DNA from: Limnochordia bacterium
GTDB lineage: Bacteria; Bacillota; Limnochordia; DTU080; RSA5
Reading direction: 5' to 3'
Assembly: GCA_041686855.1 (NCBI GenBank)
Contig: JAWLDA010000005.1
Location: 203,222-267,221 of the forward strand
Length of the DNA stretch: 64,000 bases
Shown: piece after piece, positions 1-64,000 of the stretch
How the letters are laid out: each line of letters begins with the position of its first letter
How positions within the stretch are numbered: position 1 is the first letter of the stretch
The notes under the pieces: model-generated
Seen by the model: only the letters and a program-made list of their open reading frames with translations
Told to the model about the DNA's origin: nothing
Database searches by the model: none
Made by a program: the position numbers and the translations under genes

Positions 1-726
1 GAACCCGAGACCGTGTACGCACTCGGAACACGCGGCGTTTACGGCCCGACCCGCGAGGAGCGGGGAGAGCGCTGCCTCACCTGCTCGTACACTGAGAGCT
101 GCGAGTTCTACATGAATCTGTCCGGGAACGAGCGAATGAAGCGCATGTACCTCGAAGCCGAAAGCGAGGACGGGTACCGGCGCGACCAGTGCGTCTTCGG
201 CGACGATATCAACATCGAGGATACTATGGCGGCGATGGTTCGCTTTAACCGCGGTGTCCAAATGACGTACACGCTCCACGCGTACATGCCCTTTGAGGGC
301 TGGCGCATCGCCTTCAACGGGACCAAGGGCCGCCTCGAAGCCGGCAAACCCGAGACCTTCGTCCCTGCGGAGACCCGCAACTTCGCCGAACGCTCCCGTG
401 CCAAGCTCTCCCACGTCGACCCGCTTTGGGCGGCGCATGGGTCGATGGAGCCGCGGGAAGACGAGATTCGCATCTATCCCATGTTTGGCGGCGTCGACGT
501 GATCAAGGTACCGCAGGCGACGGGGGGACACGGCGGGGGCGACGTACGCTTGCGCGACATGCTCTTTAGACCTGGGACGCCCGATCCGCTCGGACATGCG
601 GCCGGGAGTAGGGCCGGCGCCATGTCTATCTTGGTTGGTGTCTCGGCCAATCAGTCGATGGCGTCGGGGCTTCCGGTTTCGATCAACGAGCTCCTGAGCG
701 GTCAAACGGCTGGAAGCGTCGCCTAA
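1..726 (+). CDS. 3' partial CDS of a hypothetical protein, possibly the C-terminal domain of a Gfo/Idh/MocA-like oxidoreductase
   Basis: The frame is open from base 1, so the gene enters from upstream. The GGHGGGD motif and overall composition resemble oxidoreductase C-terminal domains. The product call is weak. Confidence 0.35.
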   Translation, partial: EPETVYALGTRGVYGPTREERGERCLTCSYTESCEFYMNLSGNERMKRMYLEAESEDGYRRDQCVFGDDINIEDTMAAMVRFNRGVQMTYTLHAYMPFEGWRIAFNGTKGRLEAGKPETFVPAETRNFAERSRAKLSHVDPLWAAHGSMEPREDEIRIYPMFGGVDVIKVPQATGGHGGGDVRLRDMLFRPGTPDPLGHAAGSRAGAMSILVGVSANQSMASGLPVSINELLSGQTAGSVA

Positions 727-782
727 TAGATCGCCTTTGCACATCGGGTTACCGTTCAAACGAGAGGGAGGCGTCATTCGTT

Positions 783-1907
783 GTGATTGAACCGTCCATG
801 CTCTACCCTGATACACTCTTCTCCGAACTCGACACGCCGACGGTGTTGGTCGACCTCGACGTCGCCGAGGCGAACATGCGCAAGATGGCGGAGGCGACCG
901 CCGCCCGGGGCGTCGGTTTGCGGCCGCATATTAAGACCCATAAGTCCGTCTACTTCGCTCACCGGCAGCTGGCACACGGAGCCGTCGGCATCGCGGTAGC
1001 CAAGATCGGCGAGGCGGAGGTGATGATCAACGGCGGTGTCACCGACGTCCTCCTTGCGTATCCGCCCATCGGACCGATTAAACTGCGGCGGCTCGCCGCC
1101 CTTATGGACCGGGCCCGAATCATCGTCTCGATCGACAGCGTAGAGGCGGCCGAAGGCCTCTCCGACCTCGGGCGGAAGTTGGACCGAGAGATTGAGGTGT
1201 ACGTCGACGTCGATACGGGACTGCACCGCATGGGGCTGCCGCCTGGTGAGCCCTCAGCCGAGTTGGCCCAAAAGATCGACCGCTTGAGCCACGTGCGGGT
1301 GATCGGTATCATGTCTCACTGTGGTCACGTCGGCCGGGAGAAGACGCCCGAAGCCTTGGCTAAGGCGGCACGAGGCGATGCCGAGCGACTCGTGGAGACG
1401 GCAAACCTGGCCCGTAAAGCGGGGATCGCGATCGAGACGGTCAGCCCCGGCTCTACGCCGGCTTCACTGCACCACATCCAGGTTGAAGGCGTCACGGAGA
1501 TCCGTCCCGGCACATACATCTTTAATGACGCGAACTGCGTCGGTCACGAGATTTCCACTGTTGAGGAGTGTGCCGTGACGGTGCTGTCGACTGTCGTCTC
1601 TCGGCCGTCTCCTGACCGAGCCGTGGCCGACTCCGGGAGTAAGACGCTCACCAACGACGGGAATTCAAAGCGGCGCGGTTTCGGCATCGTCAAGGGTATC
1701 GAGTCGGCCTACGTCTCCAGTCTCAGCGAGGAGCACGGGGTGTTGGAGCTCACCGATCCTTCGGTCACACTCAAAGTGGGCGATCGGATTCGCATCGTTC
1801 CCAACCACGTCTGTCCCGTGGTGAACCTTACGGACGAGTTGGTGGCGGTACGTGGCGACGAACTCGCCGGCACGATCCCCGTCTCAGCCCGCGGCAAGCG
1901 ACAGTAG
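783..1907 (+). CDS. PLP-dependent D-TA-family enzyme (alanine racemase N-terminal domain; D-serine deaminase / D-threonine aldolase-like)
   Basis: The HIKTHK PLP-lysine motif and the TIM-barrel plus C-terminal beta-domain layout fit this family. An RBS GAGGGAGG lies 12-13 nt upstream of the GTG start at 783. Confidence 0.7.
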   Translation: MIEPSMLYPDTLFSELDTPTVLVDLDVAEANMRKMAEATAARGVGLRPHIKTHKSVYFAHRQLAHGAVGIAVAKIGEAEVMINGGVTDVLLAYPPIGPIKLRRLAALMDRARIIVSIDSVEAAEGLSDLGRKLDREIEVYVDVDTGLHRMGLPPGEPSAELAQKIDRLSHVRVIGIMSHCGHVGREKTPEALAKAARGDAERLVETANLARKAGIAIETVSPGSTPASLHHIQVEGVTEIRPGTYIFNDANCVGHEISTVEECAVTVLSTVVSRPSPDRAVADSGSKTLTNDGNSKRRGFGIVKGIESAYVSSLSEEHGVLELTDPSVTLKVGDRIRIVPNHVCPVVNLTDELVAVRGDELAGTIPVSARGKRQ

Positions 1908-1972
1908 TGGAGCGCGAGCCCAATTTGCGCGCATCCTAGCCGCTACGTTCACATAACTGAAGCGCAATAGAG

Positions 1973-2051
1973 GATCCCCCCCGGCTCGTCGGAAGGATGA
2001 GCGAAGAGCCCTGTGCCAACCGCACCTGGCCGACGGGGGGGGGATCTTTTT
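1973..2051 (+). terminator. Long GC-rich interrupted palindrome (GATC-C7...G9-GATC, about 17 bp stem, about 37 nt loop) followed by T5; candidate intrinsic terminator or regulatory hairpin
   Basis: The 5' arm GATCCCCCCCGGCTCGTCGG (1973-1992) pairs with the 3' arm CCGACGGGGGGGGGATC (2030-2046). TTTTT follows at 2047-2051. It lies 65 nt after the upstream gene stop. Confidence 0.45.
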
Positions 2052-3879
2052 GGTTGGCGACAAACTAGGTATCGCCTTATCCGGTGGCGGGTTCCGGGCT
2101 TCCTTCTTTCACATCGGAGTCCTCGCCGCATTGGCCGACCGCGACCTCTTGCGCAACGTCGAGGTGATCTCGACGGTCTCGGGTGGCTCCATCGTCGGAG
2201 CGCTGTACTACATCAAGGTTAAACACCTTTTGGAGCGCAAGGAGGATCGCGAGATCACCGCGGTCGACTATCAAGAGTTGGTCTCAGAGCTCGCCGACGA
2301 GTTCTTGGCGACGGTTCAGCGCAACTTGCGCCTTATGGCTTTCGCTAACCCGCTTAAAAACGCCCGGATGGCGCGCGTCGACTACTCTCGCAGCGATCGC
2401 ATGGGTGAGCTCTTCGATCGACTGCTCTACCGGCCGGCCTTTGGTCACCAGCGGCGTGAGCCCGTGGGCATGGAGGAGCTGTTGATCACCCCAAAGGGGT
2501 GGTCGTCGCAAGAATTCTCACCCGCGCAGGCGAACCCACGCCGCCGCGCGAAGGTGCCACTCCTCGTCATCAACGCGACCTCACTGAATACTGGGCGGAA
2601 TTGGCGGTTTGAAGCCACCCGCATGGGCGAACCTGACCGTCGCGGCGCGTTCGCCGCCGACATCGACATGCGTCTGCGCCTGCAACCACTCCCGTCCTAC
2701 GATGAGCTCGGTCCCCGCCGCACGATGCTTCTAGGGCACGCGGTAGCGGCTTCGGCGGCGGTTCCGGCGATCTTTCATCCCTTATCCATTACTCACCTGT
2801 ATCACGAGACTCGCGTGGAGCTGATCGATGGTGGCATTCACGACAATCAGGGAGTCGTCGCACTACTCGATTACCGGTGCGACTCCTTGGTTGTAAGCGA
2901 CGGCAGCTCTCAGATGCACGGCGAGACGCTCCCCGGTACCTCGATTCCGACCGTGTTGATGCGGACCAATGAGATTCTGATGAGTCGTGTGCGCGAAGAA
3001 CAACTGCTGCGGGCCTACCAGTCGCACGGCAAGCGCCTTTGCTTGGCCCATCTGCAGCAGGGGATCTCGGCAGAGTATATCCCGTATCGCACCAAGAATG
3101 GATACAAGGTGTCGGTGAAACGCCCACAACCGTCGGCGACTGGTGACATGCGAGTACACCCTGCAGTGCGTGAGGCGCTTGTCCACATCAGGACAGACTT
3201 GGACGCGTTCAACGACGCCGAGAGTTTTGCGCTGATGCGAACGGGGTATCTCAACGCGGTTAAAAGTTTGCGCGCCTTTGACCGCCCTCGTCGCTACGGA
3301 CGCCTGAGTGCATTTCCATGGCGCTTCGAAGCGGTCGATCCTTTACTCAGCGAGCCGCCGCCCGCCTTCCTCAAAGTGCTGCGGACGTCTTCGGCTAATG
3401 CATTTAAGGTGTTCGCACTTTACCGTGCTCTCACGACCGTTTCAACCCTTCTCGTCGTCGGAGGTTTTGCGCTATGGGGGTGGATGGAGCGGAATCACCT
3501 GTTGGAGCCGATCGTAGAGCTGGCGTGGACACCGACGCGACTATCGGTCCTCTTAGGCCTCGTTTTCGTTGTCGCGGCGGGGATTATGGCGAGTGTACGG
3601 CGAGCGCTGGGCGGGATCGAATCGATTCAGCGACTGTGGAAGGTCGTGCGCACGCCGATCCGCTTTGTAGGCAGGGTGGCATTGCGGGCTGCTCCTTGGG
3701 TGTTGGCAGCCTTTCCGATCTATTTATACGTGCGGCTCGTCAATCCACTCTACCTCAAGGCCGGGCGCCTCGATCGGTTCGGGCCGGGACAAGGCAAGGG
3801 GAGCGCACGTGTTAAGCGCTCTGAGAGCCGGTCTTGGCACCGTCGGCCGAATTCCTCTGCTGCAGCGCCCCCGCGCTGA
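2050..3879 (+). CDS. Patatin-like phospholipase with a C-terminal multi-pass membrane domain
   Basis: A Gly-rich oxyanion motif SGGGFR, a serine nucleophile motif STVSGGS and a catalytic Asp motif IDGGIHDNQG are present. The C-terminal about 200 aa are hydrophobic. The only in-frame start before the patatin fold is TTG at 2050, which sits inside the T-run of the upstream hairpin. The 3' end overlaps the convergent MFS gene. Confidence 0.7.
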   Translation: MVGDKLGIALSGGGFRASFFHIGVLAALADRDLLRNVEVISTVSGGSIVGALYYIKVKHLLERKEDREITAVDYQELVSELADEFLATVQRNLRLMAFANPLKNARMARVDYSRSDRMGELFDRLLYRPAFGHQRREPVGMEELLITPKGWSSQEFSPAQANPRRRAKVPLLVINATSLNTGRNWRFEATRMGEPDRRGAFAADIDMRLRLQPLPSYDELGPRRTMLLGHAVAASAAVPAIFHPLSITHLYHETRVELIDGGIHDNQGVVALLDYRCDSLVVSDGSSQMHGETLPGTSIPTVLMRTNEILMSRVREEQLLRAYQSHGKRLCLAHLQQGISAEYIPYRTKNGYKVSVKRPQPSATGDMRVHPAVREALVHIRTDLDAFNDAESFALMRTGYLNAVKSLRAFDRPRRYGRLSAFPWRFEAVDPLLSEPPPAFLKVLRTSSANAFKVFALYRALTTVSTLLVVGGFALWGWMERNHLLEPIVELAWTPTRLSVLLGLVFVVAAGIMASVRRALGGIESIQRLWKVVRTPIRFVGRVALRAAPWVLAAFPIYLYVRLVNPLYLKAGRLDRFGPGQGKGSARVKRSESRSWHRRPNSSAAAPPR

Positions 3880-5020
3880 TCCCCAGCGCGACGAGTAGGC
3901 CCGCACCGGCCAAGATTGCCGAGAGAGCAAAGAGCATCCTCATTCCCAACACATCCGACAATAACCCGATCGGGTAGAGCACGACGAGGCCGGGCAGGCC
4001 GGCAGTCGCCACGGACCAGGCGCTTTGCCCCTCGGTCCGCCTATGAGAGGGTAGCCGACCGTGCAACAGTGTGACGGCGCCGACGTGAAAGGCTGCGAAG
4101 GTAAAGGCGTGCAGTGATTGCGAGAGCAACAGAAGCGTCGGCGAAACGGTAGCTGCGCAGATGGCCCATCGTACGACGCCTGCACCAATCCCTGTGATAA
4201 AGAGGGCGCGGGCATCGACTCGTCGGGCGATGCGGGGTGTGACCGCCATCAAGACCACTTCGCTGAGGACCGCTATCGCCCACGCGACGCCGATCATCTG
4301 CTCCGTCATGCCCAATTGATCGGCGTAGACGGCAAAGAAGATCTCGTGGGCAAGCCCCGCGCTGCGTCCCAAAATGCCGGCGATGACCGCGAGCCGTACA
4401 TCGCGAATGCTCCAAAGGAGCTTCATGCCCGCCCACGGCGGTGTGAAGCCGCCGGGCGTCACTCCAGGGCCCACTGCCAAGCCGGGAAAGCGTCCCCGGC
4501 GCGCCATGGCAGCGGCCAAGAGTGCCGTCACCCCGAGGACGGCGACGTGGGCGATGACGCTGGCGCCGATCCCCACGCGATCGGCCGCGGCGCCCACTGT
4601 ATACACCCCTGCGATAAAACCGATGGAGCCCCAGAGGCGGATGGGCCCGTAACTCGCCTTGCCCCCGTCGATCGTGCGTAGGGTCGCATCGTCAAGGAGG
4701 GGAGCGACCGGCGCTTTGCCCAGACTCAAGAGGAGGTAGAGGAGGGCGAGAGCCCACAAGCTCTTGGCTCCGATAAAGAGGGCGGACGGGACGAGGGCGG
4801 CGAGTAACACGAGCGGCAGCGTCCACTCCTGTAGGCGGAGTCGTGACGAGAGTGAGATCAGCGCTACCGGTCCAATGAGCGCGGCAAGCGGGCGCATCGT
4901 ACTGAGCAAGCCGATTTCGGCTCCGTCCAATCCGATCCGTTTTAAGTATAGGGCGAGGTAAGGGGAGAGCACCCCAAGCGAGGCAAAGTAGGCAAAGTAG
5001 AGCGATTTGTATGCAATCAC
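3812..5020 (-). CDS. MFS transporter
   Basis: About 12 predicted TM helices with typical MFS composition. The ORF runs to 5062, but a GTG at 5020 preceded by GAGG avoids overlapping the divergent neighbour. Confidence 0.65.
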   Translation of the reverse strand: MIAYKSLYFAYFASLGVLSPYLALYLKRIGLDGAEIGLLSTMRPLAALIGPVALISLSSRLRLQEWTLPLVLLAALVPSALFIGAKSLWALALLYLLLSLGKAPVAPLLDDATLRTIDGGKASYGPIRLWGSIGFIAGVYTVGAAADRVGIGASVIAHVAVLGVTALLAAAMARRGRFPGLAVGPGVTPGGFTPPWAGMKLLWSIRDVRLAVIAGILGRSAGLAHEIFFAVYADQLGMTEQMIGVAWAIAVLSEVVLMAVTPRIARRVDARALFITGIGAGVVRWAICAATVSPTLLLLSQSLHAFTFAAFHVGAVTLLHGRLPSHRRTEGQSAWSVATAGLPGLVVLYPIGLLSDVLGMRMLFALSAILAGAGLLVALGISAGALQQRNSADGAKTGSQSA

Positions 5021-5116
5021 GTCAAAGCCTCGGGAAGTACCGACATAATGCAAGGGTACCACGAGGTACGCGTAACCTTCAACGAGAAAAGAAAGTCCGG
5101 GAGGAGTGAGTGTTCC

Positions 5117-6079
5117 GTGCCACTTGGTTCGTGTGTCGACAGCGTTTTACAGGTGATTGGAAACACCCCGTGTGTGCGACTCAGCAAGCTTTCTGCAAAC
5201 ATACCGGGCAACGTGTACGTCAAATTGGAGATGCATAACCCCAGCGGTGGGTTGAAAGATCGAATTCTATTACACATTGTCGAGAAGGCAGAGCGCGAGG
5301 GGCGATTGCGCCCTGGGATGACGCTGATCGAGGCGACGACCGGGAGCACGGGGATTGCCACGGCGTTGATCGGTGCGGTGAAAGGGTACCGCGTCATGAT
5401 CGTGATGCCGGAGGGTATGAGCATCGAACGGCGCCGAGCGATTCAGACGTACGGCGCCGAAGTGCACTTGACGGCGGGGGGCGGCAGTGACATTGATGCT
5501 GCGATCAGCCGGGTGCACGAGCTGATTCACGAGAGTCCGGAGAAGTACTTTCACATTAATCAATTTGCGAATCCCGAGAACGTGACGGCCCACTACGAGG
5601 GGACGGGCCCTGAGATATGGAATCAGATGGATGGACAGATCGACGCGTTCGTCATGGCCTACGGCACCGGTGCGACCCTCACGGGTGTGGGCCGCTACCT
5701 TAAGGAGCAAAACCCCGCCGTCTACGTCTTAGGCGTTGAGCCGGCGGAGAGTCCGGTGTTGGCCCGGGGGCAAAAGGGGAGTCACCGCATCGAGGGTGTT
5801 GGCGACGGCATCGTTCCTCCGATCTTAGACACCAAGGTGATGGACGACTTGGCGCTTGTCTCGTCCGAGGACGCCTACGCGACCAGCCGACTCATGGCTC
5901 GCGAGGAAGGTATCTTCTCGGGACCCTCCTCAGGCGCCAACGTTTACGCGGCGCTTGAGCTCTCCAAGCGGAAGCCGGAGTTGGCCCACATCGTTACTGT
6001 CCTCGGTGACACGGGATGGCGATACCTTTCGGTTGACGGAGGCCTGGTCCCCCAAGGGACCTTTACATGCACGCCGTAA
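5117..6079 (+). CDS. Cysteine synthase / cystathionine beta-synthase family PLP enzyme (CysK/CysM-like)
   Basis: The VIGNTPCVRL motif, the NPSGGLKDR PLP-lysine motif and a Gly-rich loop are present. The ORF opens at 5048, but a GTG at 5117 with RBS GGGAGGAG 10 nt upstream gives the usual short N-terminus. Confidence 0.7.
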   Translation: MPLGSCVDSVLQVIGNTPCVRLSKLSANIPGNVYVKLEMHNPSGGLKDRILLHIVEKAEREGRLRPGMTLIEATTGSTGIATALIGAVKGYRVMIVMPEGMSIERRRAIQTYGAEVHLTAGGGSDIDAAISRVHELIHESPEKYFHINQFANPENVTAHYEGTGPEIWNQMDGQIDAFVMAYGTGATLTGVGRYLKEQNPAVYVLGVEPAESPVLARGQKGSHRIEGVGDGIVPPILDTKVMDDLALVSSEDAYATSRLMAREEGIFSGPSSGANVYAALELSKRKPELAHIVTVLGDTGWRYLSVDGGLVPQGTFTCTP

Positions 6080-6096
6080 CGGGACTTTAGGCTCCT

Positions 6097-7173
6097 ATGG
6101 AGTTTTACTATAAGAAAGGGCGTAATACACAGATGAAAGCAGGAGTGAATAAATCCATACACTCGGTCTCCGAACTCGAGGAGGCATTGTCGGTTCCTAG
6201 CCCCGAGCTCGTTGAAGAGGTGAGCTCTTGGGACGACGGATTAATGGTCTTGGGTGCAGGGGGCAAGATGGGACCCACGCTCTGCCGCATGGCGGCAAAT
6301 GCGTTCCGGGAAGCAGGGAAGAGCCACACCGTCACGGCAGTCTCCCGCTTCTCTAACCCCGAGGAGAAGGAGAAGCTCGAGGCGGCCGGAGTAAGGACGA
6401 TCAGCGCAGATCTCATGGACAGGCAGGCGGTCGAAGCGCTGCCCGACTGTAAGAATATCGTCTTTGCTGCGGGCCGGAAGTTCGGCTCCACTGGGGCTGA
6501 GTCGCTCACATGGGCGATGAACGCGTACTTGCCCGGCATTGTAGCGTCTCGCTTCACCAACTCCCGTATGGCGGTCTTTTCGAGCGGAAACGTCTACCCC
6601 TTCTTGCCGCCCGTTACAGGCGGGTGCACCGAGGAGACGCCGCCCAATCCCTTGGGTGAGTACGCACAATCGGTGCTGGGACGCGAGCGCATCTTTGAGT
6701 ACTTCAGTCATACGTACGACGTTCCGATGACGATCGTACGGCTCTGCTACGCTGTTGAGTTGCGCTATGGGGTCCTGGTTGACCTAGCTCAGACAATCCA
6801 CGCGGGTCAGCCCGTCGACCTGACGATGGGTGCCGTCAACGTGATTTGGCAGCGGGATGCGAACGACTACGTACTCCGCTCTCTCTCAATCGCAGACTCG
6901 CCGCCGACCTACTTTAACCTGACAGGGCCCGAAACGGTCTCCGTGCGCGGGGTCTCTCAAAAGCTCGCTCAGGCGCTGGGTAAAGACGTGGAGTTCGTCG
7001 GTGAAGAGGCGACCGCGGCGCTCCTCGTCGACGCGTCACAATGCTTCCGCCAATTCGGCTACCCCAAGACAAGCCTTGCCGAGATGATCGAACGAGTCGC
7101 GGACTGGGTGAAACGCGGTGGAGAGACACACGGCAAACCGACCGGTTTCCAAACGCGTGACGGTAAGTTTTAA
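6097..7173 (+). CDS. NAD(P)-binding Rossmann-fold protein (NAD-dependent epimerase/dehydratase-like)
   Basis: An N-terminal GAGGKMG dinucleotide-binding motif is present. No clear YxxxK motif was seen, so the family assignment is tentative. Confidence 0.5.
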   Translation: MEFYYKKGRNTQMKAGVNKSIHSVSELEEALSVPSPELVEEVSSWDDGLMVLGAGGKMGPTLCRMAANAFREAGKSHTVTAVSRFSNPEEKEKLEAAGVRTISADLMDRQAVEALPDCKNIVFAAGRKFGSTGAESLTWAMNAYLPGIVASRFTNSRMAVFSSGNVYPFLPPVTGGCTEETPPNPLGEYAQSVLGRERIFEYFSHTYDVPMTIVRLCYAVELRYGVLVDLAQTIHAGQPVDLTMGAVNVIWQRDANDYVLRSLSIADSPPTYFNLTGPETVSVRGVSQKLAQALGKDVEFVGEEATAALLVDASQCFRQFGYPKTSLAEMIERVADWVKRGGETHGKPTGFQTRDGKF

Positions 7174-7239
7174 ACGTACGCCATACGAAACATGTGGCGG
7201 TGAGTCGGTAGCGGTAAGTCTTAAGTTGAGGTGATTTAG

Positions 7240-8295
7240 GTGACGATCCAAGAGTTGCGTCATGCGCTCTTTGACAGTGCAGTGATCCCCGCGCATCCGC
7301 TGGCGCTTACGGCTGAGCGGAAGTTGGACGAGCGCCGCCAAAGGGCGCTCTCGCGCTACTATCTGGACGCCGGAGCAGGTGGACTGGCAGTTGGTGTGCA
7401 CACGACGCAGTTCCCCATACACGACAACGGCATGCTTGAACCTGTCTTGTCGATGGCGATCGAAGAGGTGCACCGACACGAGCGCGAGACGGATCGCAGT
7501 CTCATTAAGGTCGCGGGCTTGGTCGGGAAGACGGAGCAGGCGGTACGGGAGGCCAAACTCGCCCGAGAGCTCGGCTACGACGCTGGCCTCCTGAGTGTAG
7601 CTGCCTTTAAGACGGCGCCCAACGAGGAGATTTTGGCCCACTGCCGTCGCGTTGCCGAAGAGCTACCGGTGATCGGTTTTTACCTGCAGACGGCGGTGGG
7701 CGGGCGCTTGCTCGACTACGCGTTTTGGCGCGAGTTCTTTGAGATCGAGCGTGTGGTCGCTGTGAAGGCGGCCCCCTTTGATCGGTATCAAAGCCTCGAC
7801 GTGATGCGGGCGTTGGCCGACTCGGGTCGGGCCGACGAGATCGCTCTGTATACGGGGAACGACGACCACATCATCCTCGACCTCATCGGCCAGGCGCGCT
7901 TCTCGACGCGAGCCGACGCACCGGCGGTCGGCTTTGTGGGCGGTCTCCTCGGCCAGTGGGCCTGCTTTACCAAACCCGCCGTTGAGATGCTGGCTCGCCT
8001 GCGTGAGCTGCGTTTGAGCGGGGACCCGATCCCCCAAGATCTGATCACGTTGGCGCACATGATGACGGATATCAACAGCGTTGTCTTTGACGTACGCAAC
8101 AACTTTAAGGGTGTCATCGCAGGGATTCACGAGGTACTCCGTCGCCAAGGACTCCTTGAGGGCATTTGGTGTCTGGACCCTGAGGAGGATTTGGGACCCG
8201 GACAAAATGAGGAGATCGATCGCATTTGGCGAGATTACCCGGAGTTGAGGGACGACGAGTTTATCCAGGAGAACCTCGATCGCTGGCTCTCGTAA
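7240..8295 (+). CDS. Conserved hypothetical protein, possibly a TIM-barrel aldolase-like fold
   Basis: A 351-aa ORF with good coding character, but no motif I can name with confidence. Confidence 0.4.
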   Translation: MTIQELRHALFDSAVIPAHPLALTAERKLDERRQRALSRYYLDAGAGGLAVGVHTTQFPIHDNGMLEPVLSMAIEEVHRHERETDRSLIKVAGLVGKTEQAVREAKLARELGYDAGLLSVAAFKTAPNEEILAHCRRVAEELPVIGFYLQTAVGGRLLDYAFWREFFEIERVVAVKAAPFDRYQSLDVMRALADSGRADEIALYTGNDDHIILDLIGQARFSTRADAPAVGFVGGLLGQWACFTKPAVEMLARLRELRLSGDPIPQDLITLAHMMTDINSVVFDVRNNFKGVIAGIHEVLRRQGLLEGIWCLDPEEDLGPGQNEEIDRIWRDYPELRDDEFIQENLDRWLS

Positions 8296-8299
8296 ACGC

Positions 8300-9547
8300 G
8301 TGAGGCGCGACCGTATCGCAGGGAGGGAACGAACAGTGGCGCAACTGCTCTTAGGTACGGCGGGGACGGTGATCACGCCGCCCCTCGGACTCTTTTTGGC
8401 GGGGTACGGCTTCCGAGACCGCGGTGCCGACGAGGTGTTGGATGAGATCGAGGCGCGCGTCTTTTGGCTTCAAGTCGACGATGGTACGGGCAAGCTTGAG
8501 GACGCGTGCATCATTACAGCGGACCTGATCGGGTTCGGTAAGGCGTTGACGGCGGCGTTGCGACGCCAACTCTCTGAGCGTTTCGGCTTGGCGGCGGAAC
8601 GGCTCACGTTGGCGGCGAGTCACACTCACTCCGGTCCCCAGACCTGTGAGAATATGACGACAGCGGGCGGGCACCCCGATCCTGATTATATCGCCTCTCT
8701 CCAAGAGCGGCTGATCGAAGCTGTCGGTGAAGCTCGCTCCAAGCTGCGGCCGGTCACTTTGCGCAGCGGCCTGGGTGCGCTCAGTGGGTTTGCGATCAAC
8801 CGCAGAGTGCTCGTCAACGGCAAGGCCGTCGCCGCGCCCAATCCCAAAGGGGTAAGGGACGACCAAGTGACCGCCCTACTCTTTCAAGACGCCGCCAACG
8901 GCGAAGTGGCAGCCGTACTCTACCACTACACGTGCCACCCTACCACCATGGGAAGTTACAGCGTCACAGGCGATTACCCGGGAGCGGCACGTCGCCGCCT
9001 GGAGAAGGAGTTTAGCGGCGCGGCATGCGGCTTCTTGCCGGGCTGCTTCGGAGATGTACGGCCGGCGTGTACACTTGTCGGCGGAAAGCAGTTTCGGCGC
9101 GGTACCCCCCAAGATGTGGCCGCATTCGGCAACGCCCTGGGTGATGAGGTCGCTCGGGTGGTCTACAGCATCGCCGACTCTGAGGCCGCGTTGCATGAGC
9201 CCCACATTTCAGGGGCGCGGACGGATCTACAACTCCCACTGGTCGATGGGAGCAGCGCCGAACTAAGCGTGCAGCGGTTGGACTTCGCCCCTGATCTCGC
9301 ACTCGTCGCCATGGGCGGCGAGATTTGTGTTGATTATGGCCACTGGATCAAGGCGATGCGGCCAGGTAAGACGACCCTCCCTGTCGGCTACTCCAACGGG
9401 TTGGTGGGCTACATCTCTTCCGAGCGCATGTTTCCTGAGGGCGGATACGAACCGGACACATCGATTCGCCCCTTTAATCTACCGGCGCCATTCGAGCCGC
9501 GCATCGAGGGCCTGCTTTTGGAGGCCGTCAAAGGCCTTCTCGCGTAA
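8300..9547 (+). CDS. Neutral/alkaline ceramidase N-terminal-domain-like protein
   Basis: The pattern ITPPLGLFLAGYG ... DLIGF ... ASHTHSGPQ matches the ceramidase N-terminal domain signature. Confidence 0.45.
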   Translation: MRRDRIAGRERTVAQLLLGTAGTVITPPLGLFLAGYGFRDRGADEVLDEIEARVFWLQVDDGTGKLEDACIITADLIGFGKALTAALRRQLSERFGLAAERLTLAASHTHSGPQTCENMTTAGGHPDPDYIASLQERLIEAVGEARSKLRPVTLRSGLGALSGFAINRRVLVNGKAVAAPNPKGVRDDQVTALLFQDAANGEVAAVLYHYTCHPTTMGSYSVTGDYPGAARRRLEKEFSGAACGFLPGCFGDVRPACTLVGGKQFRRGTPQDVAAFGNALGDEVARVVYSIADSEAALHEPHISGARTDLQLPLVDGSSAELSVQRLDFAPDLALVAMGGEICVDYGHWIKAMRPGKTTLPVGYSNGLVGYISSERMFPEGGYEPDTSIRPFNLPAPFEPRIEGLLLEAVKGLLA

Positions 9548-9614
9548 GAGCACGACCAACGCGCCCCCACATCCATTAACGGCACGGCGTCGCTGCCACG
9601 GCCCAAGCACCACG

Positions 9615-9668
9615 CGAAAACGAGCCTCTTGAAACCTTCGCTGAAAGGTTCCAAGAGGCTCGTTTGAT
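9615..9668. terminator. Bidirectional intrinsic terminator between convergent genes
   Basis: A 13-bp perfect stem AACGAGCCTCTTG / CAAGAGGCTCGTT with a nested AACCTT/AAGGTT stem. It is flanked by an A-run upstream and TTTGATG downstream. Confidence 0.55.
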
Positions 9669-9688
9669 GTACGCGTCGTCAGGTACGC

Positions 9689-11068
9689 TTAGGCTGTCGC
9701 TGGACGGTAGAGATTCCAACTGCCGATCGCATCCGGATTCCCTGTGTCGTCCGCCAGCAGCTCCTCGTAATTCTCTGCCGCTTTGCGGAACGCGTTGGCG
9801 TACTCTTCGATGATTTGGGGGCGGTAGTGCTTAAACCACGGTATGCTGTAGAGTCGAGCGCTGATCGAGTCGGTGACAGGCAGATCCCGGTCGAGCTCGC
9901 GCACGTCCCTGGATGTATGAGCGATGCGAGTCGGCTTGCCGTCTCCATACACGTCGGCCTCTTGAAAGAGCGGGTGTGTATGCAAGGGCTTGTTCGCTCC
10001 AGGACTGGTGGACGCACCTTCGGCGCGTACCGCGGCACAGAAGCGCTGGACGGAGAGACCGCCCAACTCCTCCGGTACGTAGATGCCCTTCGCAGCGTAC
10101 CAGCCCGCCATGTCCGACCCGGAGTCTTTGGGTGGCCGGTGTGCCCGCAGGCCAGGCACGCCCTCAAGCAGATCCCAGAAGTAGTTCATCGCTTTGCGAA
10201 TCTCTTGACAACGCTCGTCGTAATATTTGAGTTGCACCCGGCCGACCGCAGCGCTTAACTGGTGCATGCGGTACTTGTAACCGCCCAGGGGCAGTCCGGC
10301 CATCGGCGTTAGATCTTCGGATTGGACGAAATTATCGTTGTAGCGATCGTAGTGGCCAAGCGCGATGCCGCGCTCGTAGATCTCCCGATCGTTGGTGGTC
10401 AAGATGCCGGCTTCTCCGATAGCAAAGGACTTGCCTGCCATCAACGAGGCGGCGCCGACATGGCCGATCGAGCCGAGCTTGCGTCCCTTATACAGCCCAC
10501 CTTGGGCGTGGGAGACGTCCTCGATCACTTTGATGCCGTGCTTCTCGGCAATCGCCATAATCGGGTCCATGTCGCAGGGGTGACCGACGTAGTGAACGAC
10601 AATGATCGCTTTGGTGCGGTCTGAAATCCGTTTCTCGATGTCGTTAGGATCGATACATAGGGTTGTCGGATCCACATCGGCGAAGACCACGGTGCCACCA
10701 AGCGAGTAGACCGGCAAACAAGACGCCCAGTAGGTGAGACTGGGGCAAATCACTTCGTCTCCCCGCCGCACGCCGCACGCCCACATCGCCGCCTGCAGAG
10801 CGGCCGTGCCGTTGTGGAATCCGAGAGCGTACTCGGTTCCCTGCCATGCGGCGTACTCTTTCTCAAACTGTTGAGTGACGTCGGTTTGCGACATCGCACC
10901 ACGACGCAGTACCTCGAGGGCGGCTGCTTCGTCCTCCTCGGTGATAATCGGCCATTTGAACATGTCGCCCGCAGGTGACTGGACAGCTTTAGGTCCTCCA
11001 AATAGGGCCAATTGCGACTGGGTACTCAATCTAATGGGCTCCTTTCGTATTGCCAACGATGCGTTCAA
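9689..11068 (-). CDS. DegT/DnrJ/EryC1/StrS-family PLP aminotransferase (sugar aminotransferase) with a C-terminal extension
   Basis: The family core and the PLP-lysine region (LMAGKSFAIGEAG) are recognisable. It is 459 aa, compared with about 370-400 aa typical for the family. Confidence 0.75.
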   Translation of the reverse strand: MNASLAIRKEPIRLSTQSQLALFGGPKAVQSPAGDMFKWPIITEEDEAAALEVLRRGAMSQTDVTQQFEKEYAAWQGTEYALGFHNGTAALQAAMWACGVRRGDEVICPSLTYWASCLPVYSLGGTVVFADVDPTTLCIDPNDIEKRISDRTKAIIVVHYVGHPCDMDPIMAIAEKHGIKVIEDVSHAQGGLYKGRKLGSIGHVGAASLMAGKSFAIGEAGILTTNDREIYERGIALGHYDRYNDNFVQSEDLTPMAGLPLGGYKYRMHQLSAAVGRVQLKYYDERCQEIRKAMNYFWDLLEGVPGLRAHRPPKDSGSDMAGWYAAKGIYVPEELGGLSVQRFCAAVRAEGASTSPGANKPLHTHPLFQEADVYGDGKPTRIAHTSRDVRELDRDLPVTDSISARLYSIPWFKHYRPQIIEEYANAFRKAAENYEELLADDTGNPDAIGSWNLYRPATA

Positions 11069-11193
11069 CGCGTCACCATTTTATTCAGCGGGAACTTAAA
11101 AGCCCCTTCATAATTTCTTGCGTTTTCCAGAAAAAATGGCAATAGCGCGTTTCGAGGACGGGGCAATAGGAAATGGAAGGAGAATCTTGAAAA

Positions 11194-11207
11194 GTATCCT
11201 AGGATAC
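11194..11207. promoter_or_regulatory. Perfect 14-bp palindrome GTATCCTAGGATAC, candidate operator
   Basis: It is an exact reverse-complement palindrome 20 bp upstream of the ROK gene start, in the divergent DegT/ROK intergenic region. Confidence 0.35.
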
Positions 11208-11226
11208 GCGAAAGGATGGCACCCCG

Positions 11227-12441
11227 GTGTATGAGTCCGACTCATTACGTGGATTAATCGTCCGATACGGGAGTCTCATCAGTAATATTATCGAACGGGG
11301 GCCGCTGACGCGGGGCCAACTTGGCGCCGCTCTCAAAGTAGCCCAACCGACGATTACGCGTCGAACGATGGAGCTGATCGAGGCCGGCCTGCTTTACGAG
11401 GGTGAAATTGCCTCGGAAGAGAGTCGCTTGGGCCGGCCTTCCAGAAGACTTCACGTTAACTCCGATGCAGCGTATGTGGCGGCGCTCCACTTGGGCCGTG
11501 TCGACGTCGAGATCGGCCTGGTCAACCTGGCCGGCGAAGTGGTCGCTAAACGGACGCTCGACGCGGATCCGGCCGAGGAGGAGGCGCCGGTTGAGTCGAT
11601 CGACCGCGCCGTTGACGCACTGGGATCGCTGTGGGACCAAATCGAGATTCCCCACACAAAGGTTTTGGGCTTGGGTGTCGCTACTACCGGCGTCGTCGAC
11701 GCAGCGACCGGCACCGAAGCCCGCTTTTGGTTGCGGGGTGGACGTCTGGTCCGCACCGACGTTCCGGTGCGAGAGCGACTCGCTGCGACAGTGACGCTGC
11801 CAACGGTGATCGAGACCAATGCGTGGGCGATGGCGATGGGCGATCGCTGGTTTGGCAACCGGATGAGAGACTTTGCGCTCTTTCATGTGAATGCCGGCGC
11901 CGCTGCGGCGCTGGTCGTAAACGGCGCGCTTTATCGAGGGCAAGGCGCCGCAGGAGAGATCGCGCACACGCGCGTTGGTGGCAGTCGCCGTCCGTGTTCA
12001 TGCGGGAAGAGGGGATGTTTGGAGGCCGTCGTTTCGAGGGCTGCGATCCTGGCTGAGGTCGAACGGTATCAGAAGGTGTCGAGCATCTGGGACGTCGTGG
12101 AGTTGGCCAATAGCGGAGATCCCGACGTGCTGGAAGTCCTTGCCGAATGCGCTGAGGCGATTGGTCCGGCGTGCACGTCGATCGTCGACCTGTTGGATCC
12201 CAGGGCGCTCGTCGTCTCGGGTCCAATCTTTAGCGTGCCGCATGTCTTTAACGCAGTCGAAGAGTTTGTACGCCAAAATTCATTTACCGGACGTATGGGC
12301 CGAGTGCAGGTTTGTCGCTCACCATTGGCGGCGGACATCGCCCTCGTCGGCGCCGGCAGCCTTGTCATCGGTTCGGTGCTCTCCGGGTCGTTGCCGCGCC
12401 TGCGCCGGACAACCCGCAAGAGCATGGCCAAGTCGAGCTGA
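11227..12441 (+). CDS. ROK-family transcriptional regulator (NagC/XylR-like)
   Basis: An N-terminal wHTH and the ROK zinc motif CSCGKRGCLE are present. GTG start at 11227 with AAAGGA 10 nt upstream. Confidence 0.7.
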   Translation: MYESDSLRGLIVRYGSLISNIIERGPLTRGQLGAALKVAQPTITRRTMELIEAGLLYEGEIASEESRLGRPSRRLHVNSDAAYVAALHLGRVDVEIGLVNLAGEVVAKRTLDADPAEEEAPVESIDRAVDALGSLWDQIEIPHTKVLGLGVATTGVVDAATGTEARFWLRGGRLVRTDVPVRERLAATVTLPTVIETNAWAMAMGDRWFGNRMRDFALFHVNAGAAAALVVNGALYRGQGAAGEIAHTRVGGSRRPCSCGKRGCLEAVVSRAAILAEVERYQKVSSIWDVVELANSGDPDVLEVLAECAEAIGPACTSIVDLLDPRALVVSGPIFSVPHVFNAVEEFVRQNSFTGRMGRVQVCRSPLAADIALVGAGSLVIGSVLSGSLPRLRRTTRKSMAKSS

Positions 12442-12494
12442 GTACGACCGTACCTTACGCTGTTGACGACTATCTAGGAGGTTGCACGTTACAC

Positions 12495-13532
12495 ATGGCT
12501 GAGAAAAAGCTTAAATTAGGTATCCTTGGTCTGGGTCGCAGTGGTTGGAACATTCACGCCCGTGGGGTAAAGGACCATGCGCTCTTTACCGTGGCTGCGG
12601 TGGCCGATCCCGTCGCAGAGCGGCGTCAAGAGGCGATCGATACGTTTGGATGTAAAGCGTACGAGGAGCCGCAAGGGGTGATCGCCGACTCCGACGTCGA
12701 TGTAGTGGTCGTCGCGACGCCGTCTCACACGCACGTGCCCCTAGCGGTTCAAGCGCTTGAATCCGGCAAGCACGTCATCGTGGAGAAGCCGATGGCTGAG
12801 AAGGCGAGCGACATCGATACGATGATTCAAAAGGCCAAGGAGACGGGGCGGCACGTCACCTGCTATCAGCCGCGTCGCTTCGACGCAGAGTACCTGGCCA
12901 TCCGCTCGCTCATCGACGAAGGCCGGTTGGGCCGCATCGTCATGGTGCGTCGTACCGCACACGGCTTCCAACGTCGAGCCGACTGGCAGATGCTGCGCAA
13001 GTACGGCGGTGGCGAACTCTCCAACACGGGTCCGCACCTCCTCGATCAGGTGCTCCAGCTCTTGGGCGAAGGGGAGCTCGAGGTGTTTGCCGACCTGCAA
13101 CATACCGTTGGCGCGGGAGACGCCGAGGACCACGCCAAGGTAGTTATCAAGAGTGCGTCGGGTGCCGTCGCGGACGTAGAGATTACACGCTGCAGCGCCT
13201 TCACGCAAGAGCCTTGGTTTATCATGGGCACGCAGGGCGCCGTCAAGGGTACCACCAAGGAGCTTCACGTGAAGTGGTACGATCCGTCCACCCTAGGTGA
13301 GCTCGTCGTCGAGGAGGGCCCCGCCGCCGGCCGCCGCTACGGGACGGGCGAGGAGATCGAGTGGCACGAAGAAGTGATCACGCCAAAGCTCGAGGCGCCT
13401 CAGGTGGTCCAGTTCTACAACGCGTTCTACGACACCATCGTCAACGGCGCGCCGTTGTTCGTTACGCCTGAGAGCATCCGCACCCAAATCGAAGTGATCG
13501 ACCGGGCGCGCCAGGTAGCCAACTACGCCTAG
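12495..13532 (+). CDS. Gfo/Idh/MocA-family NAD(P)-dependent oxidoreductase
   Basis: The N-terminus MAEKKLKLGILGLGRSGWNIH carries the Rossmann GxGxxG motif. ATG at 12495 follows AGGAGG. The ORF extension up to 12312 overlaps the ROK gene and was rejected. Confidence 0.75.
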   Translation: MAEKKLKLGILGLGRSGWNIHARGVKDHALFTVAAVADPVAERRQEAIDTFGCKAYEEPQGVIADSDVDVVVVATPSHTHVPLAVQALESGKHVIVEKPMAEKASDIDTMIQKAKETGRHVTCYQPRRFDAEYLAIRSLIDEGRLGRIVMVRRTAHGFQRRADWQMLRKYGGGELSNTGPHLLDQVLQLLGEGELEVFADLQHTVGAGDAEDHAKVVIKSASGAVADVEITRCSAFTQEPWFIMGTQGAVKGTTKELHVKWYDPSTLGELVVEEGPAAGRRYGTGEEIEWHEEVITPKLEAPQVVQFYNAFYDTIVNGAPLFVTPESIRTQIEVIDRARQVANYA

Positions 13533-13588
13533 GCCCGCTCTTTATAGAGAACGCCGGTAAGAGCGCCGGCTCCATACGTAAGTAGCCT

Positions 13589-13641
13589 GACGCCTGTGAC
13601 CATGCCCTTTAAAGGGTGGTTGCGGGCGTCTTTTTTTGTTT
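13589..13641 (+). terminator. Rho-independent terminator
   Basis: A GACGCC...GGCGTC stem with a nested CCCTTTAAAGGG palindrome, followed by TTTTTTTGTTTG. Confidence 0.6.
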
Positions 13642-13678
13642 GCCTTGCCACAACCCACCTTAACCGGCGGCCATTCTC

Positions 13679-13709
13679 TTGAGGGAGACTATAAGGGTCC
13701 ATGTACAAT
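13679..13709 (+). promoter_or_regulatory. Sigma-70-type promoter (TTGAGG, 17-nt spacer, TG-n-TACAAT)
   Basis: -35 TTGAGG at 13679-13684 and extended -10 TGTACAAT at 13702-13709. A purine-rich RBS and the GTG start at 13729 follow. Confidence 0.5.
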
Positions 13710-13728
13710 GGGGGAGTAGGAAGGGGAT

Positions 13729-15165
13729 GTGATCGTGCTGGGAAGAGTGAGCTGGAGCGGGAGTCTGGGTCGGCGGTCGGGAATCGTCGTGGCGCTCGTT
13801 CTCGTGCTGGTGACAGCGCTTGGATGCTCGGCCCCCTCCGACGATTCGTCGCCGGGCGGGCAATCACAGGCGGAGGGGGCACGCGAACTGCCCGCCGCCG
13901 ATAACTCGGCCGGTGCTTTCGTCGAGTCATTCACCCTTGAGAACGGGTTACAGGTTTACGTCACTGAGCGTCGGAGCGCACCGGTGGTTACGGTCATGCT
14001 CGGTTATCAAGTGGGCTCGCGGGACGAGCCGATTGGAAAGCGGGGAATGGCTCATCTCTTCGAGCACATGCTGTTTAAAGGGACGCCTCAGTTTGGACCG
14101 GGAGAGTACGATCGCCTGATTCAGTCGGTCGGCGGTTCACTCAACGCATTCACGTCGTTCGACATGACAGGGTACTGGGCTACGGTCCCCTCGTCCCGAC
14201 TCGACCTCGTCCTTCAGCTGGAAGCGGATCGTATGGAGAACACCTTGATCACCGAAGAGGCGCTGAAGAGTGAGCGGGAGGTCGTGAAGGAGGAGTACCG
14301 CCTGCGCATGCAAAACGCCCCGGGCGGACTCGCGGTGAATCACCTCTTCGCGTCGGTCTTCAAGGAAACGCCGTACGCCTGGACAGCAAGCGGCTTTCTC
14401 GAGGACCTTGATCAGATTGCGACGGATGATTTGCTTCGTTTTTACAGGCAGTATTACTCGGTGAACAATGCGGTCCTCGTCGTCGTCGGCGATGTCGAGC
14501 CGGACCAAGTCTCCGACCTGGTCAAACGGCACTTTGGTGATCTGCAGCCGCGGACCCAACCCGAGCGAGAGTCGGTGGAGGCCCGCTCCATTCCTGAGGG
14601 CCGACCCGTAGCGGAGGTCGTCTATCCGGTCCAGGCACCGCTGTTGGTGGGCGTCTACATGCTGCCTGCAGCGGGAGACCCCGATGCTCCAGCGTTGGAG
14701 GTGTTGGGCGCGCTGCTCTCTCTCGGCGAAAGCAGCCGGATGCATGACGAGGTGGTGCGCACTCGGCAAGTGGCAGTGGCAGCCTCCGCCGGCCCACTCA
14801 CGCTTAAGGATGCCGGCCTGTTTGTGTTGGAGGCGGTGCATACCCCCGCTGTCTCTGTAAACCAGGTCAAAGAGGCGCTCGAAAGCGTGGTTGCCGGGGT
14901 TGTCGCGAGCCCGCCGACTTCGGATGAGTTGCGCAAGGCAATCAATCAACTCACGCTCGTGCACGCCCTGCAGCTTGACTCAGTGCACAGTACGGCGATG
15001 GGCCTCGCCGAGGCGACACTCCTCTCCGGCGATCCCACGACATTCACTCAGGCCCTCGAACGGTATCGCGCGGTCAGTGTTGACGACGTGGTTAGAGTCG
15101 CCAAGGAGTACCTGGTAAGCCAATCGGCCCAGTGGGTGAGCGTCGCGCCGGGCGAGGATTCTTAA
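13729..15165 (+). CDS. M16-family zinc peptidase (insulinase-like), lipoprotein
   Basis: The inverted zinc motif HLFEHMLFKG (HxxEH) is present. The N-terminal signal peptide carries a lipobox-like LGC. Confidence 0.75.
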   Translation: MIVLGRVSWSGSLGRRSGIVVALVLVLVTALGCSAPSDDSSPGGQSQAEGARELPAADNSAGAFVESFTLENGLQVYVTERRSAPVVTVMLGYQVGSRDEPIGKRGMAHLFEHMLFKGTPQFGPGEYDRLIQSVGGSLNAFTSFDMTGYWATVPSSRLDLVLQLEADRMENTLITEEALKSEREVVKEEYRLRMQNAPGGLAVNHLFASVFKETPYAWTASGFLEDLDQIATDDLLRFYRQYYSVNNAVLVVVGDVEPDQVSDLVKRHFGDLQPRTQPERESVEARSIPEGRPVAEVVYPVQAPLLVGVYMLPAAGDPDAPALEVLGALLSLGESSRMHDEVVRTRQVAVAASAGPLTLKDAGLFVLEAVHTPAVSVNQVKEALESVVAGVVASPPTSDELRKAINQLTLVHALQLDSVHSTAMGLAEATLLSGDPTTFTQALERYRAVSVDDVVRVAKEYLVSQSAQWVSVAPGEDS

Positions 15166-15189
15166 GCGGAACGAGGAGGTTGAGGACGA

Positions 15190-16671
15190 GTGAGAAGACA
15201 GATACGCATGATGGGGCGACGATCCGGGGCGTTGGTCGTGCTCATCCTATTGGCCGCCGCCGCAGGAGTGGGAGGCTCTTTGCCGCTGATGGCGGCGACG
15301 GACCAAAGCCTAAAGCCCACGCCGATCGAGATCAATCTGCCTGAGGTGACTGAGACGACGTTGCCTAACGGTCTCCGACTCATTGTAATGGAGCGCCACA
15401 GTGCACCGTTGGTCAACCTGTCGCTGGTGGTGCCCGTCGGACACGTTCACAGCCCTCGTGAACAACCGCTTTTGGCTGAGATGACCGCCGTCTTGTTGGA
15501 GGGTGGGACCGAGCGCCTTAGCGCACGGGAGCTGGCCAAGCAGCTGGAGGAGCTGGGGGCAAACGTGAGCGCCTCGACGGCTGCGGACGATTCGACCTTG
15601 AGCGTGACGGCCGTCTCGCACGAGTACCAGCAAGCGTTGGCTCTCTTAGCGGAGATGGTGACGGGGCCGGCGTTCCCTGAAGCGGAGCTCGCGTTGCGCA
15701 AAGAGATGACTCACGCCGCGCTTGACGGTATGAGGGACGATCCGGCTCTGTTAGCTAAGGCGCACGCCGAGGCCATGGTGTACGGCTCGGGGCATCCTTT
15801 GGGAGCGTATCCGACGCACGCGGAGGTTGACGCATTGAAGGTCGGCGATCTGCGCTCCTTTTACCGACAGCACTGGCGGCCACAGGGAGCGAGGCTTCTA
15901 GTAGTCGGTGACGTACGGACAGACGACGTCGTTGCCGCGGTGACGGAGCAGTTTGGACGTTGGAAGGAGAACGCCGACGCTCCGGCCGACCCGACGCCAC
16001 CCGCGGGAGTACGTGCGCTGAAGGGGCCGCGTGTCCGCTTCGTCGAGAAGCCCGGTCTCTCTCAGGTCTCCATCCACCTCATGCAGCCGGGCATCCCTTG
16101 GAACGATCCGCGGCACATCCCGAGCGGTATGTTCACGGCTGCCCTCGGAAACGCGGGATTCTCCTCACGATTGATGGGAACAGTGCGTGATCGAGACGGT
16201 CTGACGTACGGCGTGAGTGCCACACAGTCGTCGACAGCGCAGAGTGGCACCTACTCTATCGCCACGTTTACCGGCACGGAGACGTTGGGGGCGATGATGC
16301 AAACGTTACGTAAGGAAGTGACCACCTTTGTAAGAGACGGCGTCACCCCTGACGAGCTGGACGTGGTGAAGTCACTCTGGGTCGGCTCGTATCCCATGCG
16401 CTTTGACTCGTTGGCGGGGATGGTCGGTGAAGTGCGGCGGGCGCTCTCACGCGGTGAGACGCTCTCGGCGCTTGAGCGTCGGGCATTTACCTACGACTCG
16501 GTGCAGTTGGAGCAGGTGAATCGGACGCTGAAGGAGTTGCTCTCACCGGACTCCTGGGTGATCGTGTTGGTCGGCGATCCGGCGGCCCTCCAGGAGGCGC
16601 CCAATGAGATTTGGGGCGTGCCGCTGGAAAAGGTCGAGCGCGTAAGCTGGACGGACCCGATCGACGGATAA
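15190..16671 (+). CDS. M16-family peptidase, non-catalytic partner subunit (no HxxEH)
   Basis: M16 fold-like composition and a signal peptide, but no HxxEH motif. GTG start at 15190 with RBS GAGGAGG 9 nt upstream. Confidence 0.65.
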   Translation: MRRQIRMMGRRSGALVVLILLAAAAGVGGSLPLMAATDQSLKPTPIEINLPEVTETTLPNGLRLIVMERHSAPLVNLSLVVPVGHVHSPREQPLLAEMTAVLLEGGTERLSARELAKQLEELGANVSASTAADDSTLSVTAVSHEYQQALALLAEMVTGPAFPEAELALRKEMTHAALDGMRDDPALLAKAHAEAMVYGSGHPLGAYPTHAEVDALKVGDLRSFYRQHWRPQGARLLVVGDVRTDDVVAAVTEQFGRWKENADAPADPTPPAGVRALKGPRVRFVEKPGLSQVSIHLMQPGIPWNDPRHIPSGMFTAALGNAGFSSRLMGTVRDRDGLTYGVSATQSSTAQSGTYSIATFTGTETLGAMMQTLRKEVTTFVRDGVTPDELDVVKSLWVGSYPMRFDSLAGMVGEVRRALSRGETLSALERRAFTYDSVQLEQVNRTLKELLSPDSWVIVLVGDPAALQEAPNEIWGVPLEKVERVSWTDPIDG

Positions 16672-16698
16672 TCGCCGACAAATCGGCAGAGAAGAAGA

Positions 16699-16725
16699 GG
16701 CCGGCGTCCATCGAGACGCCGCGCC
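16699..16725. terminator. Short GC hairpin between convergent genes (candidate bidirectional terminator)
   Basis: Stem CGGCGTC / GACGCCG with loop CATCGA. Flanking runs are pyrimidine-rich rather than clean U-tracts. Confidence 0.35.
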
Positions 16726-16761
16726 CCTTCTCATAGGATCCCTCATAATATGGCATATGGC

Positions 16762-18351
16762 TCAGTAGGGTTTGGCGGGATGCGAGTGCTTTTCGGCGTC
16801 TTTCACCGCTTCGTCGGTGTGGGCGGCTCCGATGGGGGCGCCGTCCTGTGTCATGTCGTCGTTCATGCTCGCCGCTCTGGCCAGGCCTTCGGCCACTCGG
16901 CGACCGTAAGCTGGATCGCACTTGGTGAACATTTCGATCATCCGGTCCTTGATGTGCTGCCGACAGGGCTTTAGCGTATTCACCAAGTTGGTGATCAGCT
17001 CGTCGCGCTCCCAATCGGTGAGCACCTCGCGGTAAGTGACGCCGGCGTACTTGTAGTCGACCTCCCCGGAGCGCTCAACCGTCTCCCGCACGAGGCGTCC
17101 CTCTATGCGGGGGGTGTGCTCCCTACCCGAGCGGGTCCCTTCCACGAGCCCGTTGAGTGACGAGGGCTCGTAATTGATATGCGGATTCTGACCGGGGGCA
17201 GTGTCGACCTGGTACGACATCTGCCCACCCCGCTGATGGGTCGCGACATGCGTCTTAGGCGCGTTGATCGGGAGTTGTAGGTAGTTACTGCCCACACGGT
17301 AGCGCTGGGTGTCCGAGTACGAGAATGTCCGCCCCTGCAGCATCTTATCGTCGGAGAAGTCGAGCCCGTCGACGAGAACCCCTGTTCCGAAGGCAGCCTG
17401 CTCCACCTCGTTAAAATAATCGATGGGGTTGCGGTCGAGGACCATGCGCCCGACAGGCAAGAAGGGAAACTGATCTTCCGGCCAAAGCTTGGTGTCGTCG
17501 AGGGGATCGAAGTCAAGCTCAGGGTGCTCGCTGTCGTTCATGATCTGGACGCAAAGCTCCCACTCGGGGTAGTCGCCCCGCTCGATCGCTTCGTAAAGGT
17601 CTTGGGTTGCGTGATTATAGTTGCGACCTTGGATTGACTCGGCCTCTGCCTGTGTCAGATTTTTGATGCCCTGCTTTGGCTCCCAGTGATATTTGACGAG
17701 GACGGCTTCGCCGTCGGCGTTCACCCACTTGTAGGTGTTGACGCCCGAGCCCTGCATCTGGCGGTAGTTGGCCGGAATGCCCCACGGCGAGAAGAGAAAG
17801 GTGATCATGTTGAGCGACTCCGGGTGATGCATGATAAAGTCAAAGATGCGCTCGCCGTCTTGGATGTTGGTAATCGGGTCGGGCTTAAACGCATGGATGA
17901 GATCAGGGAACTTGATTGCGTCTCGAATAAAGAAGATTTTGAGGTTGTTGCCGACCAGATCCCAGTTGCCGTCCTCGGTATAAAATTTTGTGGCAAACCC
18001 TCGAGGATCGCGAAGTGTCTCCGGAGAGTGCCCGCCGTGCGTGACGGTCGAGAAGCGGACGAAGACCGGTGTGCGCTTCCCTTCCTCCTGAAAGAGCTTG
18101 GCTCGCGTGTACTTGGAAATGGGCTCGTTGCCCACACGTCCGTAACTCTCAAAGTAACCGTGTGCCCCCGCGCCGCGGGCATGGACGACGCGTTCGGGGA
18201 CCCGTTCTCGGTCAAAGTGCGAGATCTTCTCGATAAAGTGGTAGTTCTCGAGCGTCGCCGGTCCGCGGTTGCCGACAGTGCGCATGTTTTGATTGTTGGC
18301 GACGGGATGTCCCTGCCGGGTGGTCAGGGTCTTGTTGCCATCGTTCTCCAA
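16762..18351 (-). CDS. Monofunctional heme catalase
   Basis: A typical clade-3 catalase N-terminus ([21 protein letters not shown]) and a distal heme region are present. Confidence 0.9.
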
Positions 18352-18461
18352 GGCACAAACCTCCTATGACGGTGCATTCCGTTAAAGAGTTTCCGTGCCC
18401 CTTCGCTGTTATACTCCGCACGAACGATGCCGGGCTTGGGCGTGGGTGGCCTGTCCCATCG

Positions 18462-19553
18462 CTACCGTCCCGCCGGCGCCACCCCGCGATACTGCGGCGG
18501 CCAGTACGGCAGGGAAGCCCCCAAGGTCTCAGCCGCCCGTCTGGGCCAGTAGGGGTCGCGTAGGAGTTCGCGCGCCAGGAGTATGATGTCGGCGTCGCCG
18601 CGCTCCAGGATCGACTCCGCCTGCTCGGGTTGGGTGATGAGGCCGACGGCTCCGGTGGCGATCCCGGCCTCGGACCGAATCTGGGCAGCGAAAGGCACTT
18701 GGTAACCGGGCGCTGCCGGAATCTTCGCCTGTGGCACGGTTCCCCCTGAAGAGGTATCAATCAGGTCAACGGCGAGTGATTTGAGCCGGCGGCTCAGTTC
18801 GACACTTTGATCGACGTCCCAACCGCCCTCATCGAGCCAATCAGTGGCGGAGATGCGGACCCAGAGGGGGAGTCGCTCCGGCCAGACTCGCCGTACGGCT
18901 TGGACCACCTCTGTGAGGAGGCGGATGCGTCCCTCAAAGGAGCCACCGTACGCGTCCGTGCGTCGGTTAGTCACCGGCGATAGGAATTGGTGCAGCAGGT
19001 ATCCGTGCGCCGCGTGAATCTCGACGACGTCGAATCCCGCCTCCAGTGAGCGACGGGCCGCGGATGCGAACGAGGCGACGACCTCCTTGATTCCTCCCGC
19101 GTCGAGTTGGTTCGGTATTGGATCTCCTTCGTTAAAAGGGATCGGGCTGGGAGCGACCGGCTGCCAGCCCCCTGCCTCCCGAGGGACGGGGCCGCGCCCT
19201 TCCCAGGGTCTGTAGGTCGACGCCTTCCGGCCGGCATGAGCCAGCTGGATCGCGGGAACGGCCCCTTGGCTGCGAATAAACGCGGTGACTCTCGCCAAGG
19301 GTTCGACGTGGCGCTCTTCCCAAATGCCGAGGTCGTTAGGGCTGATCCGGCCCTCAGGCGTCACGGCGGTCGCTTCGGCCATCACCAGACCGGCCCCGCC
19401 GACGGCACGGCTGCCGAGATGGACGAGGTGCCAGTCGTTGGCGATACCGTCTTCGCAGGTGTACTGGCACATGGGTGAGACGGCGATTCGGTTGCGCAGA
19501 GTGATGTCGCGCATCCGTAGGGATGTAAACAGTCGTGGTTGCGATCCGTGCAT
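18462..19553 (-). CDS. NADH:flavin oxidoreductase, Old Yellow Enzyme family (YqjM/NamA-type)
   Basis: The N-terminal LFTSLRMRDITLRNRIAVSPMCQY motif is present. ATG at 19553 follows GGGAGTG. The ORF extension to 19577 would place the RBS inside the coding region. Confidence 0.8.
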   Translation of the reverse strand: MHGSQPRLFTSLRMRDITLRNRIAVSPMCQYTCEDGIANDWHLVHLGSRAVGGAGLVMAEATAVTPEGRISPNDLGIWEERHVEPLARVTAFIRSQGAVPAIQLAHAGRKASTYRPWEGRGPVPREAGGWQPVAPSPIPFNEGDPIPNQLDAGGIKEVVASFASAARRSLEAGFDVVEIHAAHGYLLHQFLSPVTNRRTDAYGGSFEGRIRLLTEVVQAVRRVWPERLPLWVRISATDWLDEGGWDVDQSVELSRRLKSLAVDLIDTSSGGTVPQAKIPAAPGYQVPFAAQIRSEAGIATGAVGLITQPEQAESILERGDADIILLARELLRDPYWPRRAAETLGASLPYWPPQYRGVAPAGR

Positions 19554-19589
19554 TAAAGTACACTCCCGGCTTGTCATCGATTATGGTAC

Positions 19590-19630
19590 AAAAAGGAGCC
19601 CCTCGCTGACGCTGGTTCGGCGAGGGGCTC
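19590..19630 (-). terminator. Rho-independent terminator after the Mn-catalase/coat-F operon
   Basis: An 11-bp stem GAGCCCCTCGC / GCGAGGGGCTC. On the minus strand it is followed by TTTTTGT. Confidence 0.6.
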
Positions 19631-19667
19631 TCCGATTCCTAGTTGGATATCATGGCACAAGGATGCC

Positions 19668-19928
19668 TTACACGGGTGTCGGCGTTGCGTAAAACTCTTT
19701 GATCCTTTGAATCTCCTCTTGGCCCGCCTGGGAAGCGGGGAGATACCACTGCCGCTCAGCCGCCAGTTCAAACATCTGGAACTGGGACTTCTCGCCTTCG
19801 GTTACCAATTGCATGAGGGTTTGTCTCAGTTTGGGATTGGACGACTCGAGGCAGGCCTTCAGTGTACCGGCCGTGCTGTGTTTCATCATGTCGAGGGCGT
19901 CACTGGCGATGTCTTTATCGGAAAGCAT
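19668..19928 (-). CDS. Small coat-F-domain-like protein
   Basis: About 86 aa with an NPKLRQTL helix motif as in Bacillus CotF/YraD-like proteins. ATG at 19928 has RBS GGAGGTG 6 nt upstream. The longer ORF reaching 20039 overlaps the previous gene. Confidence 0.5.
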   Translation of the reverse strand: MLSDKDIASDALDMMKHSTAGTLKACLESSNPKLRQTLMQLVTEGEKSQFQMFELAAERQWYLPASQAGQEEIQRIKEFYATPTPV

Positions 19929-19948
19929 GCGAATCACCTCCGGGGCGT

Positions 19949-20140
19949 TTATTGAAGAAAGCTCATGAGCTGGTCTGCTTTCTTTTGGCACTTGGCGCTC
20001 TCGGTTTGCAGCATCTGTTTCAGTTGAGGGTCTTGGCACTGCTCGGAGTACGTTCCAAACTTCGTCGACGCCAACTGCGCCTCACCGACCAAGTGACGGA
20101 GATACTGTAGCTCCATCTGAGTCGTTTGAGTCTGCGGCAT
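19949..20140 (-). CDS. Small coat-F-like protein (63 aa)
   Basis: It carries a QDPQLKQMLQ motif paralogous to the downstream gene. RBS AAGGAGGTG lies 8 nt upstream of the ATG. Confidence 0.45.
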   Translation of the reverse strand: MPQTQTTQMELQYLRHLVGEAQLASTKFGTYSEQCQDPQLKQMLQTESAKCQKKADQLMSFLQ

Positions 20141-20214
20141 TGGGCGTGCACCTCCTTTATTAGGTTTCCCTCTTCACGCACAAGAGTGAGTATCAGCCTA
20201 TCACTAGTCGATAC

Positions 20215-21081
20215 TTACGCCTTTCCGTTGCTTCCGTTGGCCCCGACCGGTACGGGCGCCTTGGTGGTGCCGAACACTTTCGGATTACCGGCGCCCAGCT
20301 CAGGAGCGGGTCCGAGGGGTCCGGGATTCTCGATGTACTCGAAGTTTGACTTCCCATCCATCGACTGGCCGCTCGCCCACCGTCCCTCGCCGCTCTGGGT
20401 TCCGGCCGAGCAGTTCCAAAACTGGTACGCTACCTCAGACTTCTCCAGTTCCTGCGGGAAGCCGACGCTGGGAACGGGAGTGAGCTCGAGGCCTTCTTTC
20501 TCAATCTCTTCGATGGCTGCCATCCACTGGTTCTGGTGCATGGTGTCTCGGGCGATTAAGAATGAGAGCATGTCCTTGACACCGGCATCATCGGTGAGCT
20601 CGTAGAGGCGACATACCTGTAGACGCCCCTGCGACTCAGCGTTGAGGTTGGCACGGAAGTCCGCCAAAAGGTTACCGCTGCTGATGGTGTACCGGGAGTT
20701 GAACGGGTAGCCGGCGCTGTCCGTAGGCGTGGCGCCCAGCCCGCCGACGATCACATGCTGCGGGTTCATGCCGCCCATGACGGCCCCGACCAACGGGTTG
20801 GACTGTGCCGCCTGGTCTTGATCGACCGGCGAACCCTCCAACAGGCGGGCGATCATCGTGGCGAGCATCTCGACGTGGGCAATCTCTTCGGTTCCGATGT
20901 CCAGGAGCATGTCGCGGTACTTGGCAGGCCCGCGGCAGTTCCACCCCTGGAAAAGGTACTGCACCATGACGGTCATCTCGCCGAATTGGCCGCCAAGCAC
21001 TTCTTGGAGCTTCTTGGCGTAGACCGGATCGGGTTTGTCTGGCTTCGCCTCATATTGAAGACGTTTGTCATGAAAGAACAA
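20215..21081 (-). CDS. Manganese catalase (CotJC/YdbD-like, ferritin-like fold)
   Basis: MFFHDKRLQYEAKPDKPDP ... EEIAHVEM align with Bacillus YdbD-type Mn-catalases. TTG start at 21081 follows GGGGAGGGGA. The ORF extension to 21153 was rejected. Confidence 0.8.
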   Translation of the reverse strand: MFFHDKRLQYEAKPDKPDPVYAKKLQEVLGGQFGEMTVMVQYLFQGWNCRGPAKYRDMLLDIGTEEIAHVEMLATMIARLLEGSPVDQDQAAQSNPLVGAVMGGMNPQHVIVGGLGATPTDSAGYPFNSRYTISSGNLLADFRANLNAESQGRLQVCRLYELTDDAGVKDMLSFLIARDTMHQNQWMAAIEEIEKEGLELTPVPSVGFPQELEKSEVAYQFWNCSAGTQSGEGRWASGQSMDGKSNFEYIENPGPLGPAPELGAGNPKVFGTTKAPVPVGANGSNGKA

Positions 21082-21176
21082 TTTCCAAATCCCCTCCCCA
21101 CAAGTGTTAACGATTGGTAGGCTCTCCGGCGCGGGGGTGGGTATGCACGGCAAGATCTGACAGGCGAGATGGATCG

Positions 21177-21218
21177 CGTGACGGTCTTAGCGTGACGGTC
21201 TTAGCGTGACGGTCTTAT
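21177..21218. repeat. 14-bp tandem repeat x3 (CGTGACGGTCTTAG)
   Basis: Read directly from the sequence. It lies in the upstream (promoter) region of the Mn-catalase operon. Confidence 0.8.
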
Positions 21219-21284
21219 TAGAGGGAAGGAAGTGTCTGGGTTCACCCTAAAGTAGATGAAGAACGAGTTTGACAAGCCTTTTGG

Positions 21285-22244
21285 GTGGAGCGTGATGCTG
21301 AATTGGACGTACTCATTACGGCCTCGCTGAGCGAGGATGTTCGCCGTCTCGTGAACGAGACGGTGCAGCGCGCCGGCGCGGGCGCTACGTTTGAGAAGGA
21401 TTTGCGGCAGGTGAGCGTGCAGCCCGACGTCATCTTTGGCAACGTCTCGGTTGACTTTGCGTTGGAGCAGCCGAAACTACGCTGGGTGCAAACGGTCTCT
21501 GCAGGAATTGATGCGTTCTCGGCGCGCGCTGACGAGATTCCTGAGGAGCTCCTCATCACCAACGGATCAGGGACGTACGGCCCTGGCGGCGGCGATCACG
21601 TCATGGCGATGATGCTCTTTTTCACACGGGCTCTCGGCACGTATTGGGATAACAAAAAGCGCGGCCTTTGGCAACCGCGCCTTGCCTCCATGAGTCGCTT
21701 GCTGGGGCAGAGGTTGGTCGTGTTGGGGCTTGGAGATTTGGGGCTTAACGTGGCCCGCCGGGCCAAGGCGTTCGGCATGTACGTGATCGGCGTAAAGCGG
21801 ACGCCCGAACACGTGGCTGAGGTCGATGAGGTCGTCACCGTCGACGAGATCGAGCGTGTCCTCCCAGGAGCGGATCACGTCGCGATCACGCTCCCACATA
21901 CGAATGCGACGCGGCATCTCTTGAGCCGCGAGCGCCTCGCTCTCCTGCCTCCGACGGCGTATCTTTATAACATCGGGCGCGGCGCAGTCGTCGACGAGGA
22001 TGCCCTCGTTGAGGCGCTGCAAAGCGGTCGTCTGGCGGGAGCGGGACTCGACGTCTTCACGACCGAGCCACTCCCAGAGGAGCACCCGTTTTGGGCGATG
22101 GAGAACGTGTTGATCACGCCGCATGTGGGCGCGAACACGCCCCATGATCATGACATTGCCGCAGAGATTTTCCTGCAGAACTGGCAGCGCTTCGTGGCCG
22201 GTGAACCCCTCATGAATCGGGTCGACCTCCAATTGGGGTACTGA
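21285..22244 (+). CDS. D-isomer-specific 2-hydroxyacid dehydrogenase family, NAD-binding
   Basis: A GLGDLG Rossmann motif and catalytic R/E/H residues (HVGANT) are present. Confidence 0.75.
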   Translation: MERDAELDVLITASLSEDVRRLVNETVQRAGAGATFEKDLRQVSVQPDVIFGNVSVDFALEQPKLRWVQTVSAGIDAFSARADEIPEELLITNGSGTYGPGGGDHVMAMMLFFTRALGTYWDNKKRGLWQPRLASMSRLLGQRLVVLGLGDLGLNVARRAKAFGMYVIGVKRTPEHVAEVDEVVTVDEIERVLPGADHVAITLPHTNATRHLLSRERLALLPPTAYLYNIGRGAVVDEDALVEALQSGRLAGAGLDVFTTEPLPEEHPFWAMENVLITPHVGANTPHDHDIAAEIFLQNWQRFVAGEPLMNRVDLQLGY

Positions 22245-23489
22245 TTACGCCGATGCTTGAGTCGTGCCGGCGTCAGCTTTGCCGCGGTGGGCGGTGCTCA
22301 ACCAGACGGCGCTGCTGACGAATAAGACGAGCGCTCCGGCTGCGTACATCCATGTGAACCCAAATGCCTCCGCAATGAACCCCCCAACGGTGGAGCCGAG
22401 GATGATGCCGATGTCGAATGCGTTGGTCATTCCGGCAGCGGCCATCGCTCGGCTCTGGGTCGCGCGCTCGACGAGCTGAGTCCAAAGCAGCGTTTGGCAG
22501 GTTCCGTGGCCGACTCCCATCAGCAGCGCTCCGCCAAAAAAGGTGAGCGGCGTTGTTCCGGTGGCGAGCGTCAGCAAGCCGGCGAGGAGAAGGAGGAATC
22601 CCGGTGCACCGACGAGGCGGGCGCCAAACCGGTCGATCGCTTGACCGGAGAGGAGTCGCAGGCTCATCGAGCCGAGCGCAAAGGCCGAAAAGAAAAGCCC
22701 TGGGTTAGCGACACCGAGCGTCGTGCCGTGCACGGCTGCGAAGGTAAAGATCATCCCGAAATTGAGTGTCACGGTTAGGTTGACGAGGAGTATGACGAGG
22801 ACGTCCCGATCGCGCCACGGGGAAGCAGTCCGCCCCTCAGCGTCAGCCGCTCCGGACGCCTCGGAAGCGGTGCCTTCTCGCATTAAACTGCGAGCCGTAC
22901 GATCGTCGGAGCCGATCGGGAGGCGATCCTCCGGCAGGTCGCGTACGGAGCGCAGGAGGAAGAGCGCACCGAGCGCGGCGAGGATGGCGCCGGCGACCAC
23001 GAGGCGCATTCCCCCGATGTGTAGAAGCGTAATGCCGATCGAGGGCGCGACGAGGAGGCTGGAACTCGTGGCGGCTCCGTGCAAGCCGATCGTTCGACCG
23101 CGCTCGCTCGGCGAGCAGCGGTCTACAAGCATCAGAGGGATGGCCATAATGAAACCTGCCGGCATCAGCGCGTGGACGACGCGCAACAGGGCGAGCCATC
23201 CGGTACTGGTTGTCACAAGGTAGGCGAGCGGGCCGACGATGCCGCCCACGGCGGCCAATCGAACGATCAAGCCTAGGCCACGGCGGTTGGCCAGGTGCGC
23301 TAGAAGGGGGCGGGCCAGAAAGGAAGCGCCCGAAAAGGCGCCCATCAACAAACCGATCTCGCTGCTGCTGCCGCCCCGTTCGGCGAGGTAGACGGGAAAA
23401 GCGCCTAGGATAAAGTCGTAGTTGTAGAATAAAAGGAGCGCCGATGCAATGAGCATCGCCCGCTCCCGTCGCACTCCTATTTGCTTCAT
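22245..23489 (-). CDS. MFS transporter
   Basis: Twelve TM helices. The preferred start MKQ at 23489 overlaps the upstream gene stop as ATGA (translational coupling). An alternative ATG at 23456 follows GGGAGCGGG. Confidence 0.65.
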
Positions 23490-25489
23490 TCGTTCGGCTG
23501 AACCACACTCCATCCCGCTTCGAGCGCGGCGACAATCGAGTCGACGTCGTAGACACAGCCACCCCACGTGCCGCCGCTCACCCGCTGCAGAGCGGCCCAA
23601 AGTCGTGTCTCGGGCGGGAGCCCCTCGTCCGGTTGCACCTTGGGATGAACGGTACGCTCGGCGAGCAACTGCTCGGCCTCATCGGGCTGGAGCCGACCGC
23701 TCTTGGTCCCGACCAAGTTGACGGAGCCGGTGAGGTTGACACAGTCGACGACGAGCTCGATGAGGTCTCCGTCTCGCACTTTGCCGATCGGACCGCCGGC
23801 AAGCGCTTCGGGTCCCACGTGGCCGATACAGGCGCCGGTGGAGACGCCCGAGAAGCGGGCGTCGGTGAGCACGGCCACGTCCTTGCCAAAGGGGAGGTAG
23901 CGCAGTGCGATCGTAATTTGGGCCACCTCTTCCATGCCGGAGCCCATGGGACCGCGCCCAACAAGGACGATCACGTCACCCGCTCGAATCGGCTCAGCGC
24001 CCTGCCCTTTGATGGCGGCGTTGGCTTCTCGCTCCGTCGTAAAGACGCGGGCCCGTCCTACTTTGCGGTACACTCCATCCTCATCGAGGAGGCTGGGATC
24101 GATCGCCGTGCTTTTGATGACGGAGCCTTGTGGGGCGAGGTTGCCAGTGGGGAACGTGACCGTACTGGTCAACCCTTTGGACTTGGCCCGGTCGGCGTCC
24201 ATAATCACATCGTCGGGATCGATTCCGTCCGCCTCGTGGAGACGGGCTCGCAAAAGCCTCCGTCGCTCGCTCCCTTCCCACCAGTCGAGAGCGTCGTTCC
24301 ACGTATGTCCAGAAGCGGTGAGGCATGTGCCGTCGATCAGGTTCATCCGCCGCAAGTGCAGCATCACTTCGGGGACTCCGCCGGCAAGGAAGACCCGCAC
24401 CGTGGGATGGTACATGGGGCCGTTGGGTAGGACATCGACGATCCGAGGCACCTTGGCGTTCACGCGCTGCCAGTCTTCTACCGTGGGGCGGCGCAAGCCC
24501 GCAGCATGGGCGATCGCGGGAATGTGCAAGAGCAGATTCGTCGAGCCCCCGAACGCCGCATGGACGACCATGGCGTTGTGAATCGCCGCCTCTGTGAGGA
24601 TATCCGCCAGCGTCAGCCCTCGGGATTCGAGCGCAGCTACGGCGGCCGCTGCCCGGCGAGCGCCGGAGAGCCAAATCTCTTGTCCGGAGGGGGCCAAGGC
24701 GGAGTGGGGCAGGGCCATCCCGAGCGCTTCCGCCACCACTTGGGCTGTCGCTGCGGTGCCGAGGAACTGGCACCCACCCCCCGGACTGGCGCAGGTGCGA
24801 CAACCGAGCTCGGCCGCCTCTTCGAGGGTGATCTCCCCGTGGGCGTAACGGGCGCCGACGCTTTGGATCCTCCCGGCATCCTCGCCCGAGGTCGGCGGCA
24901 GGGTGACGCCGCCGGGGATCACTACCGACGGGAGTTGTTTCACCCCGGCGAGGGCGATCATCATAGCGGGCAGGCCCTTGTCGCACGTGCCGACGCCGAC
25001 GATGCCTTTGCGCGTCGGCAGTGAGCGGACCAGGCGTCGCAAGACGACCGCAGCATCGTTGCGATAGGCCAAGCTGTCGAACATGCCGGGGGTGCCTTGT
25101 GAACGTCCGTCGCAGGGATCGCTGCAGTAGGCCGAGTAGGGAATGTGCCCCATCTCTTTAAGGGAGCGAGCGCACGCGTCGACGAGGAGGCCGACCTCCC
25201 AGTGCCCTGTGTGATAGCCGAGTGCGATCGGCTCCCCGTCAGGGTCGCGCAGGCCTCCCATCGTGCTGAGAATGAGAAACTCTCTCCCCGTCAGCTTGGT
25301 GGGATCCCAACCCATGCCGACGTTTTGGCTGAGGCGAAAGAGGTCGCCGCTCGGCGCTTCGAGGAGCATTTCGCGCGTGAAGGGCAGCCGTCCCGCCGGA
25401 CCGTCTGCATGTGTGATCACGTTGTACTCGTCACGATTCTCAGTGGTGTAAAGCGTCTCCATTGGAGTCATACGTTCGCCTCGCCTCAC
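23486..25489 (-). CDS. Dihydroxy-acid dehydratase family protein (IlvD/EDD)
   Basis: The CDKGLPAMM and [13 protein letters not shown] motifs are present. The 667-aa length fits the long sugar-acid dehydratase subgroup. Confidence 0.8.
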
Positions 25490-27273
25490 TAGGCCGAATT
25501 CGCTGCGTATTGCCGAGCGTAGAGTCGTCGGTAGGTCCCGTCTTCGTTAATCAGTTGTTCGTGGTTGCCGAACTGGGAGATGCGGCCGCCTTCGAGTACG
25601 CAGATGTTGGTTGCGTCGCGGATCGTCGAGAGTCTGTGTGCGATGACCAACGTGGTGCGCCCCACCATCAGCTTTTGGAGCGCTTCTTGAATGAGGCTCT
25701 CGGTCTCGACGTCGACGGCTGAAGTGGCCTCGTCGAGAATGAGGATCGGGGCATCCTTGAGGATTGCTCGAGCGATGGAGAGCCGTTGCTTTTGTCCCCC
25801 GGAGAGGCGGACGCCGCGCTCACCGATATGAGTGTCGTACCCTTGCGGCAGCTTAGCGATGAACTCGTGCGCGTTGGCAACCTTAGCGGCCTCGATGGCA
25901 TCCTCGGGGCTCTTGCCCGGATTGCTGTAGAGGATGTTGTCAAGGACGGTGCCGTTGAACAAGAACGTGTCCTGCAGCACCATACTGATGTTGTGTCGCA
26001 GGGACTGAAGGTTGATCTCCTTGAGGTCGACGCCGTCTAACGTAATGCGCCCGGCCGTCGGATCATAAAAGCGGGGAATGAGGCTCGCAACCGTACTCTT
26101 GCCCACACCGGTCGGCCCGACCACCGCGAGTGACTCGCCCGGTTTGATAACGAATGAGATGTCGTGCAGGACCGGCACGTCTTCGCTGTAGCCGAAATCG
26201 ACGTTGTGGAACGCGATCTCACCCTCGACGTTTTTGAGCGTGCGGGCGTCCTTCGCCTCTTTCACGTCGGACTCCACGACGAGGATGTCCGAGACCCGCT
26301 CGGCCCCGGCGAGTGCCATTTGTACCTGCTCGTTCATCCGGGCCAACAACATTATGGGTTGGTAGAACATACTGAGGTACAGAAGGAAGGCGACCAAGTC
26401 TTCGATAGGCAATGAGCCGCGCAGCGCTGCCATTCCACCAAAGTAGATGATGATAATGGTCCCCATCGTACCGACGAATTCGACGGATGGGTGATACACG
26501 GCCATGATCTTGAGGGCGCGCAAAAGGTCGGCCGTATACCGGCGTGAGCGGTTGGCGACGCGCTTCCCCTCGTGGCGCTCCCGAGTAAAGATGAGGATCT
26601 CTTTGATGCCGGAGATATTGTCCTGCAAGATCGCGTTAAACTCGGCGAGCTTCTCCTGGGCCGCTTTAAAGGCGGAGCGCATGTGTTTGCTGAAACCGAG
26701 GACGACAAAGAGGAGAAGGGGAATCGGAAGCAGCGTCAGTAGCGCGAGCTCGACATTGAGGTAGAGCAAAATACCTGTAATGCCGACGATCAGGAACGTG
26801 TTGACGATCAGGTCCGGAATGTTGTGCGCCACCAACGGCTCAATGTGGTTGGTGTCGTTGACGAGTCGGGACATGATCTCACCCGTCTGCTTGTCGTGGT
26901 AGTAGCGGAGTGAGAGCTTCTGCAGGTGCTGGTAGACAAAGACTCGTAGATCGCTGACGAAGTTCCACGCCATGACGTGAGCGACGTAGCTCATAAAAAA
27001 CTGGCAGATGCCGCGCAGGATGTGAGCGACGGCAAAGATTCCGGCCAATAGGCCGATACGCCCGGCGAGGCCGCTCGCGGCGAGGCGCTCGGCAAAGTCC
27101 AAGCTGAGGGCGAGCGCGCCCGCCTCCTCGGATTGGAGAATCATTAAGACCTCACGAATGATCCAGGGACCAATCAAGTTGAGGGCCGTGACGCCCAAGG
27201 TGGCCAGAATCACAACGACCATGTGCTTGCGGTATGGGCGGAAGAATGCCCGCAGTCGCCATAACGCTTCCAT
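25489..27273 (-). CDS. ABC exporter, fused transmembrane domain and ATPase (MsbA-like)
   Basis: Six TM helices, Walker [10 protein letters not shown], the LSGGQKQR signature and Walker [11 protein letters not shown]. Confidence 0.85.
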
Positions 27274-27417
27274 TTGGCAACCTCCTAAAATACCCTTTGA
27301 ACTTTAATTAAGTTCCATTCGACGTCGGAGCCCTTCGGGCCTTCGAATAGAGGGAAGTGCAGCCCAGCGCTCGAACTTCAAGTGACGGGTGCGCCCAACG
27401 TGTCGAACGATTCACAG

Positions 27418-27489
27418 AGTAACTACGATAGTAACTACGATAGTAACTACGAGAGTAACTAAGAGTGTAACTGGAAGAGCAACTGTGTT
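27418..27489. repeat. 12-bp tandem repeat (AGTAACTACGAT), about six increasingly degenerate copies
   Basis: Read directly from the sequence. It lies in the divergent promoter region between the ABC exporter and the MFS gene. Confidence 0.8.
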
Positions 27490-27531
27490 AATGAGGGCGG
27501 CTCTCTCCTAAACGAGGTGGACACCACTTCC

Positions 27532-28725
27532 GTGACTGACGACAATCGCCGATCGACCCGTACCTTACTCGTTGCCATTGCCTGCTTTTGGGCGTCACTG
27601 TACCTCTACGTTCCCATCCTTGCGCCGTATGCCGAAACCCTCGGCGTTCCCATAGCCTGGGTGGGAATCATCATTGCGTCGTACGGTTTCTCGCAACTCG
27701 TCTTGCGCATTCCTGTTGGCTTGTGGTCCGACCGACTGGGACGCCGGCGCCCCTTTATTGTAGCGGCTTTTGTCGCATCGGCCCTTTCGGGCCTCCTGTT
27801 CGTCTTCTCCGGCGGATTGGGGGGGCTGTTGACGGCGCGGGCCCTCTCGGGCGTCTCCGCCACCATGTGGGTTGTGATCACCGTCTTGTACTCCAGCGCT
27901 TTTCCACCGGAGAAGGCAGGTTACGCGATGAGCATCGTCACCTTTGTGACGACGGTGACGCAGCTTTGTTCCACGCTTGCCGGAGGGTTGATCGCCGAGA
28001 TATGGGGATGGAAGAGTCCCTTTTGGGTGGCGGCCGCAGTCGGCGCCGTCGGCTTGGCTCTCACCTTGCGTCTGCGAGAAGTGAACACCCGCCCCTTGGG
28101 TCTCTCCGTGCGCGCCCTGGCGGCGGTGGGGAGGGAGCCGTCACTCCTGTTGGTCTCCGCTCTCGGCGCCTTATACCAGTTTAATATGTTTGTGACGGCA
28201 TACGGATTTACCCCCAATTACGCCGTCGCCCTGGGTGCGTCCAAGGCGGACCTCGGCTGGTTGGGACTCGTCTCGACGTTACCGATGGCGCTCGCTTCAT
28301 TGGGGAGTGGGAGCCTCTTTGCCAAGCGTATGAACGAGGGGCAAATGGTGACGACGGGGTGCGCGCTTACCTGCGTAGGCACCGCATTGATTCCTGTTTG
28401 TTCCTCACTGTGGGCGCTGTATGCAACCCAGGCTCTCGCAGGTTTTGGACGAGGCTTGGTCTTTGCGGTCTTGATGGGTCTTGCGATTCGCACTGTTCCG
28501 ACCGAAAAGCGTGCGACAGCCATGGGCTTCTTTCAATCGCTCTACGCAATCGGCATGTTTGCCGGGCCGGCCGTCGCAGGAGTTACAGCCGACGCATACG
28601 GGTTGAACGGCGCCTTTTACACAGCGGCGGCGGTGATGGCCGTGGCTACGTTGGTCGCGGCCGGATGGCTGACCCGTACCTTTAACAAGACGATGCACTC
28701 TCCAGAAAACGTCGTCTCCTCATAA
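27532..28725 (+). CDS. MFS transporter
   Basis: Twelve TM helices. GTG at 27532 has GAGGTGG 11 nt upstream. The ORF opens at GTG 27517, which lies within that RBS. Confidence 0.7.
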   Translation: MTDDNRRSTRTLLVAIACFWASLYLYVPILAPYAETLGVPIAWVGIIIASYGFSQLVLRIPVGLWSDRLGRRRPFIVAAFVASALSGLLFVFSGGLGGLLTARALSGVSATMWVVITVLYSSAFPPEKAGYAMSIVTFVTTVTQLCSTLAGGLIAEIWGWKSPFWVAAAVGAVGLALTLRLREVNTRPLGLSVRALAAVGREPSLLLVSALGALYQFNMFVTAYGFTPNYAVALGASKADLGWLGLVSTLPMALASLGSGSLFAKRMNEGQMVTTGCALTCVGTALIPVCSSLWALYATQALAGFGRGLVFAVLMGLAIRTVPTEKRATAMGFFQSLYAIGMFAGPAVAGVTADAYGLNGAFYTAAAVMAVATLVAAGWLTRTFNKTMHSPENVVSS

Positions 28726-28769
28726 ACCCGGACGGTGCACCCAGAAAACGTCGTCTCCTCATAAACCCG
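28702..28769. repeat. 29-bp direct repeat x2 duplicating the 3' end of the MFS gene
   Basis: CCAGAAAACGTCGTCTCCTCATAAACCCG occurs twice, 10 bp apart. Confidence 0.8.
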
Positions 28770-28890
28770 CCGGTCGTGTATGATGGGTAAGGCGGCGCAG
28801 TCGCCGCCTTATACGGAGACGAAATGCGGAGACGAAATAGGCAATCGAAATAAGCAACCGAAATACGGAATTAGAAAGCGGGTGGCGGGC

Positions 28891-29835
28891 ATGGGACGCC
28901 CCCTTAAAGTGTTATCGATCGCCACGGTGATCGGGATGTTTCTCGTCCTTTTAATGGGCGCTCTCGTAACCAAATCGGGCTCCGCCGAAGGGTGCGGCGC
29001 GTCGTGGCCGCTATGCGACGGCAAACTGCTACCAGCGGCCAACATTCACTCGATCATCGAGTACAGTCACCGTGCTGTCTCCGGAACGGTCGGCCTCCTC
29101 GTCCTCGCTTTGACGGTGTGGGGGTGGCGGCGCTACCCGGGACGGCGTGACGTACGCGCCTTGCTCGTGACGGCGTTGATCTTTATCGTCATTCAGTCGC
29201 TGCTCGGTGCGGCCGCTGTCTTGTGGCCGCAGCCCAAGCTGGTGCTGGCGCTACACTTTGGCATATCACTCACAGCGTTTGCTGCTGTCTTGCTACCAAC
29301 GATCATCATGTTTCAGCTCGAACGGGGTGAGACTCACCGGCAAAAGCCTGTCAGCTCACGCCTTTGGGCATGGTCTTGGGGCGCTCTCGCGTACGTCTAC
29401 GCCGTGGTGTATTCAGGGGCGTACGTACGCCACACCAACTCGCACCTCGCCTGTCTGGATTGGCCGCTCTGCAACGGCGCCTTGATTCCGGAGTTATCCG
29501 GGGGTGTCGGTATTCAGTTCTTTCACCGAGTGGCGGCCGGTGTGGCACTCCTCGTGTTGCTGGGGTTGGTGCGCGTGGCTTCCCGGGAGAGAGCGGAGCG
29601 TCCGGACCTCTACCGCGGTGCCGTCGTGGCGGCAGCGCTTGTGGGGTTGCAAGTGTTGAGCGGGGCTCATGTGATCTTGACGCACTTGACGATGACGGCG
29701 ATGATGCTGCACAGCGCGATTGTGACCAGCTTGTTCGGCGCACTCAGCTACCTCTGTCTCCAGGTCTCCAGGGAACCGGTCGCTCGGGATCCTAAACGGC
29801 ACGCGCGGATAGGAGGGGAGCTTCATCGACCGTAA
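28891..29835 (+). CDS. ctaA: Heme A synthase
   Basis: CtaA/COX15-like TM topology with a conserved Cys pair (CGASWPLC) and His residues. ATG at 28891 follows GGGTGGCGGG. Confidence 0.75.
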   Translation: MGRPLKVLSIATVIGMFLVLLMGALVTKSGSAEGCGASWPLCDGKLLPAANIHSIIEYSHRAVSGTVGLLVLALTVWGWRRYPGRRDVRALLVTALIFIVIQSLLGAAAVLWPQPKLVLALHFGISLTAFAAVLLPTIIMFQLERGETHRQKPVSSRLWAWSWGALAYVYAVVYSGAYVRHTNSHLACLDWPLCNGALIPELSGGVGIQFFHRVAAGVALLVLLGLVRVASRERAERPDLYRGAVVAAALVGLQVLSGAHVILTHLTMTAMMLHSAIVTSLFGALSYLCLQVSREPVARDPKRHARIGGELHRP

Positions 29836-29896
29836 AGCGCTCCTTGCCGCGCTGACCACTGTCCTGTTCTGGTCGTCCGCATTTGCCGGTATTCGG

Positions 29897-30730
29897 GTGG
29901 CGATCGAGGCGTACGGTCCTGGCCACCTGGCGCTCATCCGCTTCCTCTCCGCTTCGGCGCTCTTTGGAGTGTACGCTCTCGTGACGCGGATGCCGATGCC
30001 GGCTCGGCGGGACTGGCACCGCTTCGCCTTGCTGGGCTTCTGCGCGGTGACGATTTATCACACGGCGCTGAATTTCGGCGAGCAAACGGTTCCGGCAGGG
30101 ACGGCGAGCCTCATCATCGCGACGGTCCCGGTCTTCACGGCGATCTTCTCCCGGATCTTTTTAGAAGAACGACTGACGGGCGTGGCGTGGGCCGGCCTCT
30201 TTTGGAGCCTCTTTGGCATCGCGGTGATGACTTTTGGCGGAGAGCGAGAGGTCGGTTTCACGCTCGGAGTGTTTTATGTCGCTGTGGCCGCTGTGTCGGG
30301 CGCGATTTATACGGTCTTCGTCAAACCGCTTCTGGCTCGTTACCCCCCGGTAAACAGCATGGCCTACGTGACATGGGCCGGGACTCTGCCACTGTTTCTC
30401 TTCGCTCCGGGCTTCCTTCAGACCCTGAGCGCAGCTCCGATCGAATCGACCCTAATCGGCGTGTACATCGGCGTCTTTCCTGCTGGGATCGCTTACGCCT
30501 CGTGGAGCATCGCCCTCTCACGCCTCCCGGTGAGCCGAGTCGCACCGTTTATGTATTTGGTCTCCCCCCTGGCCATTCTGTGGGGGTGGCTGTGGGCGGG
30601 TGAGGCGCCTACAGCCATGACATTGGTAGGCGGCTTTATTGCCCTCTCCGGGGTGCTCGTCGTGCAGCTCTGGGGGCGCCGTCCGCTGAGCGCCCCCTCC
30701 ACGAGCCGCAGCGCCAATGTGAGGGCCTAG
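29897..30730 (+). CDS. EamA/DMT-family transporter
   Basis: Ten TM helices with an EamA repeat. The frame is open from 29813 and preceded by a strong AGGAGGGGAG, but no canonical start precedes GTG 29897, so the true N-terminus may be longer. Confidence 0.6.
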   Translation: MAIEAYGPGHLALIRFLSASALFGVYALVTRMPMPARRDWHRFALLGFCAVTIYHTALNFGEQTVPAGTASLIIATVPVFTAIFSRIFLEERLTGVAWAGLFWSLFGIAVMTFGGEREVGFTLGVFYVAVAAVSGAIYTVFVKPLLARYPPVNSMAYVTWAGTLPLFLFAPGFLQTLSAAPIESTLIGVYIGVFPAGIAYASWSIALSRLPVSRVAPFMYLVSPLAILWGWLWAGEAPTAMTLVGGFIALSGVLVVQLWGRRPLSAPSTSRSANVRA

Positions 30731-30744
30731 GGACTCAAGCAATT

Positions 30745-30812
30745 CAGTGACTCGAGCGGTCTAGCGAATCTAGCGAATCAAGCGATCCAGTGACTCAAGT
30801 GGTCTAGCGAAT
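30745..30812. repeat. 25-bp direct repeat x2 (AGTGACTCRAGYGGTCTAGCGAATC) with short internal repeats
   Basis: Read directly from the sequence. It lies at the 3' end of the convergent DMT and D-TA genes. Confidence 0.75.
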
Positions 30813-31877
30813 CATCCCCCGAGCGGCGACGGGCCAAACCTTCTCCACGTTGGCACCTCGAACACCGATCAACTCGTCGTGAAGATTGGTGACGACACAG
30901 GTGTGGTTGGGGATGATACGAATCACTTCGCCCACCTCCGGCTTGCGCTCCCCTTCCGGGAAGCGGACGTACCCGTGCTCCTCGTTGAGGCGGTAGATGA
31001 CGGCGTCGGGGTACTCGACGATGCGCCCGTGGCCCTTGAGGCCCAGCGTGTCCGCAGAGAGGCTCTTGGAGCCGGCGTCGATGATCGCTCGATCAGCCGT
31101 CGGCCGACTCACCACAGTGGCGCGAATGTGCATGGCACAGTCATCCCACGTAGCGGCTCCTTTAGCGACACACGAGCGGTCGTAAAAGATGTAGGTACCG
31201 GCCCGGTGCTCCGTCGCTCCTGGGATCTGAGGGAGCAGCGAGACGGCCGGCGTGCCCCCGGTGCTGACGATCTGGGCATTCAATCCGACACGATCTAATG
31301 CACGGTACGTCTCTTGTAGAAAACTGGCGGTCGCGTCGGTGATCGGGTAGGTCATCAGCCCCGCGAAACGCAAGTTGGGTAGGCCATCGACAAATTTGCC
31401 CAACTCAGCGGTCTCCTCCGGGGTTTGCGTCCCGTTGCGACCACTCCCGGTGTCACACTCCACGAGGACCGGCAACTCTTCTGCAGTGTCGCGCATGCTT
31501 TCCGACAGCCCTCTAGCTACATGAGCGTTGTCACAGAGGGTTAGTAGCCGCCCGCGTGTCGCCGCCTCCCGGAGGCGGTCCAGCTTTGCGGCGCCCAAGA
31601 TATTATAGGTAAGAAAGATGTCCCCCAAGCCCGCTGCCTGCATGACGGCCACTTCGCCGAGCTTTTGGCAGGCAATCCCTTGTGCGCCCGCCGCCACCTG
31701 CATGTGAGCGATCTCCGGAATCTTGTGCGTTTTGATATGAGGGCGGAGCGCGACGCCTGCGTTGTCACAAAGCCGCTGCATGCGAGCAATGTTGGCTTCC
31801 ATGACGTCGAGATCGATGGTGACGACCGGGGTGTCGTTTAAGTCAACGCTATCGCTTATGTGGGTTTTGGCATTCAC
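30804..31877 (-). CDS. PLP-dependent D-TA-family enzyme (paralog of 783..1907)
   Basis: The HIKTHK motif and the same domain order as the first copy. Confidence 0.7.
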   Translation of the reverse strand: MNAKTHISDSVDLNDTPVVTIDLDVMEANIARMQRLCDNAGVALRPHIKTHKIPEIAHMQVAAGAQGIACQKLGEVAVMQAAGLGDIFLTYNILGAAKLDRLREAATRGRLLTLCDNAHVARGLSESMRDTAEELPVLVECDTGSGRNGTQTPEETAELGKFVDGLPNLRFAGLMTYPITDATASFLQETYRALDRVGLNAQIVSTGGTPAVSLLPQIPGATEHRAGTYIFYDRSCVAKGAATWDDCAMHIRATVVSRPTADRAIIDAGSKSLSADTLGLKGHGRIVEYPDAVIYRLNEEHGYVRFPEGERKPEVGEVIRIIPNHTCVVTNLHDELIGVRGANVEKVWPVAARGMIR

Positions 31878-32052
31878 TTAAGAATGGCACATCCTTTCGC
31901 GTGGAGCACCTTTACCGTATTGCTAAGTGGGGTAGAGCTTCCGGCATGGGGCGTCAGATCCTGCGTGCTCCTAGAGATAACGGAGTCTTGGATATGGGGT
32001 GGCACGCCTAATCCTATGCCGATGGCGCCTGTGGTCTATGATCGACACTTTA

Positions 32053-32126
32053 AGAGTCGAGAGTATTAGTCTAGGACTCGAGAGTCTAAGGTCAATAGTC
32101 CACGGTCAATAGTCTACGGTCTATGG
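32053..32126. repeat. Short tandem repeats including 14-bp GGTCAATAGTCYAC x2 plus a partial copy
   Basis: Read directly from the sequence. Confidence 0.75.
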
Positions 32127-32193
32127 CGGTTGCACTTTGGCGGCACCCATCCCGGATTGCCCCCCTCGGAAGGCCCTTCCTGGCTTTCACCCG

Positions 32194-33231
32194 CTACGGA
32201 GCGCTTTGGGCCGCTTTTATGTAGCGCTGGCTACAGTGCTTCAGGTACTGGATCGTCTGCTTAAATCCCCGCAATACCCTCATTGGCAGCTTGTCTCCAA
32301 TTTTCCTACGCAAATTAGTGAGCGAAAGGTCCTCGGCGTGGACGACGACAAGAGCGATCTTTTTGTCTTTACAGATCTGCCGCTTGAGGGCGTCGCGTTT
32401 TCGTTGTGCGATCACTTCCTGTTTTGAGAAGCGTCCCGTCGCGACGTAATGCTGCCTTCCGTTGAACTCGAACGCCACGCGATCCACTGGGTAGAAACGG
32501 TCGAGCTCCATCCGCTCTCCAGTGGATGGATTCTCAAGGAAATTCGGTCTAGCGCCGTCCTCGCACTCCTGTGTGTCGACAATTAGTGACAGGCACGCCC
32601 GCAAAAGCCCTTCCCCACTGTACTTCGACTCCCCCAGGCCCCTTGCGACCTCCGCTTTATACGCTTGGTCGGCGTGTTGAAGTCGAAACCAGAGGGACGC
32701 GCGCCGGTTCTCTTGCCTGATCGCGATCCAGTGTGCCGCGGCGAGGGCGCGAATGGCACGCTTCACGGTCTTTATGTGTAAACCGGTCTTCTTACTGAAT
32801 TCAGCCCACTTGAAGAAGCCCGTCAAGCCATTGAATTCAGACGTCGCCTGCAGCAGCCCGTAACACAGAAGCGTCTGCGGGCGCACTGTATGGGACGCTC
32901 GGATCAAGTCCACCGGAATCTTTACGACAGATGGGTTGTCCAGGGCGGGAAAGCCAATTCGCCAGCGCCGCTTCCCGGAAGAACGCTGACGATAGGAGAC
33001 GAGCCAACCCGAGGCTACTGCACTTTTTAAGGCCACATACACGGTGGAACGGGCCAGGCCGGTGCGCTTTGCGAGACGATCCGGCATGTGAGACCGTTGT
33101 CGTTTGTGCGTTGCGTCAAAGCGCAACCTGATCCAGAGCAACTTCGCAGCGGGCGTCAACGACCGAGAGAGCAATAGGGCGAGTGGAACGTCAACCGTCC
33201 GCACCTGCAACCGCAACTGCACCCGTGCCAC
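32194..33231 (-). CDS. Protein with two winged-HTH domains and a C-terminal DUF559 / Vsr-like (PD-(D/E)xK-type) endonuclease domain
   Basis: Two HTH-like segments: LAKRTGLARSTVYVALKSAVASGWL and FSKKTGLHIKTVKRAIRALAAAHWI. The C-terminal LDRFYPVDRVAFEFNGRQHY...RKRDALK...VVVHAED region matches the DUF559/Vsr pattern. Confidence 0.5.
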   Translation of the reverse strand: MARVQLRLQVRTVDVPLALLLSRSLTPAAKLLWIRLRFDATHKRQRSHMPDRLAKRTGLARSTVYVALKSAVASGWLVSYRQRSSGKRRWRIGFPALDNPSVVKIPVDLIRASHTVRPQTLLCYGLLQATSEFNGLTGFFKWAEFSKKTGLHIKTVKRAIRALAAAHWIAIRQENRRASLWFRLQHADQAYKAEVARGLGESKYSGEGLLRACLSLIVDTQECEDGARPNFLENPSTGERMELDRFYPVDRVAFEFNGRQHYVATGRFSKQEVIAQRKRDALKRQICKDKKIALVVVHAEDLSLTNLRRKIGDKLPMRVLRGFKQTIQYLKHCSQRYIKAAQSAP

Positions 33232-33424
33232 CTCCTCGTCGATCTACTCGTTGGCCTTCGGGATGAATCGCTTGGTGATGGTGCGCTCGAACCGCTGTAG
33301 ATAACCTCCGCCACTTCTTGCACAAACATTTGTTCGCCAGGCCAATAGAACCCTTCCCGTGACGCGATCCGAGGGTGATGTAACACAGAAAACTTAATAG
33401 CAAAGCGGCTTCGACGTCCCAGTG

Positions 33425-34230
33425 GTCCGAAAAATGCCCGGTACATCCTCGGCGTGGTCCGGTGGAGGCTTCTGTCCACAGTGCTGAGCAGAAAAGTCCT
33501 GCTCAACGAGGGTGACCTCGCGAACCGAAGCAATGGATGGCGGAGTTGGGCCCCTAGCGGGAACTTCTCGGACAGCGAAGGTACGGTCGTCGGGCCAACT
33601 GCCGTCGGTCTCAGATTTGCCGCTGCAACGGGCGCCGACCCACAGGCGTCCGAAAAATGCCCGGTACTTACTCAGCGTGGTCCGATGGAGGCTTCTGTCC
33701 ACAGTGCTGAGCAGAAAAGTCCTGCTCAACGAGGGTGACCTCGCGAACCGAAGCAATGGATGGCGGAGTTGGGCCCCTAGCGGGCACTTTTCGGACAGCG
33801 AAGGTACGGTCGTCGGGCCAACTGCCGTCGGTCTCAGATTTGCCGCTGCAACGGGCGCCGACCCACGGGCGTCCGACACACCGGCGTTTGACTCAGCGGG
33901 TGTCCGACCCCTACGGGCGCCGACCCACGGGCGTCCGAAAAATGCCCGGTACATCCTCAGCGTGGTCCGATGGAGGCTTCTGTCCACAGTGTTGAGCAGA
34001 AAAGGCCTGCTCAACGAGGGTGACCTCGCGAACCGAAACAATGGATGGCGGAGTTGGGCCCTTAGCGGGCACTTTTCGGACAGCGAAGGTACGGTCGTCG
34101 GGCCAACTGCCGTCGGTCTCAGATTTGCCGCTGCAACGGGCGCCGACCCAGCGAGTGTCCGAGCCGCGGGTGTCCGAACCCTACGGGCGCCGACCCAGCG
34201 GGCGTCCGAGCCTCGGGCGTCCGAGAAAGA
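33425..34230. repeat. Three tandem copies (223, 285 and about 298 bp) of a roughly 90%-identical unit, apparently non-coding; each unit carries a conserved 7-8 bp hairpin
   Basis: Units begin with GTCCGAAAAATGCCCGGTAC at 33425, 33648 and 33933. Unit spacings are not multiples of 3 and reading frames differ between units. The internal hairpin is TGAGCAG-N7-CTGCTCA. Short GGGYGTCCGA motifs recur at the unit junctions. Confidence 0.85.
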
Positions 34231-34540
34231 ACCGCATAAGTGCGCCAGAGGCGCAACGTATTTATTCAAACGAAATCTGCGTGCTAAACCCCCGATTCTG
34301 TTGGGGAAAAGTGGAACGTTAAACAAAGTGTGCTCGCCTTAAGCAAGCTGCAATCGCTGATCGGACGAAGCCGGGGCACGCGCTGTGAAACGGAATGACA
34401 CGGCACAAAGCGGAGGCTACGTGGTGTGGATCGAAACTCGTGCCAACAAACGTGGATATGTCTCAACCTCCGCATGGGTGTGGAGCTTGGGCGGACTTGG
34501 GACTGTACGTGGGTACGATGCCGCACTCCATTTGGTGGTC

Positions 34541-34622
34541 TTGGAAGGCTTGGAGGATTTAAGGGAAATGGAGGATTTAAGGGGATTGGAGGACTTAAGG
34601 GAATTGGAGGTCTTGAGGTACG
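34541..34622. repeat. 18-bp tandem repeat x4 (TGGAGGATTTAAGGGAAA, degenerate)
   Basis: Read directly from the sequence. Confidence 0.8.
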
Positions 34623-34769
34623 AATGAATTAATCGTGGGACGGCCGCAATGAAGGCCGAAGCCTCACCTGTGCGAGCGAGGATCTCCGGCCTCCGTTCCA
34701 CCACGCTTTCGCAGTTACGCTATTCGGTTAGAGCGCAATGAGCGCTACTGTAGCAACAGCCCATCGACG

Positions 34770-34855
34770 CAACACCGCAACACCGCAACATCGCCCCAAC
34801 CCCACATCGCCCCAACCCCACATCGCCCCAACCCCACACCGCTACAACCCACAAC
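34770..34855. repeat. 8/16-bp tandem repeats (CAACACCG x2; CCCCAACCCCACATCG x3)
   Basis: Read directly from the sequence. Confidence 0.8.
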
Positions 34856-34856
34856 G

Positions 34857-35630
34857 TTACGGCGCCACGACGTACCAGACTTCGCCGACGCCTTGGCCGG
34901 TCGTGTCGCCCGGCTTCTCGTCGTTGATCCACCCGTACAGCGGCATGCCGTTATAGGCGATCTGGCGTGACCCGTCCTCGCGGGTGATTACGCTGATCGC
35001 ATCGGGGTCGACGCCCTCACCAGCCACCGGCTCACCATAGGCAATCAGCGTTGGTGGCCAGTTGCCCGCGCATCGGCCGGAGCAGTTGCTGACGCCTTCT
35101 TCGTCCCGGGTGTACAAATAAAGGGTCATTCCGGTACCGTCAATGAGGTATTTGCCGAGATTCGCATTCTCTGCCACGCGCAGGGTGGGGCTCGGGTTAA
35201 CGACGTACCACACATCACCCACACCTTGGCCGGTGGTATCTCCGGGTTTGGCGTCCCGTACCCAGTAGTAGAGGGGAATGCCGTTGTAGGTGACGTGCAG
35301 CGTGCCGTCGTCGGCGCGCTTCACCACGTCGAGCTCACCTGCGAGGCCGTCGGGCAGCATGAGCTGGTCCTCAGACTCAACGGTAAGCGCGGGCCAGTTG
35401 GCCAGACAGCGACCGCTACAGTTGCTGACGCCCGGTTGATCCGGGGTGTACAAATAGAGCGTGAGGTCGTCGGGACCGATCAAGTAGTGGCCCAACTCGG
35501 GTGAGTAAGCCACCTTGACTGTGGGCTCCGTCGCGCTGGCAAGGGCCGGCAGGGCCAACAGAACGAGGGTTGCTACTGCTAAGAGGAGAACTCTGGCACG
35601 GGTGGTTCGCAATCCAATCCGGTATCTCAT
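34857..35630 (-). CDS. Secreted protein with two internal repeats (secreted repeat of unknown function, COG4315-like)
   Basis: A signal peptide, then two repeats of about 110 aa each containing SNCSGRC, WP and DTTGQGVG motifs. ATG at 35630 follows GGAGGCG. The ORF extension to 35702 was rejected. Confidence 0.6.
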   Translation of the reverse strand: MRYRIGLRTTRARVLLLAVATLVLLALPALASATEPTVKVAYSPELGHYLIGPDDLTLYLYTPDQPGVSNCSGRCLANWPALTVESEDQLMLPDGLAGELDVVKRADDGTLHVTYNGIPLYYWVRDAKPGDTTGQGVGDVWYVVNPSPTLRVAENANLGKYLIDGTGMTLYLYTRDEEGVSNCSGRCAGNWPPTLIAYGEPVAGEGVDPDAISVITREDGSRQIAYNGMPLYGWINDEKPGDTTGQGVGEVWYVVAP

Positions 35631-35734
35631 CGATTTATCGCCTCCGAAAATGTGGTCCTTCATCCGGAGATACGGAGGAAAGGCAGGAGGTGGATCACCC
35701 AAAGTCTGACGATTTGTAAAAGCGTGGAGGGTGC

Positions 35735-36604
35735 GTGGTGCAGCAACACTCTGAAATCGTATGGAACGAAATCGTTGCAGGCGCTTTTCAGGAGTACCCG
35801 ATCTTCGTTCTTCACGCTCCGTGTCGACGAGCGCGGGTGACCCGATTTCATCGTCAACCCGGTCTGGAGCTTCACTTCAGCCACAGTGGACGGGGATCGT
35901 TTCACTTAGAAAATCGCGTCCTGCCGCTCGTCGGCCGTCATGTAGTGATTCTGGGCGGCTCCCAACCCCATCAGGTGTTTGCAGACGTCACGTCGGGGTA
36001 CAAGCGGACGGTCGTATGCATCGACACGCCGGTCGTAGAGATGGTGCGGAGCTTCTTCCCTGACGGTCAGACGCCTGAGTTCTTACGCACAGGGAGCGCG
36101 TCGGAGGCTGTGGTACCCTGGAGCCTTTGGCGCCGGCTGAGTGGGTACCTTGCTCACATTCACGATGAATACCGAGGGCGTGAACGCGGGTGGGAGCAGT
36201 CTATCTTTGCGTCGGTGGTACAACTGATCGTCTTGCTCGAACGGGTAAGGGTGAATCCCATTAAGGAGGAACGACCGGAGGATCTCGTCTCTCGCTGTCT
36301 CGACGTGATCGAATCGCATCTGGATTCTGACATCAATGCTGAGATATTGGCCCGGCTGTTGAACGTCTCGCCGAAGCACCTCTCACGTGTCTTTAACCGC
36401 GCCGTGGGTTGCGGCATCCGCCACTACCTCAAGCGCCGACGTATCGAAGTGGCAAAGAGAATGCTCCTCGATGATCGGGAGGTAAGTGTGCAAGAGATCG
36501 CCTTTCTTTGTGGATTTAAAGCGCTCTCGCATTTCTGTCGCTCCTTTCGCGAATTGACGGGGACGACACCGACTCAATTCCGACAGCCTGAACGCGGCGA
36601 CTAA
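35735..36604 (+). CDS. AraC-family transcriptional regulator (N-terminal cupin-like domain, C-terminal HTH)
   Basis: C-terminal tandem HTH with the AraC signature (IAFLCGFKALSHFCRSFRELTG). Confidence 0.75.
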   Translation: MVQQHSEIVWNEIVAGAFQEYPIFVLHAPCRRARVTRFHRQPGLELHFSHSGRGSFHLENRVLPLVGRHVVILGGSQPHQVFADVTSGYKRTVVCIDTPVVEMVRSFFPDGQTPEFLRTGSASEAVVPWSLWRRLSGYLAHIHDEYRGRERGWEQSIFASVVQLIVLLERVRVNPIKEERPEDLVSRCLDVIESHLDSDINAEILARLLNVSPKHLSRVFNRAVGCGIRHYLKRRRIEVAKRMLLDDREVSVQEIAFLCGFKALSHFCRSFRELTGTTPTQFRQPERGD

Positions 36605-36723
36605 GCAGTGTCTAACTTGAGGTAAAGAGATAACTGGTGAGGCGGTTGGCAGACAAATGAAGACGGTTGGGTCGTGCTATAGTCGGTTCAAAGGTTAGGC
36701 AAAGGGGATGGGTAGATTTGCGG

Positions 36724-37998
36724 ATCTTGGAACCCTCAAGGCATATTCCGGTCGCCGGCGAGTACGATGTCGTCGTCTGCGGCGGCGGACCTGCAGGTGT
36801 GTCGGCCGCCGTTGCGGCGGCACAGAACGGGGCGAAGACACTCCTCATTGAAGGGGAGGGATGCCTCGGAGGGATATGGACGGCCGGTCAGCTCTGCGTC
36901 ATCCTCGACGCGGCGGGCAAGGGCGGTCTCATGCATGAGTTCGAGAGCAGGCTCAAGAGTCACGACGCGTACCTTGTCAAGTCCGGTCGGAGCAAGTACA
37001 CCTACGACGTCGAGGCAATGAAGTACATCTTGGATACGATGTGCGCCGAAGTGGGTGTCGACGTTAGACTGCACACACGGGTGGTCGCCGTGAACCGGGA
37101 TGGTGAGCGCATCACCTCGATTGTGACAGAGAGTTATAGCGGGCGCGAGGCGATCCGAGCCAAGATGTTTGTCGAGGCGACCGGGAACGGGCAAATGGCT
37201 GCGTCGGCCGGCTGCGCGTTCGACGTAGGGCACCCAAAGACCGGGCAAACGCAACCGGCGACACTGATTGGAATCATAAGTGGCGCCCCCGCCGATGAGC
37301 CGGGTACCCGCAGTATGGACGAGAAGCTTGCGTTTTTGCGACTCCTCCAGTCGGTGGGCTTTGAGCCGTCGTACCGAAAGCCGTCGATGTGGCGACTCCC
37401 CAACCCCGAGCTCTGTTGTCTGTCGGTGCACCACGCCTACGGCGTGCCGTGTGATGACGCCAAAGCCATTACGAAAGCGACCATCGAAGGTCGTCGCCAG
37501 CTCAATCAAGCCGTTCAGGCGTTGCGGCAGCTCCCGGCGTGGCGCAATGTCCGTCTCGTCAGCACGGCAACTCACCTCGGGATCCGTGAGGGACGGCGCA
37601 TTCGGGGACTCTACTACCTCGACGTCGATGACATTCAAAACGGGACGCGCTTTGACGACGGTATCTGTCTCGTTCGCTTCGGCGTCGACATTCACGCGGT
37701 CACGATGAACGACGATGACCGGCAAGAAGGGTACAGCCAAGGGATCAAGGTGCGGCCGTACAACATACCTTTGCGTTCCCTGATCGCTAGAGATGTGAGC
37801 AACCTTGCTCTGGCGGGGCGGTGTGTCAGCGGGGACTTTTACGCGCACGCATCGTACCGCGTAACGGGGAACTCCGTTCCGATGGGAGAGGCTGCAGGGA
37901 TTGCTGCCGCCATGTCGGCCGAAGCCAGTGTCGCGTTGCGAGATCTCGATGGCGGACGCGTGCGACAAGCGATGCTCTCGCGCGGGTACGAGGTTTGA
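36724..37998 (+). CDS. FAD-dependent oxidoreductase
   Basis: YDVVVCGGGPAG dinucleotide-binding motif near the N-terminus. TTG at 36724 has AAAGGGGATGGG 12 nt upstream. The ORF opens at TTG 36667. Confidence 0.6.
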   Translation: MLEPSRHIPVAGEYDVVVCGGGPAGVSAAVAAAQNGAKTLLIEGEGCLGGIWTAGQLCVILDAAGKGGLMHEFESRLKSHDAYLVKSGRSKYTYDVEAMKYILDTMCAEVGVDVRLHTRVVAVNRDGERITSIVTESYSGREAIRAKMFVEATGNGQMAASAGCAFDVGHPKTGQTQPATLIGIISGAPADEPGTRSMDEKLAFLRLLQSVGFEPSYRKPSMWRLPNPELCCLSVHHAYGVPCDDAKAITKATIEGRRQLNQAVQALRQLPAWRNVRLVSTATHLGIREGRRIRGLYYLDVDDIQNGTRFDDGICLVRFGVDIHAVTMNDDDRQEGYSQGIKVRPYNIPLRSLIARDVSNLALAGRCVSGDFYAHASYRVTGNSVPMGEAAGIAAAMSAEASVALRDLDGGRVRQAMLSRGYEV

Positions 37999-38027
37999 CC
38001 GTCAAGCAAAGGAACATCCTCAAGCCA

Positions 38028-38054
38028 CTGCAAAAGTAACCCCGGAGGCGTGGC
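38028..38054. terminator. GC hairpin between convergent genes (candidate bidirectional terminator)
   Basis: Stem AACCCCGG / CCGGGGTT. An A-run precedes it on the plus strand, which gives a T-run for the minus-strand gene. Confidence 0.4.
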
Positions 38055-38119
38055 CCCCGGGGTTACTTCGGCATTCGGCGGGGCTTGCGTGGTCGATAGT
38101 CACCCTTCGTTACTGTTCG

Positions 38120-38557
38120 TTACTGTACGATGAGTGTGCCCACCATGCCGCTGGCCGTGTGTCCGGGAATATCACAGTAGATCTGGTACTCTCCGGCCTT
38201 GTCGGGCGTGAAATTAACACGAATCGTCTGGTCCGGATTGTAATCCTGATCCACGCCAAACTCGTCGATGGAGATATTGTGGGCGATTGACCCGCTATTC
38301 GCAAGGATGATTTCCACGGGCTGTCCTCGCTGCACCGTCACTTCGGATGGCTCAAAGTAAAACTCGCCGCTGTCCATTTCGATCGTCTGGGTTTGTTGAC
38401 CGCCACCTTGCTGTTGGGGCTGGTTGCCGCCGTCGTTTGCTCCGCCGCCACCGCCACCACCTCCGCCTCCGCCACAAGCCGTAGCGACCAAAGCGAGGAT
38501 GAGCACGGTAAGCAAAAGCCAGAGTTTGTTGTTGTTTCCAGGTCTCGTAAGCCGCAT
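38120..38557 (-). CDS. Cupredoxin (type-1 blue copper protein), probable lipoprotein with a Gly-rich linker
   Basis: C-terminal copper ligands in YCDIPGH...M, plus an upstream His. A signal peptide ends in ATAC, followed by a poly-Gly linker. ATG at 38557 follows AGGAGGAGGT. Confidence 0.65.
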   Translation of the reverse strand: MRLTRPGNNNKLWLLLTVLILALVATACGGGGGGGGGGGANDGGNQPQQQGGGQQTQTIEMDSGEFYFEPSEVTVQRGQPVEIILANSGSIAHNISIDEFGVDQDYNPDQTIRVNFTPDKAGEYQIYCDIPGHTASGMVGTLIVQ

Positions 38558-38833
38558 GTGTACCTCCTCCTTCAGATGGTAGCTTGGAGCGCGACCGCCA
38601 AAATCATGTGCACTCTGACCATACCAAACCTGTGGAAAGAAGATCCAGGGGAAGTTAACCCAAAGAAATGGTGACATTTGCCCCTTAACGAGGCCAGGAA
38701 GGGCTTTCTTATGCTTATCATGAATTGACGAGAGTGATCCACGATCGGCTGGCACTCACCCATGATCCGTTTGTTTGTGATCCGTAATCGGCTACAGTCG
38801 CTGCTTTATTCGGGCATTTTGGAGGTTGGTCTC

Positions 38834-41632
38834 ATGTCTCGCACCTTGTATATCATCGACGGTTACGCCCAAATCTTTCGGGCTTACTACGCTATTCGCG
38901 GCGGCATGCAAAGTCCCACGACGGGTGAGCCGACCCACGTCGTCTTCGGTTTCACCGGCATGTTGCTTAAGCTCTTTACGCAGCTCAAGCCCGATCTTGT
39001 CATTGTCGCATCCGACGCTCCGGGAAAGACGTTTCGTGACGAGCTGTACCACGATTACAAGGCAAACCGAGAAGCGATGCCCCAAGATCTCTCCGCGCAG
39101 ATTCCCCGAGTGATGGAGTTAGTGGAGTCATTTGGGATTCCGATCGCTTCGGTCGAAGGCTTGGAGGCCGACGACGTCATTGCGACGATCACCCGCCAAG
39201 TCCTGTCAAACCCGGAGATGGACGATGTGCGCATTCGCATTGTCTCCAAGGACAAAGACTTGGAGCAACTTCTTTGTGATCGCGTCACCCTCTACGACAT
39301 CCACAAGGACGAAGAGGTAGACGTTCGGCGCCTTTGGGAGAACAAAGGGGTCCGTCCTCACCAGGTAATTGACCTGTTGGCAATGACGGGCGACTCCGTC
39401 GACAACGTACCCGGCGTGCCCGGCATCGGCCCGAAGACGGCGGCGAAACTCATCCAGGAGTACGGTTCGATCGAGGACATCTTGGCAAATCTCGACTCGA
39501 TCAAGGGGAAGCGTCGCGAGAATCTCGAGGCGTCCAAGGAGGTGCTGGCGCTCTCCCGTGAGTTGGTTACATTGAAGGATGACGCGAGCATCGACGTGCC
39601 CTGGGAGTCCGCTCACGTCTCGTCGATCGACCTCAACCGCCTCTTGCCGCTCTTTAAGCAGCTTGGGTTCCGGCGTTATCAAGACGAAGTGCGCAAGCTC
39701 GCCGAGGCACTGGGCACGCCGGGCGACGCCATCGACGCAGCTGGCGACGGCGCGGCCGAAGACGAAGTGGCGGCTGCGACGGCAGAGGCGGTGGAGAGCG
39801 AGCCGGCTTTACCGCGGGGAGAGTACGAGGTGGTGACGACGGCGGCACGGCTCGACGAGGTCGCCCGTGCGCTCAAGTCAGCTGAAATTGTCAGCGTCGA
39901 TACAGAGACGACCGGTCTCGAGTTCGACGCAGAGCTGTGCGGTCTTAGCCTCTCCTGGGAGGTGGGGAAGGGCGTTTACGTCCCTGTCCGTTCGCCCAAT
40001 CCGAATCATCACCTCAGCCAAGAGGAGGTCCTGAGCGTCTTGGGACCGATCCTCTCCGACCCGACGATTCCCAAGTGTGGTCACAACCTGAAGTTTGACG
40101 CCCGCGTCCTTATGCGAAATGGAGTGCGCTTGCGCGGGATCCACTTTGACACGATGGTGGCGAGCGTGTTAATCGATCCGGCCCAGGCGAGCCATAAGTT
40201 GGATCAGTTGGCCCTCGACCACCTGGGATACCGGATGATTCCCATCCAGGACCTAATCGGGACCGACGACGGAGAGATCTCGATGGACGCGGTCCCCTTG
40301 GATGAGATCGCACCCTACGCTGCCGAGGACGCGGATATTAGCCTGCGCCTGTACCATCACCTCGAGGCCAAGGTGAAGGCGATGGGCCTCGATCGACTCG
40401 TCCGAGACGTGGAGGCGCCGCTCACGGCTGTGCTGGCGGAGATGGAGAACCACGGGATCGTGTGCGACCCCGATGAGCTGCAGCGCCAAGGTGATGACCT
40501 CTCGACCCGCGTCGATGCGCTGCGGACTCAGGTGTGCGAGATCGCCGGAGAAGAGTTTAACGTCGACTCCCCGTCGCAGCTGGCGGAGATCCTCTTTGAG
40601 AAGTTGGGGCTACCACCCGGCAAGCGCACCAAGACCGGCTACTCGACGGACGCGGAGGTGCTGTCCAAGCTGGCGGCTCAGGAAGATAAGAGCAACCCCG
40701 CTTCGCTCGTCCCGGGTCTCGTCTTGGAGTACCGACAACTCGGTAAATTGATCAACACGTACCTGGGGAATTTGCGCGAGTCGGTAAACCCGACGACCGG
40801 CCGGATCCACACGACGTTTCACCAACTTGTCACCGCGACCGGGCGGTTGGCGTCTCATGCGCCCAACCTGCAAAACATTCCCGTGCGCACCGATATCGGC
40901 CGGCAAATTCGCAAGGCGTTCCGGGCTCCGACAGGCTCTGTGTTGATCTGCGCTGACTATTCGCAGATTGAGCTGCGGATCCTCGCACACCTGAGCGAGG
41001 ATGAGGGCTTGGTGACGGCTTTCGAAGACGACCTCGACATCCATGCGGCCGTCGCCGCCCAGGTGTTTGGCGTCCCCGTCGACGCTGTGACGAATGAGCA
41101 GCGGACGCATGCGAAGACGATCAACTTTGGTATCATTTACGGCGTGACGCCGTACGGGCTCGCCCGCCGGATCGACGGGCTTGACGTAGGCAGCGCCGCC
41201 CGCCTCATTGACGATTACAAGGCGCGCTTCCCTAAGATTGACACGTTTTTGCAGTCGTGCATCCAGCACGCCCTCGAGTACGGGTACGTCGTCACGATGA
41301 TGGGGCGTAGGCGGGAGATCCCCGAGATTCAAGCGAGCAACCGAGTGCGGCGGAGTCTAGGAGAACGCTTGGCGATCAACTCCGTCGTACAGGGGAGCGC
41401 CGCCGACCTGATCAAGATTGCCATGGTGAACGTGCAACGCCGCATCGACACCGACGCGCTGCCGATGAAGCTGCTGCTACAGATTCATGACGAGTTGATC
41501 TTTGAGGCGCCGAGCGCAGACGCCGACGCATGTGCCCAGGTGGTGCGAGAAGAGATGGAACAGGCACTGTCGCTGCGGGTGCCGCTCAAGGCGGAGGCCG
41601 GGTTTGGAGAGGACTGGATGAGCGCTAAGTGA
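38834..41632 (+). CDS. polA: DNA polymerase I
   Basis: 5'-3' exonuclease N-terminus (LYIIDGYAQIFRAYYA), a 3'-5' exonuclease-like region, and polymerase motifs A (DYSQIELR), B (RRxxKxxNFGxxYG) and C (QIHDE). ATG at 38834 follows GGAGGTTGG. Confidence 0.9.
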   Translation: MSRTLYIIDGYAQIFRAYYAIRGGMQSPTTGEPTHVVFGFTGMLLKLFTQLKPDLVIVASDAPGKTFRDELYHDYKANREAMPQDLSAQIPRVMELVESFGIPIASVEGLEADDVIATITRQVLSNPEMDDVRIRIVSKDKDLEQLLCDRVTLYDIHKDEEVDVRRLWENKGVRPHQVIDLLAMTGDSVDNVPGVPGIGPKTAAKLIQEYGSIEDILANLDSIKGKRRENLEASKEVLALSRELVTLKDDASIDVPWESAHVSSIDLNRLLPLFKQLGFRRYQDEVRKLAEALGTPGDAIDAAGDGAAEDEVAAATAEAVESEPALPRGEYEVVTTAARLDEVARALKSAEIVSVDTETTGLEFDAELCGLSLSWEVGKGVYVPVRSPNPNHHLSQEEVLSVLGPILSDPTIPKCGHNLKFDARVLMRNGVRLRGIHFDTMVASVLIDPAQASHKLDQLALDHLGYRMIPIQDLIGTDDGEISMDAVPLDEIAPYAAEDADISLRLYHHLEAKVKAMGLDRLVRDVEAPLTAVLAEMENHGIVCDPDELQRQGDDLSTRVDALRTQVCEIAGEEFNVDSPSQLAEILFEKLGLPPGKRTKTGYSTDAEVLSKLAAQEDKSNPASLVPGLVLEYRQLGKLINTYLGNLRESVNPTTGRIHTTFHQLVTATGRLASHAPNLQNIPVRTDIGRQIRKAFRAPTGSVLICADYSQIELRILAHLSEDEGLVTAFEDDLDIHAAVAAQVFGVPVDAVTNEQRTHAKTINFGIIYGVTPYGLARRIDGLDVGSAARLIDDYKARFPKIDTFLQSCIQHALEYGYVVTMMGRRREIPEIQASNRVRRSLGERLAINSVVQGSAADLIKIAMVNVQRRIDTDALPMKLLLQIHDELIFEAPSADADACAQVVREEMEQALSLRVPLKAEAGFGEDWMSAK

Positions 41633-42474
41633 GCGGGAGCGATGACGGGGGCGTTCACGTACGAATGACAACGCCCAAGAGTCTCCTCAACAAGGGGACG
41701 GGCTTCCTCTCGGAGTACACACACACGCTGAATCCGTATGCCGGTTGCGTCTACGGATGCTCGTACTGTTATGTGAGACAGATGCCTGTGGCCCTCTTTC
41801 GCCAGGAGGAGTGGGGGCGTTGGGTCGATGTCAAGACGACGGCTGCCCAGCGCCTCGCCAACGAGCTGCGCCGAGCGCTGGCAAAGGGGCGCGTGACGAT
41901 CTTTATGGCCTCGAGCACCGATCCGTATCAGCCGATCGAGCATCGCGCCAGGGTGACGCGCTCGCTCCTCGAGGTGATGGTCGAGCAACCACCCGATTTT
42001 TTGCTCGTGCAGACTCGCAGTCCTTTGGTACGGCGGGATATCGATTTGCTGCAGCGTTTAGGAGAGCGAGTACGTGTGAGCGTGACCGTGGAGACGGATC
42101 GAGAGGAGATGCGCAAACACTTCACGCCCCACGCCCCGCCGATTGCGGCCCGGCTGAGTGCGCTCAGCGCTCTGGCGGAGGCTGGAGTACCAACGCAGGC
42201 GAGCGTCGCGCCCGTTCTCCCAAGTACAGAGCGTTTCGGGCAGGTGCTCGCGCAGTGCGTCTCGCGGGTGTGCATTGACGATTACTTTATGGGAGACGGC
42301 AGCGGTGGGCGGCGGACCCACGCGCTCGGCATCAAGCGGTTGTACGAGGAGCTCGGACTGGAAGAGTGGTACCATCCCGCAGCCTATCGCAGGGTGTACG
42401 AGAGGCTGCGGGCGGTGTTTCCTAAAGGAAGCGTGTGGCTGAGCCGAGAGGGGTTTGGCCCCAGGGGGCAATAA
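41629..42474 (+). CDS. Radical SAM protein, SplB-like (COG1533 DNA repair photolyase family)
   Basis: CxxxCxxC cluster motif GCVYGCSYCY. The GTG start overlaps the polA stop (GTGA). An alternative ATG lies at 41665. Confidence 0.65.
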   Translation: MSGSDDGGVHVRMTTPKSLLNKGTGFLSEYTHTLNPYAGCVYGCSYCYVRQMPVALFRQEEWGRWVDVKTTAAQRLANELRRALAKGRVTIFMASSTDPYQPIEHRARVTRSLLEVMVEQPPDFLLVQTRSPLVRRDIDLLQRLGERVRVSVTVETDREEMRKHFTPHAPPIAARLSALSALAEAGVPTQASVAPVLPSTERFGQVLAQCVSRVCIDDYFMGDGSGGRRTHALGIKRLYEELGLEEWYHPAAYRRVYERLRAVFPKGSVWLSREGFGPRGQ

Positions 42475-42481
42475 ACCTCCA

Positions 42482-42967
42482 TCAAACCTCCATCTCGAGG
42501 AGCTCGCGGCTTTGGTGGTCGAGTTGGTTGATGTCGACGATTTCGTAGCGGTTGCCGTCGACATCGGTCACGACGACGTGGCGATCGTTTAACCAGCGGA
42601 TGTCTCGTTGGCGACTCCGCACTTCAAAGGTGCGTGCACCTTTGTCGGTCTGCACGGTCCACTCCATCATGCGAAACTGATCGTCGATCTTCTCGATCTT
42701 GGTGATACGCGGGAGGAAGTAGCTCTCTTCGAGCTCCTCCTCGAGGATCTTGAGCGAGTCGGGGTCCAGGCGCTTGTAGTTGCGCAGGAGGCCCACAAAC
42801 TCGCGCTCCTCATTGGAGATGATGACGAAGTCGTCAGGAGTGGTGAGAGGAAAGGCCCAATTTACCCAGATCGGACCCTCCTTCCCCTTTGCAGTCTGCA
42901 TGTAAAGCTTCTGGTCGGTCCCGCGAGTAATCGTAACGTCTCGGGGTGAGAGCACTCGCTGTTCCAT
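42482..42967 (-). CDS. Small conserved protein, DUF1854-like, commonly adjacent to ABC exporters
   Basis: 161-aa soluble protein immediately downstream of the ABC exporter on the same strand. The family assignment is from memory. Confidence 0.4.
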   Translation of the reverse strand: MEQRVLSPRDVTITRGTDQKLYMQTAKGKEGPIWVNWAFPLTTPDDFVIISNEEREFVGLLRNYKRLDPDSLKILEEELEESYFLPRITKIEKIDDQFRMMEWTVQTDKGARTFEVRSRQRDIRWLNDRHVVVTDVDGNRYEIVDINQLDHQSRELLEMEV

Positions 42968-42999
42968 TCTGGTTCGACTCCTCTAGTGTACTGCTACCC

Positions 43000-45294
43000 T
43001 TAGACAGCCTTTTGTTCGCTAATCTCCTGCTGCATCCGGACCAGTCGGGCAAAGACTCCGTCCTGCTTGATCAGCTCCTCGTGCGTTCCCATCTCCACCA
43101 GTTTGCCGTGCTCGATCACGAGCAGCCGATCGGCGTTTTTGAGGGTCGAGAGTCGGTGCGCGATGGCGATCGTTGTACGATTTTGTACGAGACGCTCGAT
43201 GGCCTGCTGAATGAGTGTCTCTGTCTGCGTGTCGACCGCCGAGGTGGCCTCATCAAGGATAAGGATCTTTGGATTCTTGAGAATGGCCCGGGCAATGGAG
43301 ATCCGCTGCTTTTGACCGCCTGAGAGGCGCAAGCCGCGCTCACCGGTGTGCGTGTCGTAGGCGTCAGGGAAGCCCATGATGAAGTCGTGTGCGTTGGCAG
43401 CGTTGGCGGCCCAGATGATCTCCTCCCGCGAGACGTCGGGGACACCGTAGGCGATGTTGTCCGCAATGGTGCCATGGAAGAGGAGTGGCTCTTGCAATAC
43501 GACGCCGATCTGACTGCGCAGCGACTTAAGGTCAAGGTCGCGCACGTCGTGACCGTCGATCTTGAGTTTGCCTCCGGTTACGTCGTAGAGCCGGGGGATT
43601 AAGTTGGCCATCGTCGTCTTACCCGATCCCGATGGGCCGACGAGGCCGATCATCTCACCCGGTTTGATGTCTACGGTGATCCCTGAGAGGACCGGTTCGG
43701 TGTCGTAGGCGAAGTGTACGTCCTCAAACGTGATGCGGCCCTCGATCTTGTCAACCGTGATCTCCTTGCCCTTAGGTTTCGCTTCGGGCTCGGTGTCGAG
43801 GATCTCAAAGACGCGCTCGGCTGCGGTGGCCGCCTCCTGAACCACGTCGGTGAAGCCGGCGATTTGGCGCAGCGGGTTGTAGAACTGGTTGACGTAGTAG
43901 AGGAAGGCGACGAGGTCACCTACCGACAACTCTCCCGTGCCGATGACCAGATACCCGCCGAAGCCCCAGATAATCAAGGTGCCTGTCGACGTGACAAACT
44001 CAAGGAACGGGTTGAAGACGCTACGGTATTTGGCCACGTCGATGTGACGGTCAAACACCTGGTTGCTGCGGTGGTCGAACTTATCGATCTCGCGCCGCTC
44101 CTGGGCGAACGACTTAACCACTTTAATGCCGGGGATGGAGTCGGCCAAGACGGAGTTCATCAGGGCGATGCGAATCCAAACTCGCCGGTAGATGCGGCGT
44201 ACGCGGCGGGTGAAGTGGTTGATCCCGAGCATGATGAACGGCATCGGAATGAGTGTGACGAGCGCCAGCTTCCAATTGTACACGAAGAGGACGGTGGCGA
44301 CACCGACGAGCATGACGCCTTGGAAGATGACGTTCTGGGCGCTCGAGACGACGAAGCGCTGAATTTGTTGCGTGTCGTTGGTCGCACGGGACATGATCGC
44401 TCCAGTGCGGACGCTGTCGTAAAAGTTCATCCCCAGGTACTGCAGGTGGTGGAAGACTTCAGATCGTAGATCGCGTACGATTCGCTGTCCTAACCACGTC
44501 ATCAGGTACTGCCGGAATCCGGAGATAAAGGCACGTATCACAAAGACGACGCCGAGGATCGTAACGAATCCCCACAGGGCGCTCATGCGTCCTGGGTAGA
44601 GGACGTCGTCGACGAGGCGTCCCGTAAGGTACGGCTGCACCATTTGGAGGACGCCGCCGAAGAAAAGCAACAGCAGAGAGAGGGCGACGTGTCTCCAATA
44701 CGGCTTGACGTAGAGAAGCACCCGAAGGAGCAGTTTGGACTGTTGTATACAGTGTGGACAGTAGGAGTCCCGAATGGCCCGCCCGCACTTGGGACAGCGG
44801 TTGGTGTTTGACCGCTCGTTCGATTGGCGCCGCAGTCCAAGTTCGCGCTCGTTCCCGGACTCTTCACGCTGGGGGAGCGTGTGTACTTTCTCGTTCACCC
44901 ACTTCTCGATGGCGACGCGCGCCTCTTCGAAGTCGTGGGCGAAAGTACGTGAGAAACGTACTAGTTTGATTCGTTCGGAGCCTGTCACGATCATCAGGAC
45001 GCCGTTGCCGACGAAGTGGTCGATGTCGACTCCTTGCACGCTATCCAGAGGGACTTCGAGCCTCGGTGAGGAGTCTCCGTCATAAATAGAAAAGACCCTC
45101 CGACTTGTGAGGATCAGCCACCCCCTTGCATAGGCCCCGTCCAGCGTCATGTCCGTCACGGTGACATGCTCAATCTCTTCGCCTTGGGAGAGGGTGTGTC
45201 CGAATAACTCACGAGCCTGGGTCGTGCGTTCCGCTAACTCCGGTTGCCGTTTTAAGTAGGGGTCGGACTCCGAAGTCATAGCCACATTCAACAT
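43000..45294 (-). CDS. ABC exporter (TMD-NBD) with an N-terminal bacterial PH/GRAM-like domain and a zinc ribbon
   Basis: N-terminal about 190 aa (WLILTSRRVFSIYDG...IKLVRF) then CPKCGR...CPHC. Six TM helices, Walker [18 protein letters not shown] and Walker B follow. Confidence 0.8.
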   Translation of the reverse strand: MLNVAMTSESDPYLKRQPELAERTTQARELFGHTLSQGEEIEHVTVTDMTLDGAYARGWLILTSRRVFSIYDGDSSPRLEVPLDSVQGVDIDHFVGNGVLMIVTGSERIKLVRFSRTFAHDFEEARVAIEKWVNEKVHTLPQREESGNERELGLRRQSNERSNTNRCPKCGRAIRDSYCPHCIQQSKLLLRVLLYVKPYWRHVALSLLLLFFGGVLQMVQPYLTGRLVDDVLYPGRMSALWGFVTILGVVFVIRAFISGFRQYLMTWLGQRIVRDLRSEVFHHLQYLGMNFYDSVRTGAIMSRATNDTQQIQRFVVSSAQNVIFQGVMLVGVATVLFVYNWKLALVTLIPMPFIMLGINHFTRRVRRIYRRVWIRIALMNSVLADSIPGIKVVKSFAQERREIDKFDHRSNQVFDRHIDVAKYRSVFNPFLEFVTSTGTLIIWGFGGYLVIGTGELSVGDLVAFLYYVNQFYNPLRQIAGFTDVVQEAATAAERVFEILDTEPEAKPKGKEITVDKIEGRITFEDVHFAYDTEPVLSGITVDIKPGEMIGLVGPSGSGKTTMANLIPRLYDVTGGKLKIDGHDVRDLDLKSLRSQIGVVLQEPLLFHGTIADNIAYGVPDVSREEIIWAANAANAHDFIMGFPDAYDTHTGERGLRLSGGQKQRISIARAILKNPKILILDEATSAVDTQTETLIQQAIERLVQNRTTIAIAHRLSTLKNADRLLVIEHGKLVEMGTHEELIKQDGVFARLVRMQQEISEQKAV

Positions 45295-45424
45295 CCTTCC
45301 TGAAGCAAACCTCGGTAAGGTGTTCGTTGTTCCTGGACATTATGAGTCATGTTACCAGCGTAGTCAAGTGCTGGAAGCACAGAACAGTGAATACTTTTTT
45401 GCCTTGGTGGAAAGGAATAATTAG

Positions 45425-46822
45425 CTACGCATTCTTTAGTCTCCTTCGCATAAGCACAACGACGGCGCCTGTGTCAAGCACAGCCGTGAGTATGTAATCG
45501 GCCACAACAGCCCAAAGCGCTCCAACGATCCCCCATTTGGGGTCCCCGACCAACACAAAGATGAGTCCGAGGCGTACGACGTTTCCGATGACGGTGTTGA
45601 CCATGGCGACGCCCGTGCGACCCAATCCGTAGAGAATCCCTGCGGCTACGTGACCGACGTACACAAATGGAGCGGCGACGGCGAGTGGCGCGATGAGGAC
45701 GCCCAGCCCGCTCGTGCTGTACAAAAGGACGCCGAGCTCCTCTCCGTAGTTCCAAAAGGCAAAGGCTGAGACGCCGGCCACCGCGATCGCGACGGAGAAA
45801 CACTTGGTCAGAAGGTTGCGCACCGAGTGCAGCTTCCCTTCGGCGAGGCGCCGGGCGACGGCGGGGATGGCGGCGTGAGCGATCGGGTGAACGGCGACCA
45901 TCGGCATGTAAAGCATCGGCAGGACCATGCCAAACAGGCGTCCGTAGACAATGGTCGCTTCGGTCGAATCCAATCCCGCCGTGAGAAGCTGCCGGGGAAT
46001 GAGCGCAACGTTAAACATGCCGAGAACGCCGTTGATGAGCCCCGAGAGGAGGACGGGGGCGGCGACGGCGCTCAAAGCGCCTGCCACCGGAACTGCCGTC
46101 GGAATCCATCGCTGCCAGCGCTTGCGTGCCTTGGTCGAGGCCCTCCCTCTCCTCGTGGAGGGTCGGGTGTCGACGGGATCGCTTCGCCATGATTTGCGCA
46201 CGCACCAAGCTAAGTAAGCGAGAGAGAGAACCTCGCCGACGACAAGACCGCCCGCAATACCGCCGGCCTGCCAAGCGGCTCCCCACGGCATCAACCATGC
46301 CACTAAAAAGAGGACGATGGGCACGCGGCTCGTCGCCTCAATCACACTGGAGATGGCGACGGGGGTGAGGCGTTCTTGTCCTTGCAACACGCCGCGCAGA
46401 CTGTGTGAGAGTGCAGCAGGAATTAACAATAGCGGAAAGATGGCGAGCGTGACGATGGTCCGAGGATCTGTGAGAAAGTGATTGGCAAACAGGTTGCGTG
46501 TGCCAAAGAGGAAGAGGGCGGCCAACAGCGCGGTACACAACGTAAGCGCCAGCCCGACCCGACCGTATGTACGTGCGGCGACGCGATCCCGAGAGCCGAG
46601 GGCGTCGGCGCTGAGCCGGGCGATCCCGACGTAGAGACCCGCGGTGGCCAGTGTCCAAGCGACACGGTAGACGGGCCATGTCATTTGGAGGAGTCCGATC
46701 ACCTCTTCGCCGGCGGTGCGCACCAGGAGGACTCGATAAGCGGTACCAATGACGCGGTTGGCGACGCCGGCCAAAAAGAGGGCGGCAGCCCCTGCTAGAA
46801 GCGGTCTTTTGCGCAAATCCAA
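45425..46822 (-). CDS. MOP-superfamily flippase (polysaccharide biosynthesis protein; SpoVB/MurJ-like)
   Basis: The N-terminus RVIGTAYRVLLVRTAGEEVIGLLQM matches the SpoVB/Wzx-type signature. About 12-14 TM helices. Confidence 0.6.
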   Translation of the reverse strand: MDLRKRPLLAGAAALFLAGVANRVIGTAYRVLLVRTAGEEVIGLLQMTWPVYRVAWTLATAGLYVGIARLSADALGSRDRVAARTYGRVGLALTLCTALLAALFLFGTRNLFANHFLTDPRTIVTLAIFPLLLIPAALSHSLRGVLQGQERLTPVAISSVIEATSRVPIVLFLVAWLMPWGAAWQAGGIAGGLVVGEVLSLAYLAWCVRKSWRSDPVDTRPSTRRGRASTKARKRWQRWIPTAVPVAGALSAVAAPVLLSGLINGVLGMFNVALIPRQLLTAGLDSTEATIVYGRLFGMVLPMLYMPMVAVHPIAHAAIPAVARRLAEGKLHSVRNLLTKCFSVAIAVAGVSAFAFWNYGEELGVLLYSTSGLGVLIAPLAVAAPFVYVGHVAAGILYGLGRTGVAMVNTVIGNVVRLGLIFVLVGDPKWGIVGALWAVVADYILTAVLDTGAVVVLMRRRLKNA

Positions 46823-46827
46823 CGTTA

Positions 46828-46873
46828 AACGCGCCCCCCATCCCTTGCAGGTTATGGGGACGAGGGGCGCGTT
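46828..46873. other. Strong nested GC hairpin (AACGCGCCCC ... GGGGCGCGTT)
   Basis: 10-bp outer stem with inner CCCCAT/ATGGGG pairing. It sits between the flippase start and the DUF3105 gene end. It may be a terminator or regulatory structure. Confidence 0.35.
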
Positions 46874-46912
46874 AGAACGGCCACCGATGTGCTTTCATCA
46901 TACGGTCTATTG

Positions 46913-47491
46913 CTAGCGTACTGGATTCTCCGGACCGCGGCCGCGAAAGGCATCGCTAAAGGCGTCCAACGCCTCGCGCTCGAGTGAGTCGAGTGGGAGC
47001 AGATGGCGCCAGGCGGCAAGGACGTACGGGTGATCCATGTTAGGGCGAGGCACCGCGATGATGGCGTCCCACTGCCCTGTATACGATTTGGTCAGCGTCG
47101 AGAGGTACGCTTCGTCCTCAGGTGTCAGATTCTCCGGGCGGTAAAAGACGACGATGTGCCCGTGTTCGAGGTTGTGCACGACGAGCTCGTCGTCGATCGG
47201 CTGGTAGTAAAAGCCTGGAGGCGCCCAACGTGCGTAGTGAGCGCCGGAGTTGGGCGGATCAGTCTTGTAGGTGACCTGTTCTCCGACCGCAACGTGGGTT
47301 GCCCCTTCGGATGCGTACACTTGGACGCGGTCGGCAATGACGTCTGGAAGCCCGCGCACTTGCGAGTCATACCAATAGGCGGCCCCGAGAACGAGGACGA
47401 CGACGATGCCTACAATAATGTAGGTTTTGTTTCGCTTTTGATTGCGACGTGCGGTAGCGGCTTGTCGCCGCGAGGAGCGCGGGGTGCTCAT
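46913..47491 (-). CDS. DUF3105-like membrane-anchored protein
   Basis: N-terminal TM helix and a conserved HNLEHGH segment. The family assignment is from memory. Confidence 0.45.
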   Translation of the reverse strand: MSTPRSSRRQAATARRNQKRNKTYIIVGIVVVLVLGAAYWYDSQVRGLPDVIADRVQVYASEGATHVAVGEQVTYKTDPPNSGAHYARWAPPGFYYQPIDDELVVHNLEHGHIVVFYRPENLTPEDEAYLSTLTKSYTGQWDAIIAVPRPNMDHPYVLAAWRHLLPLDSLEREALDAFSDAFRGRGPENPVR

Positions 47492-47500
47492 CGTTTCCGA

Positions 47501-48031
47501 TCAAACCCTTTCGTCAAGAATTTCAAGGAGGTAATTCTCCATCTCTGCGCCGGAGAGTTGTCCGATGTGTCGTGAACGAATCACTCCGCGCCGATCGATA
47601 AAGATACTGGTTGGCATAGCCCGCACGAGGTACGAGCGTCCTACCTCCCCCTTGTGATCGAGGTAAATGGGGAACGTATAATCAAAATCCTCAAGGTAAC
47701 GAACGACCGTCTGTCTCGGTTCGTCCGAAATGGCTACAACGTGAAAGGCGCCGGCGTGTTCTTCGTAGAGAGCCTGAATCTCCGGCATCTCCTCGAGGCA
47801 GGGCAGGCACCACGTCGCCCAAAAGTTTATGAATACAGGTTTGCCTTGCAAAGACGCCAAGTCGACGGCGTCACCCGAGGATAGCTCTGTCACCGTGAAA
47901 TTGGGGGCGCGCTCTCCTTCAAACGTGCCGACAGCGGGTTGGCCGAAGTACCACAGGACCAAGGCGATGCCTGCCACTACCGCCCCCCACAAAAACCAGG
48001 TTGCGCGCGCTCTCCCTTTTTCAACGCTCAT
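47501..48031 (-). CDS. TlpA/ResA-family thiol:disulfide oxidoreductase
   Basis: WATWCLPC thioredoxin active site with an N-terminal TM anchor. Confidence 0.75.
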   Translation of the reverse strand: MSVEKGRARATWFLWGAVVAGIALVLWYFGQPAVGTFEGERAPNFTVTELSSGDAVDLASLQGKPVFINFWATWCLPCLEEMPEIQALYEEHAGAFHVVAISDEPRQTVVRYLEDFDYTFPIYLDHKGEVGRSYLVRAMPTSIFIDRRGVIRSRHIGQLSGAEMENYLLEILDERV

Positions 48032-48184
48032 GCGAGTCGTACCTCCTGCTCGAGTGGGTAAAGATCGCTGTTAACCTTTGGTGAAGCACCTTTCACACAT
48101 TCTTCACATTTCCTGCAGAGCGTGAACGGGCATTTGTGTTATGCTAAGGGCGAAAACTACGAAAGAGGCGTGAGTGGTGCATCT

Positions 48185-48616
48185 ATGAGTCTCTCAAAAC
48201 GGACCATCATAGCGCTTGTCCTGGTCGTCGGAGGTCTCGTCTATCTTATTTCGTCGGCCGTCTCCAACACAACCATGTATTATGTGACAGTCGAGGAGGC
48301 GCTTGCCAAAGGCGTCGACGCTGACAAGGGGATGCGGATCCAAGGGAACGTCGTGGGAGAGAGCATCAATTGGCAGCCGCGGGAGCTCTTGTTGCGCTTT
48401 GCGGTGGCCGGAGAGAGCGGCGAGAGTATCAAGGCCGTCTATCACGGACCTCGCCCGGACAACTTCACCGCGGATGCCCCAGCGATCCTTGAGGGGCGTT
48501 TCGGTACTGACGGTGTCTTTCAAGTCGAAAAGTTGATGCTCGCCTGTCCGTCCCGCTTCGAGGCGGAAGGGGCCGAACACCCCGGCACGATGGAGTTCCA
48601 GTACGTCGGTGAGTGA
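48185..48616 (+). CDS. ccmE: Cytochrome c maturation heme chaperone CcmE (variant heme-binding motif)
   Basis: N-terminal TM anchor and OB-fold, plus gene context with ccmABCD. At the aligned position the canonical LAKHDENY is replaced by LACPSRFE. Confidence 0.7.
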   Translation: MSLSKRTIIALVLVVGGLVYLISSAVSNTTMYYVTVEEALAKGVDADKGMRIQGNVVGESINWQPRELLLRFAVAGESGESIKAVYHGPRPDNFTADAPAILEGRFGTDGVFQVEKLMLACPSRFEAEGAEHPGTMEFQYVGE

Positions 48617-49322
48617 GGCTGCGCCGCTCCTGGCGGCTCGCGGTCTAAGCGTCCCCATCGGACGTCGCAGGCTCGTGCAGCCGACGGACCTTGCGTTGCG
48701 CGAGGGAGAATGGTGCGCCCTCATCGGTCCCAACGGAGCGGGCAAGAGCACGTTGGTGCGTGCGCTGGCGACGCTGATGCCCAGTGAAGGGCCGATCTCC
48801 TTTGCCGGCGAGGACGTTCGTCGGGATTCGCGGCGCTATCGGCGTCATTTGGGGGTCGTCTTGCACGAGCCGATGCTCTACAGGGAGTTGACGGCCCTCG
48901 AAAACCTGGAACTCTTCGCCAAGCTCTACCAGGTGACCGATCGGCGTCAAGAGATGTGGCGGCGTTTGGAACAGGTGGGTCTGGTGGAGCACGCGGTCGA
49001 GCCGGTCCGCCGCTTCTCTCGAGGGATGCTCCAGCGGCTTAGTGTGGCGCGGGCGTTGTTGCATCGGCCGCGCATCCTACTGCTGGACGAACCGCTTGAA
49101 GGGATCGACGCCACGGGGGCCGAGGAGTTGAAGGCCCTCTTTCTGCATGTGAAAGAGGAGGGCGTCGCGGCTATCTGGGTCACCCACAATTGGCGGCGGG
49201 CCTGGTCGGTGGTAGATGAGGTGTGGGAGATGCAGCGCGGCCTCATTCACAACCGCATACGGACAGAGCGGGTGAGCCCACAGACGTGGCGACCCCGGCA
49301 CTCGAGCGGGCTGGGTTACTGA
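48609..49322 (+). CDS. ccmA: Heme exporter ATPase CcmA
   Basis: Walker A GPNGAGKST, signature and Walker B LLLDEP. The GTG start overlaps the ccmE stop. Confidence 0.7.
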   Translation: MSEAAPLLAARGLSVPIGRRRLVQPTDLALREGEWCALIGPNGAGKSTLVRALATLMPSEGPISFAGEDVRRDSRRYRRHLGVVLHEPMLYRELTALENLELFAKLYQVTDRRQEMWRRLEQVGLVEHAVEPVRRFSRGMLQRLSVARALLHRPRILLLDEPLEGIDATGAEELKALFLHVKEEGVAAIWVTHNWRRAWSVVDEVWEMQRGLIHNRIRTERVSPQTWRPRHSSGLGY

Positions 49323-50002
49323 TGGGGGCGTACTGGAGTGTCGTCCTGGCCGTCGTCTGGCGGGACGCGCTGGTTGAGCGGCGGAACCTGCAGAGCTTGG
49401 TGGCGATGATCACGTTTGCTCTGTTGGTGGTGGTCCTCTTTCATTTCGCCTTTAACATTCAAGGAGGCGAGGAGGCGCGGTTCTTTCCGGGGGCCATCTG
49501 GGTCGCGCTCTTTTTCGGCGGCACCGTGGGGATGGCGCGCACGCTTCACATGGAGGAGGTAGACGGGCGGGGTCGAGCGTTGACGTTGGCGCCCGTCGAT
49601 CGAAGCGCCGTCTTCGTCGGAAAGTTTCTTTCGAATTTATTGCTTCTCGGAGTCACTCAGCTTGTAGCCGTTCCCCTCTTTGTGGCGGCGTTCCGCCTGC
49701 CAGGCATTGCCGCGCCGGGTCTCTTTGTCGGGGGATTGGCCTTAGGTACGTGGGGGTTTGCCGCCTTAGGGACGCTGCTCACAAACGCGGCGGGTGGGAG
49801 CCAGGGGCTCGGACTGATACTGCCTCTGCTACTCTTTCCTCTACTTGTGCCTGTTGCACTGGGTGGGGTGGCGTTGGTGGCAGCGGGCGTGAGCGGTGAG
49901 ACGGGGCCGGCAATAGTCTCGTGGATGCAGCTGTTGCTCGTCTTTGACCTCCTGTTCACCGTCTTGCCGGCGCTCTTTTACGAGTACATTGTGGAGGTGT
50001 AA
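49322..50002 (+). CDS. ccmB: Heme exporter membrane protein CcmB
   Basis: Six-TM protein of about 227 aa. The ATG overlaps the ccmA stop (TGATG). Confidence 0.65.
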   Translation: MGAYWSVVLAVVWRDALVERRNLQSLVAMITFALLVVVLFHFAFNIQGGEEARFFPGAIWVALFFGGTVGMARTLHMEEVDGRGRALTLAPVDRSAVFVGKFLSNLLLLGVTQLVAVPLFVAAFRLPGIAAPGLFVGGLALGTWGFAALGTLLTNAAGGSQGLGLILPLLLFPLLVPVALGGVALVAAGVSGETGPAIVSWMQLLLVFDLLFTVLPALFYEYIVEV

Positions 50003-50725
50003 GTGACGTTGCGAGTGCTGGATAAGTTGTTGAATCTCGTTATAAACGCCCGTACTCTCACCGGTGTGTTGTCGATGATCCTCGTGCCGATCTCGTTGTA
50101 CATGGTCTTTGTCTACGCCCCTCGGGAGGCGTCGATGGGCGACGTACAGCGGATCTTTTATTACCACGTCGGCACGGCCTGGAATGCGTTTCTCTTTTTT
50201 GGCCTGGTTGCAGCGAGTAGCCTTATCTACTTGGTCACCCGCAAGGAACGGTGGAATACGGCGGCACGCACCGCTGCAGAGTTGGGGGTCCTGTTTACCA
50301 CGCTGACCCTCGCAGCCGGCAGCCTGTGGGCCCGGCCCATTTGGAACGTGTGGTGGACGTGGGATCCCCGGCTTACGACCACGTTGATCCTCTGGTTTAT
50401 CTACATTGGGTATTTGTTGATTCAAGCCGGGGCGACGGAGAGCGTCGGTCAGCGTCGCTTTGGAGCGCTCGTCGGAGTGGTCGGATTCGTCGACATCCCG
50501 CTGATCCACTTCTCGGCGCGCCTCTGGCGCAGCATCCATCCTACGGTGATCCAACCCAACTCTCCCGGGATGCCGCCGGAGATGTTGATCACGATGTTTG
50601 TGTCGCTCCTCGCGTTGATGTCGGTCGGCTTCTTTCTGTGGGGTCAGCGGCTGATGATTGAGGAGCTTAAGGAGCAGGCGGAAGTGCTGAGGGACGAGTT
50701 GGCGCCTGCCAGCGTCCGGTCGTAG
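50003..50725 (+). CDS. ccmC: Heme exporter protein CcmC
   Basis: Tryptophan-rich WWD motif NVWWTWDPRL. GTG start immediately after the ccmB stop. Confidence 0.8.
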   Translation: MTLRVLDKLLNLVINARTLTGVLSMILVPISLYMVFVYAPREASMGDVQRIFYYHVGTAWNAFLFFGLVAASSLIYLVTRKERWNTAARTAAELGVLFTTLTLAAGSLWARPIWNVWWTWDPRLTTTLILWFIYIGYLLIQAGATESVGQRRFGALVGVVGFVDIPLIHFSARLWRSIHPTVIQPNSPGMPPEMLITMFVSLLALMSVGFFLWGQRLMIEELKEQAEVLRDELAPASVRS

Positions 50726-50831
50726 TGCGGCGTCGGTGCGTCCGAGAGAGTCGACCTCTCTTGGGGAACGTAAGGCGTTCGCGCACCTGTGATTCGACGT
50801 GAATTTTGGTCTGGGAACGGAGGGACATACC

Positions 50832-50978
50832 ATGTCGTATCTCTTTATCGCTTACTCGGTGGTTTGGTTGGGTGTTTTGTGGTACGTGTTTGTGTTGAAT
50901 AAGGAGAGCCGCCGCCTACGTGAGCGGATCGAATCGCTCGAAGCGTTGAAACGCAGACAGGAAGGGAGCGCTCATTGA
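50832..50978 (+). CDS. ccmD: Heme exporter protein CcmD (48 aa; below the 60-aa cutoff of the ORF track)
   Basis: MSYLFIAYSVVWLGVLWYVFVLNKESRRLRERIESLEALKRRQEGSAH: a single TM helix followed by a basic tail, positioned between ccmC and the ccmG-like gene. Confidence 0.5.
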   Translation: MSYLFIAYSVVWLGVLWYVFVLNKESRRLRERIESLEALKRRQEGSAH

Positions 50979-50980
50979 CG

Positions 50981-51535
50981 ATGAGACGGGGTGCAAAGAC
51001 GGGTCGTTCATACTTGAGCTTTGTGCCACTCGCCATCCTCGCGTTCTTTCTGGTACTCGCCTTTATGTATCAAGGGGGCATCGAAGCTCGCGCGACTGTC
51101 GGCGAGGTCGCGCCCGACTTCAAACTTCTCGGTTTGAATGGTGAAGAGGCGAGCCTTTCGGACTTTCGCGGTCGCCCCGTCGTGGTCAATTTTTGGACAA
51201 CGTGGTGTACCGAGTGCCGGACTGAGGTGCCTGAGCTGGAGCGACTCCATCAGCGCCGCGGCGATTCGGTGGTGGTCCTCGGTGTGAACATGAGAGAGCC
51301 GGAAAGCGTGATACGTCCGTTCCTTGACGAGCTCGGCGCGACCTACCCGGTCCTCCTCGACCGAGACAAAAAAGTAGCCAAAGCGTACCGCGTCACCGGC
51401 GTTCCGGAGACCTGGATCGTCTCGGCCGAAGGCGTGGCGTTGCACCGGTTTATTGGACCGGTGAGCGCGGCGCAACTGGAGCAGGCGCTCAACGTCACCT
51501 CCGGCGAGGCGACGACCGGGAAGGGAGGGGCCTAA
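50981..51535 (+). CDS. Thioredoxin-like CcmG/ResA-family thiol:disulfide oxidoreductase
   Basis: WTTWCTEC active site with an N-terminal TM anchor. Confidence 0.75.
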   Translation: MRRGAKTGRSYLSFVPLAILAFFLVLAFMYQGGIEARATVGEVAPDFKLLGLNGEEASLSDFRGRPVVVNFWTTWCTECRTEVPELERLHQRRGDSVVVLGVNMREPESVIRPFLDELGATYPVLLDRDKKVAKAYRVTGVPETWIVSAEGVALHRFIGPVSAAQLEQALNVTSGEATTGKGGA

Positions 51536-51540
51536 GGCTT

Positions 51541-52449
51541 ATGCGATTAAAGTCGATCGTCTTGTGGGGCGGCATCCTAGCCGCACTGGGGCTCTTTCTC
51601 TTCGTTGCCTTTCAATCGACTGTCACCCGCGGGATCGATGTAGGCGAGCCCGTGGATGGGTTGCGCCTCACTACGCTGTCGGGCGACGTGGTCGACCCCG
51701 GCGCCTGGCGCGGCAAAGGTGTCGTCTTGCGCTTCTCTTCGTCGAGCTGCACGACCTGTCCGCAGGACGGCCCACTCCTCGAAAGGTGGCAGCAAGACTT
51801 GGGTGACCAGATCCTGGTGCTCGCTGTCCAGGTGGGCGACACGGCGACGACGGCGCGGGCTGCATTGATGGGGGCCAACTCCGGCGTGCCGGTTCTCCTC
51901 GACACCGACGGTGCAGCGGCTCGACAACTGGGACTCAAACAGGTGCCGGCGGTCTACTTTATCACTGCACGGGGAACGCTCAGCTCCGTCTCCAATGTAG
52001 AGGTGGCGCGCACTGATATGGCCGGGCACGCCCGTCTCATGCTGGCCGGCGGTCCGACGATCGAGTCTGAGGTGCGAAGCGTCTCACAGCAGTTGCAGTG
52101 CCAGGAGTGTCAGGGTCGTTCAGCGTGGGAGTCGGACTCGCGCTCTTCGTTCGACATGAGGGAGCAAGTGCGTAACCGCCTGCTGGAGGGTGAACGGCCT
52201 GCGGAGATCTTGCAGGCGATCGCCGACGAGTATGGCGAGTGGATCTTGATGTCGCCTCCTGTTAGCGGTGTAGCGTCGCTGGCTTGGTTGTTGCCGATCG
52301 GGGCGACGCTCGTGGGTGGCGGCGCGTGGGCTCTGATGCTCAGGCGGGCCCGCAGGCGACTCCCAAAGGCGGAGGCGAAGGATGATGACACCGCGGCACT
52401 GGAGGAGAAACGGGCGCGCCTGAAGCGCCGAATCGACGAGTACATGTAG
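51541..52449 (+). CDS. Fusion of a thioredoxin-like (CcmG-type) domain and a CcmH/NrfF-like domain
   Basis: CxxC (SSCTTC) in the N-terminal half. The C-terminal half carries the CcmH motif LQCQECQGRS, a YGEWIL segment, a TM helix and a basic/acidic tail. Confidence 0.6.
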   Translation: MRLKSIVLWGGILAALGLFLFVAFQSTVTRGIDVGEPVDGLRLTTLSGDVVDPGAWRGKGVVLRFSSSSCTTCPQDGPLLERWQQDLGDQILVLAVQVGDTATTARAALMGANSGVPVLLDTDGAAARQLGLKQVPAVYFITARGTLSSVSNVEVARTDMAGHARLMLAGGPTIESEVRSVSQQLQCQECQGRSAWESDSRSSFDMREQVRNRLLEGERPAEILQAIADEYGEWILMSPPVSGVASLAWLLPIGATLVGGGAWALMLRRARRRLPKAEAKDDDTAALEEKRARLKRRIDEYM

Positions 52450-52455
52450 AGGCGG

Positions 52456-55400
52456 TTGCCAATGGAAACGCTTGCGCTCGTGGGCCGCAGCGCCCTCGTG
52501 CTTGCCTTTTTAACGTTTGTCGGCGCAGGGCTCTTGCGCCTGTTGCATCGGGAGGGTCTGGACGTCTCGGCGCCTGCCAACCGGTGGGCGCACCGTCTCC
52601 TGTGGGCTGGATGGGGGCTCACCTCGGCGGCGCTGTTCCTGTTGGTCGGACTCTTTGTGGCCGATGCGTTCGCCTTCACGTACGTGTCCGGGCGCTCAAA
52701 CCGTGAGATGGCCACCGTCTACAAGGTGACAGCGCTGTGGGCCGGACAAGAGGGATCGCTCCTCCTCTGGCTGTGGATTCAGTCCAGCTACGCTCTCTTG
52801 GTGAGTCACAAGGCGATGTGGAGCAGGCGGCTTGACGTGGGGGCCGCCGGAGTGCTCGCCCTGATCGCATCGTTCTTTGCCCTCTTGGTCGCCTTTGTGG
52901 CGAGCCCATTCCTGCTCAACGCGACTCCCCCGGCCGACGGCGCCGGCATGAATCCTATCCTGCAGAGTTACTGGATGACGGCCCATCCGGTGATGTTATA
53001 CCTCGGCTACGTCGGCCTCTCGGTTCCCTTTGCCTATGGGGCAAGCTCGTTGATCAACCGCAGCGACGCATGGATTCGGGCGACGCGGCGCTGGTCGTTG
53101 GTGGCGTGGACATTTCTAAGCATCGGCATCCTCTTCGGCGCCCGCTGGGCGTACGAGGAGCTCGGCTGGGGCGGCTACTGGGGCTGGGATCCGGTTGAGA
53201 ATGCGTCGTTTATGCCCTGGTTGGTGGCGACGGCCTTCGTTCACTCGGGCCTCATTCAAGAGAAGCGTGGGATGCTGAAGCGATGGAACCACGTGCTCAT
53301 CTTTGCCACTTACCTCTTGACGATTTTTGGCACCTTTATCACACGCAGTGGCATCCTCTCGAGCGTCCACGCGTTCGTGGAGTCGGACATCAGTCCATGG
53401 TTCATTGGCTTTGTCGGTCTCCTCGTCGCCGGGTACCTCTACGGTTTGACGCAGCGATGGGAGTCGCTGAAGGATGAGCGGCGGGTGGATTCGCCGCTCT
53501 CCAAAGAGTCGTCGTTCCTCGCCAACAACGTTGTCCTCTTGGCGAGCGCCTTCGCCATCTTTTGGGGAACCGTCTTCCCGCTGATCGCCTCTGCGCTGGG
53601 GCGGCAGGTGACGGTGGGCGCGCCGTACTTCGACAAGGTGACGGCGCCGCTCTTTTGGTTGTTGATTGTGTTGATGGGCATCGGGCCGCTCATCGCGTGG
53701 CGCCGGGCCTCGCCCCAGAGCTTGCGGCGGCACTTCACCGCCCCAGTCATCAACGCGCTCTTTATGCTGGTGTGGCTCTTAGTCGTCGGGCTGCGCGAGA
53801 GTGTGACGCTCTTTACGCTCCCCGCCGTCGTCTTTGTCTTTACGACGATCCTCATGGAGTTCGCCCGCGGCGTCGGGGTCCGCATGCGCTCGCGGGGAGA
53901 GCCCTTTTGGTTGGCGTTGCCGCGCATGATGAACCGCAGTCCAGGCCGGTACGGCGGGTACGTCGTTCACCTGGGAATTCTCCTGTTGGTCGTGGGAATC
54001 TCGGCGACCGGTGTCTACCAGCAAGAGCAAAACGCTGTGCTGGGCGTCGGTGAGGAGGCGCGCGTCGGTGGTTACACGCTCTCGCTGTACGATGTGCGCC
54101 ACACACAGCACGGTGCCGTCCCGGCCGTCGAGGCGGATTTGTTGGTCCGGGACCCTGGAGGGGAGATACTTGGATTCTTGCGCCCGAGTAAGCGGTTTTA
54201 CCCGGGGAGCGAGACGATGGGCCCCACGACAGAGGTGGCGGTCTACGGGACCTTGCGGGGGGACGTGTACGCGGTCCTGGCCGGCTGGGAACCGTACGGC
54301 AGCCTCGTCGGCTTTAAGCTTTACTTCACGCCGTTGGTGTGGCTGATTTGGACCGGGGGAGGCCTCCTGGTCTTTGGCGGGCTCTTCGCCTTTTGGCCGC
54401 GCACCAAGCGGGTCCTCTCGGAATCCGAGCACGCGTTGGCATCGATGGCGGAGCTTGAGTACGACTTTCGGATGGGGAAGGTGAACGAGAGCGAGTACCG
54501 TGCGCTCTTTGTCGAGTTGTCGGGGAAAGCTGAGTCGTACTTGGCGCGAGAGGCTGAAGCGATTCGGCGCGTTGAAGCCGAGTTGGCGGGCGCCTCTGAG
54601 GACGCGAAGGAGCAAGACTCGTCTGGATCTCAAGGCGGCGACCGCTCGGACGGTCGAGGCAATGGCGCCAAGCTGTTGAGCGTTGCGCTCCTCGCGGGTA
54701 TGCTCAGCCTGAGCCTTCCCGCGTGTGTATCGGCCCAGGCGCCGGCGGTGCCACCGGTCGAAGGCGGAATGCCGAGCGGCATGGGACCAGGCGTCGCGGT
54801 GACGAGCGACGTCCTCGTCGTCAGCGCCATTGGGCCTCGACTCTCAGTCCTCAACTTTGTGAACCTCACTAACGTTGGTGAAGAGGCGGTCGGTGAGATT
54901 CACGTACCGATTCCCAAAGGGGCGATCCTGCAGGAGCGGCAGCCCGAGCGACTCGCCCCTGCCGAGGACGGAACACTCGTTGACCCTGAAGCGCTCCTCC
55001 CCGACGAGGATCGACGCTACACTCTGCGCTACGAGATACCGGTGATGCGGTGGCCGTACCCCTTTTTGAGAGAGATCGAGTACCCGACTCGGGAGTTGAC
55101 GCTCCTCGGCGACACACAGAACCTGAACGTGAGTGGCGTCGACGTCGTCCAGGCGGGGCAGGAGAGCGTGGCTGGAGCCGTCTTTACGACCTTCCGAAGC
55201 GAGTGGATTGCGCCGGGGACGACGTGGCAGGCTGTCTTTAAGCCGACGGCGGCCCTCGGCCCCCTCCCAGGTTGGGACGAGCGTATCGATCGACTCGACG
55301 TGATCGCCGAAGCGGATCGCTTCCCTGGTGACTGGTTGTTTCAGCAGCTTGTAGGGTTGCCCGGATGGCTGCAGGGCGCCGTGTTGATCCTCGTAGGCGC

Positions 55401-55692
55401 AGGGAGTGTCGCTGTTCTCCTGCGGCGACGGGCGGCTCACGGCTCCGGCGAGACCGATGCTGCGCCCACCGCGGGCATCGGTCCGACGCGTGCGGAGGGC
55501 ACGCCTGCGGGGACCTCAGCCGGATCGGACCCCTCGGGGGATTCCGGTGAGACAGAACGAGATGCGTTGTTGCGCGCGGTCGCCCGACTCGACATCGCCT
55601 ACAGTGAAGGGGCGTTGCCTGAGCGTGGATACCGGCGCCGGCGGCTGGCGCTCATCGAACGTTTAAAGAAGGAGATGCCGCGTGGCACCTAA
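52456..55692 (+). CDS. ccmF: CcmF (cytochrome c heme lyase subunit) fused to a C-terminal extension of about 430 aa
   Basis: The CcmF core spans about residues 1-650 with a WGGYWGWDPVEN WWD-type motif and conserved His residues. One uninterrupted ORF then continues through a charged linker, a signal-peptide-like segment, a domain of about 280 aa, a further TM helix and a basic tail. Confidence 0.75.
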   Translation: MPMETLALVGRSALVLAFLTFVGAGLLRLLHREGLDVSAPANRWAHRLLWAGWGLTSAALFLLVGLFVADAFAFTYVSGRSNREMATVYKVTALWAGQEGSLLLWLWIQSSYALLVSHKAMWSRRLDVGAAGVLALIASFFALLVAFVASPFLLNATPPADGAGMNPILQSYWMTAHPVMLYLGYVGLSVPFAYGASSLINRSDAWIRATRRWSLVAWTFLSIGILFGARWAYEELGWGGYWGWDPVENASFMPWLVATAFVHSGLIQEKRGMLKRWNHVLIFATYLLTIFGTFITRSGILSSVHAFVESDISPWFIGFVGLLVAGYLYGLTQRWESLKDERRVDSPLSKESSFLANNVVLLASAFAIFWGTVFPLIASALGRQVTVGAPYFDKVTAPLFWLLIVLMGIGPLIAWRRASPQSLRRHFTAPVINALFMLVWLLVVGLRESVTLFTLPAVVFVFTTILMEFARGVGVRMRSRGEPFWLALPRMMNRSPGRYGGYVVHLGILLLVVGISATGVYQQEQNAVLGVGEEARVGGYTLSLYDVRHTQHGAVPAVEADLLVRDPGGEILGFLRPSKRFYPGSETMGPTTEVAVYGTLRGDVYAVLAGWEPYGSLVGFKLYFTPLVWLIWTGGGLLVFGGLFAFWPRTKRVLSESEHALASMAELEYDFRMGKVNESEYRALFVELSGKAESYLAREAEAIRRVEAELAGASEDAKEQDSSGSQGGDRSDGRGNGAKLLSVALLAGMLSLSLPACVSAQAPAVPPVEGGMPSGMGPGVAVTSDVLVVSAIGPRLSVLNFVNLTNVGEEAVGEIHVPIPKGAILQERQPERLAPAEDGTLVDPEALLPDEDRRYTLRYEIPVMRWPYPFLREIEYPTRELTLLGDTQNLNVSGVDVVQAGQESVAGAVFTTFRSEWIAPGTTWQAVFKPTAALGPLPGWDERIDRLDVIAEADRFPGDWLFQQLVGLPGWLQGAVLILVGAGSVAVLLRRRAAHGSGETDAAPTAGIGPTRAEGTPAGTSAGSDPSGDSGETERDALLRAVARLDIAYSEGALPERGYRRRRLALIERLKKEMPRGT

Positions 55693-56380
55693 GGTGCTGG
55701 TTGTGGACGACGAGGAACGGATGCGCTCCCTTCTCAAGCTGCACCTGAGACAGTGCTTTGAGGTGGTCACGGCCTCCTCAGGGGAGGAGGCGCTGGAGCG
55801 CGTCCGGTCGGAGCGGTTTGACGCCGTCGTTCTCGATATACTGATGCCCGGCCTCGACGGGCGGGAAGTATGCCGCCGCATTCGGAGCATGAGCGCCGTG
55901 CCGCTCCTCATGCTCACGGCGCTGGCCGACGTCGAAGAGAAGCTCGAAGCGTTTGACCGGGGCGCGGACGACTACCTAACGAAGCCGTTCGATCCCCGGG
56001 AGCTCGTCGCTCGAGTCGAGGCGCTCATTCGCCGGTCCCAAGCGAGCTCAGATCCGGCGCCGGCCGGGACGCCGCCAACCCTCGAGTACGGTCCGCTCCG
56101 CCTCGATCAGGCGGCCCGTGTGGTGCAGGTGGAGGGGCGCGAGCTGGCGCTCACTCCCAAGGAGTACGAACTCCTCCTCTTTTTGACGCAAGCCCCGGGA
56201 CGCCCATTCTCGCGGGAAGAGCTCCTCCAGGAGGTGTGGCGCGACGCTGCCTTTGCGCAGACTCGTACCGTGGACAGCCACATCAAGACACTGCGCGAAA
56301 AGCTCGGTCGAGACGGTGTGGGCGCCACCCTTGTCACCGTGTGGGGGGTAGGGTACAAATTCGATCCCCAGGGCCTTTAA
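55682..56380 (+). CDS. OmpR/PhoB-family response regulator (ResD-like)
   Basis: Receiver domain (VLVVDDEE...D...K) and a winged-helix output domain. The GTG start overlaps the ccmF stop. Confidence 0.85.
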   Translation: MAPKVLVVDDEERMRSLLKLHLRQCFEVVTASSGEEALERVRSERFDAVVLDILMPGLDGREVCRRIRSMSAVPLLMLTALADVEEKLEAFDRGADDYLTKPFDPRELVARVEALIRRSQASSDPAPAGTPPTLEYGPLRLDQAARVVQVEGRELALTPKEYELLLFLTQAPGRPFSREELLQEVWRDAAFAQTRTVDSHIKTLREKLGRDGVGATLVTVWGVGYKFDPQGL

Positions 56381-56412
56381 GACTCGGAATCACCGACAAA
56401 CTCTGGCTCTCC

Positions 56413-57774
56413 ATGCTCGCCATGGTCGCCGTCATCCTCATTCCCGTCGGCGTCGCCATCGACCGTGGCGTCACCCAGTTTTACTACCAACAAAATACGC
56501 GGGAGATGCTCGCCTTTGGGCAGCGTCTCGCCGATTTTATCGAACGGGCCCCCGCACCCGGCGCCGCTGAAGCCGTTCGATCCATCGCACAACTCGCCGG
56601 GACGCCTATCATGCTTATCGACACCGACGCCCGCGTGAGCGCGGGCTCGGGGCAGCTGGCGGCCGAGGTGGGGCGGAGGGTCCAGTCCGAGCAGGCGCAA
56701 AACGCGCTAAAAGGCGACGCCTCGGTCGTCTTGGCTGTGGATGAGACGCTGCCTGGAAGCCTCTTTGTAGCGGCGGTTCCGGTAGGGCGGGGCGATCGTG
56801 CGATCGGCGCCGTCCTCCTCTTTCGTTCCGCCGATGAAGTGAGTGCGACCCTCACCCGAATGCGAGCGCTCCTGGGGTTTGGCGGCGGCTCCTTTTTGCT
56901 GCTCGTTTGGGTGGTGGGCTGGCTCCTCTCGCGCAGAATCGTTCGACCCATCCTCCAAATGAAGGAGACCGCCGATCGCATGGCGAGCGGCGACTACTCG
57001 ACACGGGTCTCGGGGAGCGGTAACGACGAGTTGACGGAGTTGGCGAACGCCATCAATCGGCTGGGTGAATCGTTGCATTCGCTTGCAGCGGGGCGACGCG
57101 CTTTCTTTGCTAACGTCTCGCACGAGCTGAGGACGCCGCTCAGCTACGTCCGTGGCTACTCCGACGCCCTTGCCCACGGCCTCTTTGAGAGTGAGGAGGA
57201 GGTGCGCGAGACGGGGCGCATCCTCTCGGAGGAGTCCAAACGCCTCAGTCGCCTCGTCGACGATCTCTTCGACCTCGCCCAGGCGGAGGAGGGACGGCTT
57301 CGTCTCGAAGTGGAGCGGTTGAATGCGAGTGATGCAATCGAAGAGATCGTGGTACGCATGCAGAGCGTGGCGGAGCAAAAAGGAATCCGCCTGCAGGCTG
57401 AGGCCTCTGAGGCGCTGTGGCTCGAGGCTGATCCGCTCCGGTTTGAACAGATCATGGTGAACTTCCTGGACAACGCGCTGCGGCACACGCCCGAAGGCGG
57501 GCGGGTGCAGGTGAGCGGGCTGCGAGAGCCGGGCGGTCGAGTCACTGTAACTGTCGAAGACAGCGGTCCGGGCTTGGGCGCCGAACCGCATCGGGTGTGG
57601 GAGCGTTTTTACCGTGGGGATGAGTCGCGCAATCGCAACCTAGGCGGGAGCGGTCTGGGCCTCGCCATCGTCAAGAGCCTCGTCGAGTTGCACGGCGGCG
57701 ACGTGTTTGCGGACAACCGAAGCACGTATGGCGGCGCACGCTTCGGCTTTGTGCTGCCGTCGATCGATGGCTAG
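56413..57774 (+). CDS. Sensor histidine kinase (ResE-like)
   Basis: Two TM helices, a HAMP domain, the H-box HELRTPLSYVRGY, and N/G1/G2 boxes (GSGLGLAIV). The ORF is open from 56236 and overlaps the regulator gene. ATG at 56413 is the first start downstream of the regulator stop. Confidence 0.8.
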   Translation: MLAMVAVILIPVGVAIDRGVTQFYYQQNTREMLAFGQRLADFIERAPAPGAAEAVRSIAQLAGTPIMLIDTDARVSAGSGQLAAEVGRRVQSEQAQNALKGDASVVLAVDETLPGSLFVAAVPVGRGDRAIGAVLLFRSADEVSATLTRMRALLGFGGGSFLLLVWVVGWLLSRRIVRPILQMKETADRMASGDYSTRVSGSGNDELTELANAINRLGESLHSLAAGRRAFFANVSHELRTPLSYVRGYSDALAHGLFESEEEVRETGRILSEESKRLSRLVDDLFDLAQAEEGRLRLEVERLNASDAIEEIVVRMQSVAEQKGIRLQAEASEALWLEADPLRFEQIMVNFLDNALRHTPEGGRVQVSGLREPGGRVTVTVEDSGPGLGAEPHRVWERFYRGDESRNRNLGGSGLGLAIVKSLVELHGGDVFADNRSTYGGARFGFVLPSIDG

Positions 57775-58766
57775 TGGTCGCGGTCAACGGCGGCGTGGCA
57801 CATGCTTTGTAATGCGCGGCTCGCTTCGCTGGCGTCGAGGATGTTAAGGTACTGCAGAGCCTCCAACGCGAGCATGTGACCGGCCGCCCGTGCGGCATCC
57901 ATCGCGCCGGTGGCTCGGGCGCCCTCCTTAACCAGGGAAATCGTCTCAGCGTCGACCTGACGTGCGGCGATACGGGGTGCGATCCGTTGGCGCCAGTGGG
58001 GACGTTCGAGGAGACGAATGACCGGCAGGGTCACATTCCCCTGGACGAGGTCGGAACCGGTGGGTTTGCCGAGGAGCTCTTCGTCTCCTTCGAGATCGAG
58101 GACGTCATCCATGATTTGAAAGGCGAGCCCGAGGTTGAGTCCAAACTGACGCATGGCTTCACAGACACCTTCGTCGGCGCAAACCAGGCGGGCGCCCCCT
58201 TCGCAGCACGCCGCCAACAGCGACGCGGTCTTGCCCCGGACCCGAGTCGTATAGGTCGTTTCGGAGACGGTCGGATCAAATGCGTACTCTCGCTGTAACA
58301 ACTCTCCCCGGCACATATCAGCGATGGCGTCGGTCATCAACGTAACGACGCCGGTGTGAGCGTGCGCGCCCAAGAGTCCAAACGCAGAGGCAAAGAGGTA
58401 GTCACCGGCCAGCACCGCCGTGTGATTGGACCACATGCTGTTGACAGAGCGGCGGTTGCGTCGCACGTCTGCGTGGTCGATGATGTCGTCGTGAATCAAT
58501 GAGGCGACGTGAATCAACTCCGCGGCCGCCGCCACATCTTGTACCGCCTCCCAGTCGGCTCGCTCGTCCGGCGGCGCTCCGCACAGGCTGGCTTCGGCGC
58601 TCAGCAGCACGAGCCTGGGCCGGAATCCCTTTCCTCCTGCCTGAATGAGGTGGCCCGCCGCGGCGCGCAACTCGCCGGAGGCCCTGTTCAACACCTCGTC
58701 GATCCGACTGTGAACGTGCTTGAGTGAAGGAAGGATGTCACTCTTTGTACGCACAACATGCACCAA
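57771..58766 (-). CDS. Polyprenyl diphosphate synthase (trans-IPPS, hepta/octaprenyl-type)
   Basis: Two Asp-rich motifs, LIHDDIIDH and FQIMDDVLD. It converges on and overlaps the HK stop by 4 nt. Confidence 0.8.
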   Translation of the reverse strand: MVHVVRTKSDILPSLKHVHSRIDEVLNRASGELRAAAGHLIQAGGKGFRPRLVLLSAEASLCGAPPDERADWEAVQDVAAAAELIHVASLIHDDIIDHADVRRNRRSVNSMWSNHTAVLAGDYLFASAFGLLGAHAHTGVVTLMTDAIADMCRGELLQREYAFDPTVSETTYTTRVRGKTASLLAACCEGGARLVCADEGVCEAMRQFGLNLGLAFQIMDDVLDLEGDEELLGKPTGSDLVQGNVTLPVIRLLERPHWRQRIAPRIAARQVDAETISLVKEGARATGAMDAARAAGHMLALEALQYLNILDASEASRALQSMCHAAVDRDH

Positions 58767-58840
58767 TCAGGTCACCTCGGCCTTGTAAGGTTCCCTTAGT
58801 ATGCATGTTGTGGGGACGGTGCATGCGCGTGGGTTTGCGG

Positions 58841-59071
58841 TTAACGACGCAGGATGACGCTGGAGCCTTCCATGCGAATCATTCCCTTGCTCTTGAGCCG
58901 GTTAAGGACTCGCGTTGCGTCCGCACGGGTCATGCCCAGGAGTGAGCCGATGTCTTGCTTAGAAAGGTCGAGTTGGACGAGGGTGCCTGCCGGCGTGCTC
59001 ACGCCGCGCTCGGACGACTCTTTCTCGAGGTATTGAAGGACTCGAGCCTCTTGTGCCTCTAAGGAGTTCAC
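58841..59071 (-). CDS. Short Crp/Fnr-type HTH-only protein (possible gene remnant)
   Basis: The 76 aa match only the C-terminal DNA-binding domain of Crp-family regulators (LSKQDIGSLLGMTRADATRVLNRLKSKGMI). No cNMP-binding domain is found upstream in any frame. Confidence 0.4.
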   Translation of the reverse strand: MNSLEAQEARVLQYLEKESSERGVSTPAGTLVQLDLSKQDIGSLLGMTRADATRVLNRLKSKGMIRMEGSSVILRR

Positions 59072-59200
59072 GTCTTTCTCTCTCCTCTTTCTTTAAGAAG
59101 ATCTGGATAGCTCTTTGTTGTTTGCCATCGTGTCACGTGACTCCTTGCAGCGTAATAGGATTCAGGGCAGAGAATGTGTGTGCGAGGAGTCCAGAGCACG

Positions 59201-60226
59201 ATGGCAGTCGGCAGCGACAACCCTTTGCTGGAGATTAAAGGCTTAAACGTTCAAATCGGGACAGGGCCGCGTCGGGTGCAGGCGGTAAACGGTGTCGACT
59301 TGACCCTGCAGCGCGAGCGTACCCTTGGCGTTGTGGGTGAGAGCGGTTGCGGCAAGAGTGTGATGTCGCTCTCTATTATGCGGCTCCTACCCCGACAGAG
59401 TGCCCGCGTGCGCGGCCAAATCCACTTTTCTTCCGCGGCCGGCGGCCGGATCGATCTCAACAAACTCCCGCCCAACGGCGCGATGATGCGGCGGATCCGC
59501 GGCGCTGAGATCGCTATGGTGTTTCAAGAGCCGATGACTTCGTTGAATCCGGTGTATACTGTGGGCGCCCAGATCGCAGAGGCGATTCGACTCCACGACC
59601 CGCCCAGCCGGCGACAAGCCCGAGCCCGTGCCGTCGAGATGTTGGATTGGGTCGGCATTCCCGCAGCGGCCGAACGGGCCAGAGCGTACCCACACCAACT
59701 GAGCGGAGGCATGCGACAGCGCGTGATGATCGCCATGGCCCTCGCCTGCCGCCCGCGCCTGTTGATCTGTGACGAGCCGACGACGGCGCTCGACGTGACC
59801 GTACAGGCGCAAATTCTCGAACTCTTACAACGCCTGCAACACGAGTTTCACACGGCGATCATCCTGATCACGCACGATTTGGGTGTCGTAGCGGAGAGTG
59901 CGGATGACGTCGCCGTCATGTATTTGGGTCAAGTGGTCGAGTCGGGGCCGGTGCGCACTGTCTTTGCCAAGCGGAGTCACCCATACACACAAGGGTTGTT
60001 CCGCTCATTGCCGCGGCTCGAGTCGGCGTCCAACGGACGGTTGCATCCGATTCCGGGCATGGTGGGCGACCCCCGCCGCCTCGGGCCAGGCTGTCGCTTT
60101 AAAGACCGGTGTCCGGTGCGCATGCCTCTTTGCGACCGCGAGCCACCCCTTGTACAAAAGCGCGGCGGCCACCAAGTGCGCTGCTGGCTGGCCGCGCCCG
60201 AAGGAGCGTCGGTTACTGCCCGTTGA
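59201..60226 (+). CDS. ABC transporter ATP-binding protein, oligopeptide/dipeptide OppD/DppD-type, no adjacent permease
   Basis: Walker [17 protein letters not shown] and Walker [13 protein letters not shown], plus the Opp-type C-terminal domain. ATG at 59201 has GAGGAG 11 nt upstream. Confidence 0.8.
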
Positions 60227-60788
60227 TACTCCCCTTCTCAGCGTACTCTTTAAAGATGCCTACAAGACGCTCCGTGGGTTGCGCGCCTGAGAGCAAGTAG
60301 CGGTTGGCGATCACGACGGCAGGGACGCCGCTAAGACCAATCTGACGCGCTCCCATCTCTTCGCCCAACACCTCGGCTTTAAGCTCCTCGTCTGCAAGCC
60401 CTTGCTCAAAGGCCTCTCGCTCAATCCCCAGCGAGGTTGCGAGCTCGGTAAGCGTCTCCACGTTGCTGATGTCCTTCTGCTCGGTCCAGTGCGCTTCAAA
60501 GACCCGCTTGTGGTACTCGTCCGCGCGCCCGGCGTCGCGAGCCACTTTCGCTCCGATGTGCGCGAGGCGTGTGTCGATTCCCCACAATCCCTGTTTGAGC
60601 GTGAGACCGTAGCTCTCGCGGGCGACGCGCTCGACTTGGGGCCAGTGCGCTTCGATTCGCTTCTTTTTCTCTTTAGTCCACTCTGCGTCAAACTGGGAAC
60701 GGGCTTCCTCAGGTCGAAGCTCAAACGCTCTCCATTCGACGGCGAGTTCGACTTTCTGGGCTGTCTCCTCCAAACTGGAGTAGATCAT
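60213..60788 (-). CDS. DsbA-family oxidoreductase (FrnE-like)
   Basis: DSBA-like thioredoxin-fold composition. The 3' end overlaps the convergent ABC ATPase gene by 14 nt. Confidence 0.55.
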   Translation of the reverse strand: MIYSSLEETAQKVELAVEWRAFELRPEEARSQFDAEWTKEKKKRIEAHWPQVERVARESYGLTLKQGLWGIDTRLAHIGAKVARDAGRADEYHKRVFEAHWTEQKDISNVETLTELATSLGIEREAFEQGLADEELKAEVLGEEMGARQIGLSGVPAVVIANRYLLSGAQPTERLVGIFKEYAEKGSINGQ

Positions 60789-60972
60789 GTAGCACCAGGG
60801 TCAAACGTAGTCCGAATAGGCCACGACGGGTACGGGTTCCATGGCGAAAGCCTCCCTTTGTCTTCCCGAGCTCCATTTGGCGGGACGTGTCCAACGTGAC
60901 ACGTTAAGTAAGCACGGCATTGGTACGTTCAGCCATTATCGTAACACGGTTGTGCCGTTGCGACACGCCGAC

Positions 60973-61845
60973 TTACTGAAATCCCCGCCAGGCGATATGC
61001 GCTACGACCGGCAAGTGGTCGGAGCCGCTCGTTTGCGGTACGTCGTGGTGGACTACATGTTGGGCCAGGTCGGGTGAGGTGAAGATGTAGTCGATACGCG
61101 AGTTGGGGTTGGGGTTAGGGAAGGTGAGGCCGGCGGGATCCGAGCTGAGTTCCTCGGTAGGAGTGAGGACCGACGCGATCAGTTGAATCTCCGGTGAGTC
61201 CGGGAGCGCGTTGAAGTCGCCGGCGAGAATGACCGGGGTCTGCACGTCCTGCACGATCCGCACCAGCTCCTTTGCCTGCTCAAGGCGCTCGTCGGCGTCG
61301 AGGCCGAGGTGGGTGACGATCACCGTGAGGGGTCGGTCCCAAAGCCTGATCTCGACGAGGAGCGCGGATCGCTGTTCAGCGCCTGCTGGGCGCGGGAGGG
61401 CTAAACGCTCGGCACGCTCGATCGGGTGACGACTAAGAATCGCATTGCCGTAACGGGATGGCGACAAGTTGACGGACGGCAACGCCAACGAGGGACCGAA
61501 GGCGTAGTGCTCAAAACCGGCCTCCTGTGCGATGAGGCGGGCTTGATCGGAGAACTGACTGCGAGGCCAGTTGATGTCTACTTCATTGAGAAAGGCAAGG
61601 TCCAGAGGTTGCACAAATCGTGCGATCCGAGGGATATCCAGAAGGTCGTCTTCGCCGACGCCGTGGTGAATGTTGTACGTGGCGATTTTGAGGACCGACG
61701 GCGGCGACGAAGCGCTGCGGGAGCTGGTCGAAGTGGCCAAAGCCACCACCGTCGGCGTAAGACTAAGACTCGCCGCGCGGGTGCAACCGAGAAGCGGTAA
61801 GAGCGCTACGCACAACACATAAAGGTTTGATCGCAAGAGTCGCAT
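60973..61845 (-). CDS. Endonuclease/exonuclease/phosphatase (EEP) family lipoprotein
   Basis: Signal peptide ending LLGC (lipobox), then EEP motifs: IATYNIHHG, LNEVD and a C-terminal SDH. ATG at 61845. The ORF extension to 62106 was rejected. Confidence 0.7.
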   Translation of the reverse strand: MRLLRSNLYVLCVALLPLLGCTRAASLSLTPTVVALATSTSSRSASSPPSVLKIATYNIHHGVGEDDLLDIPRIARFVQPLDLAFLNEVDINWPRSQFSDQARLIAQEAGFEHYAFGPSLALPSVNLSPSRYGNAILSRHPIERAERLALPRPAGAEQRSALLVEIRLWDRPLTVIVTHLGLDADERLEQAKELVRIVQDVQTPVILAGDFNALPDSPEIQLIASVLTPTEELSSDPAGLTFPNPNPNSRIDYIFTSPDLAQHVVHHDVPQTSGSDHLPVVAHIAWRGFQ

Positions 61846-62002
61846 GATCCGTACCCCAGTCATGAATCGACGATGCACAAAAGGTGGAGCAAACCCGAGA
61901 GAGTGCTCACTAGGAGTACATTTTGGACTTTCCACCAATAGGTCCTCCAGGGGATGATTGCCACTTGGACTGTAATTGCCACTTGGACGGTGCCGGGAGC
62001 GT

Positions 62003-62293
62003 CTACCGAATGGCGAAGCCTCGCTGCGGGGGGCGATGATCAAAAGGTGCAGGCGTCTCGTGGACGCTGTGGACCCGGGCGTGGCGCGGGCCCTTGGCAA
62101 GCGCACGGCGCAGAGCCGCTAAATCGTCGGGCGGCCCGATGGCGAAGACGCGTACGTCACCGTCGTCGAGGTTTTGCGCATACCCCGTCAGACCTAACGT
62201 GCGGGCGCGGCGTTGCACAAAGGCGCGAAATGAGACACCTTGAACCCGCCCCGAAACGATCCAGCACTTCTCGTGTCGCTCCTCAGACGCCAT
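62003..62293 (-). CDS. Acylphosphatase
   Basis: The VSGRVQGVSFRAF motif and a length of 96 aa fit AcyP. Confidence 0.8.
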   Translation of the reverse strand: MASEERHEKCWIVSGRVQGVSFRAFVQRRARTLGLTGYAQNLDDGDVRVFAIGPPDDLAALRRALAKGPRHARVHSVHETPAPFDHRPPQRGFAIR

Positions 62294-62602
62294 GATAACT
62301 CCACCTTTCCAACGAGACTAAATCACTGCTCACACTTTCGCTGCAGCCCGCCGGACGGCCTGGGTCGTGTCGACGCCGGTATCGCTCCTGCCGTTAGTGT
62401 AAGCCGGTTTGGCGCGGAGGGTGACTCGAGCGGTCGACCAAGCGTTCCTACGTTGTAGCGATACGAGCAACGGGTTTGGTCGTGAAAGCACGAGGGGAAT
62501 CCACCGATAAGAGTGAATTCTCCCATGAGAGTCTTGCAGCGCTTGGGCCGCGGGTGGTCCAAGGCCAAGCGTCGAGCGTATCAGAGTACGGGAGGGGTCG
62601 AC

Positions 62603-63505
62603 GTGCAGTGTGAAGCGGTCCGTGATGAACTGGCGCTTGCCGCGTTGGGTGAGACGCGCGCCCTTCCTGTGACTATCGTTGACCACTTGGCAACCTGCTC
62701 GGCGTGTCGGCAGGCTTACCGCGAGTTTCAAAGGAGTGTCGATCGGCTTGCAGATGCCCTCCCGCGGGTCGCACCACCGCCCGGTCTCAAGGGGAAGGTG
62801 ATGGCACGCATCGCCGCTGCCCAGGAAGAGGCAGACCCACACGAGGCGCAGGAGTTGGCCGGCGCGGCCTCGGACGCTTCTCGGTCCCGCAGATCGATTT
62901 CACTGGTGGAGAGAGTGGCGGGTATCGCTCGTCGTGCGGAGTTTTGGGGTGCGGCGGCGGCTCTGCTTGCCGTCGTCAATGGTGCGCTGATCTGGGGCCA
63001 GTTGCAGCTCAATCGAGAGTTCCGCCGTGTGCTGAGCGAGACAGAGGTCGTTCGCTCGGAGTTGGTGGAGACGTGGCGCGCATTCTCCGGCGCTCCGGCG
63101 CAATCTGTGGGGACGCTCGTCTTTGATGTGGTGGACCCCGGTGAAGGACGAGCCCCGGCTCTGGTGTCGGCGGAAGGATACTTGTATCAGCGGCCCAACG
63201 GCTGGTCGGTCCTTATTCAGGTCCGTGGCATCGAGCGCACCTCCGGGCATCAGTACGACGTATGGTTGCGTGGCGTTCGCGGTTGGGAACAGGTGGGCCC
63301 GCTGATGTTTGACACGGACGGTATCGGGACGTTCCTTTACTACGCCCGCGAGCCGGAGGTGGCGTTTGAGAGTCTGCGGGTGGTCACTTCCGGAGTCCTT
63401 CCTGGTACGCCTCAGTGGCGAAGTGAGTCGCTCATCGTCGGTCAGGCCGTCTTTGATCGTGATGGTACGAATGATGGGGCGCCACGCGTTGATGACGCGT
63501 GGTAG
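62603..63505 (+). CDS. Anti-sigma factor with a zinc-binding (ZAS) N-terminal domain, one TM helix and an extracytoplasmic domain
   Basis: HLATCSACRQ (HxxxCxxC), then a TM helix (FWGAAAALLAVVNGALIW). GTG at 62603 has GGAGGGG 5 nt upstream. The ORF opens at 62513. Confidence 0.55.
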   Translation: MQCEAVRDELALAALGETRALPVTIVDHLATCSACRQAYREFQRSVDRLADALPRVAPPPGLKGKVMARIAAAQEEADPHEAQELAGAASDASRSRRSISLVERVAGIARRAEFWGAAAALLAVVNGALIWGQLQLNREFRRVLSETEVVRSELVETWRAFSGAPAQSVGTLVFDVVDPGEGRAPALVSAEGYLYQRPNGWSVLIQVRGIERTSGHQYDVWLRGVRGWEQVGPLMFDTDGIGTFLYYAREPEVAFESLRVVTSGVLPGTPQWRSESLIVGQAVFDRDGTNDGAPRVDDAW

Positions 63506-63580
63506 AGCGTGCGCTGGATGTCCCCGAGTCGGGAGGAATGGGTTCGTTGTCGAGAAAATAAACTGAAATATCCGTCTTTG

Positions 63581-64000
63581 ATGGCAGCCTCTTCGTTGGC
63601 TGCCGCGGAAAGGATCGAGACCATGACGAGAAGCCGCACGCATCCTCCCGAACGGCGCTGCATCCTTGACCCTGTCACAGGCTCGCAATTGTGGCAAATG
63701 ACGAACGCCCCATGTATCAACCACGGGCTCTACTTTACCCACCCCGATTGGACGGCGAGTGAGCGAGATCTTATATTCATATCCGATCGCGAAGAGCAGT
63801 TTGACCTTTACGCCATGAGTGACGAAAGTGGGGAAATCCGACGGATCACGGATGTCGAGAATCTAAACTCTTTTTCCGCGACGCCGTCCAACAAGGAGGA
63901 CCGAATATACTTCACAGCTGGAAGTGCCGCATGGGTTGTGGACGTCCCAACGGGTGAAGTGGATCGTCTCGCCCACATTGACGGTGCATCCTTGACAGGT
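63581..64000 (+). CDS. 5' partial CDS: beta-propeller protein resembling oligogalacturonide lyase / TolB-like repeats
   Basis: The frame is open to the window end. The repeat-like pattern DLIFISDREEQFDLYAM...GEIRRIT...DRIYFTAGSAAWVVDVPTGE resembles that family. Confidence 0.4.
   Translation, partial: MAASSLAAAERIETMTRSRTHPPERRCILDPVTGSQLWQMTNAPCINHGLYFTHPDWTASERDLIFISDREEQFDLYAMSDESGEIRRITDVENLNSFSATPSNKEDRIYFTAGSAAWVVDVPTGEVDRLAHIDGASLTG

Follow-up and report, generated by a model that had tools for sequence, protein, structure and literature searches.

Several biosynthetic systems pair a Gfo/Idh/MocA (GFO) oxidoreductase with a DegT aminotransferase, among them GnnA/GnnB, WbpB/WbpE, NtdC/NtdA, and inositol dehydrogenase with inosose aminotransferase (StsC, BtrS, MosB). 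Both families likewise occur side by side in the 64-kb stretch of Limnochordia DNA analyzed here (the window), and the shared chemistry is presumably conversion of a sugar or cyclitol hydroxyl via the keto group to the amine. However, the window-type pair comes with an amidase instead of an N-acetyltransferase, with a ROK or AraC regulator and with transporters; there are no nucleotide-sugar genes in the block, and NCBIfam equivalog scores for the biosynthetic pairs are all far under their cutoffs. The amidase, regulator and transporters together suggest the reverse, catabolic direction. By analogy, the DegT/GFO/amidase trio would be the logical reverse of the biosynthetic oxidoreductase/aminotransferase/N-acetyltransferase triad.

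The amidase shares its catalytic-domain fold with the neutral ceramidases (PF04734; PaCD, 2zws; human ASAH2, 4wgk). These have 630–690 aa in contrast to ~400 aa for the window protein (14–17% identity), which is missing their C-terminal Ig-like domain and an internal stretch of some 80 residues and has no evident signal peptide. Genes of the window type lie in amino-sugar loci rather than sphingolipid loci.

For catabolism, a close precedent is the ong cluster of Pseudoalteromonas, which acts on oxidised chitin (GlcNAc1A) (PMC9537276; PMC12017989). Its pathway includes an N-deacetylase, a PLP deaminase related to D-threonine aldolase (D-TA), RidA, and a 2-keto-3-deoxy acid (PMC9537276). The amino-sugar acid is de-N-acetylated directly and then deaminated by the fold-type III PLP enzyme, a relative of both D-threonine aldolases and D-serine deaminases; the transporter is of the SSS type, and the deacetylase OngB is D-aminoacylase-like (PMC9537276; PMC12017989). 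The window follows the same logic with a D-TA-like PLP enzyme (likened to OngC at the family level), an N-deacylase candidate and a 2-oxo-acid lyase, but the deacylase candidate is from another superfamily than OngB, KdgK and OngA are absent; SSS and RidA counterparts are found in related loci. Beyond the ong set, the window has DegT, two GFO genes, an SDR/NanA-like pair and a CysK-like gene. The nan clusters (NanA, NanE/AGE, NanK/ROK, NagA, NagB, YjhC/NanOx) share NanA-fold lyase, ROK, GFO and MFS/SSS families; GlcNAc 2-epimerase, NagA and NagB occur in related loci, whereas the window has no NanE, NagA or NagB, its lyase is only a remote NanA relative, and its ROK protein is of the regulator rather than the kinase type.

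Seven consecutive genes and a 14-bp palindrome, predicted earlier from the sequence, were confirmed in place, and their family assignments stand by Pfam and NCBIfam (Table 1); start codons were refined by comparison with relatives. The CysK-like, SDR, NanA-like and amidase genes share a strand, with gaps of 40–66 nt, and the run closes at a single strong hairpin, an inverted repeat (free energy −38.5 kcal/mol, z −5.1) that is likely a bidirectional terminator.

Table 1. Features of the cluster and its surroundings, in window coordinates.
Feature	Position	Strand	Remarks
Gfo/Idh/MocA, C-terminal part of ~440-aa protein	13–726	+	Weak GFO_IDH_MocA_C3 match; 5' end cut by window edge
Fold-type III PLP enzyme, D-threonine-aldolase/D-serine-dehydratase-like (D-TA-type)	783–1907	+	Ala_racemase_N and D-ser_dehydrat domains
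MFS_1_like transporter	3812–5062	−	Divergent from CysK-like operon; Pfam MFS_1_like, 186 bits
CysK-like PLP enzyme (cysteine-synthase family)	5117–6079	+	First of four-gene operon
Atypical extended SDR (epimerase/dehydratase-like Rossmann protein)	6133–7173	+	Pfam Epimerase
DHDPS/NanA-like, divergent member of class I (Schiff-base) aldolase superfamily	7240–8295	+	Pfam DHDPS
Ceramidase-N-like "mini" neutral-ceramidase-fold zinc amidohydrolase (candidate)	8336–9547	+	Pfam Ceramidase_alk N-terminal domain
Inverted repeat, 21-nt arms	9618–9665		Between convergent ceramidase-like and DegT genes
Long-form DegT/DnrJ/EryC1/StrS PLP aminotransferase, 446 aa	9689–11029	−	Pfam, 273 bits
Degenerate half-site TAGGAAA (putative)	11167–11173		Where lineage B has the full TTCCTAGGAA palindrome
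Perfect palindrome GTATCCTAGGATAC	11194–11207		Candidate ROK operator overlapping ROK promoter or 5' UTR
ROK regulator, NagC/Mlc/Lmo0178 type	11227–12441	+	Pfam ROK
Gfo/Idh/MocA NAD(P) oxidoreductase, 345 aa (GFO345)	12495–13532	+	Pfam N- and C-terminal domains
2-Hydroxyacid dehydrogenase (+), MFS (−), IlvD/Edd dehydratase (−)	21285–25489		
Second D-TA-type gene	30804–31877		20 kb away, no link to block

As in the original prediction, no described pathway was found to match the cluster. Our preferred reading, with a probability of about 45%, is a lineage-specific assembly of widespread, uncharacterised sugar-catabolic modules that would act together in the breakdown of an N-acylated amino sugar, an amino-sugar acid or an aminocyclitol. 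The substrate could be taken up by the MFS_1_like transporter, and the cytoplasmic amidase, whose fold and metal site are evident, would remove the N-acyl group. DegT would then transaminate the amine to a keto group, possibly with the D-TA-like enzyme also deaminating a 2-amino-aldonate as OngC does. The GFO enzymes might interconvert keto, hydroxy or lactone forms, and the NanA/DHDPS-fold Schiff-base enzyme, which has its catalytic residues, would with the atypical SDR cleave or dehydrate a 2-oxo-3-deoxy acid; in lineage B, the cluster has an IlvD/Edd dehydratase and a 2-hydroxyacid dehydrogenase as well. By binding TCCTAGGA-centred palindromes, ROK would keep its own gene, GFO345 and the divergent DegT gene repressed in the absence of a sugar effector, with the CysK-like-to-amidase operon probably under separate control. 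The block is a useful lead built from widespread enzyme families, not a new kind of system.

We favor this reading because sister lineage B keeps the block despite diverged spacers and lineages A and B each have an amidase paralogue of their own in the cluster; because ceramidase-like genes partner DegT, GFO and amino-sugar genes across phyla, 62–70% DegT orthologues lie near ceramidase-like genes in Armatimonadota, Paenibacillus and Cohnella, and NagB/6PGL and Amidohydro_2 fusions to ceramidase-like domains exist; because active sites are intact (amidase zinc, DegT lysine, NanA-type Tyr/Lys, GFO EKP, ROK zinc motif) and biosynthetic hallmarks are missing from the block; and because TCCTAGGA, found at a single place in the window, turns up again in the orthologous spacer, with the ong pathway as precedent. 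Against it count the independent travel of the modules, the heterogeneous neighbours of DegT orthologues, a non-sugar substrate for Fic25, a CysK-like protein that may be plain cysteine synthase, the lack of a kinase, NagA or NagB in the window cluster, an operator candidate known from two lineages, the closeness of lineages A and B, which could explain their shared order, and the inferred nature of all substrates.

The gene block is real and is kept in relatives. Lineage B (L172, L173, L174 and L091) has it at 75–83% amino-acid identity with diverged spacers, in agreement with the predicted co-conservation in related genomes; L083 groups with the window (lineage A). The order in lineage B is GFO442-DTA-CysK-like-SDR-DHDPS-like, a divergent DegT, ROK-GFO345-ceramidase-like-2-Hacid_dh-DUF4145, and a convergent IlvD/Edd. 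The 2-hydroxyacid dehydrogenase and IlvD/Edd genes, which adjoin the cluster there, have been pushed away from it in the window by an insertion of stress genes, and the window MFS gene in that group has no lineage-B counterpart. The ceramidase-like genes of lineages A and B are different paralogues (30% identity, zinc site in both) and sit at different cluster positions, which speaks for selection to retain an amidase of this kind in the cluster. The shared order, however, could reflect inheritance rather than selection, the lineages being close.

The first ORF and the two D-TA genes had also been proposed to belong to the theme. This held for the first ORF, whose full-length orthologues (439–442 aa, GFO N- and C-terminal domains) occupy the same position in L083 (86%) and L172 (77%), and for the D-TA-type gene beside it, which in lineage B is directly upstream of the CysK-like gene in one operon with the first-ORF orthologue, SDR and DHDPS-like genes; it did not hold for the second D-TA gene. 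A homologue of the first D-TA-type protein (38–40%) is encoded near DegT and a ceramidase-like gene in Paenibacillus qinlingensis (L037). The MFS_1_like transporter is restricted to lineage A, being kept in L083 and missing from lineage B, and in P. mendelii (L036) a distant homologue (22%) is found two genes away from DegT and a ceramidase-like gene.

The ceramidase-like protein matches Pfam Ceramidase_alk (48.9 bits vs. cutoff 32.1), and its AF2 model (pLDDT 93.5) has the neutral ceramidases 2zws and 4wgk as its sole significant PDB folds (query-normalised TM-score 0.80–0.82). When it is aligned with the P. aeruginosa enzyme, its HxH, R, H, E and Y residues coincide with the motifs of the catalytic and metal site there (His97, His99, Arg160, His204, Glu411 and Tyr448), and the zinc site is complete. 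It consists of the catalytic domain alone, and no signal peptide is evident. Fold and aligned residues suggest that it is probably a zinc-dependent amide hydrolase, and it is a candidate de-N-acylase.

Among 78 ceramidase-like loci, DegT is present in 25 and Gfo/Idh/MocA in 26, mostly at ±1 position. The surroundings repeatedly include NagA-like, NagB-like, SIS, GlcNAc 2-epimerase, ROK and AraC proteins, SSS and ABC sugar transporters, and xylose-isomerase-like TIM barrels; the loci rich in amino-sugar genes come from Paenibacillus, Armatimonadota and Chloroflexota. Two fusions were found, NagB/6PGL with a ceramidase-like domain (P0097) and Amidohydro_2 with one (P0069). In L012 and L037 a RidA gene separates the ceramidase-like gene from DegT; in L023, where no DegT was called, RidA is beside the ceramidase-like gene. 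The suggested amino-sugar or aminocyclitol theme fits the co-occurrence of ceramidase-like, DegT, GFO and ROK genes in amino-sugar loci across phyla, while catabolic direction and substrate are inferred.

The idea of a single cluster held among near relatives only. Outside them, CysK-like, SDR and DHDPS-like genes occur in 0/78 ceramidase-like and 0/80 DegT-orthologue loci, so the seven genes are not supported as one evolutionary unit; they are probably not one regulon either. The SDR (Pfam Epimerase, E 7e-11) and DHDPS-like genes are a separate, strictly paired module, with SDR directly upstream in 7/7 contexts and the pair often a free-standing two-gene unit. In the SDR, GxxGxxG and the catalytic Tyr are invariant, and in 7/7 sequences V, C or A stands in place of the YxxxK lysine. 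The DHDPS-like protein (Pfam DHDPS, 30.8 bits vs. cutoff 22.1; AF2 pLDDT 90.6) has NanA lyases, DHDPS, HOGA and keto-deoxy-acid dehydratases as best folds at 15–20% identity; homologues with roughly 60% identity number at least 8000, and the invariant Y148, K176 and TT motif of the family profile align with the NanA Tyr, Lys and GSTGE motif. No characterised member of the SDR/DHDPS-like, ceramidase-like or long-DegT families was found.

The CysK-like protein (PALP, 270 bits) passes TIGR01136 and cysK TIGR01139 (361.5 bits vs. cutoff 350.95) only narrowly, and because the cysK cutoff is passed it may simply be a cysteine synthase. Its close clade (77–91% identity) is followed by "cysteine synthase A" proteins at ≤58%, and its asparagine loop is TTGSTG, not SGNTG. 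The GTG start has an RBS (GGAGGAG) 10 nt upstream. The gene, which lies between DTA and SDR in L172, is part of the block in this lineage only.

Accidental juxtaposition, in which housekeeping cysK, the SDR/NanA-like pair, the amidase and DegT/ROK/GFO would be three or four unrelated units that are neighbours in this lineage only and share no pathway, is the strongest competitor, though we consider it unlikely. The independent distribution of the modules, the cysK match and a palindrome confined to the DegT/ROK spacer speak for it, and insertions of patatin, MFS and stress genes mark the region as tolerant of unrelated genes. It fits poorly with the persistence of the whole block in lineage B through rearrangements, with the recruitment of two amidase paralogues, and with the tight four-gene run ending at one hairpin. 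Moreover, GFO345 orthologues tie both modules together, adjoining SDR and DHDPS-like in L085 (64%) and ROK, with DegT close by, in L091 and L172 (76%); in L169, a second locus, GFO-family genes are beside the SDR/DHDPS-like pair.

The DegT protein starts at a TTG (11029; RBS GAAAGGAG), and in alignments its PLP lysine falls in the same column as those of Fic25, perosamine synthetase and others. Orthologues at 60–73% identity span phyla (at least 595 confirmed, of 600 matched stretches), and genes 62–70% identical to it adjoin or lie near a ceramidase-like gene in Armatimonadota, Paenibacillus and Cohnella. Neighbours in 65 loci were mixed, with Amidohydro_2 in 14, GFO in 7, and ceramidase-like genes in only 4. 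GFO345 has the EKP motif, and structurally it is closest to uncharacterised oxidoreductases, DgpA 3-oxidases, and inositol or levoglucosan dehydrogenases.

These families could also serve biosynthesis, with GFO and DegT making an amino sugar or aminocyclitol, as GnnA/GnnB, NtdC/NtdA and IolG plus an inosose aminotransferase do, and the remaining enzymes tailoring it; the product might serve in a surface glycan, as a compatible solute or as a secondary metabolite. We regard this as improbable. The pairing is classically biosynthetic, as are the best PDB relatives of DegT (Fic25, perosamine synthetase, 2-deoxy-scyllo-inosose aminotransferases, ArnB), and in lineage B PGM/PMM and ManC-like nucleotidyltransferase genes lie just upstream on the opposite strand. 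Yet the block has no glycosyltransferase, nucleotidyltransferase, acetyltransferase (N-acetyltransferase included), NDP-sugar dehydratase, flippase, polymerase, NRPS or PKS; transporters and repressors are present instead, and an amidase replaces the acyltransferase. Relatives' loci are dominated by uptake transporters, AraC/GntR/ROK regulators and NagA/NagB, and the aldolase and IlvD/Edd dehydratase are degradative types.

More improbable still is ROK-regulated breakdown of a nonulosonic or octulosonic acid resembling sialic acid (Neu5Ac variants, legionaminic acid, pseudaminic acid, KDN, Kdo), in which the NanA-fold enzyme would release pyruvate, the amidase remove the N-acyl group, and DegT, GFO and SDR dismantle a (di)amino-deoxy-hexose. 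N-acetylneuraminate lyases are the best fold and profile matches of the DHDPS-like protein, the top NCBIfam models of DegT are PseC, ArnB and the LegC family (every one under its cutoff), and nan-cluster families (NanA lyase, ROK, NagA/NagB, GlcNAc 2-epimerase type, GFO such as YjhC/NanOx) all occur around ceramidase-like genes. However, the lyase scores 26 bits against a NanA equivalog cutoff of 281, the NanA-like/SDR pair occurs outside this lineage without ceramidase-like or DegT genes, and the SSS-AGE-ceramidase-like-NagB-NagA-SIS-ROK operons have no lyase. Least probable is metabolism of D-amino or hydroxy-amino acids by PLP enzymes, an N-acyl-amino-acid amidase and a 4-hydroxy-2-oxo-acid aldolase: three PLP enzymes (D-TA-like, CysK-like, DegT), a best D-TA-like NCBIfam match to the 3-hydroxy-D-aspartate aldolase BhcC (far under its cutoff), HOGA aldolase among the top folds, and the carrier-protein-bound amino acid derivative, not a sugar, used by Fic25, the nearest solved DegT relative, favor it, but two GFO enzymes, ROK, a sugar-acid dehydratase (IlvD/Edd) and the amino-sugar context of the amidase point to carbohydrates, and it merges partly with the preferred amino-sugar reading since amino-sugar acids are chemically D-amino acids.

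The regulator (Pfam ROK, 128 bits) shares a wHTH and a sugar-binding domain with Zn motif with NagC, Mlc and Lmo0178; the NagC/Mlc models and the Lmo0178/Mlc structures align from residue ~13–21, N-terminal wHTH included. It has the CxCGxxGC zinc motif and a degenerate kinase DxGxT motif. Identity to NagC/Mlc is about 25–30% as estimated from bit scores, which are far under cutoffs. GFO345 is predicted to be co-transcribed with ROK. As in those systems, a palindrome lies in the divergent promoter region, 19 nt from the ROK GTG start (11227) and upstream of it as originally described, and its position suggests autoregulation, although the CCTAGG-centred sequence is unlike the NagC/Mlc consensus. 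Control of the whole cluster by ROK found only partial support, as the palindrome core is kept in the DegT-ROK spacer but this palindrome was not found upstream of the four-gene CysK-like-to-ceramidase-like operon. Length alone is not unusual, with six perfect 14-bp palindromes in the window vs. about four expected. The palindrome stands out in other ways: CTAG is six-fold depleted in the window (37 observed, 226 expected), and the core 8-mer TCCTAGGA occurs once in the window and again in the otherwise poorly alignable lineage-B spacer, which makes a TCCTAGGA-centred ROK operator plausible, on support from two lineages. An alignment anchored on the shared CTTGAAAA block places TAGGAAA at the position of the lineage-B palindrome, consistent with a degenerate half-site.

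The seven consecutive genes and the enzyme families named for them in the original prediction are borne out by the ORF listing and HMM scans (see table), with start codons adjusted by comparison with relatives and by ribosome-binding sites. The CysK-like, SDR, NanA-like and ceramidase-like genes lie on one strand with gaps of 40-66 nt, and this four-gene run is closed by a hairpin at 9618-9665 (21-nt arms, free energy -38.5 kcal/mol, z -5.1). The convergent DegT gene faces the same hairpin. DegT in turn diverges from ROK-GFO345 across a 197-bp spacer, GFO345 being the 345-aa Gfo/Idh/MocA oxidoreductase (GFO) gene that follows ROK after 53 nt. No riboswitch or other RNA family was found by an Rfam scan of the window, and counts from a promoter and terminator scan of the window were not above shuffled controls. 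Our preferred interpretation is that several independent, uncharacterised modules of carbohydrate catabolism have been brought together in this lineage, with the ROK/DegT/GFO/amidase set as the core. We put the probability that it serves catabolism of an amino-sugar-type compound at roughly 45%, and have much less confidence in any specific substrate.

Genes of the cluster, with coordinates in the window, strand and basis of assignment.
Gene	Position	Strand	Basis
CysK-like	5117-6079	+	ORF listing, HMM
SDR	6133-7173	+	ORF listing, HMM
NanA/DHDPS-like	7240-8295	+	ORF listing, HMM
Ceramidase-N-like	8336-9547	+	ORF listing, HMM
DegT	9689-11029	-	ORF listing, HMM
ROK	11227-12441	+	ORF listing, HMM
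Gfo/Idh/MocA (GFO345)	12495-13532	+	ORF listing, HMM

The co-conservation in related genomes on which the original prediction depended is found: the genes are kept together in related lineages. Lineage A, which comprises the window and two relatives' loci, is fully syntenic, with 83-90% identity for the genes in question and 67% and 78% for the patatin and MFS neighbours, respectively. In lineage B (four loci, 75-83% identity) the order is GFO442 (a larger GFO gene, cut at the window's 5' edge)-DTA (a fold-type III PLP enzyme of the D-threonine-aldolase-like, or D-TA, family)-CysK-like-SDR-NanA-like, then convergent DegT, followed by ROK-GFO345-ceramidase-like paralogue-2-hydroxyacid dehydrogenase-DUF4145, then convergent IlvD/Edd and an ABC exporter. 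Lineage C (two loci, 52-72% identity) keeps only patatin-SDR-NanA-like-GFO345-SBP-2-hydroxyacid dehydrogenase. Compared with lineage B, the window has two insertions: patatin and MFS genes separate DTA from CysK-like, and genes for two M16 peptidases, a catalase, an OYE reductase and a Mn catalase follow GFO345; the 2-hydroxyacid dehydrogenase, IlvD and ABC genes lie beyond that insert, with a second MFS gene among them, now at 21285-27273. The window also has a different ceramidase-like paralogue in another position (30% identity, zinc site in both), and the independent presence of two such paralogues speaks for a need for an amidase in the cluster.

The stretch at 13729-21153, between GFO345 and the 2-hydroxyacid dehydrogenase, holds the two M16 peptidases, the haem catalase, the OYE flavin reductase and the Mn catalase; lineage B is without these genes there, which suggests the insertion of an oxidative-stress and protease island. 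A second D-TA-family PLP gene (30804-31877, minus strand), also proposed as a member of the cluster, does not belong to it, being 20 kb away and missing from the block in relatives. Its product is 41% identical to that of the gene at 783-1907, and it adjoins an EamA transporter gene.

The ceramidase-like protein scores 48.9 bits against a Pfam cutoff of 32.1. Its AF2 model (pLDDT 93.5) has neutral ceramidases as its only significant PDB neighbours by Foldseek (2zws, E 6e-29, and 4wgk), with a query-normalised TM-score of 0.80-0.82 and a target-normalised one of ~0.5. The fold is that of the catalytic N-terminal domain of neutral/alkaline ceramidase (PF04734 + PF17048); the N-terminal-domain Pfam model alone matches, and the C-terminal Ig-like domain and the full length of ~630-690 aa are missing from this 403-aa protein, which also has no large insert and begins straight at the first beta-strand. 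When a profile of 30 family members is aligned with the P. aeruginosa neutral ceramidase (PaCD, 2zws), the invariant H96, H98, R157, H201, E329, Y352 and Y359 fall on PaCD HTHSGP, NR, H, E and Y..Y. We take the aligned HxH, Arg, His, Glu and Tyr residues to be zinc ligands, and the catalytic/zinc-site residues are also kept in the lineage-B paralogue. We read the protein as a candidate cytoplasmic "mini" zinc amidase, and its NagA, NagB, AGE, SIS, DegT and GFO context argues for a carbohydrate-type N-acyl substrate. A reading of it as a NagA analogue was rejected, as both genes occur together in many loci.

In lineage A a patatin-like phospholipase gene (2050-3879; 609 aa, with a hydrophobic C-terminal region) is a neighbour of the cluster; its lineage-C counterpart (52% identity) immediately precedes the SDR/NanA-like pair, and lineage B has none. 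The proximity of a lipase to a ceramidase-fold amidase may be a hint that the substrate is lipid-linked.

Distant loci were collected with a ceramidase-like profile scan (one genome per species), which gave 80 loci, of which 78 neighbourhoods were counted. Of the 78, 26 have a GFO gene, which is usually at position -1, and 25 have a DegT gene, usually at +/-1. The next commonest partners are ABC permeases and binding proteins, NagA-like, AraC, SIS_2 and NagB-like genes, followed by GlcNAc 2-epimerase, ROK, SSS transporters and xylose-isomerase-like TIM barrels (XylTIM). Several arrangements recur. Sutcliffiella and Fredinandcohnia have the operon SSS-AGE-ceramidase-like-NagB-NagA-SIS-ROK, and related forms of it with ROK upstream occur in Paenibacillus and Paenactinomyces. 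The operon DegT-XylTIM-GFO-ceramidase-like is found in Laceyella and Paenibacillus, where the next regulator gene is ROK or GntR-type, respectively. GFO, AraC on the opposite strand, then ceramidase-like-DegT-SBP-permeases is seen in Paenibacillus and Cohnella. In a further recurrent operon, AraC-DegT-ceramidase-like, the DegT is 64-70% identical to that of the window.

Fusion proteins join the ceramidase-like domain to NagB/6-phosphogluconolactonase (P0097, 692 aa) or to Amidohydro_2 (P0069, 701 aa), and a Paenibacillus DegT/GFO/ceramidase-like locus (L045, 7091-8776) encodes a 561-aa protein that by eye fuses a xylose-isomerase-like TIM barrel with a NagB-like domain. A RidA/YjgF-type gene (133-138 aa, identified by eye) separates the ceramidase-like gene from DegT in two loci (L012, L037); in a third (L023), where no DegT was called, it adjoins the ceramidase-like gene. 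Such a neighbour suggests that a reactive imine or enamine intermediate may be formed, and recalls OngD of the oxidised-chitin (ong) pathway of Pseudoalteromonas.

The DegT protein (family HMM 273 bits vs. 19.8) carries in its AASLMAGKSF motif the PLP-binding lysine rather than the His of the dehydratase subgroup; in the alignment this residue falls on the PLP Lys of enzymes such as Fic25 and perosamine synthetase. Orthology to PseC, ArnB, LegC, DesI, BtrR and similar enzymes is not indicated, with NCBIfam equivalog scores far under the cutoffs (e.g., PseC 182 vs. 423). Its top PDB match (8GYH, 183 bits) is no guide to a sugar substrate, because 8GYH is Fic25 of ficellomycin biosynthesis. A metagenome scan with DegT gave at least 600 matched stretches, of which 595 were confirmed among the matches listed, yielding 80 loci. 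Neighbours of the long DegT orthologue vary: among the matches listed, Amidohydro_2 occurs in 14 of 65 loci, GFO in 7 and ceramidase-like genes in 4. The commonest metagenome neighbour (L089-L168), again among the matches listed, is a ~290-aa Amidohydro_2 protein (PF04909), followed by GFO and then a ~270-aa protein that is M55 D-aminopeptidase-like by eye; the Amidohydro_2 neighbours may mark another uncharacterised module.

GFO345 has N-terminal Rossmann and C-terminal alpha/beta domains (PF01408 92.8 bits, PF22725 74 bits, PF02894 50 bits) with GLGRSG and VEKP (EKP) motifs, and is not an IolG orthologue by NCBIfam (128 bits vs. a cutoff of 355).

The AF2 model of the DHDPS-like (NanA-like) protein (pLDDT 90.6) is a NanA/DHDPS TIM barrel that matches NanA, DHDPS, HOGA and KDG-type dehydratases by Foldseek (E ~1e-14). 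Its family-invariant K176, Y148 and T55-T56 align with the Schiff-base Lys, catalytic Tyr and GSTGE carboxylate motif of NanA, so that the fold, Lys, Tyr and S/T-T motif of the NanA/DHDPS class I aldolase superfamily are all present. Scores are far under every NCBIfam equivalog cutoff tried for orthology (NanA 26 vs. 281, DapA 15.8 vs. 206 and KdgD 17.5 vs. 278 bits). The SDR and NanA-like genes are strictly adjacent in 7/7 contexts, the pair standing alone in some and with GFO genes and sugar ABC transporters in others, and the SDR/NanA-like family has at least 8000 members at ~60% identity. In seven SDR sequences (window, L083, L085, L087, L169, L170 and L171) GxxGxxG and the catalytic Tyr are invariant, and the Lys of the catalytic YxxxK is missing, with V, C or A at Tyr+4 in all seven. 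By these residues the protein is an atypical extended SDR; its catalytic arrangement may be unusual, or its role may be that of a non-redox partner. K116 (GRKFG motif) and R184/R186 are also invariant across the SDR family.

The CysK-like protein is narrowly above its equivalog cutoffs (TIGR01139 361.5 vs. 350.95; TIGR01136 367.4 vs. 344.15). The asparagine loop, (T/S)SGNTG in canonical CysK, reads TTGSTG in the window's clade and some 55% relatives and TTGNTG in other relatives. The close clade stands at 77-91% identity, the next relatives drop to ≤58%, and a ~30-aa C-terminal extension of the nearest "cysteine synthase A" relatives is missing. Outside lineages A and B, none of the listed ceramidase-like or DegT loci holds CysK-like, SDR or NanA-like homologues.

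That the modules are independent of each other is what a pure juxtaposition of unrelated genes would lead one to expect. We consider such juxtaposition unlikely, given lineage-B conservation, the recruitment of two amidase paralogues, and GFO345, which bridges both modules. The folds and catalytic residues, the order of the genes and its conservation, the co-occurrence statistics and the recurrent motif are observations; from them we infer a catabolic direction, substrates, an order of steps and ROK regulation. For an amino-sugar-type compound, the zinc amidase would most likely strip the N-acyl group and PLP enzymes would take off the amine by DegT transamination, the D-TA-type enzyme possibly adding an OngC-like deaminating dehydratase reaction. 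GFO enzymes would carry out redox steps, and the NanA-fold enzyme with its SDR partner would cleave or dehydrate a 2-oxo-3-deoxy acid. IlvD/Edd and 2-hydroxyacid dehydrogenase genes are also within the lineage-B cluster.

A wider proposal, which we regard as doubtful, is that the mini-ceramidase-fold amidase, long DegT and GFO reductase make up a widespread undescribed transaminase-dependent route of amino-sugar/aminocyclitol catabolism, leading from de-N-acylation through transamination to a keto sugar and then reduction. If true, this route would bypass the NagA/NagB phospho-sugar route. In a bolder variant that includes the patatin-like lipase of lineages A and C, the amidase would act on (di)amino sugars that come from glycolipids, for example lipid-A-type GlcN or GlcN3N, and remove their fatty N-acyl chains.

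Biosynthetic triads consist of an oxidase, an aminotransferase and an acetyltransferase (GFO/DegT/acetyltransferase), of which the proposed amidase/DegT/GFO route would be the mirror image, run in reverse. A biosynthetic cluster is improbable here, as every hallmark gene is missing. Nonulosonic-acid catabolism as a possible sub-case is somewhat less probable still, and amino-acid-type metabolism, another possible sub-case, least of all. Together with these reversed triads, the closest described logic is found in the catabolism of oxidised chitin by the ong pathway, where an N-deacetylase and a D-TA-related PLP deaminase are combined with RidA and an SSS transporter (PMC9537276, PMC12017989). 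The full ong set is one cluster of OngB-type deacetylase, OngC-type PLP deaminase, RidA, KdgK and SSS transporter. The window has only the D-TA-family PLP enzyme in common with it, lacks KdgK, RidA and SSS genes, and has a candidate deacylase of a different fold from the OngB-type deacetylase, so that the two are alike in logic only.

A ROK-controlled sugar catabolic cluster is already a known kind of system, and the cluster holds no surprise in principle; it is a solid, testable enzyme-discovery lead. We found no described pathway with the same enzyme set in the literature, and no paper on these families under PF04734, ceramidase-like deacetylases, DegT/MocA catabolism or inosamine catabolism; two families of the cluster appear wholly uncharacterised. 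The first, a large family of ~400-aa ceramidase-fold zinc amidases, occurs in the amino-sugar loci of Paenibacillus, Bacillaceae, Armatimonadota, Chloroflexota and Limnochordia; it has an intact active site, clear genomic partners and no characterised member that we found. The second, the pair of atypical SDR and NanA-fold lyase, likewise has intact active sites, clear genomic partners and no characterised member found; its homologues number at least 8000, many of them from Acidobacteriota. Assigning their substrates would fill gaps in soil and sediment recycling of amino sugars, oxidised chitin products and acidic sugars, and would put right the annotations "ceramidase" and "dihydrodipicolinate synthase", which mislead. 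The question is directly testable, because compact forms of the module are present in cultured strains of Paenibacillus, Cohnella and Laceyella.

The ROK protein (Pfam ROK model, 128 bits) has an N-terminal wHTH and a ROK domain; alignments to the NagC and Mlc models begin at residue 21, and those to the Lmo0178 and Mlc structures at residues 13-16. The zinc motif CxCGxxGC is kept as PCSCGKRGC, and the kinase ATP motif DxGxT is degenerate (LHLGRVD). The palindrome reported upstream of the gene, GTATCCTAGGATAC at 11194-11207, sits between a likely promoter region and the ROK ribosome-binding site. By length alone it is not notable, as the window contains six perfect 14-bp palindromes vs. ~4 expected. 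It does stand out by composition: CTAG is six-fold depleted across the window (37 observed vs. ~226 expected from base composition), and the palindrome core TCCTAGGA occurs only once in the 64 kb. Each fetched lineage-B locus (L091, L172, L173) contains this 8-mer once, in every case in the spacer between DegT and ROK, where it reads TTCCTAGGAA. The window and lineage-B spacers are alignable only in short blocks; anchored on the common CTTGAAAA block, the lineage-B palindrome matches a degenerate TAGGAAA half-site at window 11167-11173, across that block from the window's perfect palindrome. That the motif persists although it has changed position suggests a functional operator, albeit on the small basis of two lineages. 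With its core unique in the window and recurring in the lineage-B spacer, the palindrome is indirectly supported as a candidate ROK operator, from which a sugar effector would release the protein. One regulon for all seven genes was rejected as improbable: allowing up to 3 mismatches, the palindrome is not repeated anywhere in the window, and the region upstream of the CysK-like operon is without a copy. The GFO345 coding sequence holds two further perfect 14-bp palindromes, TTCAAGCGCTTGAA and AACGGCGCGCCGTT (12748-12761 and 13443-13456), which are probably due to chance.

Follow-up and report, generated by a model that had tools for sequence, protein, structure and literature searches.

Vsr-fold nucleases are known to serve as nickases in mismatch repair, and a rare class of homing endonucleases encoded in introns also has this fold. 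Dedicated enzymes accompanied by arrays of hairpin elements are known from integrons (intI with attC) and REPtrons (RAYT with REP), and the intI promoter carries an SOS-type box. In the window, by which we mean the whole 64-kb stretch of DNA analysed, we find a gene for a protein of about 342 residues in which two N-terminal winged helices, of the replication-initiator/HTH_36 type, are joined by a helical linker to a Vsr-fold endonuclease domain at the C-terminus. As in integrons and REPtrons, this enzyme gene lies beside imperfect inverted repeats whose ends are conserved, whose interiors vary and whose pairing is biased towards one strand, and as in integron integrases an SOS-type box is found in the enzyme promoter. 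In contrast to these systems, the enzyme has a Vsr fold and is neither a tyrosine recombinase nor a HUH transposase (no HUH-Y1 transposase or tyrosine recombinase was found, and Pfam, NCBIfam and structure searches returned the winged-helix and Vsr folds only), the elements were not seen dispersed (none in 114 kb away from family genes) and, unlike in integrons, no cassette ORFs lie between them.

The protein shares with I-Bth0305I, the prototype of the EDxHD homing endonucleases (PDB 3R3P; PMC3239194), its catalytic set, in which Asn replaces Vsr His64, and an HTH-type DNA-binding region at the N-terminus. It differs from it in 1) being encoded by a free-standing gene in bacterial chromosomes and not within a group I intron or intein (we found no Rfam intron and no interrupted host gene), 2) carrying two full HTH_36/initiator-type winged helices instead of NUMOD motifs, and 3) belonging to a multi-copy family with a conserved upstream module of an SOS-type box and hairpin-element arrays. 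With Vsr and the group of Vsr-like domains around DUF559, DUF2726 and MTES_1575 it appears to have in common the motif D-x10-E-x-(D/N)-G-x-x-H ... D-x-x-(R/K), although none of these three Pfam models reaches its threshold here. Compared to Vsr itself, it has two extra winged-helix domains, the Vsr Zn site and intercalating Trp residues were not identified, and no cytosine methyltransferase, the Dcm-type partner of Vsr, is encoded among the checked neighbours (within about 9 kb towards lower coordinates and about 10 kb in the other direction).

Two winged helices fused to a Vsr-fold nuclease domain

The ORF is present as first described (Table 1), and the strings quoted from it by the first-pass annotation, LDRFYPVDRVAFEFNGRQHY, RKRDALK and VVVHAED, are all found in its translation. 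The true start is probably the GTG at 33222, which gives a product of 342 residues, and it is with this start that the protein is recorded (P0001, 100% identical to the window product). An AAGGAGG or GAGGAGG precedes the start at the equivalent position in the two paralogous loci of the same genome, L018 and L114.

Table 1. Features of the nuclease locus and its flanks, in window coordinates (minus sign, minus strand)
Feature	Position	Strand	Remarks
14-bp tandem repeat	32090..32121		TRF; just beyond the 3' boundary of the module, flanking, not conserved
Whole module	32175..34388	-	about 2.2 kb; distal block, sub-repeats, hairpin elements, promoter region, gene
ORF (nuclease gene)	32194..33231	-	345 aa, GTG start
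Vsr-fold nuclease domain	32299..32562	-	residues 224-311
Winged helix-turn-helix domain 2	32680..32928	-	residues 102-184
Winged helix-turn-helix domain 1, HTH_36	32956..33198	-	residues 12-92
Shine-Dalgarno-like GAGGAGG	33231..33237	-	8 nt before GTG 33222; read from the sequence
Palindromic box CGAACAAATGTTTG, candidate Cheo/LexA-type SOS box	33323..33336	-	about 100 nt upstream of the start
Promoter-proximal block	33350..33385	-	TGTTACATCA (33376-33385) ... AGAAGG(G/A)T (33350-33357); alignment of 12 upstream regions
223/285-bp repeat	33425-34162		TRF
Hairpin element copy 1 (nearest the gene)	33425..33573	-	149 nt; nhmmer E 1e-30; MFE terminal stem
Hairpin element copy 2	33648..33796	-	nhmmer E 5e-33; fold
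15-bp sub-repeats (ACGGGCGTCCGACCC-like)	33851..33938		between elements 2 and 3; TRF
Hairpin element copy 3 (distal)	33933..34081	-	nhmmer E 3.5e-32; fold
15-bp sub-repeats distal to element 3	34137..34225		TRF; alignment
Distal conserved block	34219..34388	-	common only to the paralogs of this genome; nhmmer, alignment
18-bp array	34550-34610		TRF; beyond the 5' boundary of the module, flanking, not conserved
16-bp array	34772-34850		TRF; beyond the 5' boundary of the module, flanking, not conserved

The N-terminal half is made of two helix-helix-helix-strand-strand units, at residues 12-92 and 102-184 of an AlphaFold2 model with a pLDDT of 92.7. The first matches Pfam HTH_36 above its cut-off (6.9e-8, residues 51-77) as well as phrog_270, a 'replication initiation protein' (2.3e-10), and the second gives weak Pfam HTH matches at about residues 144-173 together with matches to the replication-initiator families phrog_391/1032. 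Foldseek aligns RepE54 over 226 columns with a probability of 1.0 but an E-value of 0.01. Other searches added little: NCBIfam returned nothing meaningful for the protein, PDB sequence searches with the protein and the family profile returned only winged-helix repressors and no nuclease, 3R3P included, and PADLOC gave only weak winged-helix matches (Csa3, mad1) and no defence-system assignment.

The invariant residues of the nuclease domain are D244, R245, E255, N257, G258, Q260, H261, Q276, D280 and K283, with D244, E255, N257, H261 and D280 invariant across 37 sequences that span 38-100% identity. D196, N208, H213 and D222 of I-Bth0305I are equivalent to D51, H64, H69 and D97 of Vsr (PMC3239194), and to these four residues correspond D244, N257, H261 and D280, as assigned by order and spacing and not by residue-level superposition. 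The domain has a Vsr fold and, by this assignment, equivalents of the catalytic Asp51, His69 and Asp97 (D244, H261 and D280; PMC3239194), as well as an E/D/N(H)/H/D set of the EDxHD type. The architecture proposed by the first-pass annotation, two winged helices followed by a Vsr/DUF559-like PD-(D/E)xK-type nuclease, is right at the level of folds. Membership of Pfam DUF559 (PF04480) itself did not hold up: there was no match even at E<=10, the isolated C-terminal domain gave the same outcome, and the only C-terminal match was to DUF2726 (E 0.12; 12.5 bits against a cut-off of 24.7). In phages, the nuclease domain occurs alone or fused to Zn-ribbons and is labelled homing nuclease or endonuclease in some phage records and PHROG families, with one viral relative weakly similar to MTES_1575 in Pfam.

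A multi-copy module with hairpin elements and an SOS-type box

The gene and its cis features form a multi-copy module, to which the long repeat belongs and beside which it does not stand by coincidence. The window, L018 and L114 are similar from about 34388/34369 to about 15-20 nt beyond the stop codon and no further, and nucleotide identity between these paralogs is 65-83% in the non-coding part of the module against about 82% in the coding part. The distal block was retrieved by nhmmer only from these three loci, which are also the source sequences of its profile.

The 223/285-bp tandem repeat consists of three 149-nt elements plus spacers, the period of 285 bp exceeding that of 223 bp because of the 15-bp sub-repeats between elements 2 and 3; at the analogous position, locus L021 has a 15-bp sub-repeat array of different sequence. 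Copy 1 reads GTCCGAGAAGTTC... in its 5' arm, TTGAGCAGG...TTT in its centre and GGGCATTTTTCGGAC in its 3' arm. The inverted arms of 13 nt (GTCCGAAAAGTGC ... GCACTTTTCGGAC) are conserved in sequence, as is the centre, TAGC(A/T)GG..TTT, and the rest of the interior diverges freely. Arms and centre persist even between hosts whose family proteins share only 50-67% identity, while the interior is saturated with changes. The arms have 11 invariant columns, 87% of their cells are paired, and their covariation score of 0.231 (0.164 in shuffles) was reached by none of 500 shuffles. Across the elements, G.U pairs outnumber A.C mismatches by 38 to 15, so that one strand is favoured.

An iterated profile, seeded from the window's own copies plus L018 and also the source of the E-values in Table 1, found 29 element copies. 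None is more than 3 kb from a family gene, a zone that amounts to 103 kb of sequence, and 114 kb of sequence farther away has none. In the close subfamily, defined by at least 45% identity, about half of the loci carry one to four tandem copies. Where 400 bp or more of upstream sequence exist, 13 of 25 distinct loci have an upstream element in the orientation of the gene. Three loci have their elements downstream of the gene and inverted, and one element stands upstream of an unrelated LacI gene. Homologues repeatedly adjoin long-period tandem repeats, and the element of the window is conserved beside family genes elsewhere. The first-pass annotation had staked its reading on a Vsr-type fold and on homologues associated with repeats, and both were found.

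Between the elements and the gene lies the palindromic box CGAACAAATGTTTG, which has no other exact match in the 64-kb window. Of 28 close-subfamily loci, 26 have the motif GAAC-N4-GTTY 53-189 bp upstream of the tblastn-aligned coding start; its background frequency is 0.036 per kb. In several loci, the palindrome fits at every constrained position the published Cheo consensus CGAACRNRYGTTYG, which is of Gram-positive type and may not be that of the host lineage, probably Armatimonadota. When the promoters of recA, lexA, uvrA, uvrB, ruvB, dinB and dnaE2 were sought in the fetched loci, only a uvrA from a Bacillota MAG was found, and it has the same motif upstream. No sigma-70 consensus was found in the promoter-proximal block, and a scan for sigma-70 promoters and terminators gave nothing convincing near the gene. 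Beside the box, the window also has a sequence resembling an element arm, but the paralogs do not conserve it and we attribute it to chance. Neither the conserved LexA-type promoter box nor the multi-copy nature of the module had been noted by the first-pass annotation.

The distant subfamily (35-42% identity) shares no upstream k-mer, and its upstream repeats are different or absent. An SOS-type box was found in 6 of 45 of its loci, and at least one of its hosts, the Bacillota MAG mentioned above, carries the motif upstream of uvrA. In one of these loci (L074), every upstream unit, 208 bp long, has at its end a terminator-like hairpin and a U-run on the gene-sense strand.

The shorter repeats tell a different story from the long one. 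All repeats named in the initial description of a 3-kb tandem-repeat stretch were confirmed by TRF, but the stretch does not consist solely of repeats, which cover 58% of 33232-34856 and at most 0.7% of distant parts of the window. No support was found for the role also envisaged there for the arrays of 14, 16 and 18 bp: none of these falls within the part of the locus that the paralogs have in common, and from one paralog to another they are unrelated in sequence, the 18- and 16-bp arrays (34550..34850) being similar to no compared locus and the paralogs having unrelated 14-15-bp arrays of their own near a boundary (L018 1758-1806, L114 183-229). Short tandem repeats make up 7.7% of the gaps adjacent to family genes and 6.5% of the other intergenic gaps within 6 kb of them, and given this similar richness they cannot be tied to the nuclease. 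The tandem repeats of the window are confined to 21-35 kb, and we accordingly revised a view of them as mere genome-wide background. Two long ORFs that cross the repeats (minus strand, 310 aa; plus strand, 276 aa) were rejected as coding since they have no Pfam match and the 223-bp period shifts the frame between units.

Family and genomic setting

The family is unnamed, with 87 relatives of which none bears a functional name and 328 clusters at 50% identity (E<=1e-30), and its hosts are uncultured Armatimonadota-like and Bacillota genomes. At least three paralogs, in unrelated contexts, are present in the genome studied here (window, L018 and L114), a count based on the three in assembly GCA_041685055.1. 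Look-up returned no records for the paralogs P0002, P0005, P0006, P0007 and P0040, and a literature search for DUF559 or Vsr-like domains combined with LexA, SOS or winged helices yielded nothing about the family. A search of 72,556 plasmids and 50,697 phage records gave no full-length relative, and IMG/VR viral contigs and phage records contained the nuclease domain only.

The neighbouring genes encode a D-TA enzyme, EamA, CtaA, MFS, ABC, ILVD, Lipoprotein_15, AraC, an FAD oxidoreductase, a cupredoxin and PolA; there is no integrase or transposase among them, in agreement with the first-pass annotation. Rfam gave no match for the whole window at gathering thresholds or for 31800-35000 at E<=1, and no tRNA or tmRNA was found. 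We found no pair of empty and filled sites for the module alone. Compared to contig L119, the whole 6.9-kb segment from polA to the D-TA gene differs, and since L119 lacks all of it, no precise module boundary can be drawn from this comparison; in a synteny test for an empty site, the contigs of the closest relative stop 96-185 bp before the junction. The module explains the break of a short-read assembly of this genome just upstream of these genes.

Proposed function and alternatives

We give about an even chance to the reading that the protein is a damage-inducible nuclease akin to homing endonucleases, with the hairpin element as its partner in cis. Judging from the promoter sequence, LexA would repress transcription of the gene and DNA damage would induce it. 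The tandem winged helices may recognise the element by its conserved arms, probably in a hairpin extruded from the element-sense strand, the Vsr-type domain would then nick or cut at or near the element, and the module may act as a free-standing selfish or recombination-promoting unit in the manner of a homing endonuclease. Repeated break repair at the site is proposed as the reason why the number of elements varies and why unrelated short tandem repeats occur at the edges of the module. Against this stand the roughly half of close-subfamily loci that lack the element, the other upstream repeats, or none, of the distant subfamily, the downstream and inverted elements of three loci, the failure to find an empty site that pairs with a filled one, and a palindrome that could be the protein's own operator instead of a LexA site. 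A more elaborate version, which we regard as unlikely, is an SOS-controlled hairpin system in which, once damage exposes ssDNA and relieves LexA repression, the winged helices guide the nuclease to nick single-stranded hairpins of the 149-nt elements and thereby drive local recombination, make the array grow or shrink and copy the module to new sites; if true, this would be a nuclease-based functional analogue of the integron attC/IntI or REP/RAYT systems.

The partner could also be RNA, the 149-nt elements being tandem small-RNA genes or a processed RNA array in the element sense and the protein binding or cleaving RNA, a possibility that we find doubtful. Loose analogues exist in type III toxin-antitoxin systems, with ToxI repeats upstream of ToxN, and in RAP-domain proteins, whose Vsr-like fold acts on RNA. 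Each copy folds with a 12-18-bp terminal stem that closes a multibranch interior, one strand pairs better, and the units of L074 end in terminator-like hairpins with a U-run. The arms, however, are conserved in sequence and not merely in pairing, as is more typical of a protein recognition site, single units fold as RNA no better than shuffles (z -1.35 and -0.70), and RNAalifold recovers the terminal stem only and no conserved interior structure. In addition, there is no Rfam match and neither a promoter nor a terminator was found for the window's elements, which lie upstream of the promoter/SOS-box block and are thus unlikely to be a gene leader, and the winged helices resemble DNA-binding initiators and repressors. 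A ToxIN-like system in particular has units of about 34-36 nt against 223-285 bp here, where the nuclease has a Vsr fold and not that of a ToxN/AbiQ endoribonuclease, PADLOC gave no toxin match and no terminator separates array and gene. Were the palindrome instead the protein's own operator, the protein could be an autoregulated transcription factor or nucleoid-type binder, whose winged helices bind the palindrome and/or the arms and whose Vsr-like domain serves only dimerisation or sensing. Only HTH families match at the sequence level, and an operator travelling with its protein would fit a palindrome found in the close and largely absent from the distant subfamily, in which at least one host nevertheless carries the motif at uvrA. 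This we consider rather improbable, as the palindrome fits the Cheo consensus at every constrained position in several loci, and the D, N, H, D and E set is invariant over the whole range of identities and matches that of an enzyme shown to cleave DNA (I-Bth0305I; PMC3239194).

The initial suggestion of an initiator-like iteron binder, by which an integrated plasmid or phage would have its origin and rep gene here, appears highly improbable. The N-terminal 185 residues do resemble, in their tandem winged helices, iteron-binding initiators such as RepE, Pi and lambda O (HTH_36, PHROG 270), replication-initiator families match this half of the protein, and repeated DNA adjoins the gene. Those initiators lack the nuclease domain present here, and the structural matches are weak and common to many winged-helix repressors. 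The repeat unit, moreover, is a hairpin-bounded element of 149 nt with inverted arms and not a direct iteron of 17-22 bp, and the gene is chromosomal, with several paralogs in unrelated contexts, ordinary neighbours, no partition, integrase or structural genes around it and no full-length relative on plasmids or in phages. Very unlikely, too, is that gene and repeat have no functional link, the gene merely lying in a variable region prone to repeats, with the long repeat as neutral junk duplicated alongside. Short tandem repeats do fill many intergenic gaps in the 21-35 kb part of the window, other gaps in related loci are as repeat-rich as those beside the gene, and the region from polA to the D-TA gene varies between genomes. 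Neutral junk would be hard to reconcile with arms and centre that persist across diverged hosts around a saturated interior, with the linkage of all 29 element copies to family genes, and with non-coding parts of the module that approach the coding part in identity between paralogs.

What emerges is a sizeable unnamed family of about 330 clusters in poorly studied phyla, in which a Vsr-type core is fused to initiator-like winged helices and in which a multi-copy nuclease travels with a cis package of an SOS-type box and hairpin-element arrays. The 13-nt arms are a directly testable candidate binding site, and the family could yield new sequence- or structure-specific nickases. Should the link between nuclease and element prove real, the few systems that act on structured repeat elements would gain a new class of enzyme, and the repeat dynamics of Armatimonadota-like bacteria would be tied to the SOS response.

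A predicted nuclease gene duplicated together with its upstream DNA

The open reading frame at 32194–33231 on the reverse strand encodes a product of 345 aa, as the first-pass annotation described, and is read from a GTG; the peptide strings quoted there are present in its translation. The identical product on record, P0001, has 342 aa and starts at GTG 33222, with a GAGGAGG at 33231–33237, 8 nt ahead of it; from this sequence context, the shorter form more likely has the true start. The neighbours are ordinary, encoding a D-TA/alanine-racemase-like enzyme, EamA, CtaA, MFS, ABC, ILVD, Lipoprotein_15, AraC, an FAD oxidoreductase, a cupredoxin and PolA, and none of those checked is an integrase or transposase, in keeping with the absence noted earlier. 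The nearest named relatives of PolA are from Chloroflexota and Armatimonadota MAGs (57–65% identity), and those of D-TA from Armatimonadota MAGs (62–67%), so that the window probably comes from an Armatimonadota-like host. A second paralog of the D-TA/alanine-racemase-N-like enzyme lies at 783–1907, 30 kb from the copy adjoining the nuclease gene (30804–31877).

The short-read assembly GCA_041685055.1 encodes three paralogs that are ∼80% identical to each other, P0001, P0004 and P0003 (loci L001, L018 and L114), in unrelated genomic contexts. Beyond the upstream side of the three genes, the contigs run on for 43, 660 and 767 bp, respectively, before they stop, breaks that were probably caused by shared upstream elements; several metagenomic contigs likewise end at or near a family gene. 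The segment common to the three loci runs from window position ∼34388 to ∼15–20 nt beyond the stop codon (∼32175), with no similarity outside, and its non-coding part is 65–83% identical between paralogs, similar to the ∼82% that the coding part shows at the nucleotide level. This shared segment, with the coding-like conservation of its non-coding part, therefore represents a duplicated, maintained unit of the gene plus 0.55–1.15 kb of upstream DNA, a module that is multi-copy.

In the related contig L119 (PolA 71–74% and D-TA 66% identical to those of the window), polA and the D-TA gene are direct neighbours with 284 bp in between (7717–8001). The window has 6.9 kb between the two (31878–38761), occupied by the module and the Lipoprotein_15, AraC, FAD oxidoreductase and cupredoxin genes. 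In addition, D-TA and CtaA are separated in the window by an EamA gene that L119 lacks. The nuclease gene thus sits in a variable segment, but with four further genes absent too, L119 gives no clean empty site for the module alone.

A conserved, gene-linked hairpin element and an SOS-type box

L018 and L114 have a single copy each of a sequence related to the repeat unit of the window. A profile seeded from the three window copies and that of L018, and iterated with nhmmer, picked up a 149-nt core 28 times across the window and the loci compared with it, and 29 times after adding L114. Each of the 29 copies has a family gene less than 3 kb away (a range that amounts to 103 kb of sequence), and 114 kb of more distant sequence, including the rest of the window, contain none. 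Upstream elements, in gene orientation and in one to four copies, are found at 13 of the 25 distinct close-subfamily loci (≥45% identity) with at least 400 bp upstream, and downstream ones, inverted and 250–400 bp from the gene, at three distinct loci; a single copy was found upstream of an unrelated LacI-type gene. The window period consists of the element, a ∼63-nt spacer and 15-bp sub-repeats in varying number, a layout that recurs at locus L021 with a different sub-repeat sequence.

In an alignment of 23 copies, both arms and the centre are conserved (see table) and the rest of the interior is saturated with changes. Each copy is predicted to fold with a terminal stem of 12–18 bp; when the stem is set at 13 pairs, 87% of its cells are paired and it scores 0.231 for covariation, whereas shuffles score 0.164 and none of 500 came up to the observed value. 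With 38 G.U pairs to 15 A.C mismatches, the element-sense strand is the one that pairs better. The support that covariation and strand bias give to pairing of the element is modest, as the copies share kinship.

Features of the element, the protein and the tandem repeats
Feature	Position	Conserved sequence	Source
Element 5′ arm		GTCCGAAAAGTGC	23-copy alignment
Element centre		(C)T.TAGC(A/T)GG...TTT	23-copy alignment
Element 3′ arm		G(A/C)GCACTTTTCGGAC	23-copy alignment
Winged-helix unit 1	residues 12–92		AlphaFold2 model
Winged-helix unit 2	residues 102–184		AlphaFold2 model
Alpha/beta domain (helical linker before, terminal helix after)	residues 224–311		AlphaFold2 model
14-bp repeat, 2.3 copies	32090–32121		TRF
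223/285-bp array	33425–34162		TRF
15-bp sub-repeats	33851–33938 and 34137–34225		TRF
18-bp repeat, 3.4 copies	34550–34610		TRF
16-bp repeat, 3.9 copies	34772–34850		TRF

Twelve upstream regions align as TGTTACATCA, ∼17 nt, AGAAGGAT, ∼12 nt and CGAACAAnTGTTYG. The palindrome GAAC-N4-GTTY is conserved in the close subfamily, where 26 of 28 loci have it at 53–189 bp upstream of the tblastn-aligned coding start; in the distant subfamily (35–40% identity) it occurs at 6 of 45 loci, and the background is 0.036 per kb. The window box, CGAACAAATGTTTG at 33323–33336, is the sole exact match in 64 kb. The Cheo box, CGAACRNRYGTTYG, is the LexA site of Bacillus and its relatives, and also of Actinobacteria and Dehalococcoides. 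The window box fits this consensus, which is of the Bacillus type and may not be that of the host lineage. In a Bacillota MAG, a Cheo box without mismatch, CGAACATATGTTTG, stands at 8635–8646 of locus L006 (L050 is this locus too), ∼285 bp ahead of a uvrA-like ORF. This ORF (2237–8350; 2037 aa, three GVSGSGKSS motifs) and a distant family paralog are in divergent orientation.

All repeats listed in the first-pass annotation were recovered by TRF. The proposed link to the gene holds for the long repeat, whose 149-nt core stands beside family genes elsewhere, but not for the 14-, 16- and 18-bp arrays, which are outside the shared module. Repeats cover 58% of 33232–34856, 4.3% of 26001–32193 and at most 0.7% in the rest of the window. 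Short arrays of unrelated sequence (periods of 12–43 bp, 2–5 copies) occupy most intergenic gaps at 21–35 kb (21176, 27063, 27416, 28814, 30727, 32090, 34550 and 34772), and almost none are found at 1–20 and 35–64 kb. The other two paralogs have a 14–15-bp array, unrelated in sequence, 45–100 bp beyond a module boundary, and across more than 80 loci tandem-repeat coverage peaks beside the gene, at 9–12% over 1 kb on the upstream side and 7% over 500 bp on the downstream side, compared to 1–2% farther out; with a crude ORF mask, however, other intergenic gaps within 6 kb of family genes reach 6.5%, versus 7.7% in those adjoining the gene. The enrichment at 21–35 kb is taken to be real, but is not attributable to the nuclease on present evidence. 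Two ORFs through the long array, 33394–34326(−) (310 aa) and 33512–34342(+) (276 aa), are without Pfam match, and with a period of 223 bp their frame changes from one unit to the next. Both are probably spurious frames that arise from high G+C and that a gene caller could pick up.

In the distant subfamily, long-period arrays lie upstream in L005/L049, L006/L050, L052 and L074, and are unlike the element in sequence and architecture. At L074 (1–760), ∼3.5 units of 208 bp each end in a terminator-like hairpin (GCCCGCACGTGGG-N11-CCCACTTGCGGGC) and a U-run on the gene-sense strand, and a related hairpin with U-run follows the gene itself (1969–1987); by sequence, the array resembles the 3′ flank of the gene repeated several times over.

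Two winged helices and a Vsr-fold nuclease domain

HTH_36 matches residues 51–77 above the Pfam cut-off (6.9e-8), and several weak HTH families match residues ∼144–173. The DUF559-like pattern named at first pass has no counterpart among the Pfam matches, which places the protein outside Pfam DUF559; the only C-terminal signal is DUF2726 (E 0.12). In PHROGs, the N-terminal half matches replication-initiator families, and residues 237–306 match families whose annotation is homing, HNH or intron-encoded nuclease. Built on 37 aligned sequences, the AlphaFold2 model has high confidence (pLDDT 92.7, pTM 0.85) and resolves two winged-helix units and an alpha/beta domain.

Invariant in the family are D244, R245, E255, N257, G258, Q260, H261, Q276, D280 and K283. 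The active site of the homing endonuclease I-Bth0305I comprises D196, N208, H213, D222 and E170, equivalent to D51, H64, H69, D97 and E25 of Vsr (PMC3239194). D244, N257, H261 and D280 match it in order and spacing, and D225 is ∼90% conserved. As the asparagine occurs in active I-Bth0305I, N257 is not an inactivating change, and this motif correspondence, rather than a residue-level superposition, suggests an active nuclease.

A word-indexed search yielded 87 relatives (36–100% identity), the only name among them being 'helix-turn-helix domain-containing protein [Bacillota bacterium]', and in an exhaustive profile search 2121 cluster representatives passed E≤1e-10 and 328, most of them full length, E≤1e-30. 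Without the rest of the protein, the 'FEFNGxQH' Vsr-like domain is found, on viral contigs (L099–L113) and in L009, as ∼150-aa phage proteins and in fusions with repeated treble-clef Zn-ribbon/CapR modules, one such fusion being from an IMG/VR contig with the label GVMAG; it also occurs in single-wHTH proteins of bacterial MAGs that carry the labels Ignavibacteriales and Bacillota. Pfam has no model for it, DUF2726 and MTES_1575 matching weakly, and the domain seems to form a nuclease domain family of wide distribution outside Pfam coverage.

Possible roles of the module

The initiator-like N-terminal half would fit a replication initiator with iterons, the least likely reading; no relatives were found on 72,556 plasmids. 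The protein may be an autoregulated transcription factor, and the promoter palindrome, which fits a LexA box, its own operator. The element may be an RNA partner, given its better pairing on one strand; it is unlikely to be the gene's leader, because it sits upstream of the promoter/SOS-box block. Gene and long repeat may also be without functional link, against which stands the confinement of the element to the surroundings of family genes in the sequence covered.

Among known proteins, the EDxHD homing endonucleases come closest, as they share the catalytic domain, the active-site set and an N-terminal HTH-type DNA-binding region. Unlike them, the present family is free-standing in chromosomes, has initiator-like winged helices, and is multi-copy with a cis module. 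It is not functionally a Vsr repair enzyme, as no methyltransferase is found among the checked neighbour genes, and the module resembles integron and REPtron logic by analogy only. In the main, homing-endonuclease-like reading, LexA would repress the nuclease gene and DNA damage would induce it, the winged helices would bind the arms of the element and the Vsr-type domain would cut or nick, and the module may thereby behave like a homing endonuclease or promote recombination.

Follow-up and report, generated by a model that had tools for sequence, protein, structure and literature searches.

The array at positions 33425 to 34230 of the window (the whole stretch of 64,000 nucleotides analyzed here) can be read, with slightly better than even confidence, as a non-coding module of double-stranded DNA, acting in cis and present in three tandem copies, which would be the cognate site of the product of the adjacent gene. 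The three repeats are real and non-coding. The link between the protein and the elements is the most likely interpretation of their co-occurrence, from which we infer function. Each module would comprise two inverted copies of a 13-19-bp recognition motif (GGTCCGAAAAGTGC), a spacer of fixed length and essentially free sequence, and a central oriented YTAGCWGG-N3-TTT. The features of the array and its surroundings, in window coordinates, are as follows.

32194..33231, minus strand: gene for the predicted partner of the elements, encoding a protein of 342-345 amino acids; the start in the public record is 33222.
33324..33335, minus strand: LexA-type palindrome GAACAAATGTTT (GAAC-N4-GTTC class), between array and gene, about 100 nt upstream of the gene start.
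33374..33384, minus strand: motif GTTACATCACC; most close-subfamily loci have it 47-49 nt ahead of the LexA-type box.
33425..33573, minus strand: element copy 1, nearest the gene, 149 bp including the outer G/C; arms 33425-33444 and 33554-33573, central AGCAGG 33498-33503 on the minus strand.
33574..33647: spacer 1, 74 bp, 68% G+C.
33648..33796, minus strand: element copy 2; arms 33648-33666 and 33778-33796, central AGCAGG 33721-33726.
33797..33932: spacer 2, 136 bp, made of the 74-bp spacer and a 62-bp insertion of 15-nt GGGYGTCCGA-type mini-repeats.
33851-33938: mini-repeats of spacer 2 as delimited by TRF, period 15, 5.8 copies.
33933..34081, minus strand: element copy 3, farthest from the gene; arms 33933-33951 and 34063-34081, central AGCAGG 34006-34011.
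34082..34230: spacer 3, where 15-nt GTCCGA mini-repeats form another run (TRF 34137-34225).
34245..34292, minus strand: 48-nt block distal to the array, 81% identical to positions 63-110 of L122, upstream of a paralogue.

The three units lie head to tail and start at 33425, 33648 and 33933, each opening with GTCCGAAAAATGCCCGGTAC, a 20-mer that had no matches in shuffles of the window. These starts had been reported in a first-pass annotation and were recovered here, as were the unit lengths of 223, 285 and about 298 bp (TRF and unit alignment); TRF gave periods of 223 and 285 with 96% matches. The differences in length are due to 15-nt GGGYGTCCGA-type mini-repeats at the unit junctions, which form the 62-bp insertion already described in unit 2 and likewise the tail of unit 3. 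The reported identity of roughly 90% between units holds when indels are counted (about 90-93%), but the 218-bp core common to the three units is 96-97% identical, with 10 variable columns in the alignment. Every unit also contains a 19-20-nt imperfect inverted repeat, GTCCGAAAAATGCCCGGTA ... TAGCGGGCACTTTTCGGAC, with 111 nt between the arms, which closes an element of 147-149 bp (in copy 1 the 5' arm reads, in gene sense and with two changes, GTCCGAGAAGTTC). This inverted-arm element was overlooked in the first-pass annotation and is the feature kept in related loci.

No further copies of the unit or the element were found in the 64-kb window outside 33425-34081. The 13-mer arm, allowing up to two mismatches, occurs in the window as the six arms and one other site, which we take as chance, and a scan of genome contigs with the 16-mer GTCCGAAAARTGCCCG returned matches at chance level only. 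One set of these matches corresponded to an unrelated A+T-rich dispersed repeat of an Alloprevotella MAG. The non-coding DNA around the array is rich in other short tandem repeats. The 48-nt block beyond the array overlaps a plus-strand terminator-like hairpin (34241-34255), and its counterpart in L122 is at the matching position upstream of the paralogue in the same organism.

From unit to unit, the long ORFs on both strands of the array pass through homologous sequence in different frames. The non-coding nature of the repeat had been argued from spacings that are not multiples of three and from look-alike ORFs each in a different phase. This is correct in part: the 223-bp spacing shifts the frame and the ORF starting at 33512 differs from the others, but 285 is a multiple of three, so the ORFs starting at 33735 and 34020 have a common phase. 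The conclusion itself stands, since the array ORFs carry no Pfam domain and a search for a frame-preserving protein with homologues returned none, the 310-aa minus-strand ORF having no relative except itself among 5.8 billion proteins. This ORF is called a gene in a public annotation. The gene call would fit a protein-coding repeat, and the end of a contig in a second public assembly of the same organism (GCA_041685055.1), which stops at window position 33264, about 160 bp before the array, would fit an assembly artefact. Both explanations are extremely improbable, taking together the frames, the lack of homologues and Pfam domains, and the homologous arrays present in independent assemblies; moreover, unit-specific substitutions and indels and different junctions distinguish the units, which argues against a simple assembly duplication.

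The array did not correspond to a known class of RNA or repeat locus, in agreement with the first-pass annotation, which had set aside CRISPR, tRNA, rRNA and known REP/BIME-like elements. ARAGORN identified neither a tRNA nor a tmRNA gene, and Rfam gave no match in the whole window at gathering thresholds and none over 33200-34900 at E <= 1. A CRISPR array was rejected on the grounds that the entire 223-285-bp unit is repeated, spacers included, instead of the 25-50-nt repeats with unique spacers expected of such arrays. No Cas domains were found among the eight array-flanking genes and eight large ORFs elsewhere in the window. Retrons, bridge RNAs, omega RNAs and TIGR arrays were also rejected, there being no adjacent gene for a reverse transcriptase, a recombinase, TnpB/IscB or a Nop-domain protein.

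To place the element in its family we ran an iterated nhmmer search, seeded with one unit of the window, over 80 metagenomic loci of the gene family. Matches were found only beside family genes, either upstream and in gene sense (L122-L125, L128, L130, L132) or downstream and inverted (L133/L181, L135/L179, L136), and a few elements are 1.4-2.5 kb away from the gene. The paralogue P0004 (L122) has a single diverged upstream copy, 68-72% identical. A scan for TCCGRRA...TYYCGGA pairs returned 18 pairs in 157 kb of gene flanks versus 4 in 211 kb elsewhere, and in the 64-kb window it returned the three units alone.

The comparison of 17 elements revealed that three stretches of sequence are kept: the 5' arm GTCCGAAAAGTGC, its inverted copy GCACTTTTCGGAC and the central oriented YTAGCWGG-N3-TTT. 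The element is 147-149 bp long, bounded by inverted 13-19-nt arms (GTCCGAAAAGTGC) and with an oriented AGCWGG at its center. AGCWGG lies 69-70 nt from the 5' arm in 14 of 16 elements but 79-80 nt from it in the L125/L128 group, and the distance between the center and the 3' end is 77-79 nt for most elements and 67-68 nt for L122, L126 and L181b. Element length shifts by 10-11 bp, about one turn of the DNA helix, in four element groups, in a sample of about 16 elements from roughly 13 independent loci. The interior is only about 37% identical between loci (range, 30-48%), and outside the element the spacers are anywhere between 42 and 306 nt long. An interior that is near-random in sequence but constant in length, or altered by about one helical turn, is expected for proteins bound on one face of double-stranded DNA and is not expected of an RNA fold. 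This geometry is our most informative result, and it points to a double-stranded DNA-protein module rather than to an RNA.

One competing explanation of the inverted arms is that the array consists of tandem small-RNA genes, as the first-pass annotation had also proposed, or of a structured leader. Each unit would then give a minus-strand RNA of about 150 nt with a 16-19-bp closing stem, working on or with the nuclease as a guide RNA, a scaffold or an RNA antitoxin. Some of the folding results are in line with this. The long terminal stem folds well (z of whole elements down to −5.5 on the sense strand), the interiors have a slightly lower mean z relative to shuffles in gene sense (−1.0) than in antisense (−0.37), the arm mismatches of the window and L122 are G·U on the gene-sense strand, and the upstream elements are oriented like the gene. 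Nevertheless, the paired fraction of arm cells (85.5%) is close to that of shuffles (84.1%), 38 of 500 of which reach the observed value, and the covariation score, reached by 64 of 500 shuffles, is not significant; the conservation of structure with covariation that had been suggested as a check on related loci is therefore not above shuffles. Across loci, wobble pairs show no strand bias (20 G·U versus 16-19 A·C mismatches), the G·U pairs of the window and L122 being offset by A·C at other loci. RNAalifold keeps the terminal stem only, and the interior has no conserved structure yet a fixed length in steps of 10-11 nt. Even at E <= 1 there was no Rfam match, and some elements are downstream of the gene and convergent with it. 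Sigma-70 promoter and terminator scans gave counts at or below chance with a consensus that may not be the host's, and no promoter- or terminator-like site was found inside the units by a consensus that may not suit this phylum. The arms are conserved as sequence motifs and not as a covarying stem, and we consider an RNA reading of the array unlikely.

The hairpin on which the first-pass annotation had focused gives a similar picture. The inverted repeat TGAGCAG-N7-CTGCTCA is found in every unit and the C-to-T change of unit 3 does extend its stem to 8 bp; the smaller GTGGA-N8-TCCAC hairpin is exact in unit 1, but units 2 and 3 have ATGGA. The TGAGCAG/CTGCTCA repeat overlaps the conserved central motif. 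Of this repeat only the 5' half (AGCWGG) is kept in relatives, and the complete repeat is confined to the three recent copies, so its reading as a maintained RNA or DNA structure was not upheld. A central hairpin forms in the window element, L132b and L143, and weakly in L132a, and is absent in the other 11 of 15 elements. Since most relatives lack it, the C-to-T change is not evidence of a maintained structure. The recurrence of this hairpin and the folding bias of the interiors are weak counter-signals to the DNA reading, and a single-stranded form, of RNA or of DNA, keeps some probability.

The product of the adjacent gene is, in a structural model with a pLDDT of 93, a protein with two winged helices like those of Rep, pi and RepE, followed by a C-terminal Vsr-like nuclease domain. 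The two winged-helix domains superpose on pi and RepE, and the N terminus matches replication initiation proteins in PHROG (2e-10), where the C-terminal domain is common to phage homing-endonuclease families. Nine positions of the predicted nuclease domain (D, E, N, G, Q, H, R, D and K) are invariant among 44 homologues. Comparison of the protein with solved structures, PADLOC and NCBIfam profiles returned generic winged helices only, and it showed no Pfam DUF559 or AbiEi match at threshold and no transposase domain. In fold and in PHROG matches the protein is similar to pi, RepE and phage initiators, with no match in sequence at the family level and with the nuclease domain as an addition. 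The family is unannotated and comprises about 314 clusters at 50% identity (E <= 1e-30). There are several paralogues per genome, here P0002 on the same 296,947-bp contig and P0004 in the same MAG, and these genes are 75-80% identical. The window has ordinary chromosomal content, such as polA, ccmF and a catalase gene, and no plasmid, phage or integrase genes were found in the context of the array. The nearest named relatives of a flanking gene are from Armatimonadota MAGs. A contig reached through the neighboring D-Ser-dehydratase-like gene, as a route to an empty site, lacked conserved synteny and was uninformative.

The LexA-type box that separates the array from the gene has a counterpart in all 21 close-subfamily loci whose upstream sequence was long enough, the background being 0.013 per 281 nt. 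A GTTACA-type motif is found in most of these 21 loci, and GTTACATCACC may be part of the promoter. Firmicutes and Actinobacteria have GAAC-N4-GTTC as their LexA motif, and variants of it occur in Chloroflexi (PMC4951493). The conservation of a palindrome of this class makes SOS control of the adjacent gene a reasonable inference.

Tandem copies are not particular to the window. Three copies of the element with a period of about 293 bp are found in L125, two with a period of about 300 bp in L128, and two each in L136 and L132. Distant subfamilies (35-40% protein identity) have arrays of their own (3.3 × 224 bp in L197, 2.7 × 208 bp in L176 and 3.1 × 211 bp in L152), each with its own palindromic A-tract motif, and other distant loci show clusters of A-tract palindromes in alternating orientation. 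Tandem amplification beside the gene is thus a recurring trait of the family, not a one-off event. Some of these arrays are old, with 71-82% identity between units, and are still kept. At the same time, many family loci with ample flanks have no array and some no recognizable element, and the position of the element relative to the gene is variable (downstream in L133, L135 and L136). A young satellite duplication, another option of the first-pass annotation, therefore describes the age of the triplication, which is fairly recent, but not the recurrence of arrays beside the gene family at many independent loci.

These data bear on whether the triplication itself matters. The element could be functional and its triplication neutral and fairly recent, leaving the array as a by-product of recombination or repair with no role of its own. 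The 96-97% identity of the units fits this scenario, and so do the copy number and period, which vary by locus, with one copy or none at many of them, and the short tandem repeats that fill the non-coding DNA nearby. Furthermore, 3 of the 10 variable positions of the array fall in arms, which are no better conserved than the rest of the unit, so there is no sign of selection on each extra copy. Set against this are the independent arrays across subfamilies with only 35-40% protein identity and the persistence of some old ones (71-82% identity between units), and we give a purely neutral array a low probability.

It is more improbable still that the element is a mobile one of the MITE or REPIN type, bounded by terminal inverted repeats and moved by the neighboring nuclease acting like a transposase. 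Terminal inverted repeats of 13-19 bp, the uniform length, the few elements at 1.4-2.5 kb from the gene and the several paralogues per genome would all be expected of such an element, and the two elements of L136 are 95% identical although their spacers are unrelated. However, the 64-kb window has no other copies, inspection of the flanks revealed no target-site duplications, the paralogues (75-80% identical) are unlike recently active insertion sequences, and the elements are not placed on both sides of the gene in the way of transposon ends.

Among the three options of the first-pass annotation, an iteron-like protein-binding array serving the adjacent winged-helix nuclease protein is the one that fits best, and the double-stranded DNA module that we favor could work as follows. 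The winged helices of the adjacent protein would bind both arms, and the DNA between them would be bent or wrapped so that the arms and the center come to lie on one face. The complex may act at the center, which would either be bent or be nicked by the nuclease domain; its AGCWGG core recalls the CWGG core of the Vsr/Dcm site. DNA damage would probably turn the gene on via the LexA-type box. The triplication may have arisen by unequal exchange or by repair-associated duplication. It would have raised the number of sites from two to six, in addition to about eight GTCCGA partial sites, and the extra sites could titrate the protein or concentrate it beside its own promoter.

A more specific and rather doubtful proposal, which we regard as possible, is that the gene and the elements form an undescribed DNA-damage-inducible system for site-specific DNA processing, present in at least two phyla. 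The Rep-like tandem winged-helix protein would dock on the two helically phased inverted arms, and the Vsr-like domain would nick or cut at the central AGCWGG. Break repair would then generate and homogenize the arrays, which would amount to programmed local amplification or rearrangement.

The resemblance of the protein to initiators also raises the question of whether the array is an origin of the iteron type, at which this Rep-like protein would start the replication of an integrated or cryptic replicon. The tandem winged-helix fold similar to that of pi and RepE, the replication-initiator matches in PHROG, the position of the repeats next to the gene and the iteron-like 15-nt GTCCGA mini-repeats are what one would expect of such an origin. 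We nonetheless judge it very improbable, since the units measure 223-285 bp instead of 17-22 bp and their sites form inverted pairs with a separation of 147 bp. There is also no A+T-rich unwinding region (the lowest 60-nt window has 40% G+C and is in an unrelated 18-mer repeat), and the context is ordinary chromosome with several paralogues.

If the module reading is correct, it links together for the first time an unannotated family with initiator-like and Vsr-fold domains, probable LexA control and a 147-bp module. The cognate module of this family would keep its geometry rather than its sequence and would tend to amplify into tandem arrays of 200-300 bp. This would account for one class of long orphan tandem repeats, which break short-read assemblies and are annotated as hypothetical proteins, and would offer a tractable system in which to study helical phasing in a bacterial nucleoprotein complex. 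There is also a practical lesson: a few recent copies that share a long stem with G·U pairs do not count as evidence for RNA.

A literature search for this combination of gene and elements found no description of it, and several known systems share some of its parts. ToxIN (type III toxin-antitoxin) also has tandem non-coding repeats directly upstream of a nuclease gene and on the same strand. The ToxI units, however, are of about 36 nt and act as RNA, whereas the units described here are of 223-285 bp and show no covariation, and the protein is predicted to be a DNA-binding, Vsr-like one and not a ToxN/AbiQ RNase, with no PADLOC match of note. REP/REPIN-RAYT systems have short inverted pairs of uniform length, sometimes in tandem and tied to one flanking gene. 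In our case the partner is not an HUH/Y1 RAYT but a predicted tandem winged-helix protein with a Vsr-like nuclease, and the elements are not dispersed within the 64-kb window and have a 147-bp spacing quantized in helical turns. The wHTH-DUF559 (Vsr-like) proteins and AbiEi-type autoregulators likewise combine a winged-helix DNA-binding module with a Vsr-fold domain, as a fusion or as a pair, and inverted repeats near the promoter are the likely binding sites (PMC7319586). The protein described here resembles them in these respects, but its predicted sites are 147 bp apart and amplified into arrays, and it has no DUF559 or AbiEi Pfam match at threshold.

The iterons and operators of tandem winged-helix initiators, such as pi (R6K), RepE (F) and RepA (pPS10), share more features with the array. 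The two winged helices superpose on those of pi and RepE, and predicted cognate motifs are clustered next to their own gene in direct and inverted orientation. Iterons of these systems are of about 20 bp, whereas the unit of the array is 223-285 bp and contains a phased inverted pair spanning 147 bp and a central motif; in addition, the array differs in the Vsr-like domain of its partner and in having neither an A+T-rich unwinding region nor a plasmid context. The element system is therefore closest in kind to the iteron and operator clusters of winged-helix initiators, and is set apart from them by the size of its units, its phased inverted geometry, the fused predicted nuclease and its chromosomal context with multiple paralogues.

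The nuclease gene adjoining the array of three tandem units has two motifs on its promoter side:

Window 33324-33335, minus strand: LexA-type palindrome GAACAAATGTTT, upstream of the gene start.
Window 33374-33384, minus strand: GTTACATCACC motif, 47-49 nt upstream of the LexA-type palindrome.

All 21 loci of the close subfamily (21/21) have the palindrome, and most also have the GTTACA-type motif, a pattern of sequence conservation which suggests that the nuclease gene is under SOS control. The non-coding 1.6-kb stretch at 33232-34856 is repeat-prone along its whole length, and other short-period repeats occur around the locus:

Window 30727-30813: 43-mer tandem repeat, 2 copies.
Window 32090-32121: 14-mer tandem repeat, 2.3 copies.
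Window 34550-34610: 18-mer tandem repeat, 3.4 copies.
Window 34772-34850: 16-mer tandem repeat, 3.9 copies.

Similar repeats, of 15-16 nt, flank the elements of two other loci of the gene family (L181 and L125). For the 296,947-bp contig, a public annotation calls the 310-aa ORF spanning the array (window 33394-34326, minus strand) as a gene (protein P0107); no homologues of it were found, and the ORF is almost certainly spurious, a product of high G+C content.

In a second assembly of the same organism (L121; GCA_041685055.1, contig JAWLGM010000143.1), the contig ends at window position 33264, ~160 bp before the array, and many metagenomic loci of the family also break off only a few hundred bases away from the gene. 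Arrays beside these nuclease genes are probably undercounted by short-read data. The 16-mer GTCCGAAAAATGCCCG was also found within a dispersed repeat of the rumen Alloprevotella MAG RGIG7039, located near many contig ends of this one MAG (loci L008, L009, L016, L019, L032, L046, L057, L065, and L069). That repeat is A+T-rich and unrelated to the array, and the match appears to be a coincidence.

Older arrays, with 77-82% identity between units, were found in L125 (275-870) and L128 (20-620). The promoter-proximal motif GTTACATC is also present in every unit of both, and the amplified unit there therefore takes in part of the regulatory region of the gene. The two elements of a further family locus, L136 (1474-1634 and 1809-1969, minus strand), are 95% identical across the element and ~10-25 nt of flank, while the sequence in between is unrelated, suggesting, instead of a simple tandem duplication, either gene conversion or copying at the level of the element. 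Distant subfamilies have their own repeat types immediately upstream of the gene:

L197, 2544-3277: four 55-nt hairpins with GTCAAGAAAGAGCAC arms and a 224-bp period.
L184, 3235-3425: four 15-mers in alternating orientation.
L152, 3389-3428: 21-nt iteron-like repeats.

Follow-up and report, generated by a model that had tools for sequence, protein, structure and literature searches.

A Cys-type CcmE with Phe at the Tyr position of its haem-binding motif, encoded at the head of a complete ccm operon in a Limnochordia bacterium

The stretch of DNA analysed here (the window; 64,000 nucleotides, 60.7% G+C) carries on its forward strand, between positions 48185 and 55692, an operon that begins with ccmE and continues with ccmA, ccmB, ccmC, ccmD, resA, a gene for a thioredoxin::CcmH fusion and ccmF, which together make up a complete System I set. 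The features of this locus are the following.

48185..48616, + strand: ccmE, Cys-type haem chaperone of 143 amino acids (PF03100)
48545..48559, + strand: haem-binding motif C121-P-S-R-F125 of CcmE, in alignments the counterpart of E. coli H130-D-E-N-Y134 and of Desulfovibrio CPSKY
48578..48604, + strand: tail segment H132...Y140 (HPGTMEFQY) of CcmE, variable and, according to tail comparison and tree, a remnant of a longer ancestral tail
48609..49322, + strand: ccmA, ABC ATPase (PF00005, 108.9 bits; NCBIfam CcmA models 132.6 and 120.9 bits, both under cut-off)
49223..50002, + strand: ccmB (PF03379, 73.1 bits)
50003..50725, + strand: ccmC (PF01578, TIGR01191)
50799..50978, + strand: ccmD of the alternative CcmD family (TIGR04391, 43 bits, cut-off 24)
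50975..51535, + strand: resA/ccmG-like thiol-disulfide oxidoreductase (PF00578, PF08534; CTEC at residues 78-81; NF002854 ResA 111 bits, under cut-off)
51541..52449, + strand: thioredoxin-like::CcmH fusion (PF00578 at residues 34-148; PF03918, 88.1 bits, at residues 172-288)
52456..55692, + strand: ccmF, 1078 amino acids (PF16327, PF01578), with a haem lyase core at residues 1 to about 652 and an extension of about 425 amino acids

As expected for a genuine CcmE, the ccmE gene is encoded together with ccmABCD and ccmF, and the GTG start of ccmA at 48609 lies in an 8-nucleotide overlap with the ccmE stop. In CcmC, which matches E. coli CcmC (7F02_C) with E = 6.7e-25, the WWD motif (WNVWWTWDPRLT) is intact and both His ligands are aligned, and the core of CcmF (residues 6-651) matches the CcmF of T. 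thermophilus (6ZMQ) with E = 6e-106. The conservation of the WWD and His segments of CcmC and of the CcmF core suggests that the machinery around CcmE is intact. The fusion protein contains CTTC (residues 70-73) in its TlpA/ResA-like thioredoxin domain and CQEC (residues 187-190) in its CcmH domain, and its two halves match adjacent same-strand stretches in the Limnochordales-type loci L006, L007, L008 and L037. For the C-terminal approximately 425 residues of CcmF (54421-55692, + strand) no significant domain was detected in the Pfam scan; this extension comprises hydrophobic segments and two similar short elements of the form E/D-Y/I-x-x-x-x-G-x-x-x-E-x-x-Y-R, is kept at 29-39% identity in the genome loci L001-L003, L007, L008 and L037, and might be a stand-in for CcmI. 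No credible CXXCH protein was found in the 64-kb window, which contains one implausible CXXCH reading frame, so that the c-type cytochrome substrates must be encoded elsewhere in the genome and the use of the system is assumed here. An Rfam scan of the window (1-64000) gave no family at gathering thresholds.

At 46913-48031, on the reverse strand, the window also contains a second thioredoxin-like gene (AhpC/TSA, Redoxin) and a DUF3105 gene, which are divergent from the ccm operon. Synteny of the two genes with the operon extends to L001-L003 and suggests that DUF3105 is functionally connected to the maturation of cytochrome c or to thiol redox processes.

The gene order in L001-L003, three loci whose CcmE also has CPSRF, is identical to that of the window and includes the divergent thioredoxin and DUF3105 genes, the thioredoxin::CcmH fusion and the extended CcmF. 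In the Limnochordales-type loci L007, L008 and L037, in which CcmE bears Tyr at the last motif position, the order is the same except that the two genes upstream and the place of the ResA-like gene differ, L006 agrees as far as its contig reaches, and Limnochordales loci with CVSKY are likewise among those syntenic with the ccm operon. The preservation of gene order in Tyr-bearing loci suggests that the change from Tyr to Phe arose within an otherwise unchanged system.

The ccmE reading frame extends from an ATG at 48185 to a TGA at 48614-48616 (+ strand) and translates into 143 amino acids. Its product matches the Pfam CcmE model PF03100 with 71.7 bits (cut-off 24.6) over residues 31-127, corresponding to profile positions 2-98 of 99, and falls below the cut-off of all six NCBIfam CcmE equivalog models (PRK13254/PRK13165 type), the best score being 46 against 126 bits. 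An AlphaFold2 model built on a 69-sequence family alignment (mean pLDDT 90.2) predicts a membrane helix at residues 5-29, an OB-fold beta-barrel at residues 33-119 and a flexible tail at residues 120-143, and the best Foldseek matches of this model in the PDB (8CE8_E, 1LM0, 2KCT, 1SR3 and 1J6Q) are all CcmE structures. The predicted protein has the architecture of CcmE, with a membrane anchor, an OB barrel and a C-terminal tail holding the position of the haem-binding motif. Since the model is coil from residue 120 onward, with a lower confidence (pLDDT 64-75), CPSRF would open the flexible tail, like the haem-binding motif in the solved CcmE structures.

The motif is encoded by the codons tgt ccg tcc cgc ttc, with tgt for C121 at 48545-48547 and ttc for F125 at 48557-48559. 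In a MAFFT alignment of 177 sequences, the column block of HDENY in E. coli CcmE is occupied by CPSRF. The equivalence was retested independently by running a profile of 69 CcmE family members against PDB sequences, which confirmed the correspondence to H130 and Y134. The profile segment kCpSky pairs with KHDENY of the CcmEs from E. coli (8CE8_E, 1SR3) and Shewanella (1J6Q) and with TKCP of the Desulfovibrio vulgaris protein (2KCT); a single-sequence search of the PDB sequences recovered Shewanella CcmE only, weakly (E = 0.005) and with an aligned part ending before the motif. In these alignments C121 corresponds to H130 of E. coli and to the Cys of 2KCT, the hallmark of System I*, and F125 takes the place of the Tyr, so that the motif conforms neither to the canonical HxxxY of His-type CcmE nor to the CxxxY, typically CPSKY, of the Cys type. 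Both the MAFFT alignment and the 69-member profile thus bear out the original prediction of a CcmE without HxxxY that has CPSRF at the aligned position, with Cys for His and Phe for Tyr, and no alignment placed a His and a Tyr at the canonical positions. The predicted spacing of the next His...Tyr pair (9-17 residues downstream) has to be corrected, with H132 lying 11 and Y140 19 residues past C121 (7 and 15 past F125).

A word-indexed protein search yielded 28 proteins with 51-100% identity. All 25 close homologues of full length (56-84% identity), which stem from independent metagenomes, contain CPSRF; one further homologue (P0027) ends short of the motif region, and the most distant one (P0028, 51% identity) has CPSRY. 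Across homologues of 51-84% identity from many metagenomes, CPSRF and 27 further positions are invariant. HMMER, run exhaustively against 1.84 billion cluster representatives (E ≤ 0.001), gave 1,532 matches, and the best 150 of them were aligned. Every one of these 150 nearest 50%-identity cluster representatives (best 150 of 1,532) has Cys at the motif position, 140 with C-x-x-x-Y, 6 with CPSKF and 2 with CPSKM, in agreement with the prediction of another non-canonical variant akin to the CcmEs with Cys known from sulfate reducers and archaea. The motif counts among the 177 aligned sequences, which combine both searches (for HMMER the best 150 of 1,532) with the query and E. coli, are listed below.

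CPSKY: 96
CPSRF (query included): 26
CPSRY: 22
CASKY: 6
CPSKF: 6
CPSKM: 2
remaining C-x-x-x-Y variants: few

Cys121 is one of just four invariant columns in the 69-sequence alignment (A2). Since Phe in place of Tyr has already been published (PMC3601427), and 8 of the 150 representatives (best 150 of 1,532), all outside the CPSRF clade, carry Phe or Met, the Tyr is typical of the Cys-type family but does not define it.

In an NJ tree computed without the motif and tail columns, the CPSRF sequences form a single clade, with CPSRY proteins (P0028 and P0029) as its sister, and the remaining Tyr-less proteins comprise a CPSKF/CPSKM clade elsewhere in the tree and, standing alone, P0134. The separation of these three groups indicates at least three losses of the Tyr within Cys-type CcmE. 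The two CPSKM sequences, the metagenomic representatives P0106 and P0175, adjoin the CPSKF clade and have Met at the place of the Tyr, which could serve as an iron ligand; there is no mention of this variant in the literature cited here.

With 26 clusters (90% identity) and three genome loci, the CPSRF clade is well sampled. In a scan of genome collections, with search patterns that were biased toward this motif, the CPSRF loci L001-L003 were assigned to uncultured Clostridia/Bacillota MAGs, and loci with CVSKY, CASKY, CPSKY or CPSRY were found in Limnochordales, other Bacillota, Caldilineaceae, Anaerolineales and Dehalococcoidia. A related cluster includes a CcmE annotated by NCBI as 'Limnochordia bacterium'. 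Two MAGs carry two Cys-type ccmE loci each, L005 and L008 in Limnochordales SMAG_U7113 and L035 and L036 in Dehalococcoidia ERP108616_co1_86, and thus CcmE/Ccm paralogy exists in those lineages.

The window protein is very probably a functional Cys-type (System I*) CcmE in which Cys121 provides the link to haem and the Tyr ligand is replaced by Phe. Haem would be displayed on the outer membrane face by CcmCD, held in the WWD site of CcmC, and Cys121, located in the flexible stretch that immediately follows the OB barrel, would form a covalent, thioether-type bond with a haem vinyl group, standing in for the His-vinyl bond of E. coli CcmE. Holo-CcmE would be set free by CcmAB, and the haem would be handed to reduced CXXCH apocytochromes by CcmF together with the thioredoxin::CcmH fusion and the ResA-like reductase. 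Phe125, at the place of E. coli Tyr134, would be unable to ligate iron, which presumably leaves the iron either five-coordinate or with water or a partner protein as its ligand; packing of the aromatic ring against the porphyrin may be retained. Both the covalent attachment at Cys121 and the tolerance of the missing Tyr ligand are inferred for this protein, the role of Cys121 by homology to E. coli His130. Covalent haem binding is known for the Cys-containing CcmE of Desulfovibrio, the operon of which supports the maturation of cytochromes c in E. coli (PMC3601427), and C120 of Methanosarcina acetivorans CcmE is needed for haem attachment and cytochrome c production (PMC9084895). As a counterpoint, CcmE from D. 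vulgaris was reported to bind ferric haem non-covalently via its Cys in vitro (PMC3884852), which leaves some doubt as to covalent bonding in Cys-type CcmEs.

With regard to the second position, Tyr134 of E. coli CcmE is the haem iron ligand after release (PMC3884852, PMC12077264), and one model of the release involves a ligand switch to this residue (PMC12077264). This model counts against the explanation given here, since Phe cannot perform the switch. In E. coli the Tyr side chain can be removed with function being kept (PMC3601427), and the natural Tyr-less lineages agree with this result. In a more novel reading, which we consider improbable, the CPSRF, CPSKF and CPSKM lineages would run a complete CcmABCD-E-FH pathway with no residue at the place of Tyr134 that could ligate iron; a minority variant would have the His of an ancestral 'EHP' element act as axial ligand where sub-branches keep it. 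If true, the Tyr-less pathway would put to the test, in nature, the model in which release of holo-CcmE involves a ligand switch to Tyr.

Alternatively, His132, with or without Tyr140, would attach the haem covalently or replace the Tyr as axial iron ligand, and the original prediction had allowed for attachment by such a downstream His/Tyr residue. An 'E-H-P' element at the position of H132, 11 residues past the Cys, does occur in 9 of the 26 CPSRF sequences, in two sub-branches, and a tail His is commoner in CPSRF proteins (14/26) than in the Tyr-type proteins of the aligned set (24/139; best 150 of 1,532). However, the tails of the other 12 CPSRF cluster sequences are devoid of His, two CPSRF proteins (P0005 and P0010) end four residues past the Phe, and a tail His is present in none of the eight CPSKF/CPSKM proteins. 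Y140 lacks a conserved counterpart in the other 25 CPSRF sequences and is essentially unique to the window protein, in a tail that is itself modelled at low confidence (pLDDT 64-75). Moreover, 'HP' is also found in the tails of Tyr-bearing outgroup proteins, P0029 (CPSRY...AHPEY) and P0030 (CTSKY...SHPGDY), so that the element is older than the change from Tyr to Phe and does not represent a replacement for the Tyr. A role of His132 as compensation for the lost Tyr was rejected, as HP predates the substitution and was lost repeatedly. Judged from these sequence comparisons the H132...Y140 segment is not an attachment site, and haem binding by it appears quite unlikely.

Loss of the Tyr on top of the absent His could also mark a decaying, non-functional CcmE, i.e. 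a pseudogenised or repurposed OB-fold protein, and both the failure of all six NCBIfam CcmE equivalog models, far under their cut-offs, and the absence of cytochrome c genes from the window would fit such a scenario. However, ccmE has an uninterrupted frame with translational coupling to ccmA and stands at the head of a complete ccm operon with synteny kept in L001-L003, the Pfam domain model still matches, and the invariance of CPSRF and 27 further positions across divergent homologues indicates purifying selection. The low NCBIfam scores are consistent with models that miss the Cys-type branch, because the 150 nearest representatives (best 150 of 1,532) are all of the Cys type. Thus, decay of the gene is very unlikely in our view. 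Finally, TAC and TTC are separated by one base, and a Tyr codon might have been turned into one for Phe by faulty sequencing or assembly, but the Phe was found in all 25 full-length independent clusters (NCBI, JGI, ENA and Logan) as well as in the genome loci L001-L003. This recurrence of CPSRF effectively refutes an error, the chance of which we regard as negligible, and argues equally against coincidence.

Cys-type CcmE has been described from firmicutes and chloroflexi, with CPSKY predominating and F replacing Y in four examples, and CcmH is kept in about one third of the Cys-type systems (Stevens et al., 2011; PMC3601427). Because this 2011 review covers both substitutions in the motif (His to Cys and Tyr to Phe), a host among the firmicutes and the presence of CcmH, the window CcmE is an ordinary member of the group and no new kind of CcmE, and the novelty implied by the original prediction was too high, as Cys-type CcmEs of firmicutes and chloroflexi and the change from Y to F had both been published. 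Our full-text literature search on CPSKY and CcmE returned no later paper treating the F variant of Cys-type CcmE. The window gene by itself matters little. What is added here is that the F variant, formerly a footnote of four genomes, is fixed in a well-populated, uncultured Limnochordia-like clade, that loss of the Tyr is recurrent (at least three times, with one lineage changing to Met) and that the tail His is not compensatory. The repeated loss lends support to the conclusion from E. coli mutants that this ligand can be dispensed with, and Tyr-less systems which retain CcmD, CcmG and CcmH could be used for testing models of holo-CcmE release and axial ligation.

Among known systems, the System I* of Desulfovibrio (Allen et al., 2006; Goddard et al., 2010; both as cited in PMC3601427) shares with the window protein the Cys in place of the haem-binding His and the C-P-S core, as seen in the CcmE of D. 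desulfuricans and D. vulgaris (2KCT), and CcmD is present in both systems. The motif itself differs, being CPSKY in Desulfovibrio and CPSRF in the window. The structure 2KCT has the same OB fold and flexible tail (Foldseek TM-score 0.75 on the target), whereas in sequence it is distant and was recovered only by the family profile. The Desulfovibrio system lacks CcmH and CcmG, while in the window operon CcmH forms one domain of a thioredoxin fusion and a ResA/CcmG-like protein is encoded as well; with a PF03918 match of 88.1 bits and this latter protein, it departs from the original description of System I*, in which CcmH and CcmG are absent. However, absence of CcmH is not characteristic of Cys-type systems, because about one third of them contain it (PMC3601427).

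The window CcmE deviates from HxxxY at the same two positions, and with the same residues, as the four Cys-type CcmEs with F for Y surveyed by Stevens et al. (2011; PMC3601427), which could belong to the CPSRF or the CPSKF clade. Likewise, the CcmE of M. acetivorans (CXXXY, C120) is of the Cys type, and genetic data demonstrate that its Cys is required for haem attachment (PMC9084895). In contrast to the window operon, which includes CcmD and CcmH and has no Tyr in the motif, the M. acetivorans system lacks CcmD, CcmH and CcmI and has kept the Tyr (PMC9084895). Compared to E. coli CcmE (H130/Y134; 1SR3, 8CE8), to which its sequence identity is about 20%, the window protein would carry an inferred Cys thioether and a non-ligating Phe in place of the His-vinyl bond and the Tyr iron ligand. 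Nevertheless, both proteins have the same membrane helix, OB barrel and tail, with the motif located just after the last strand, and both operons share the partners CcmABCD and CcmFH.
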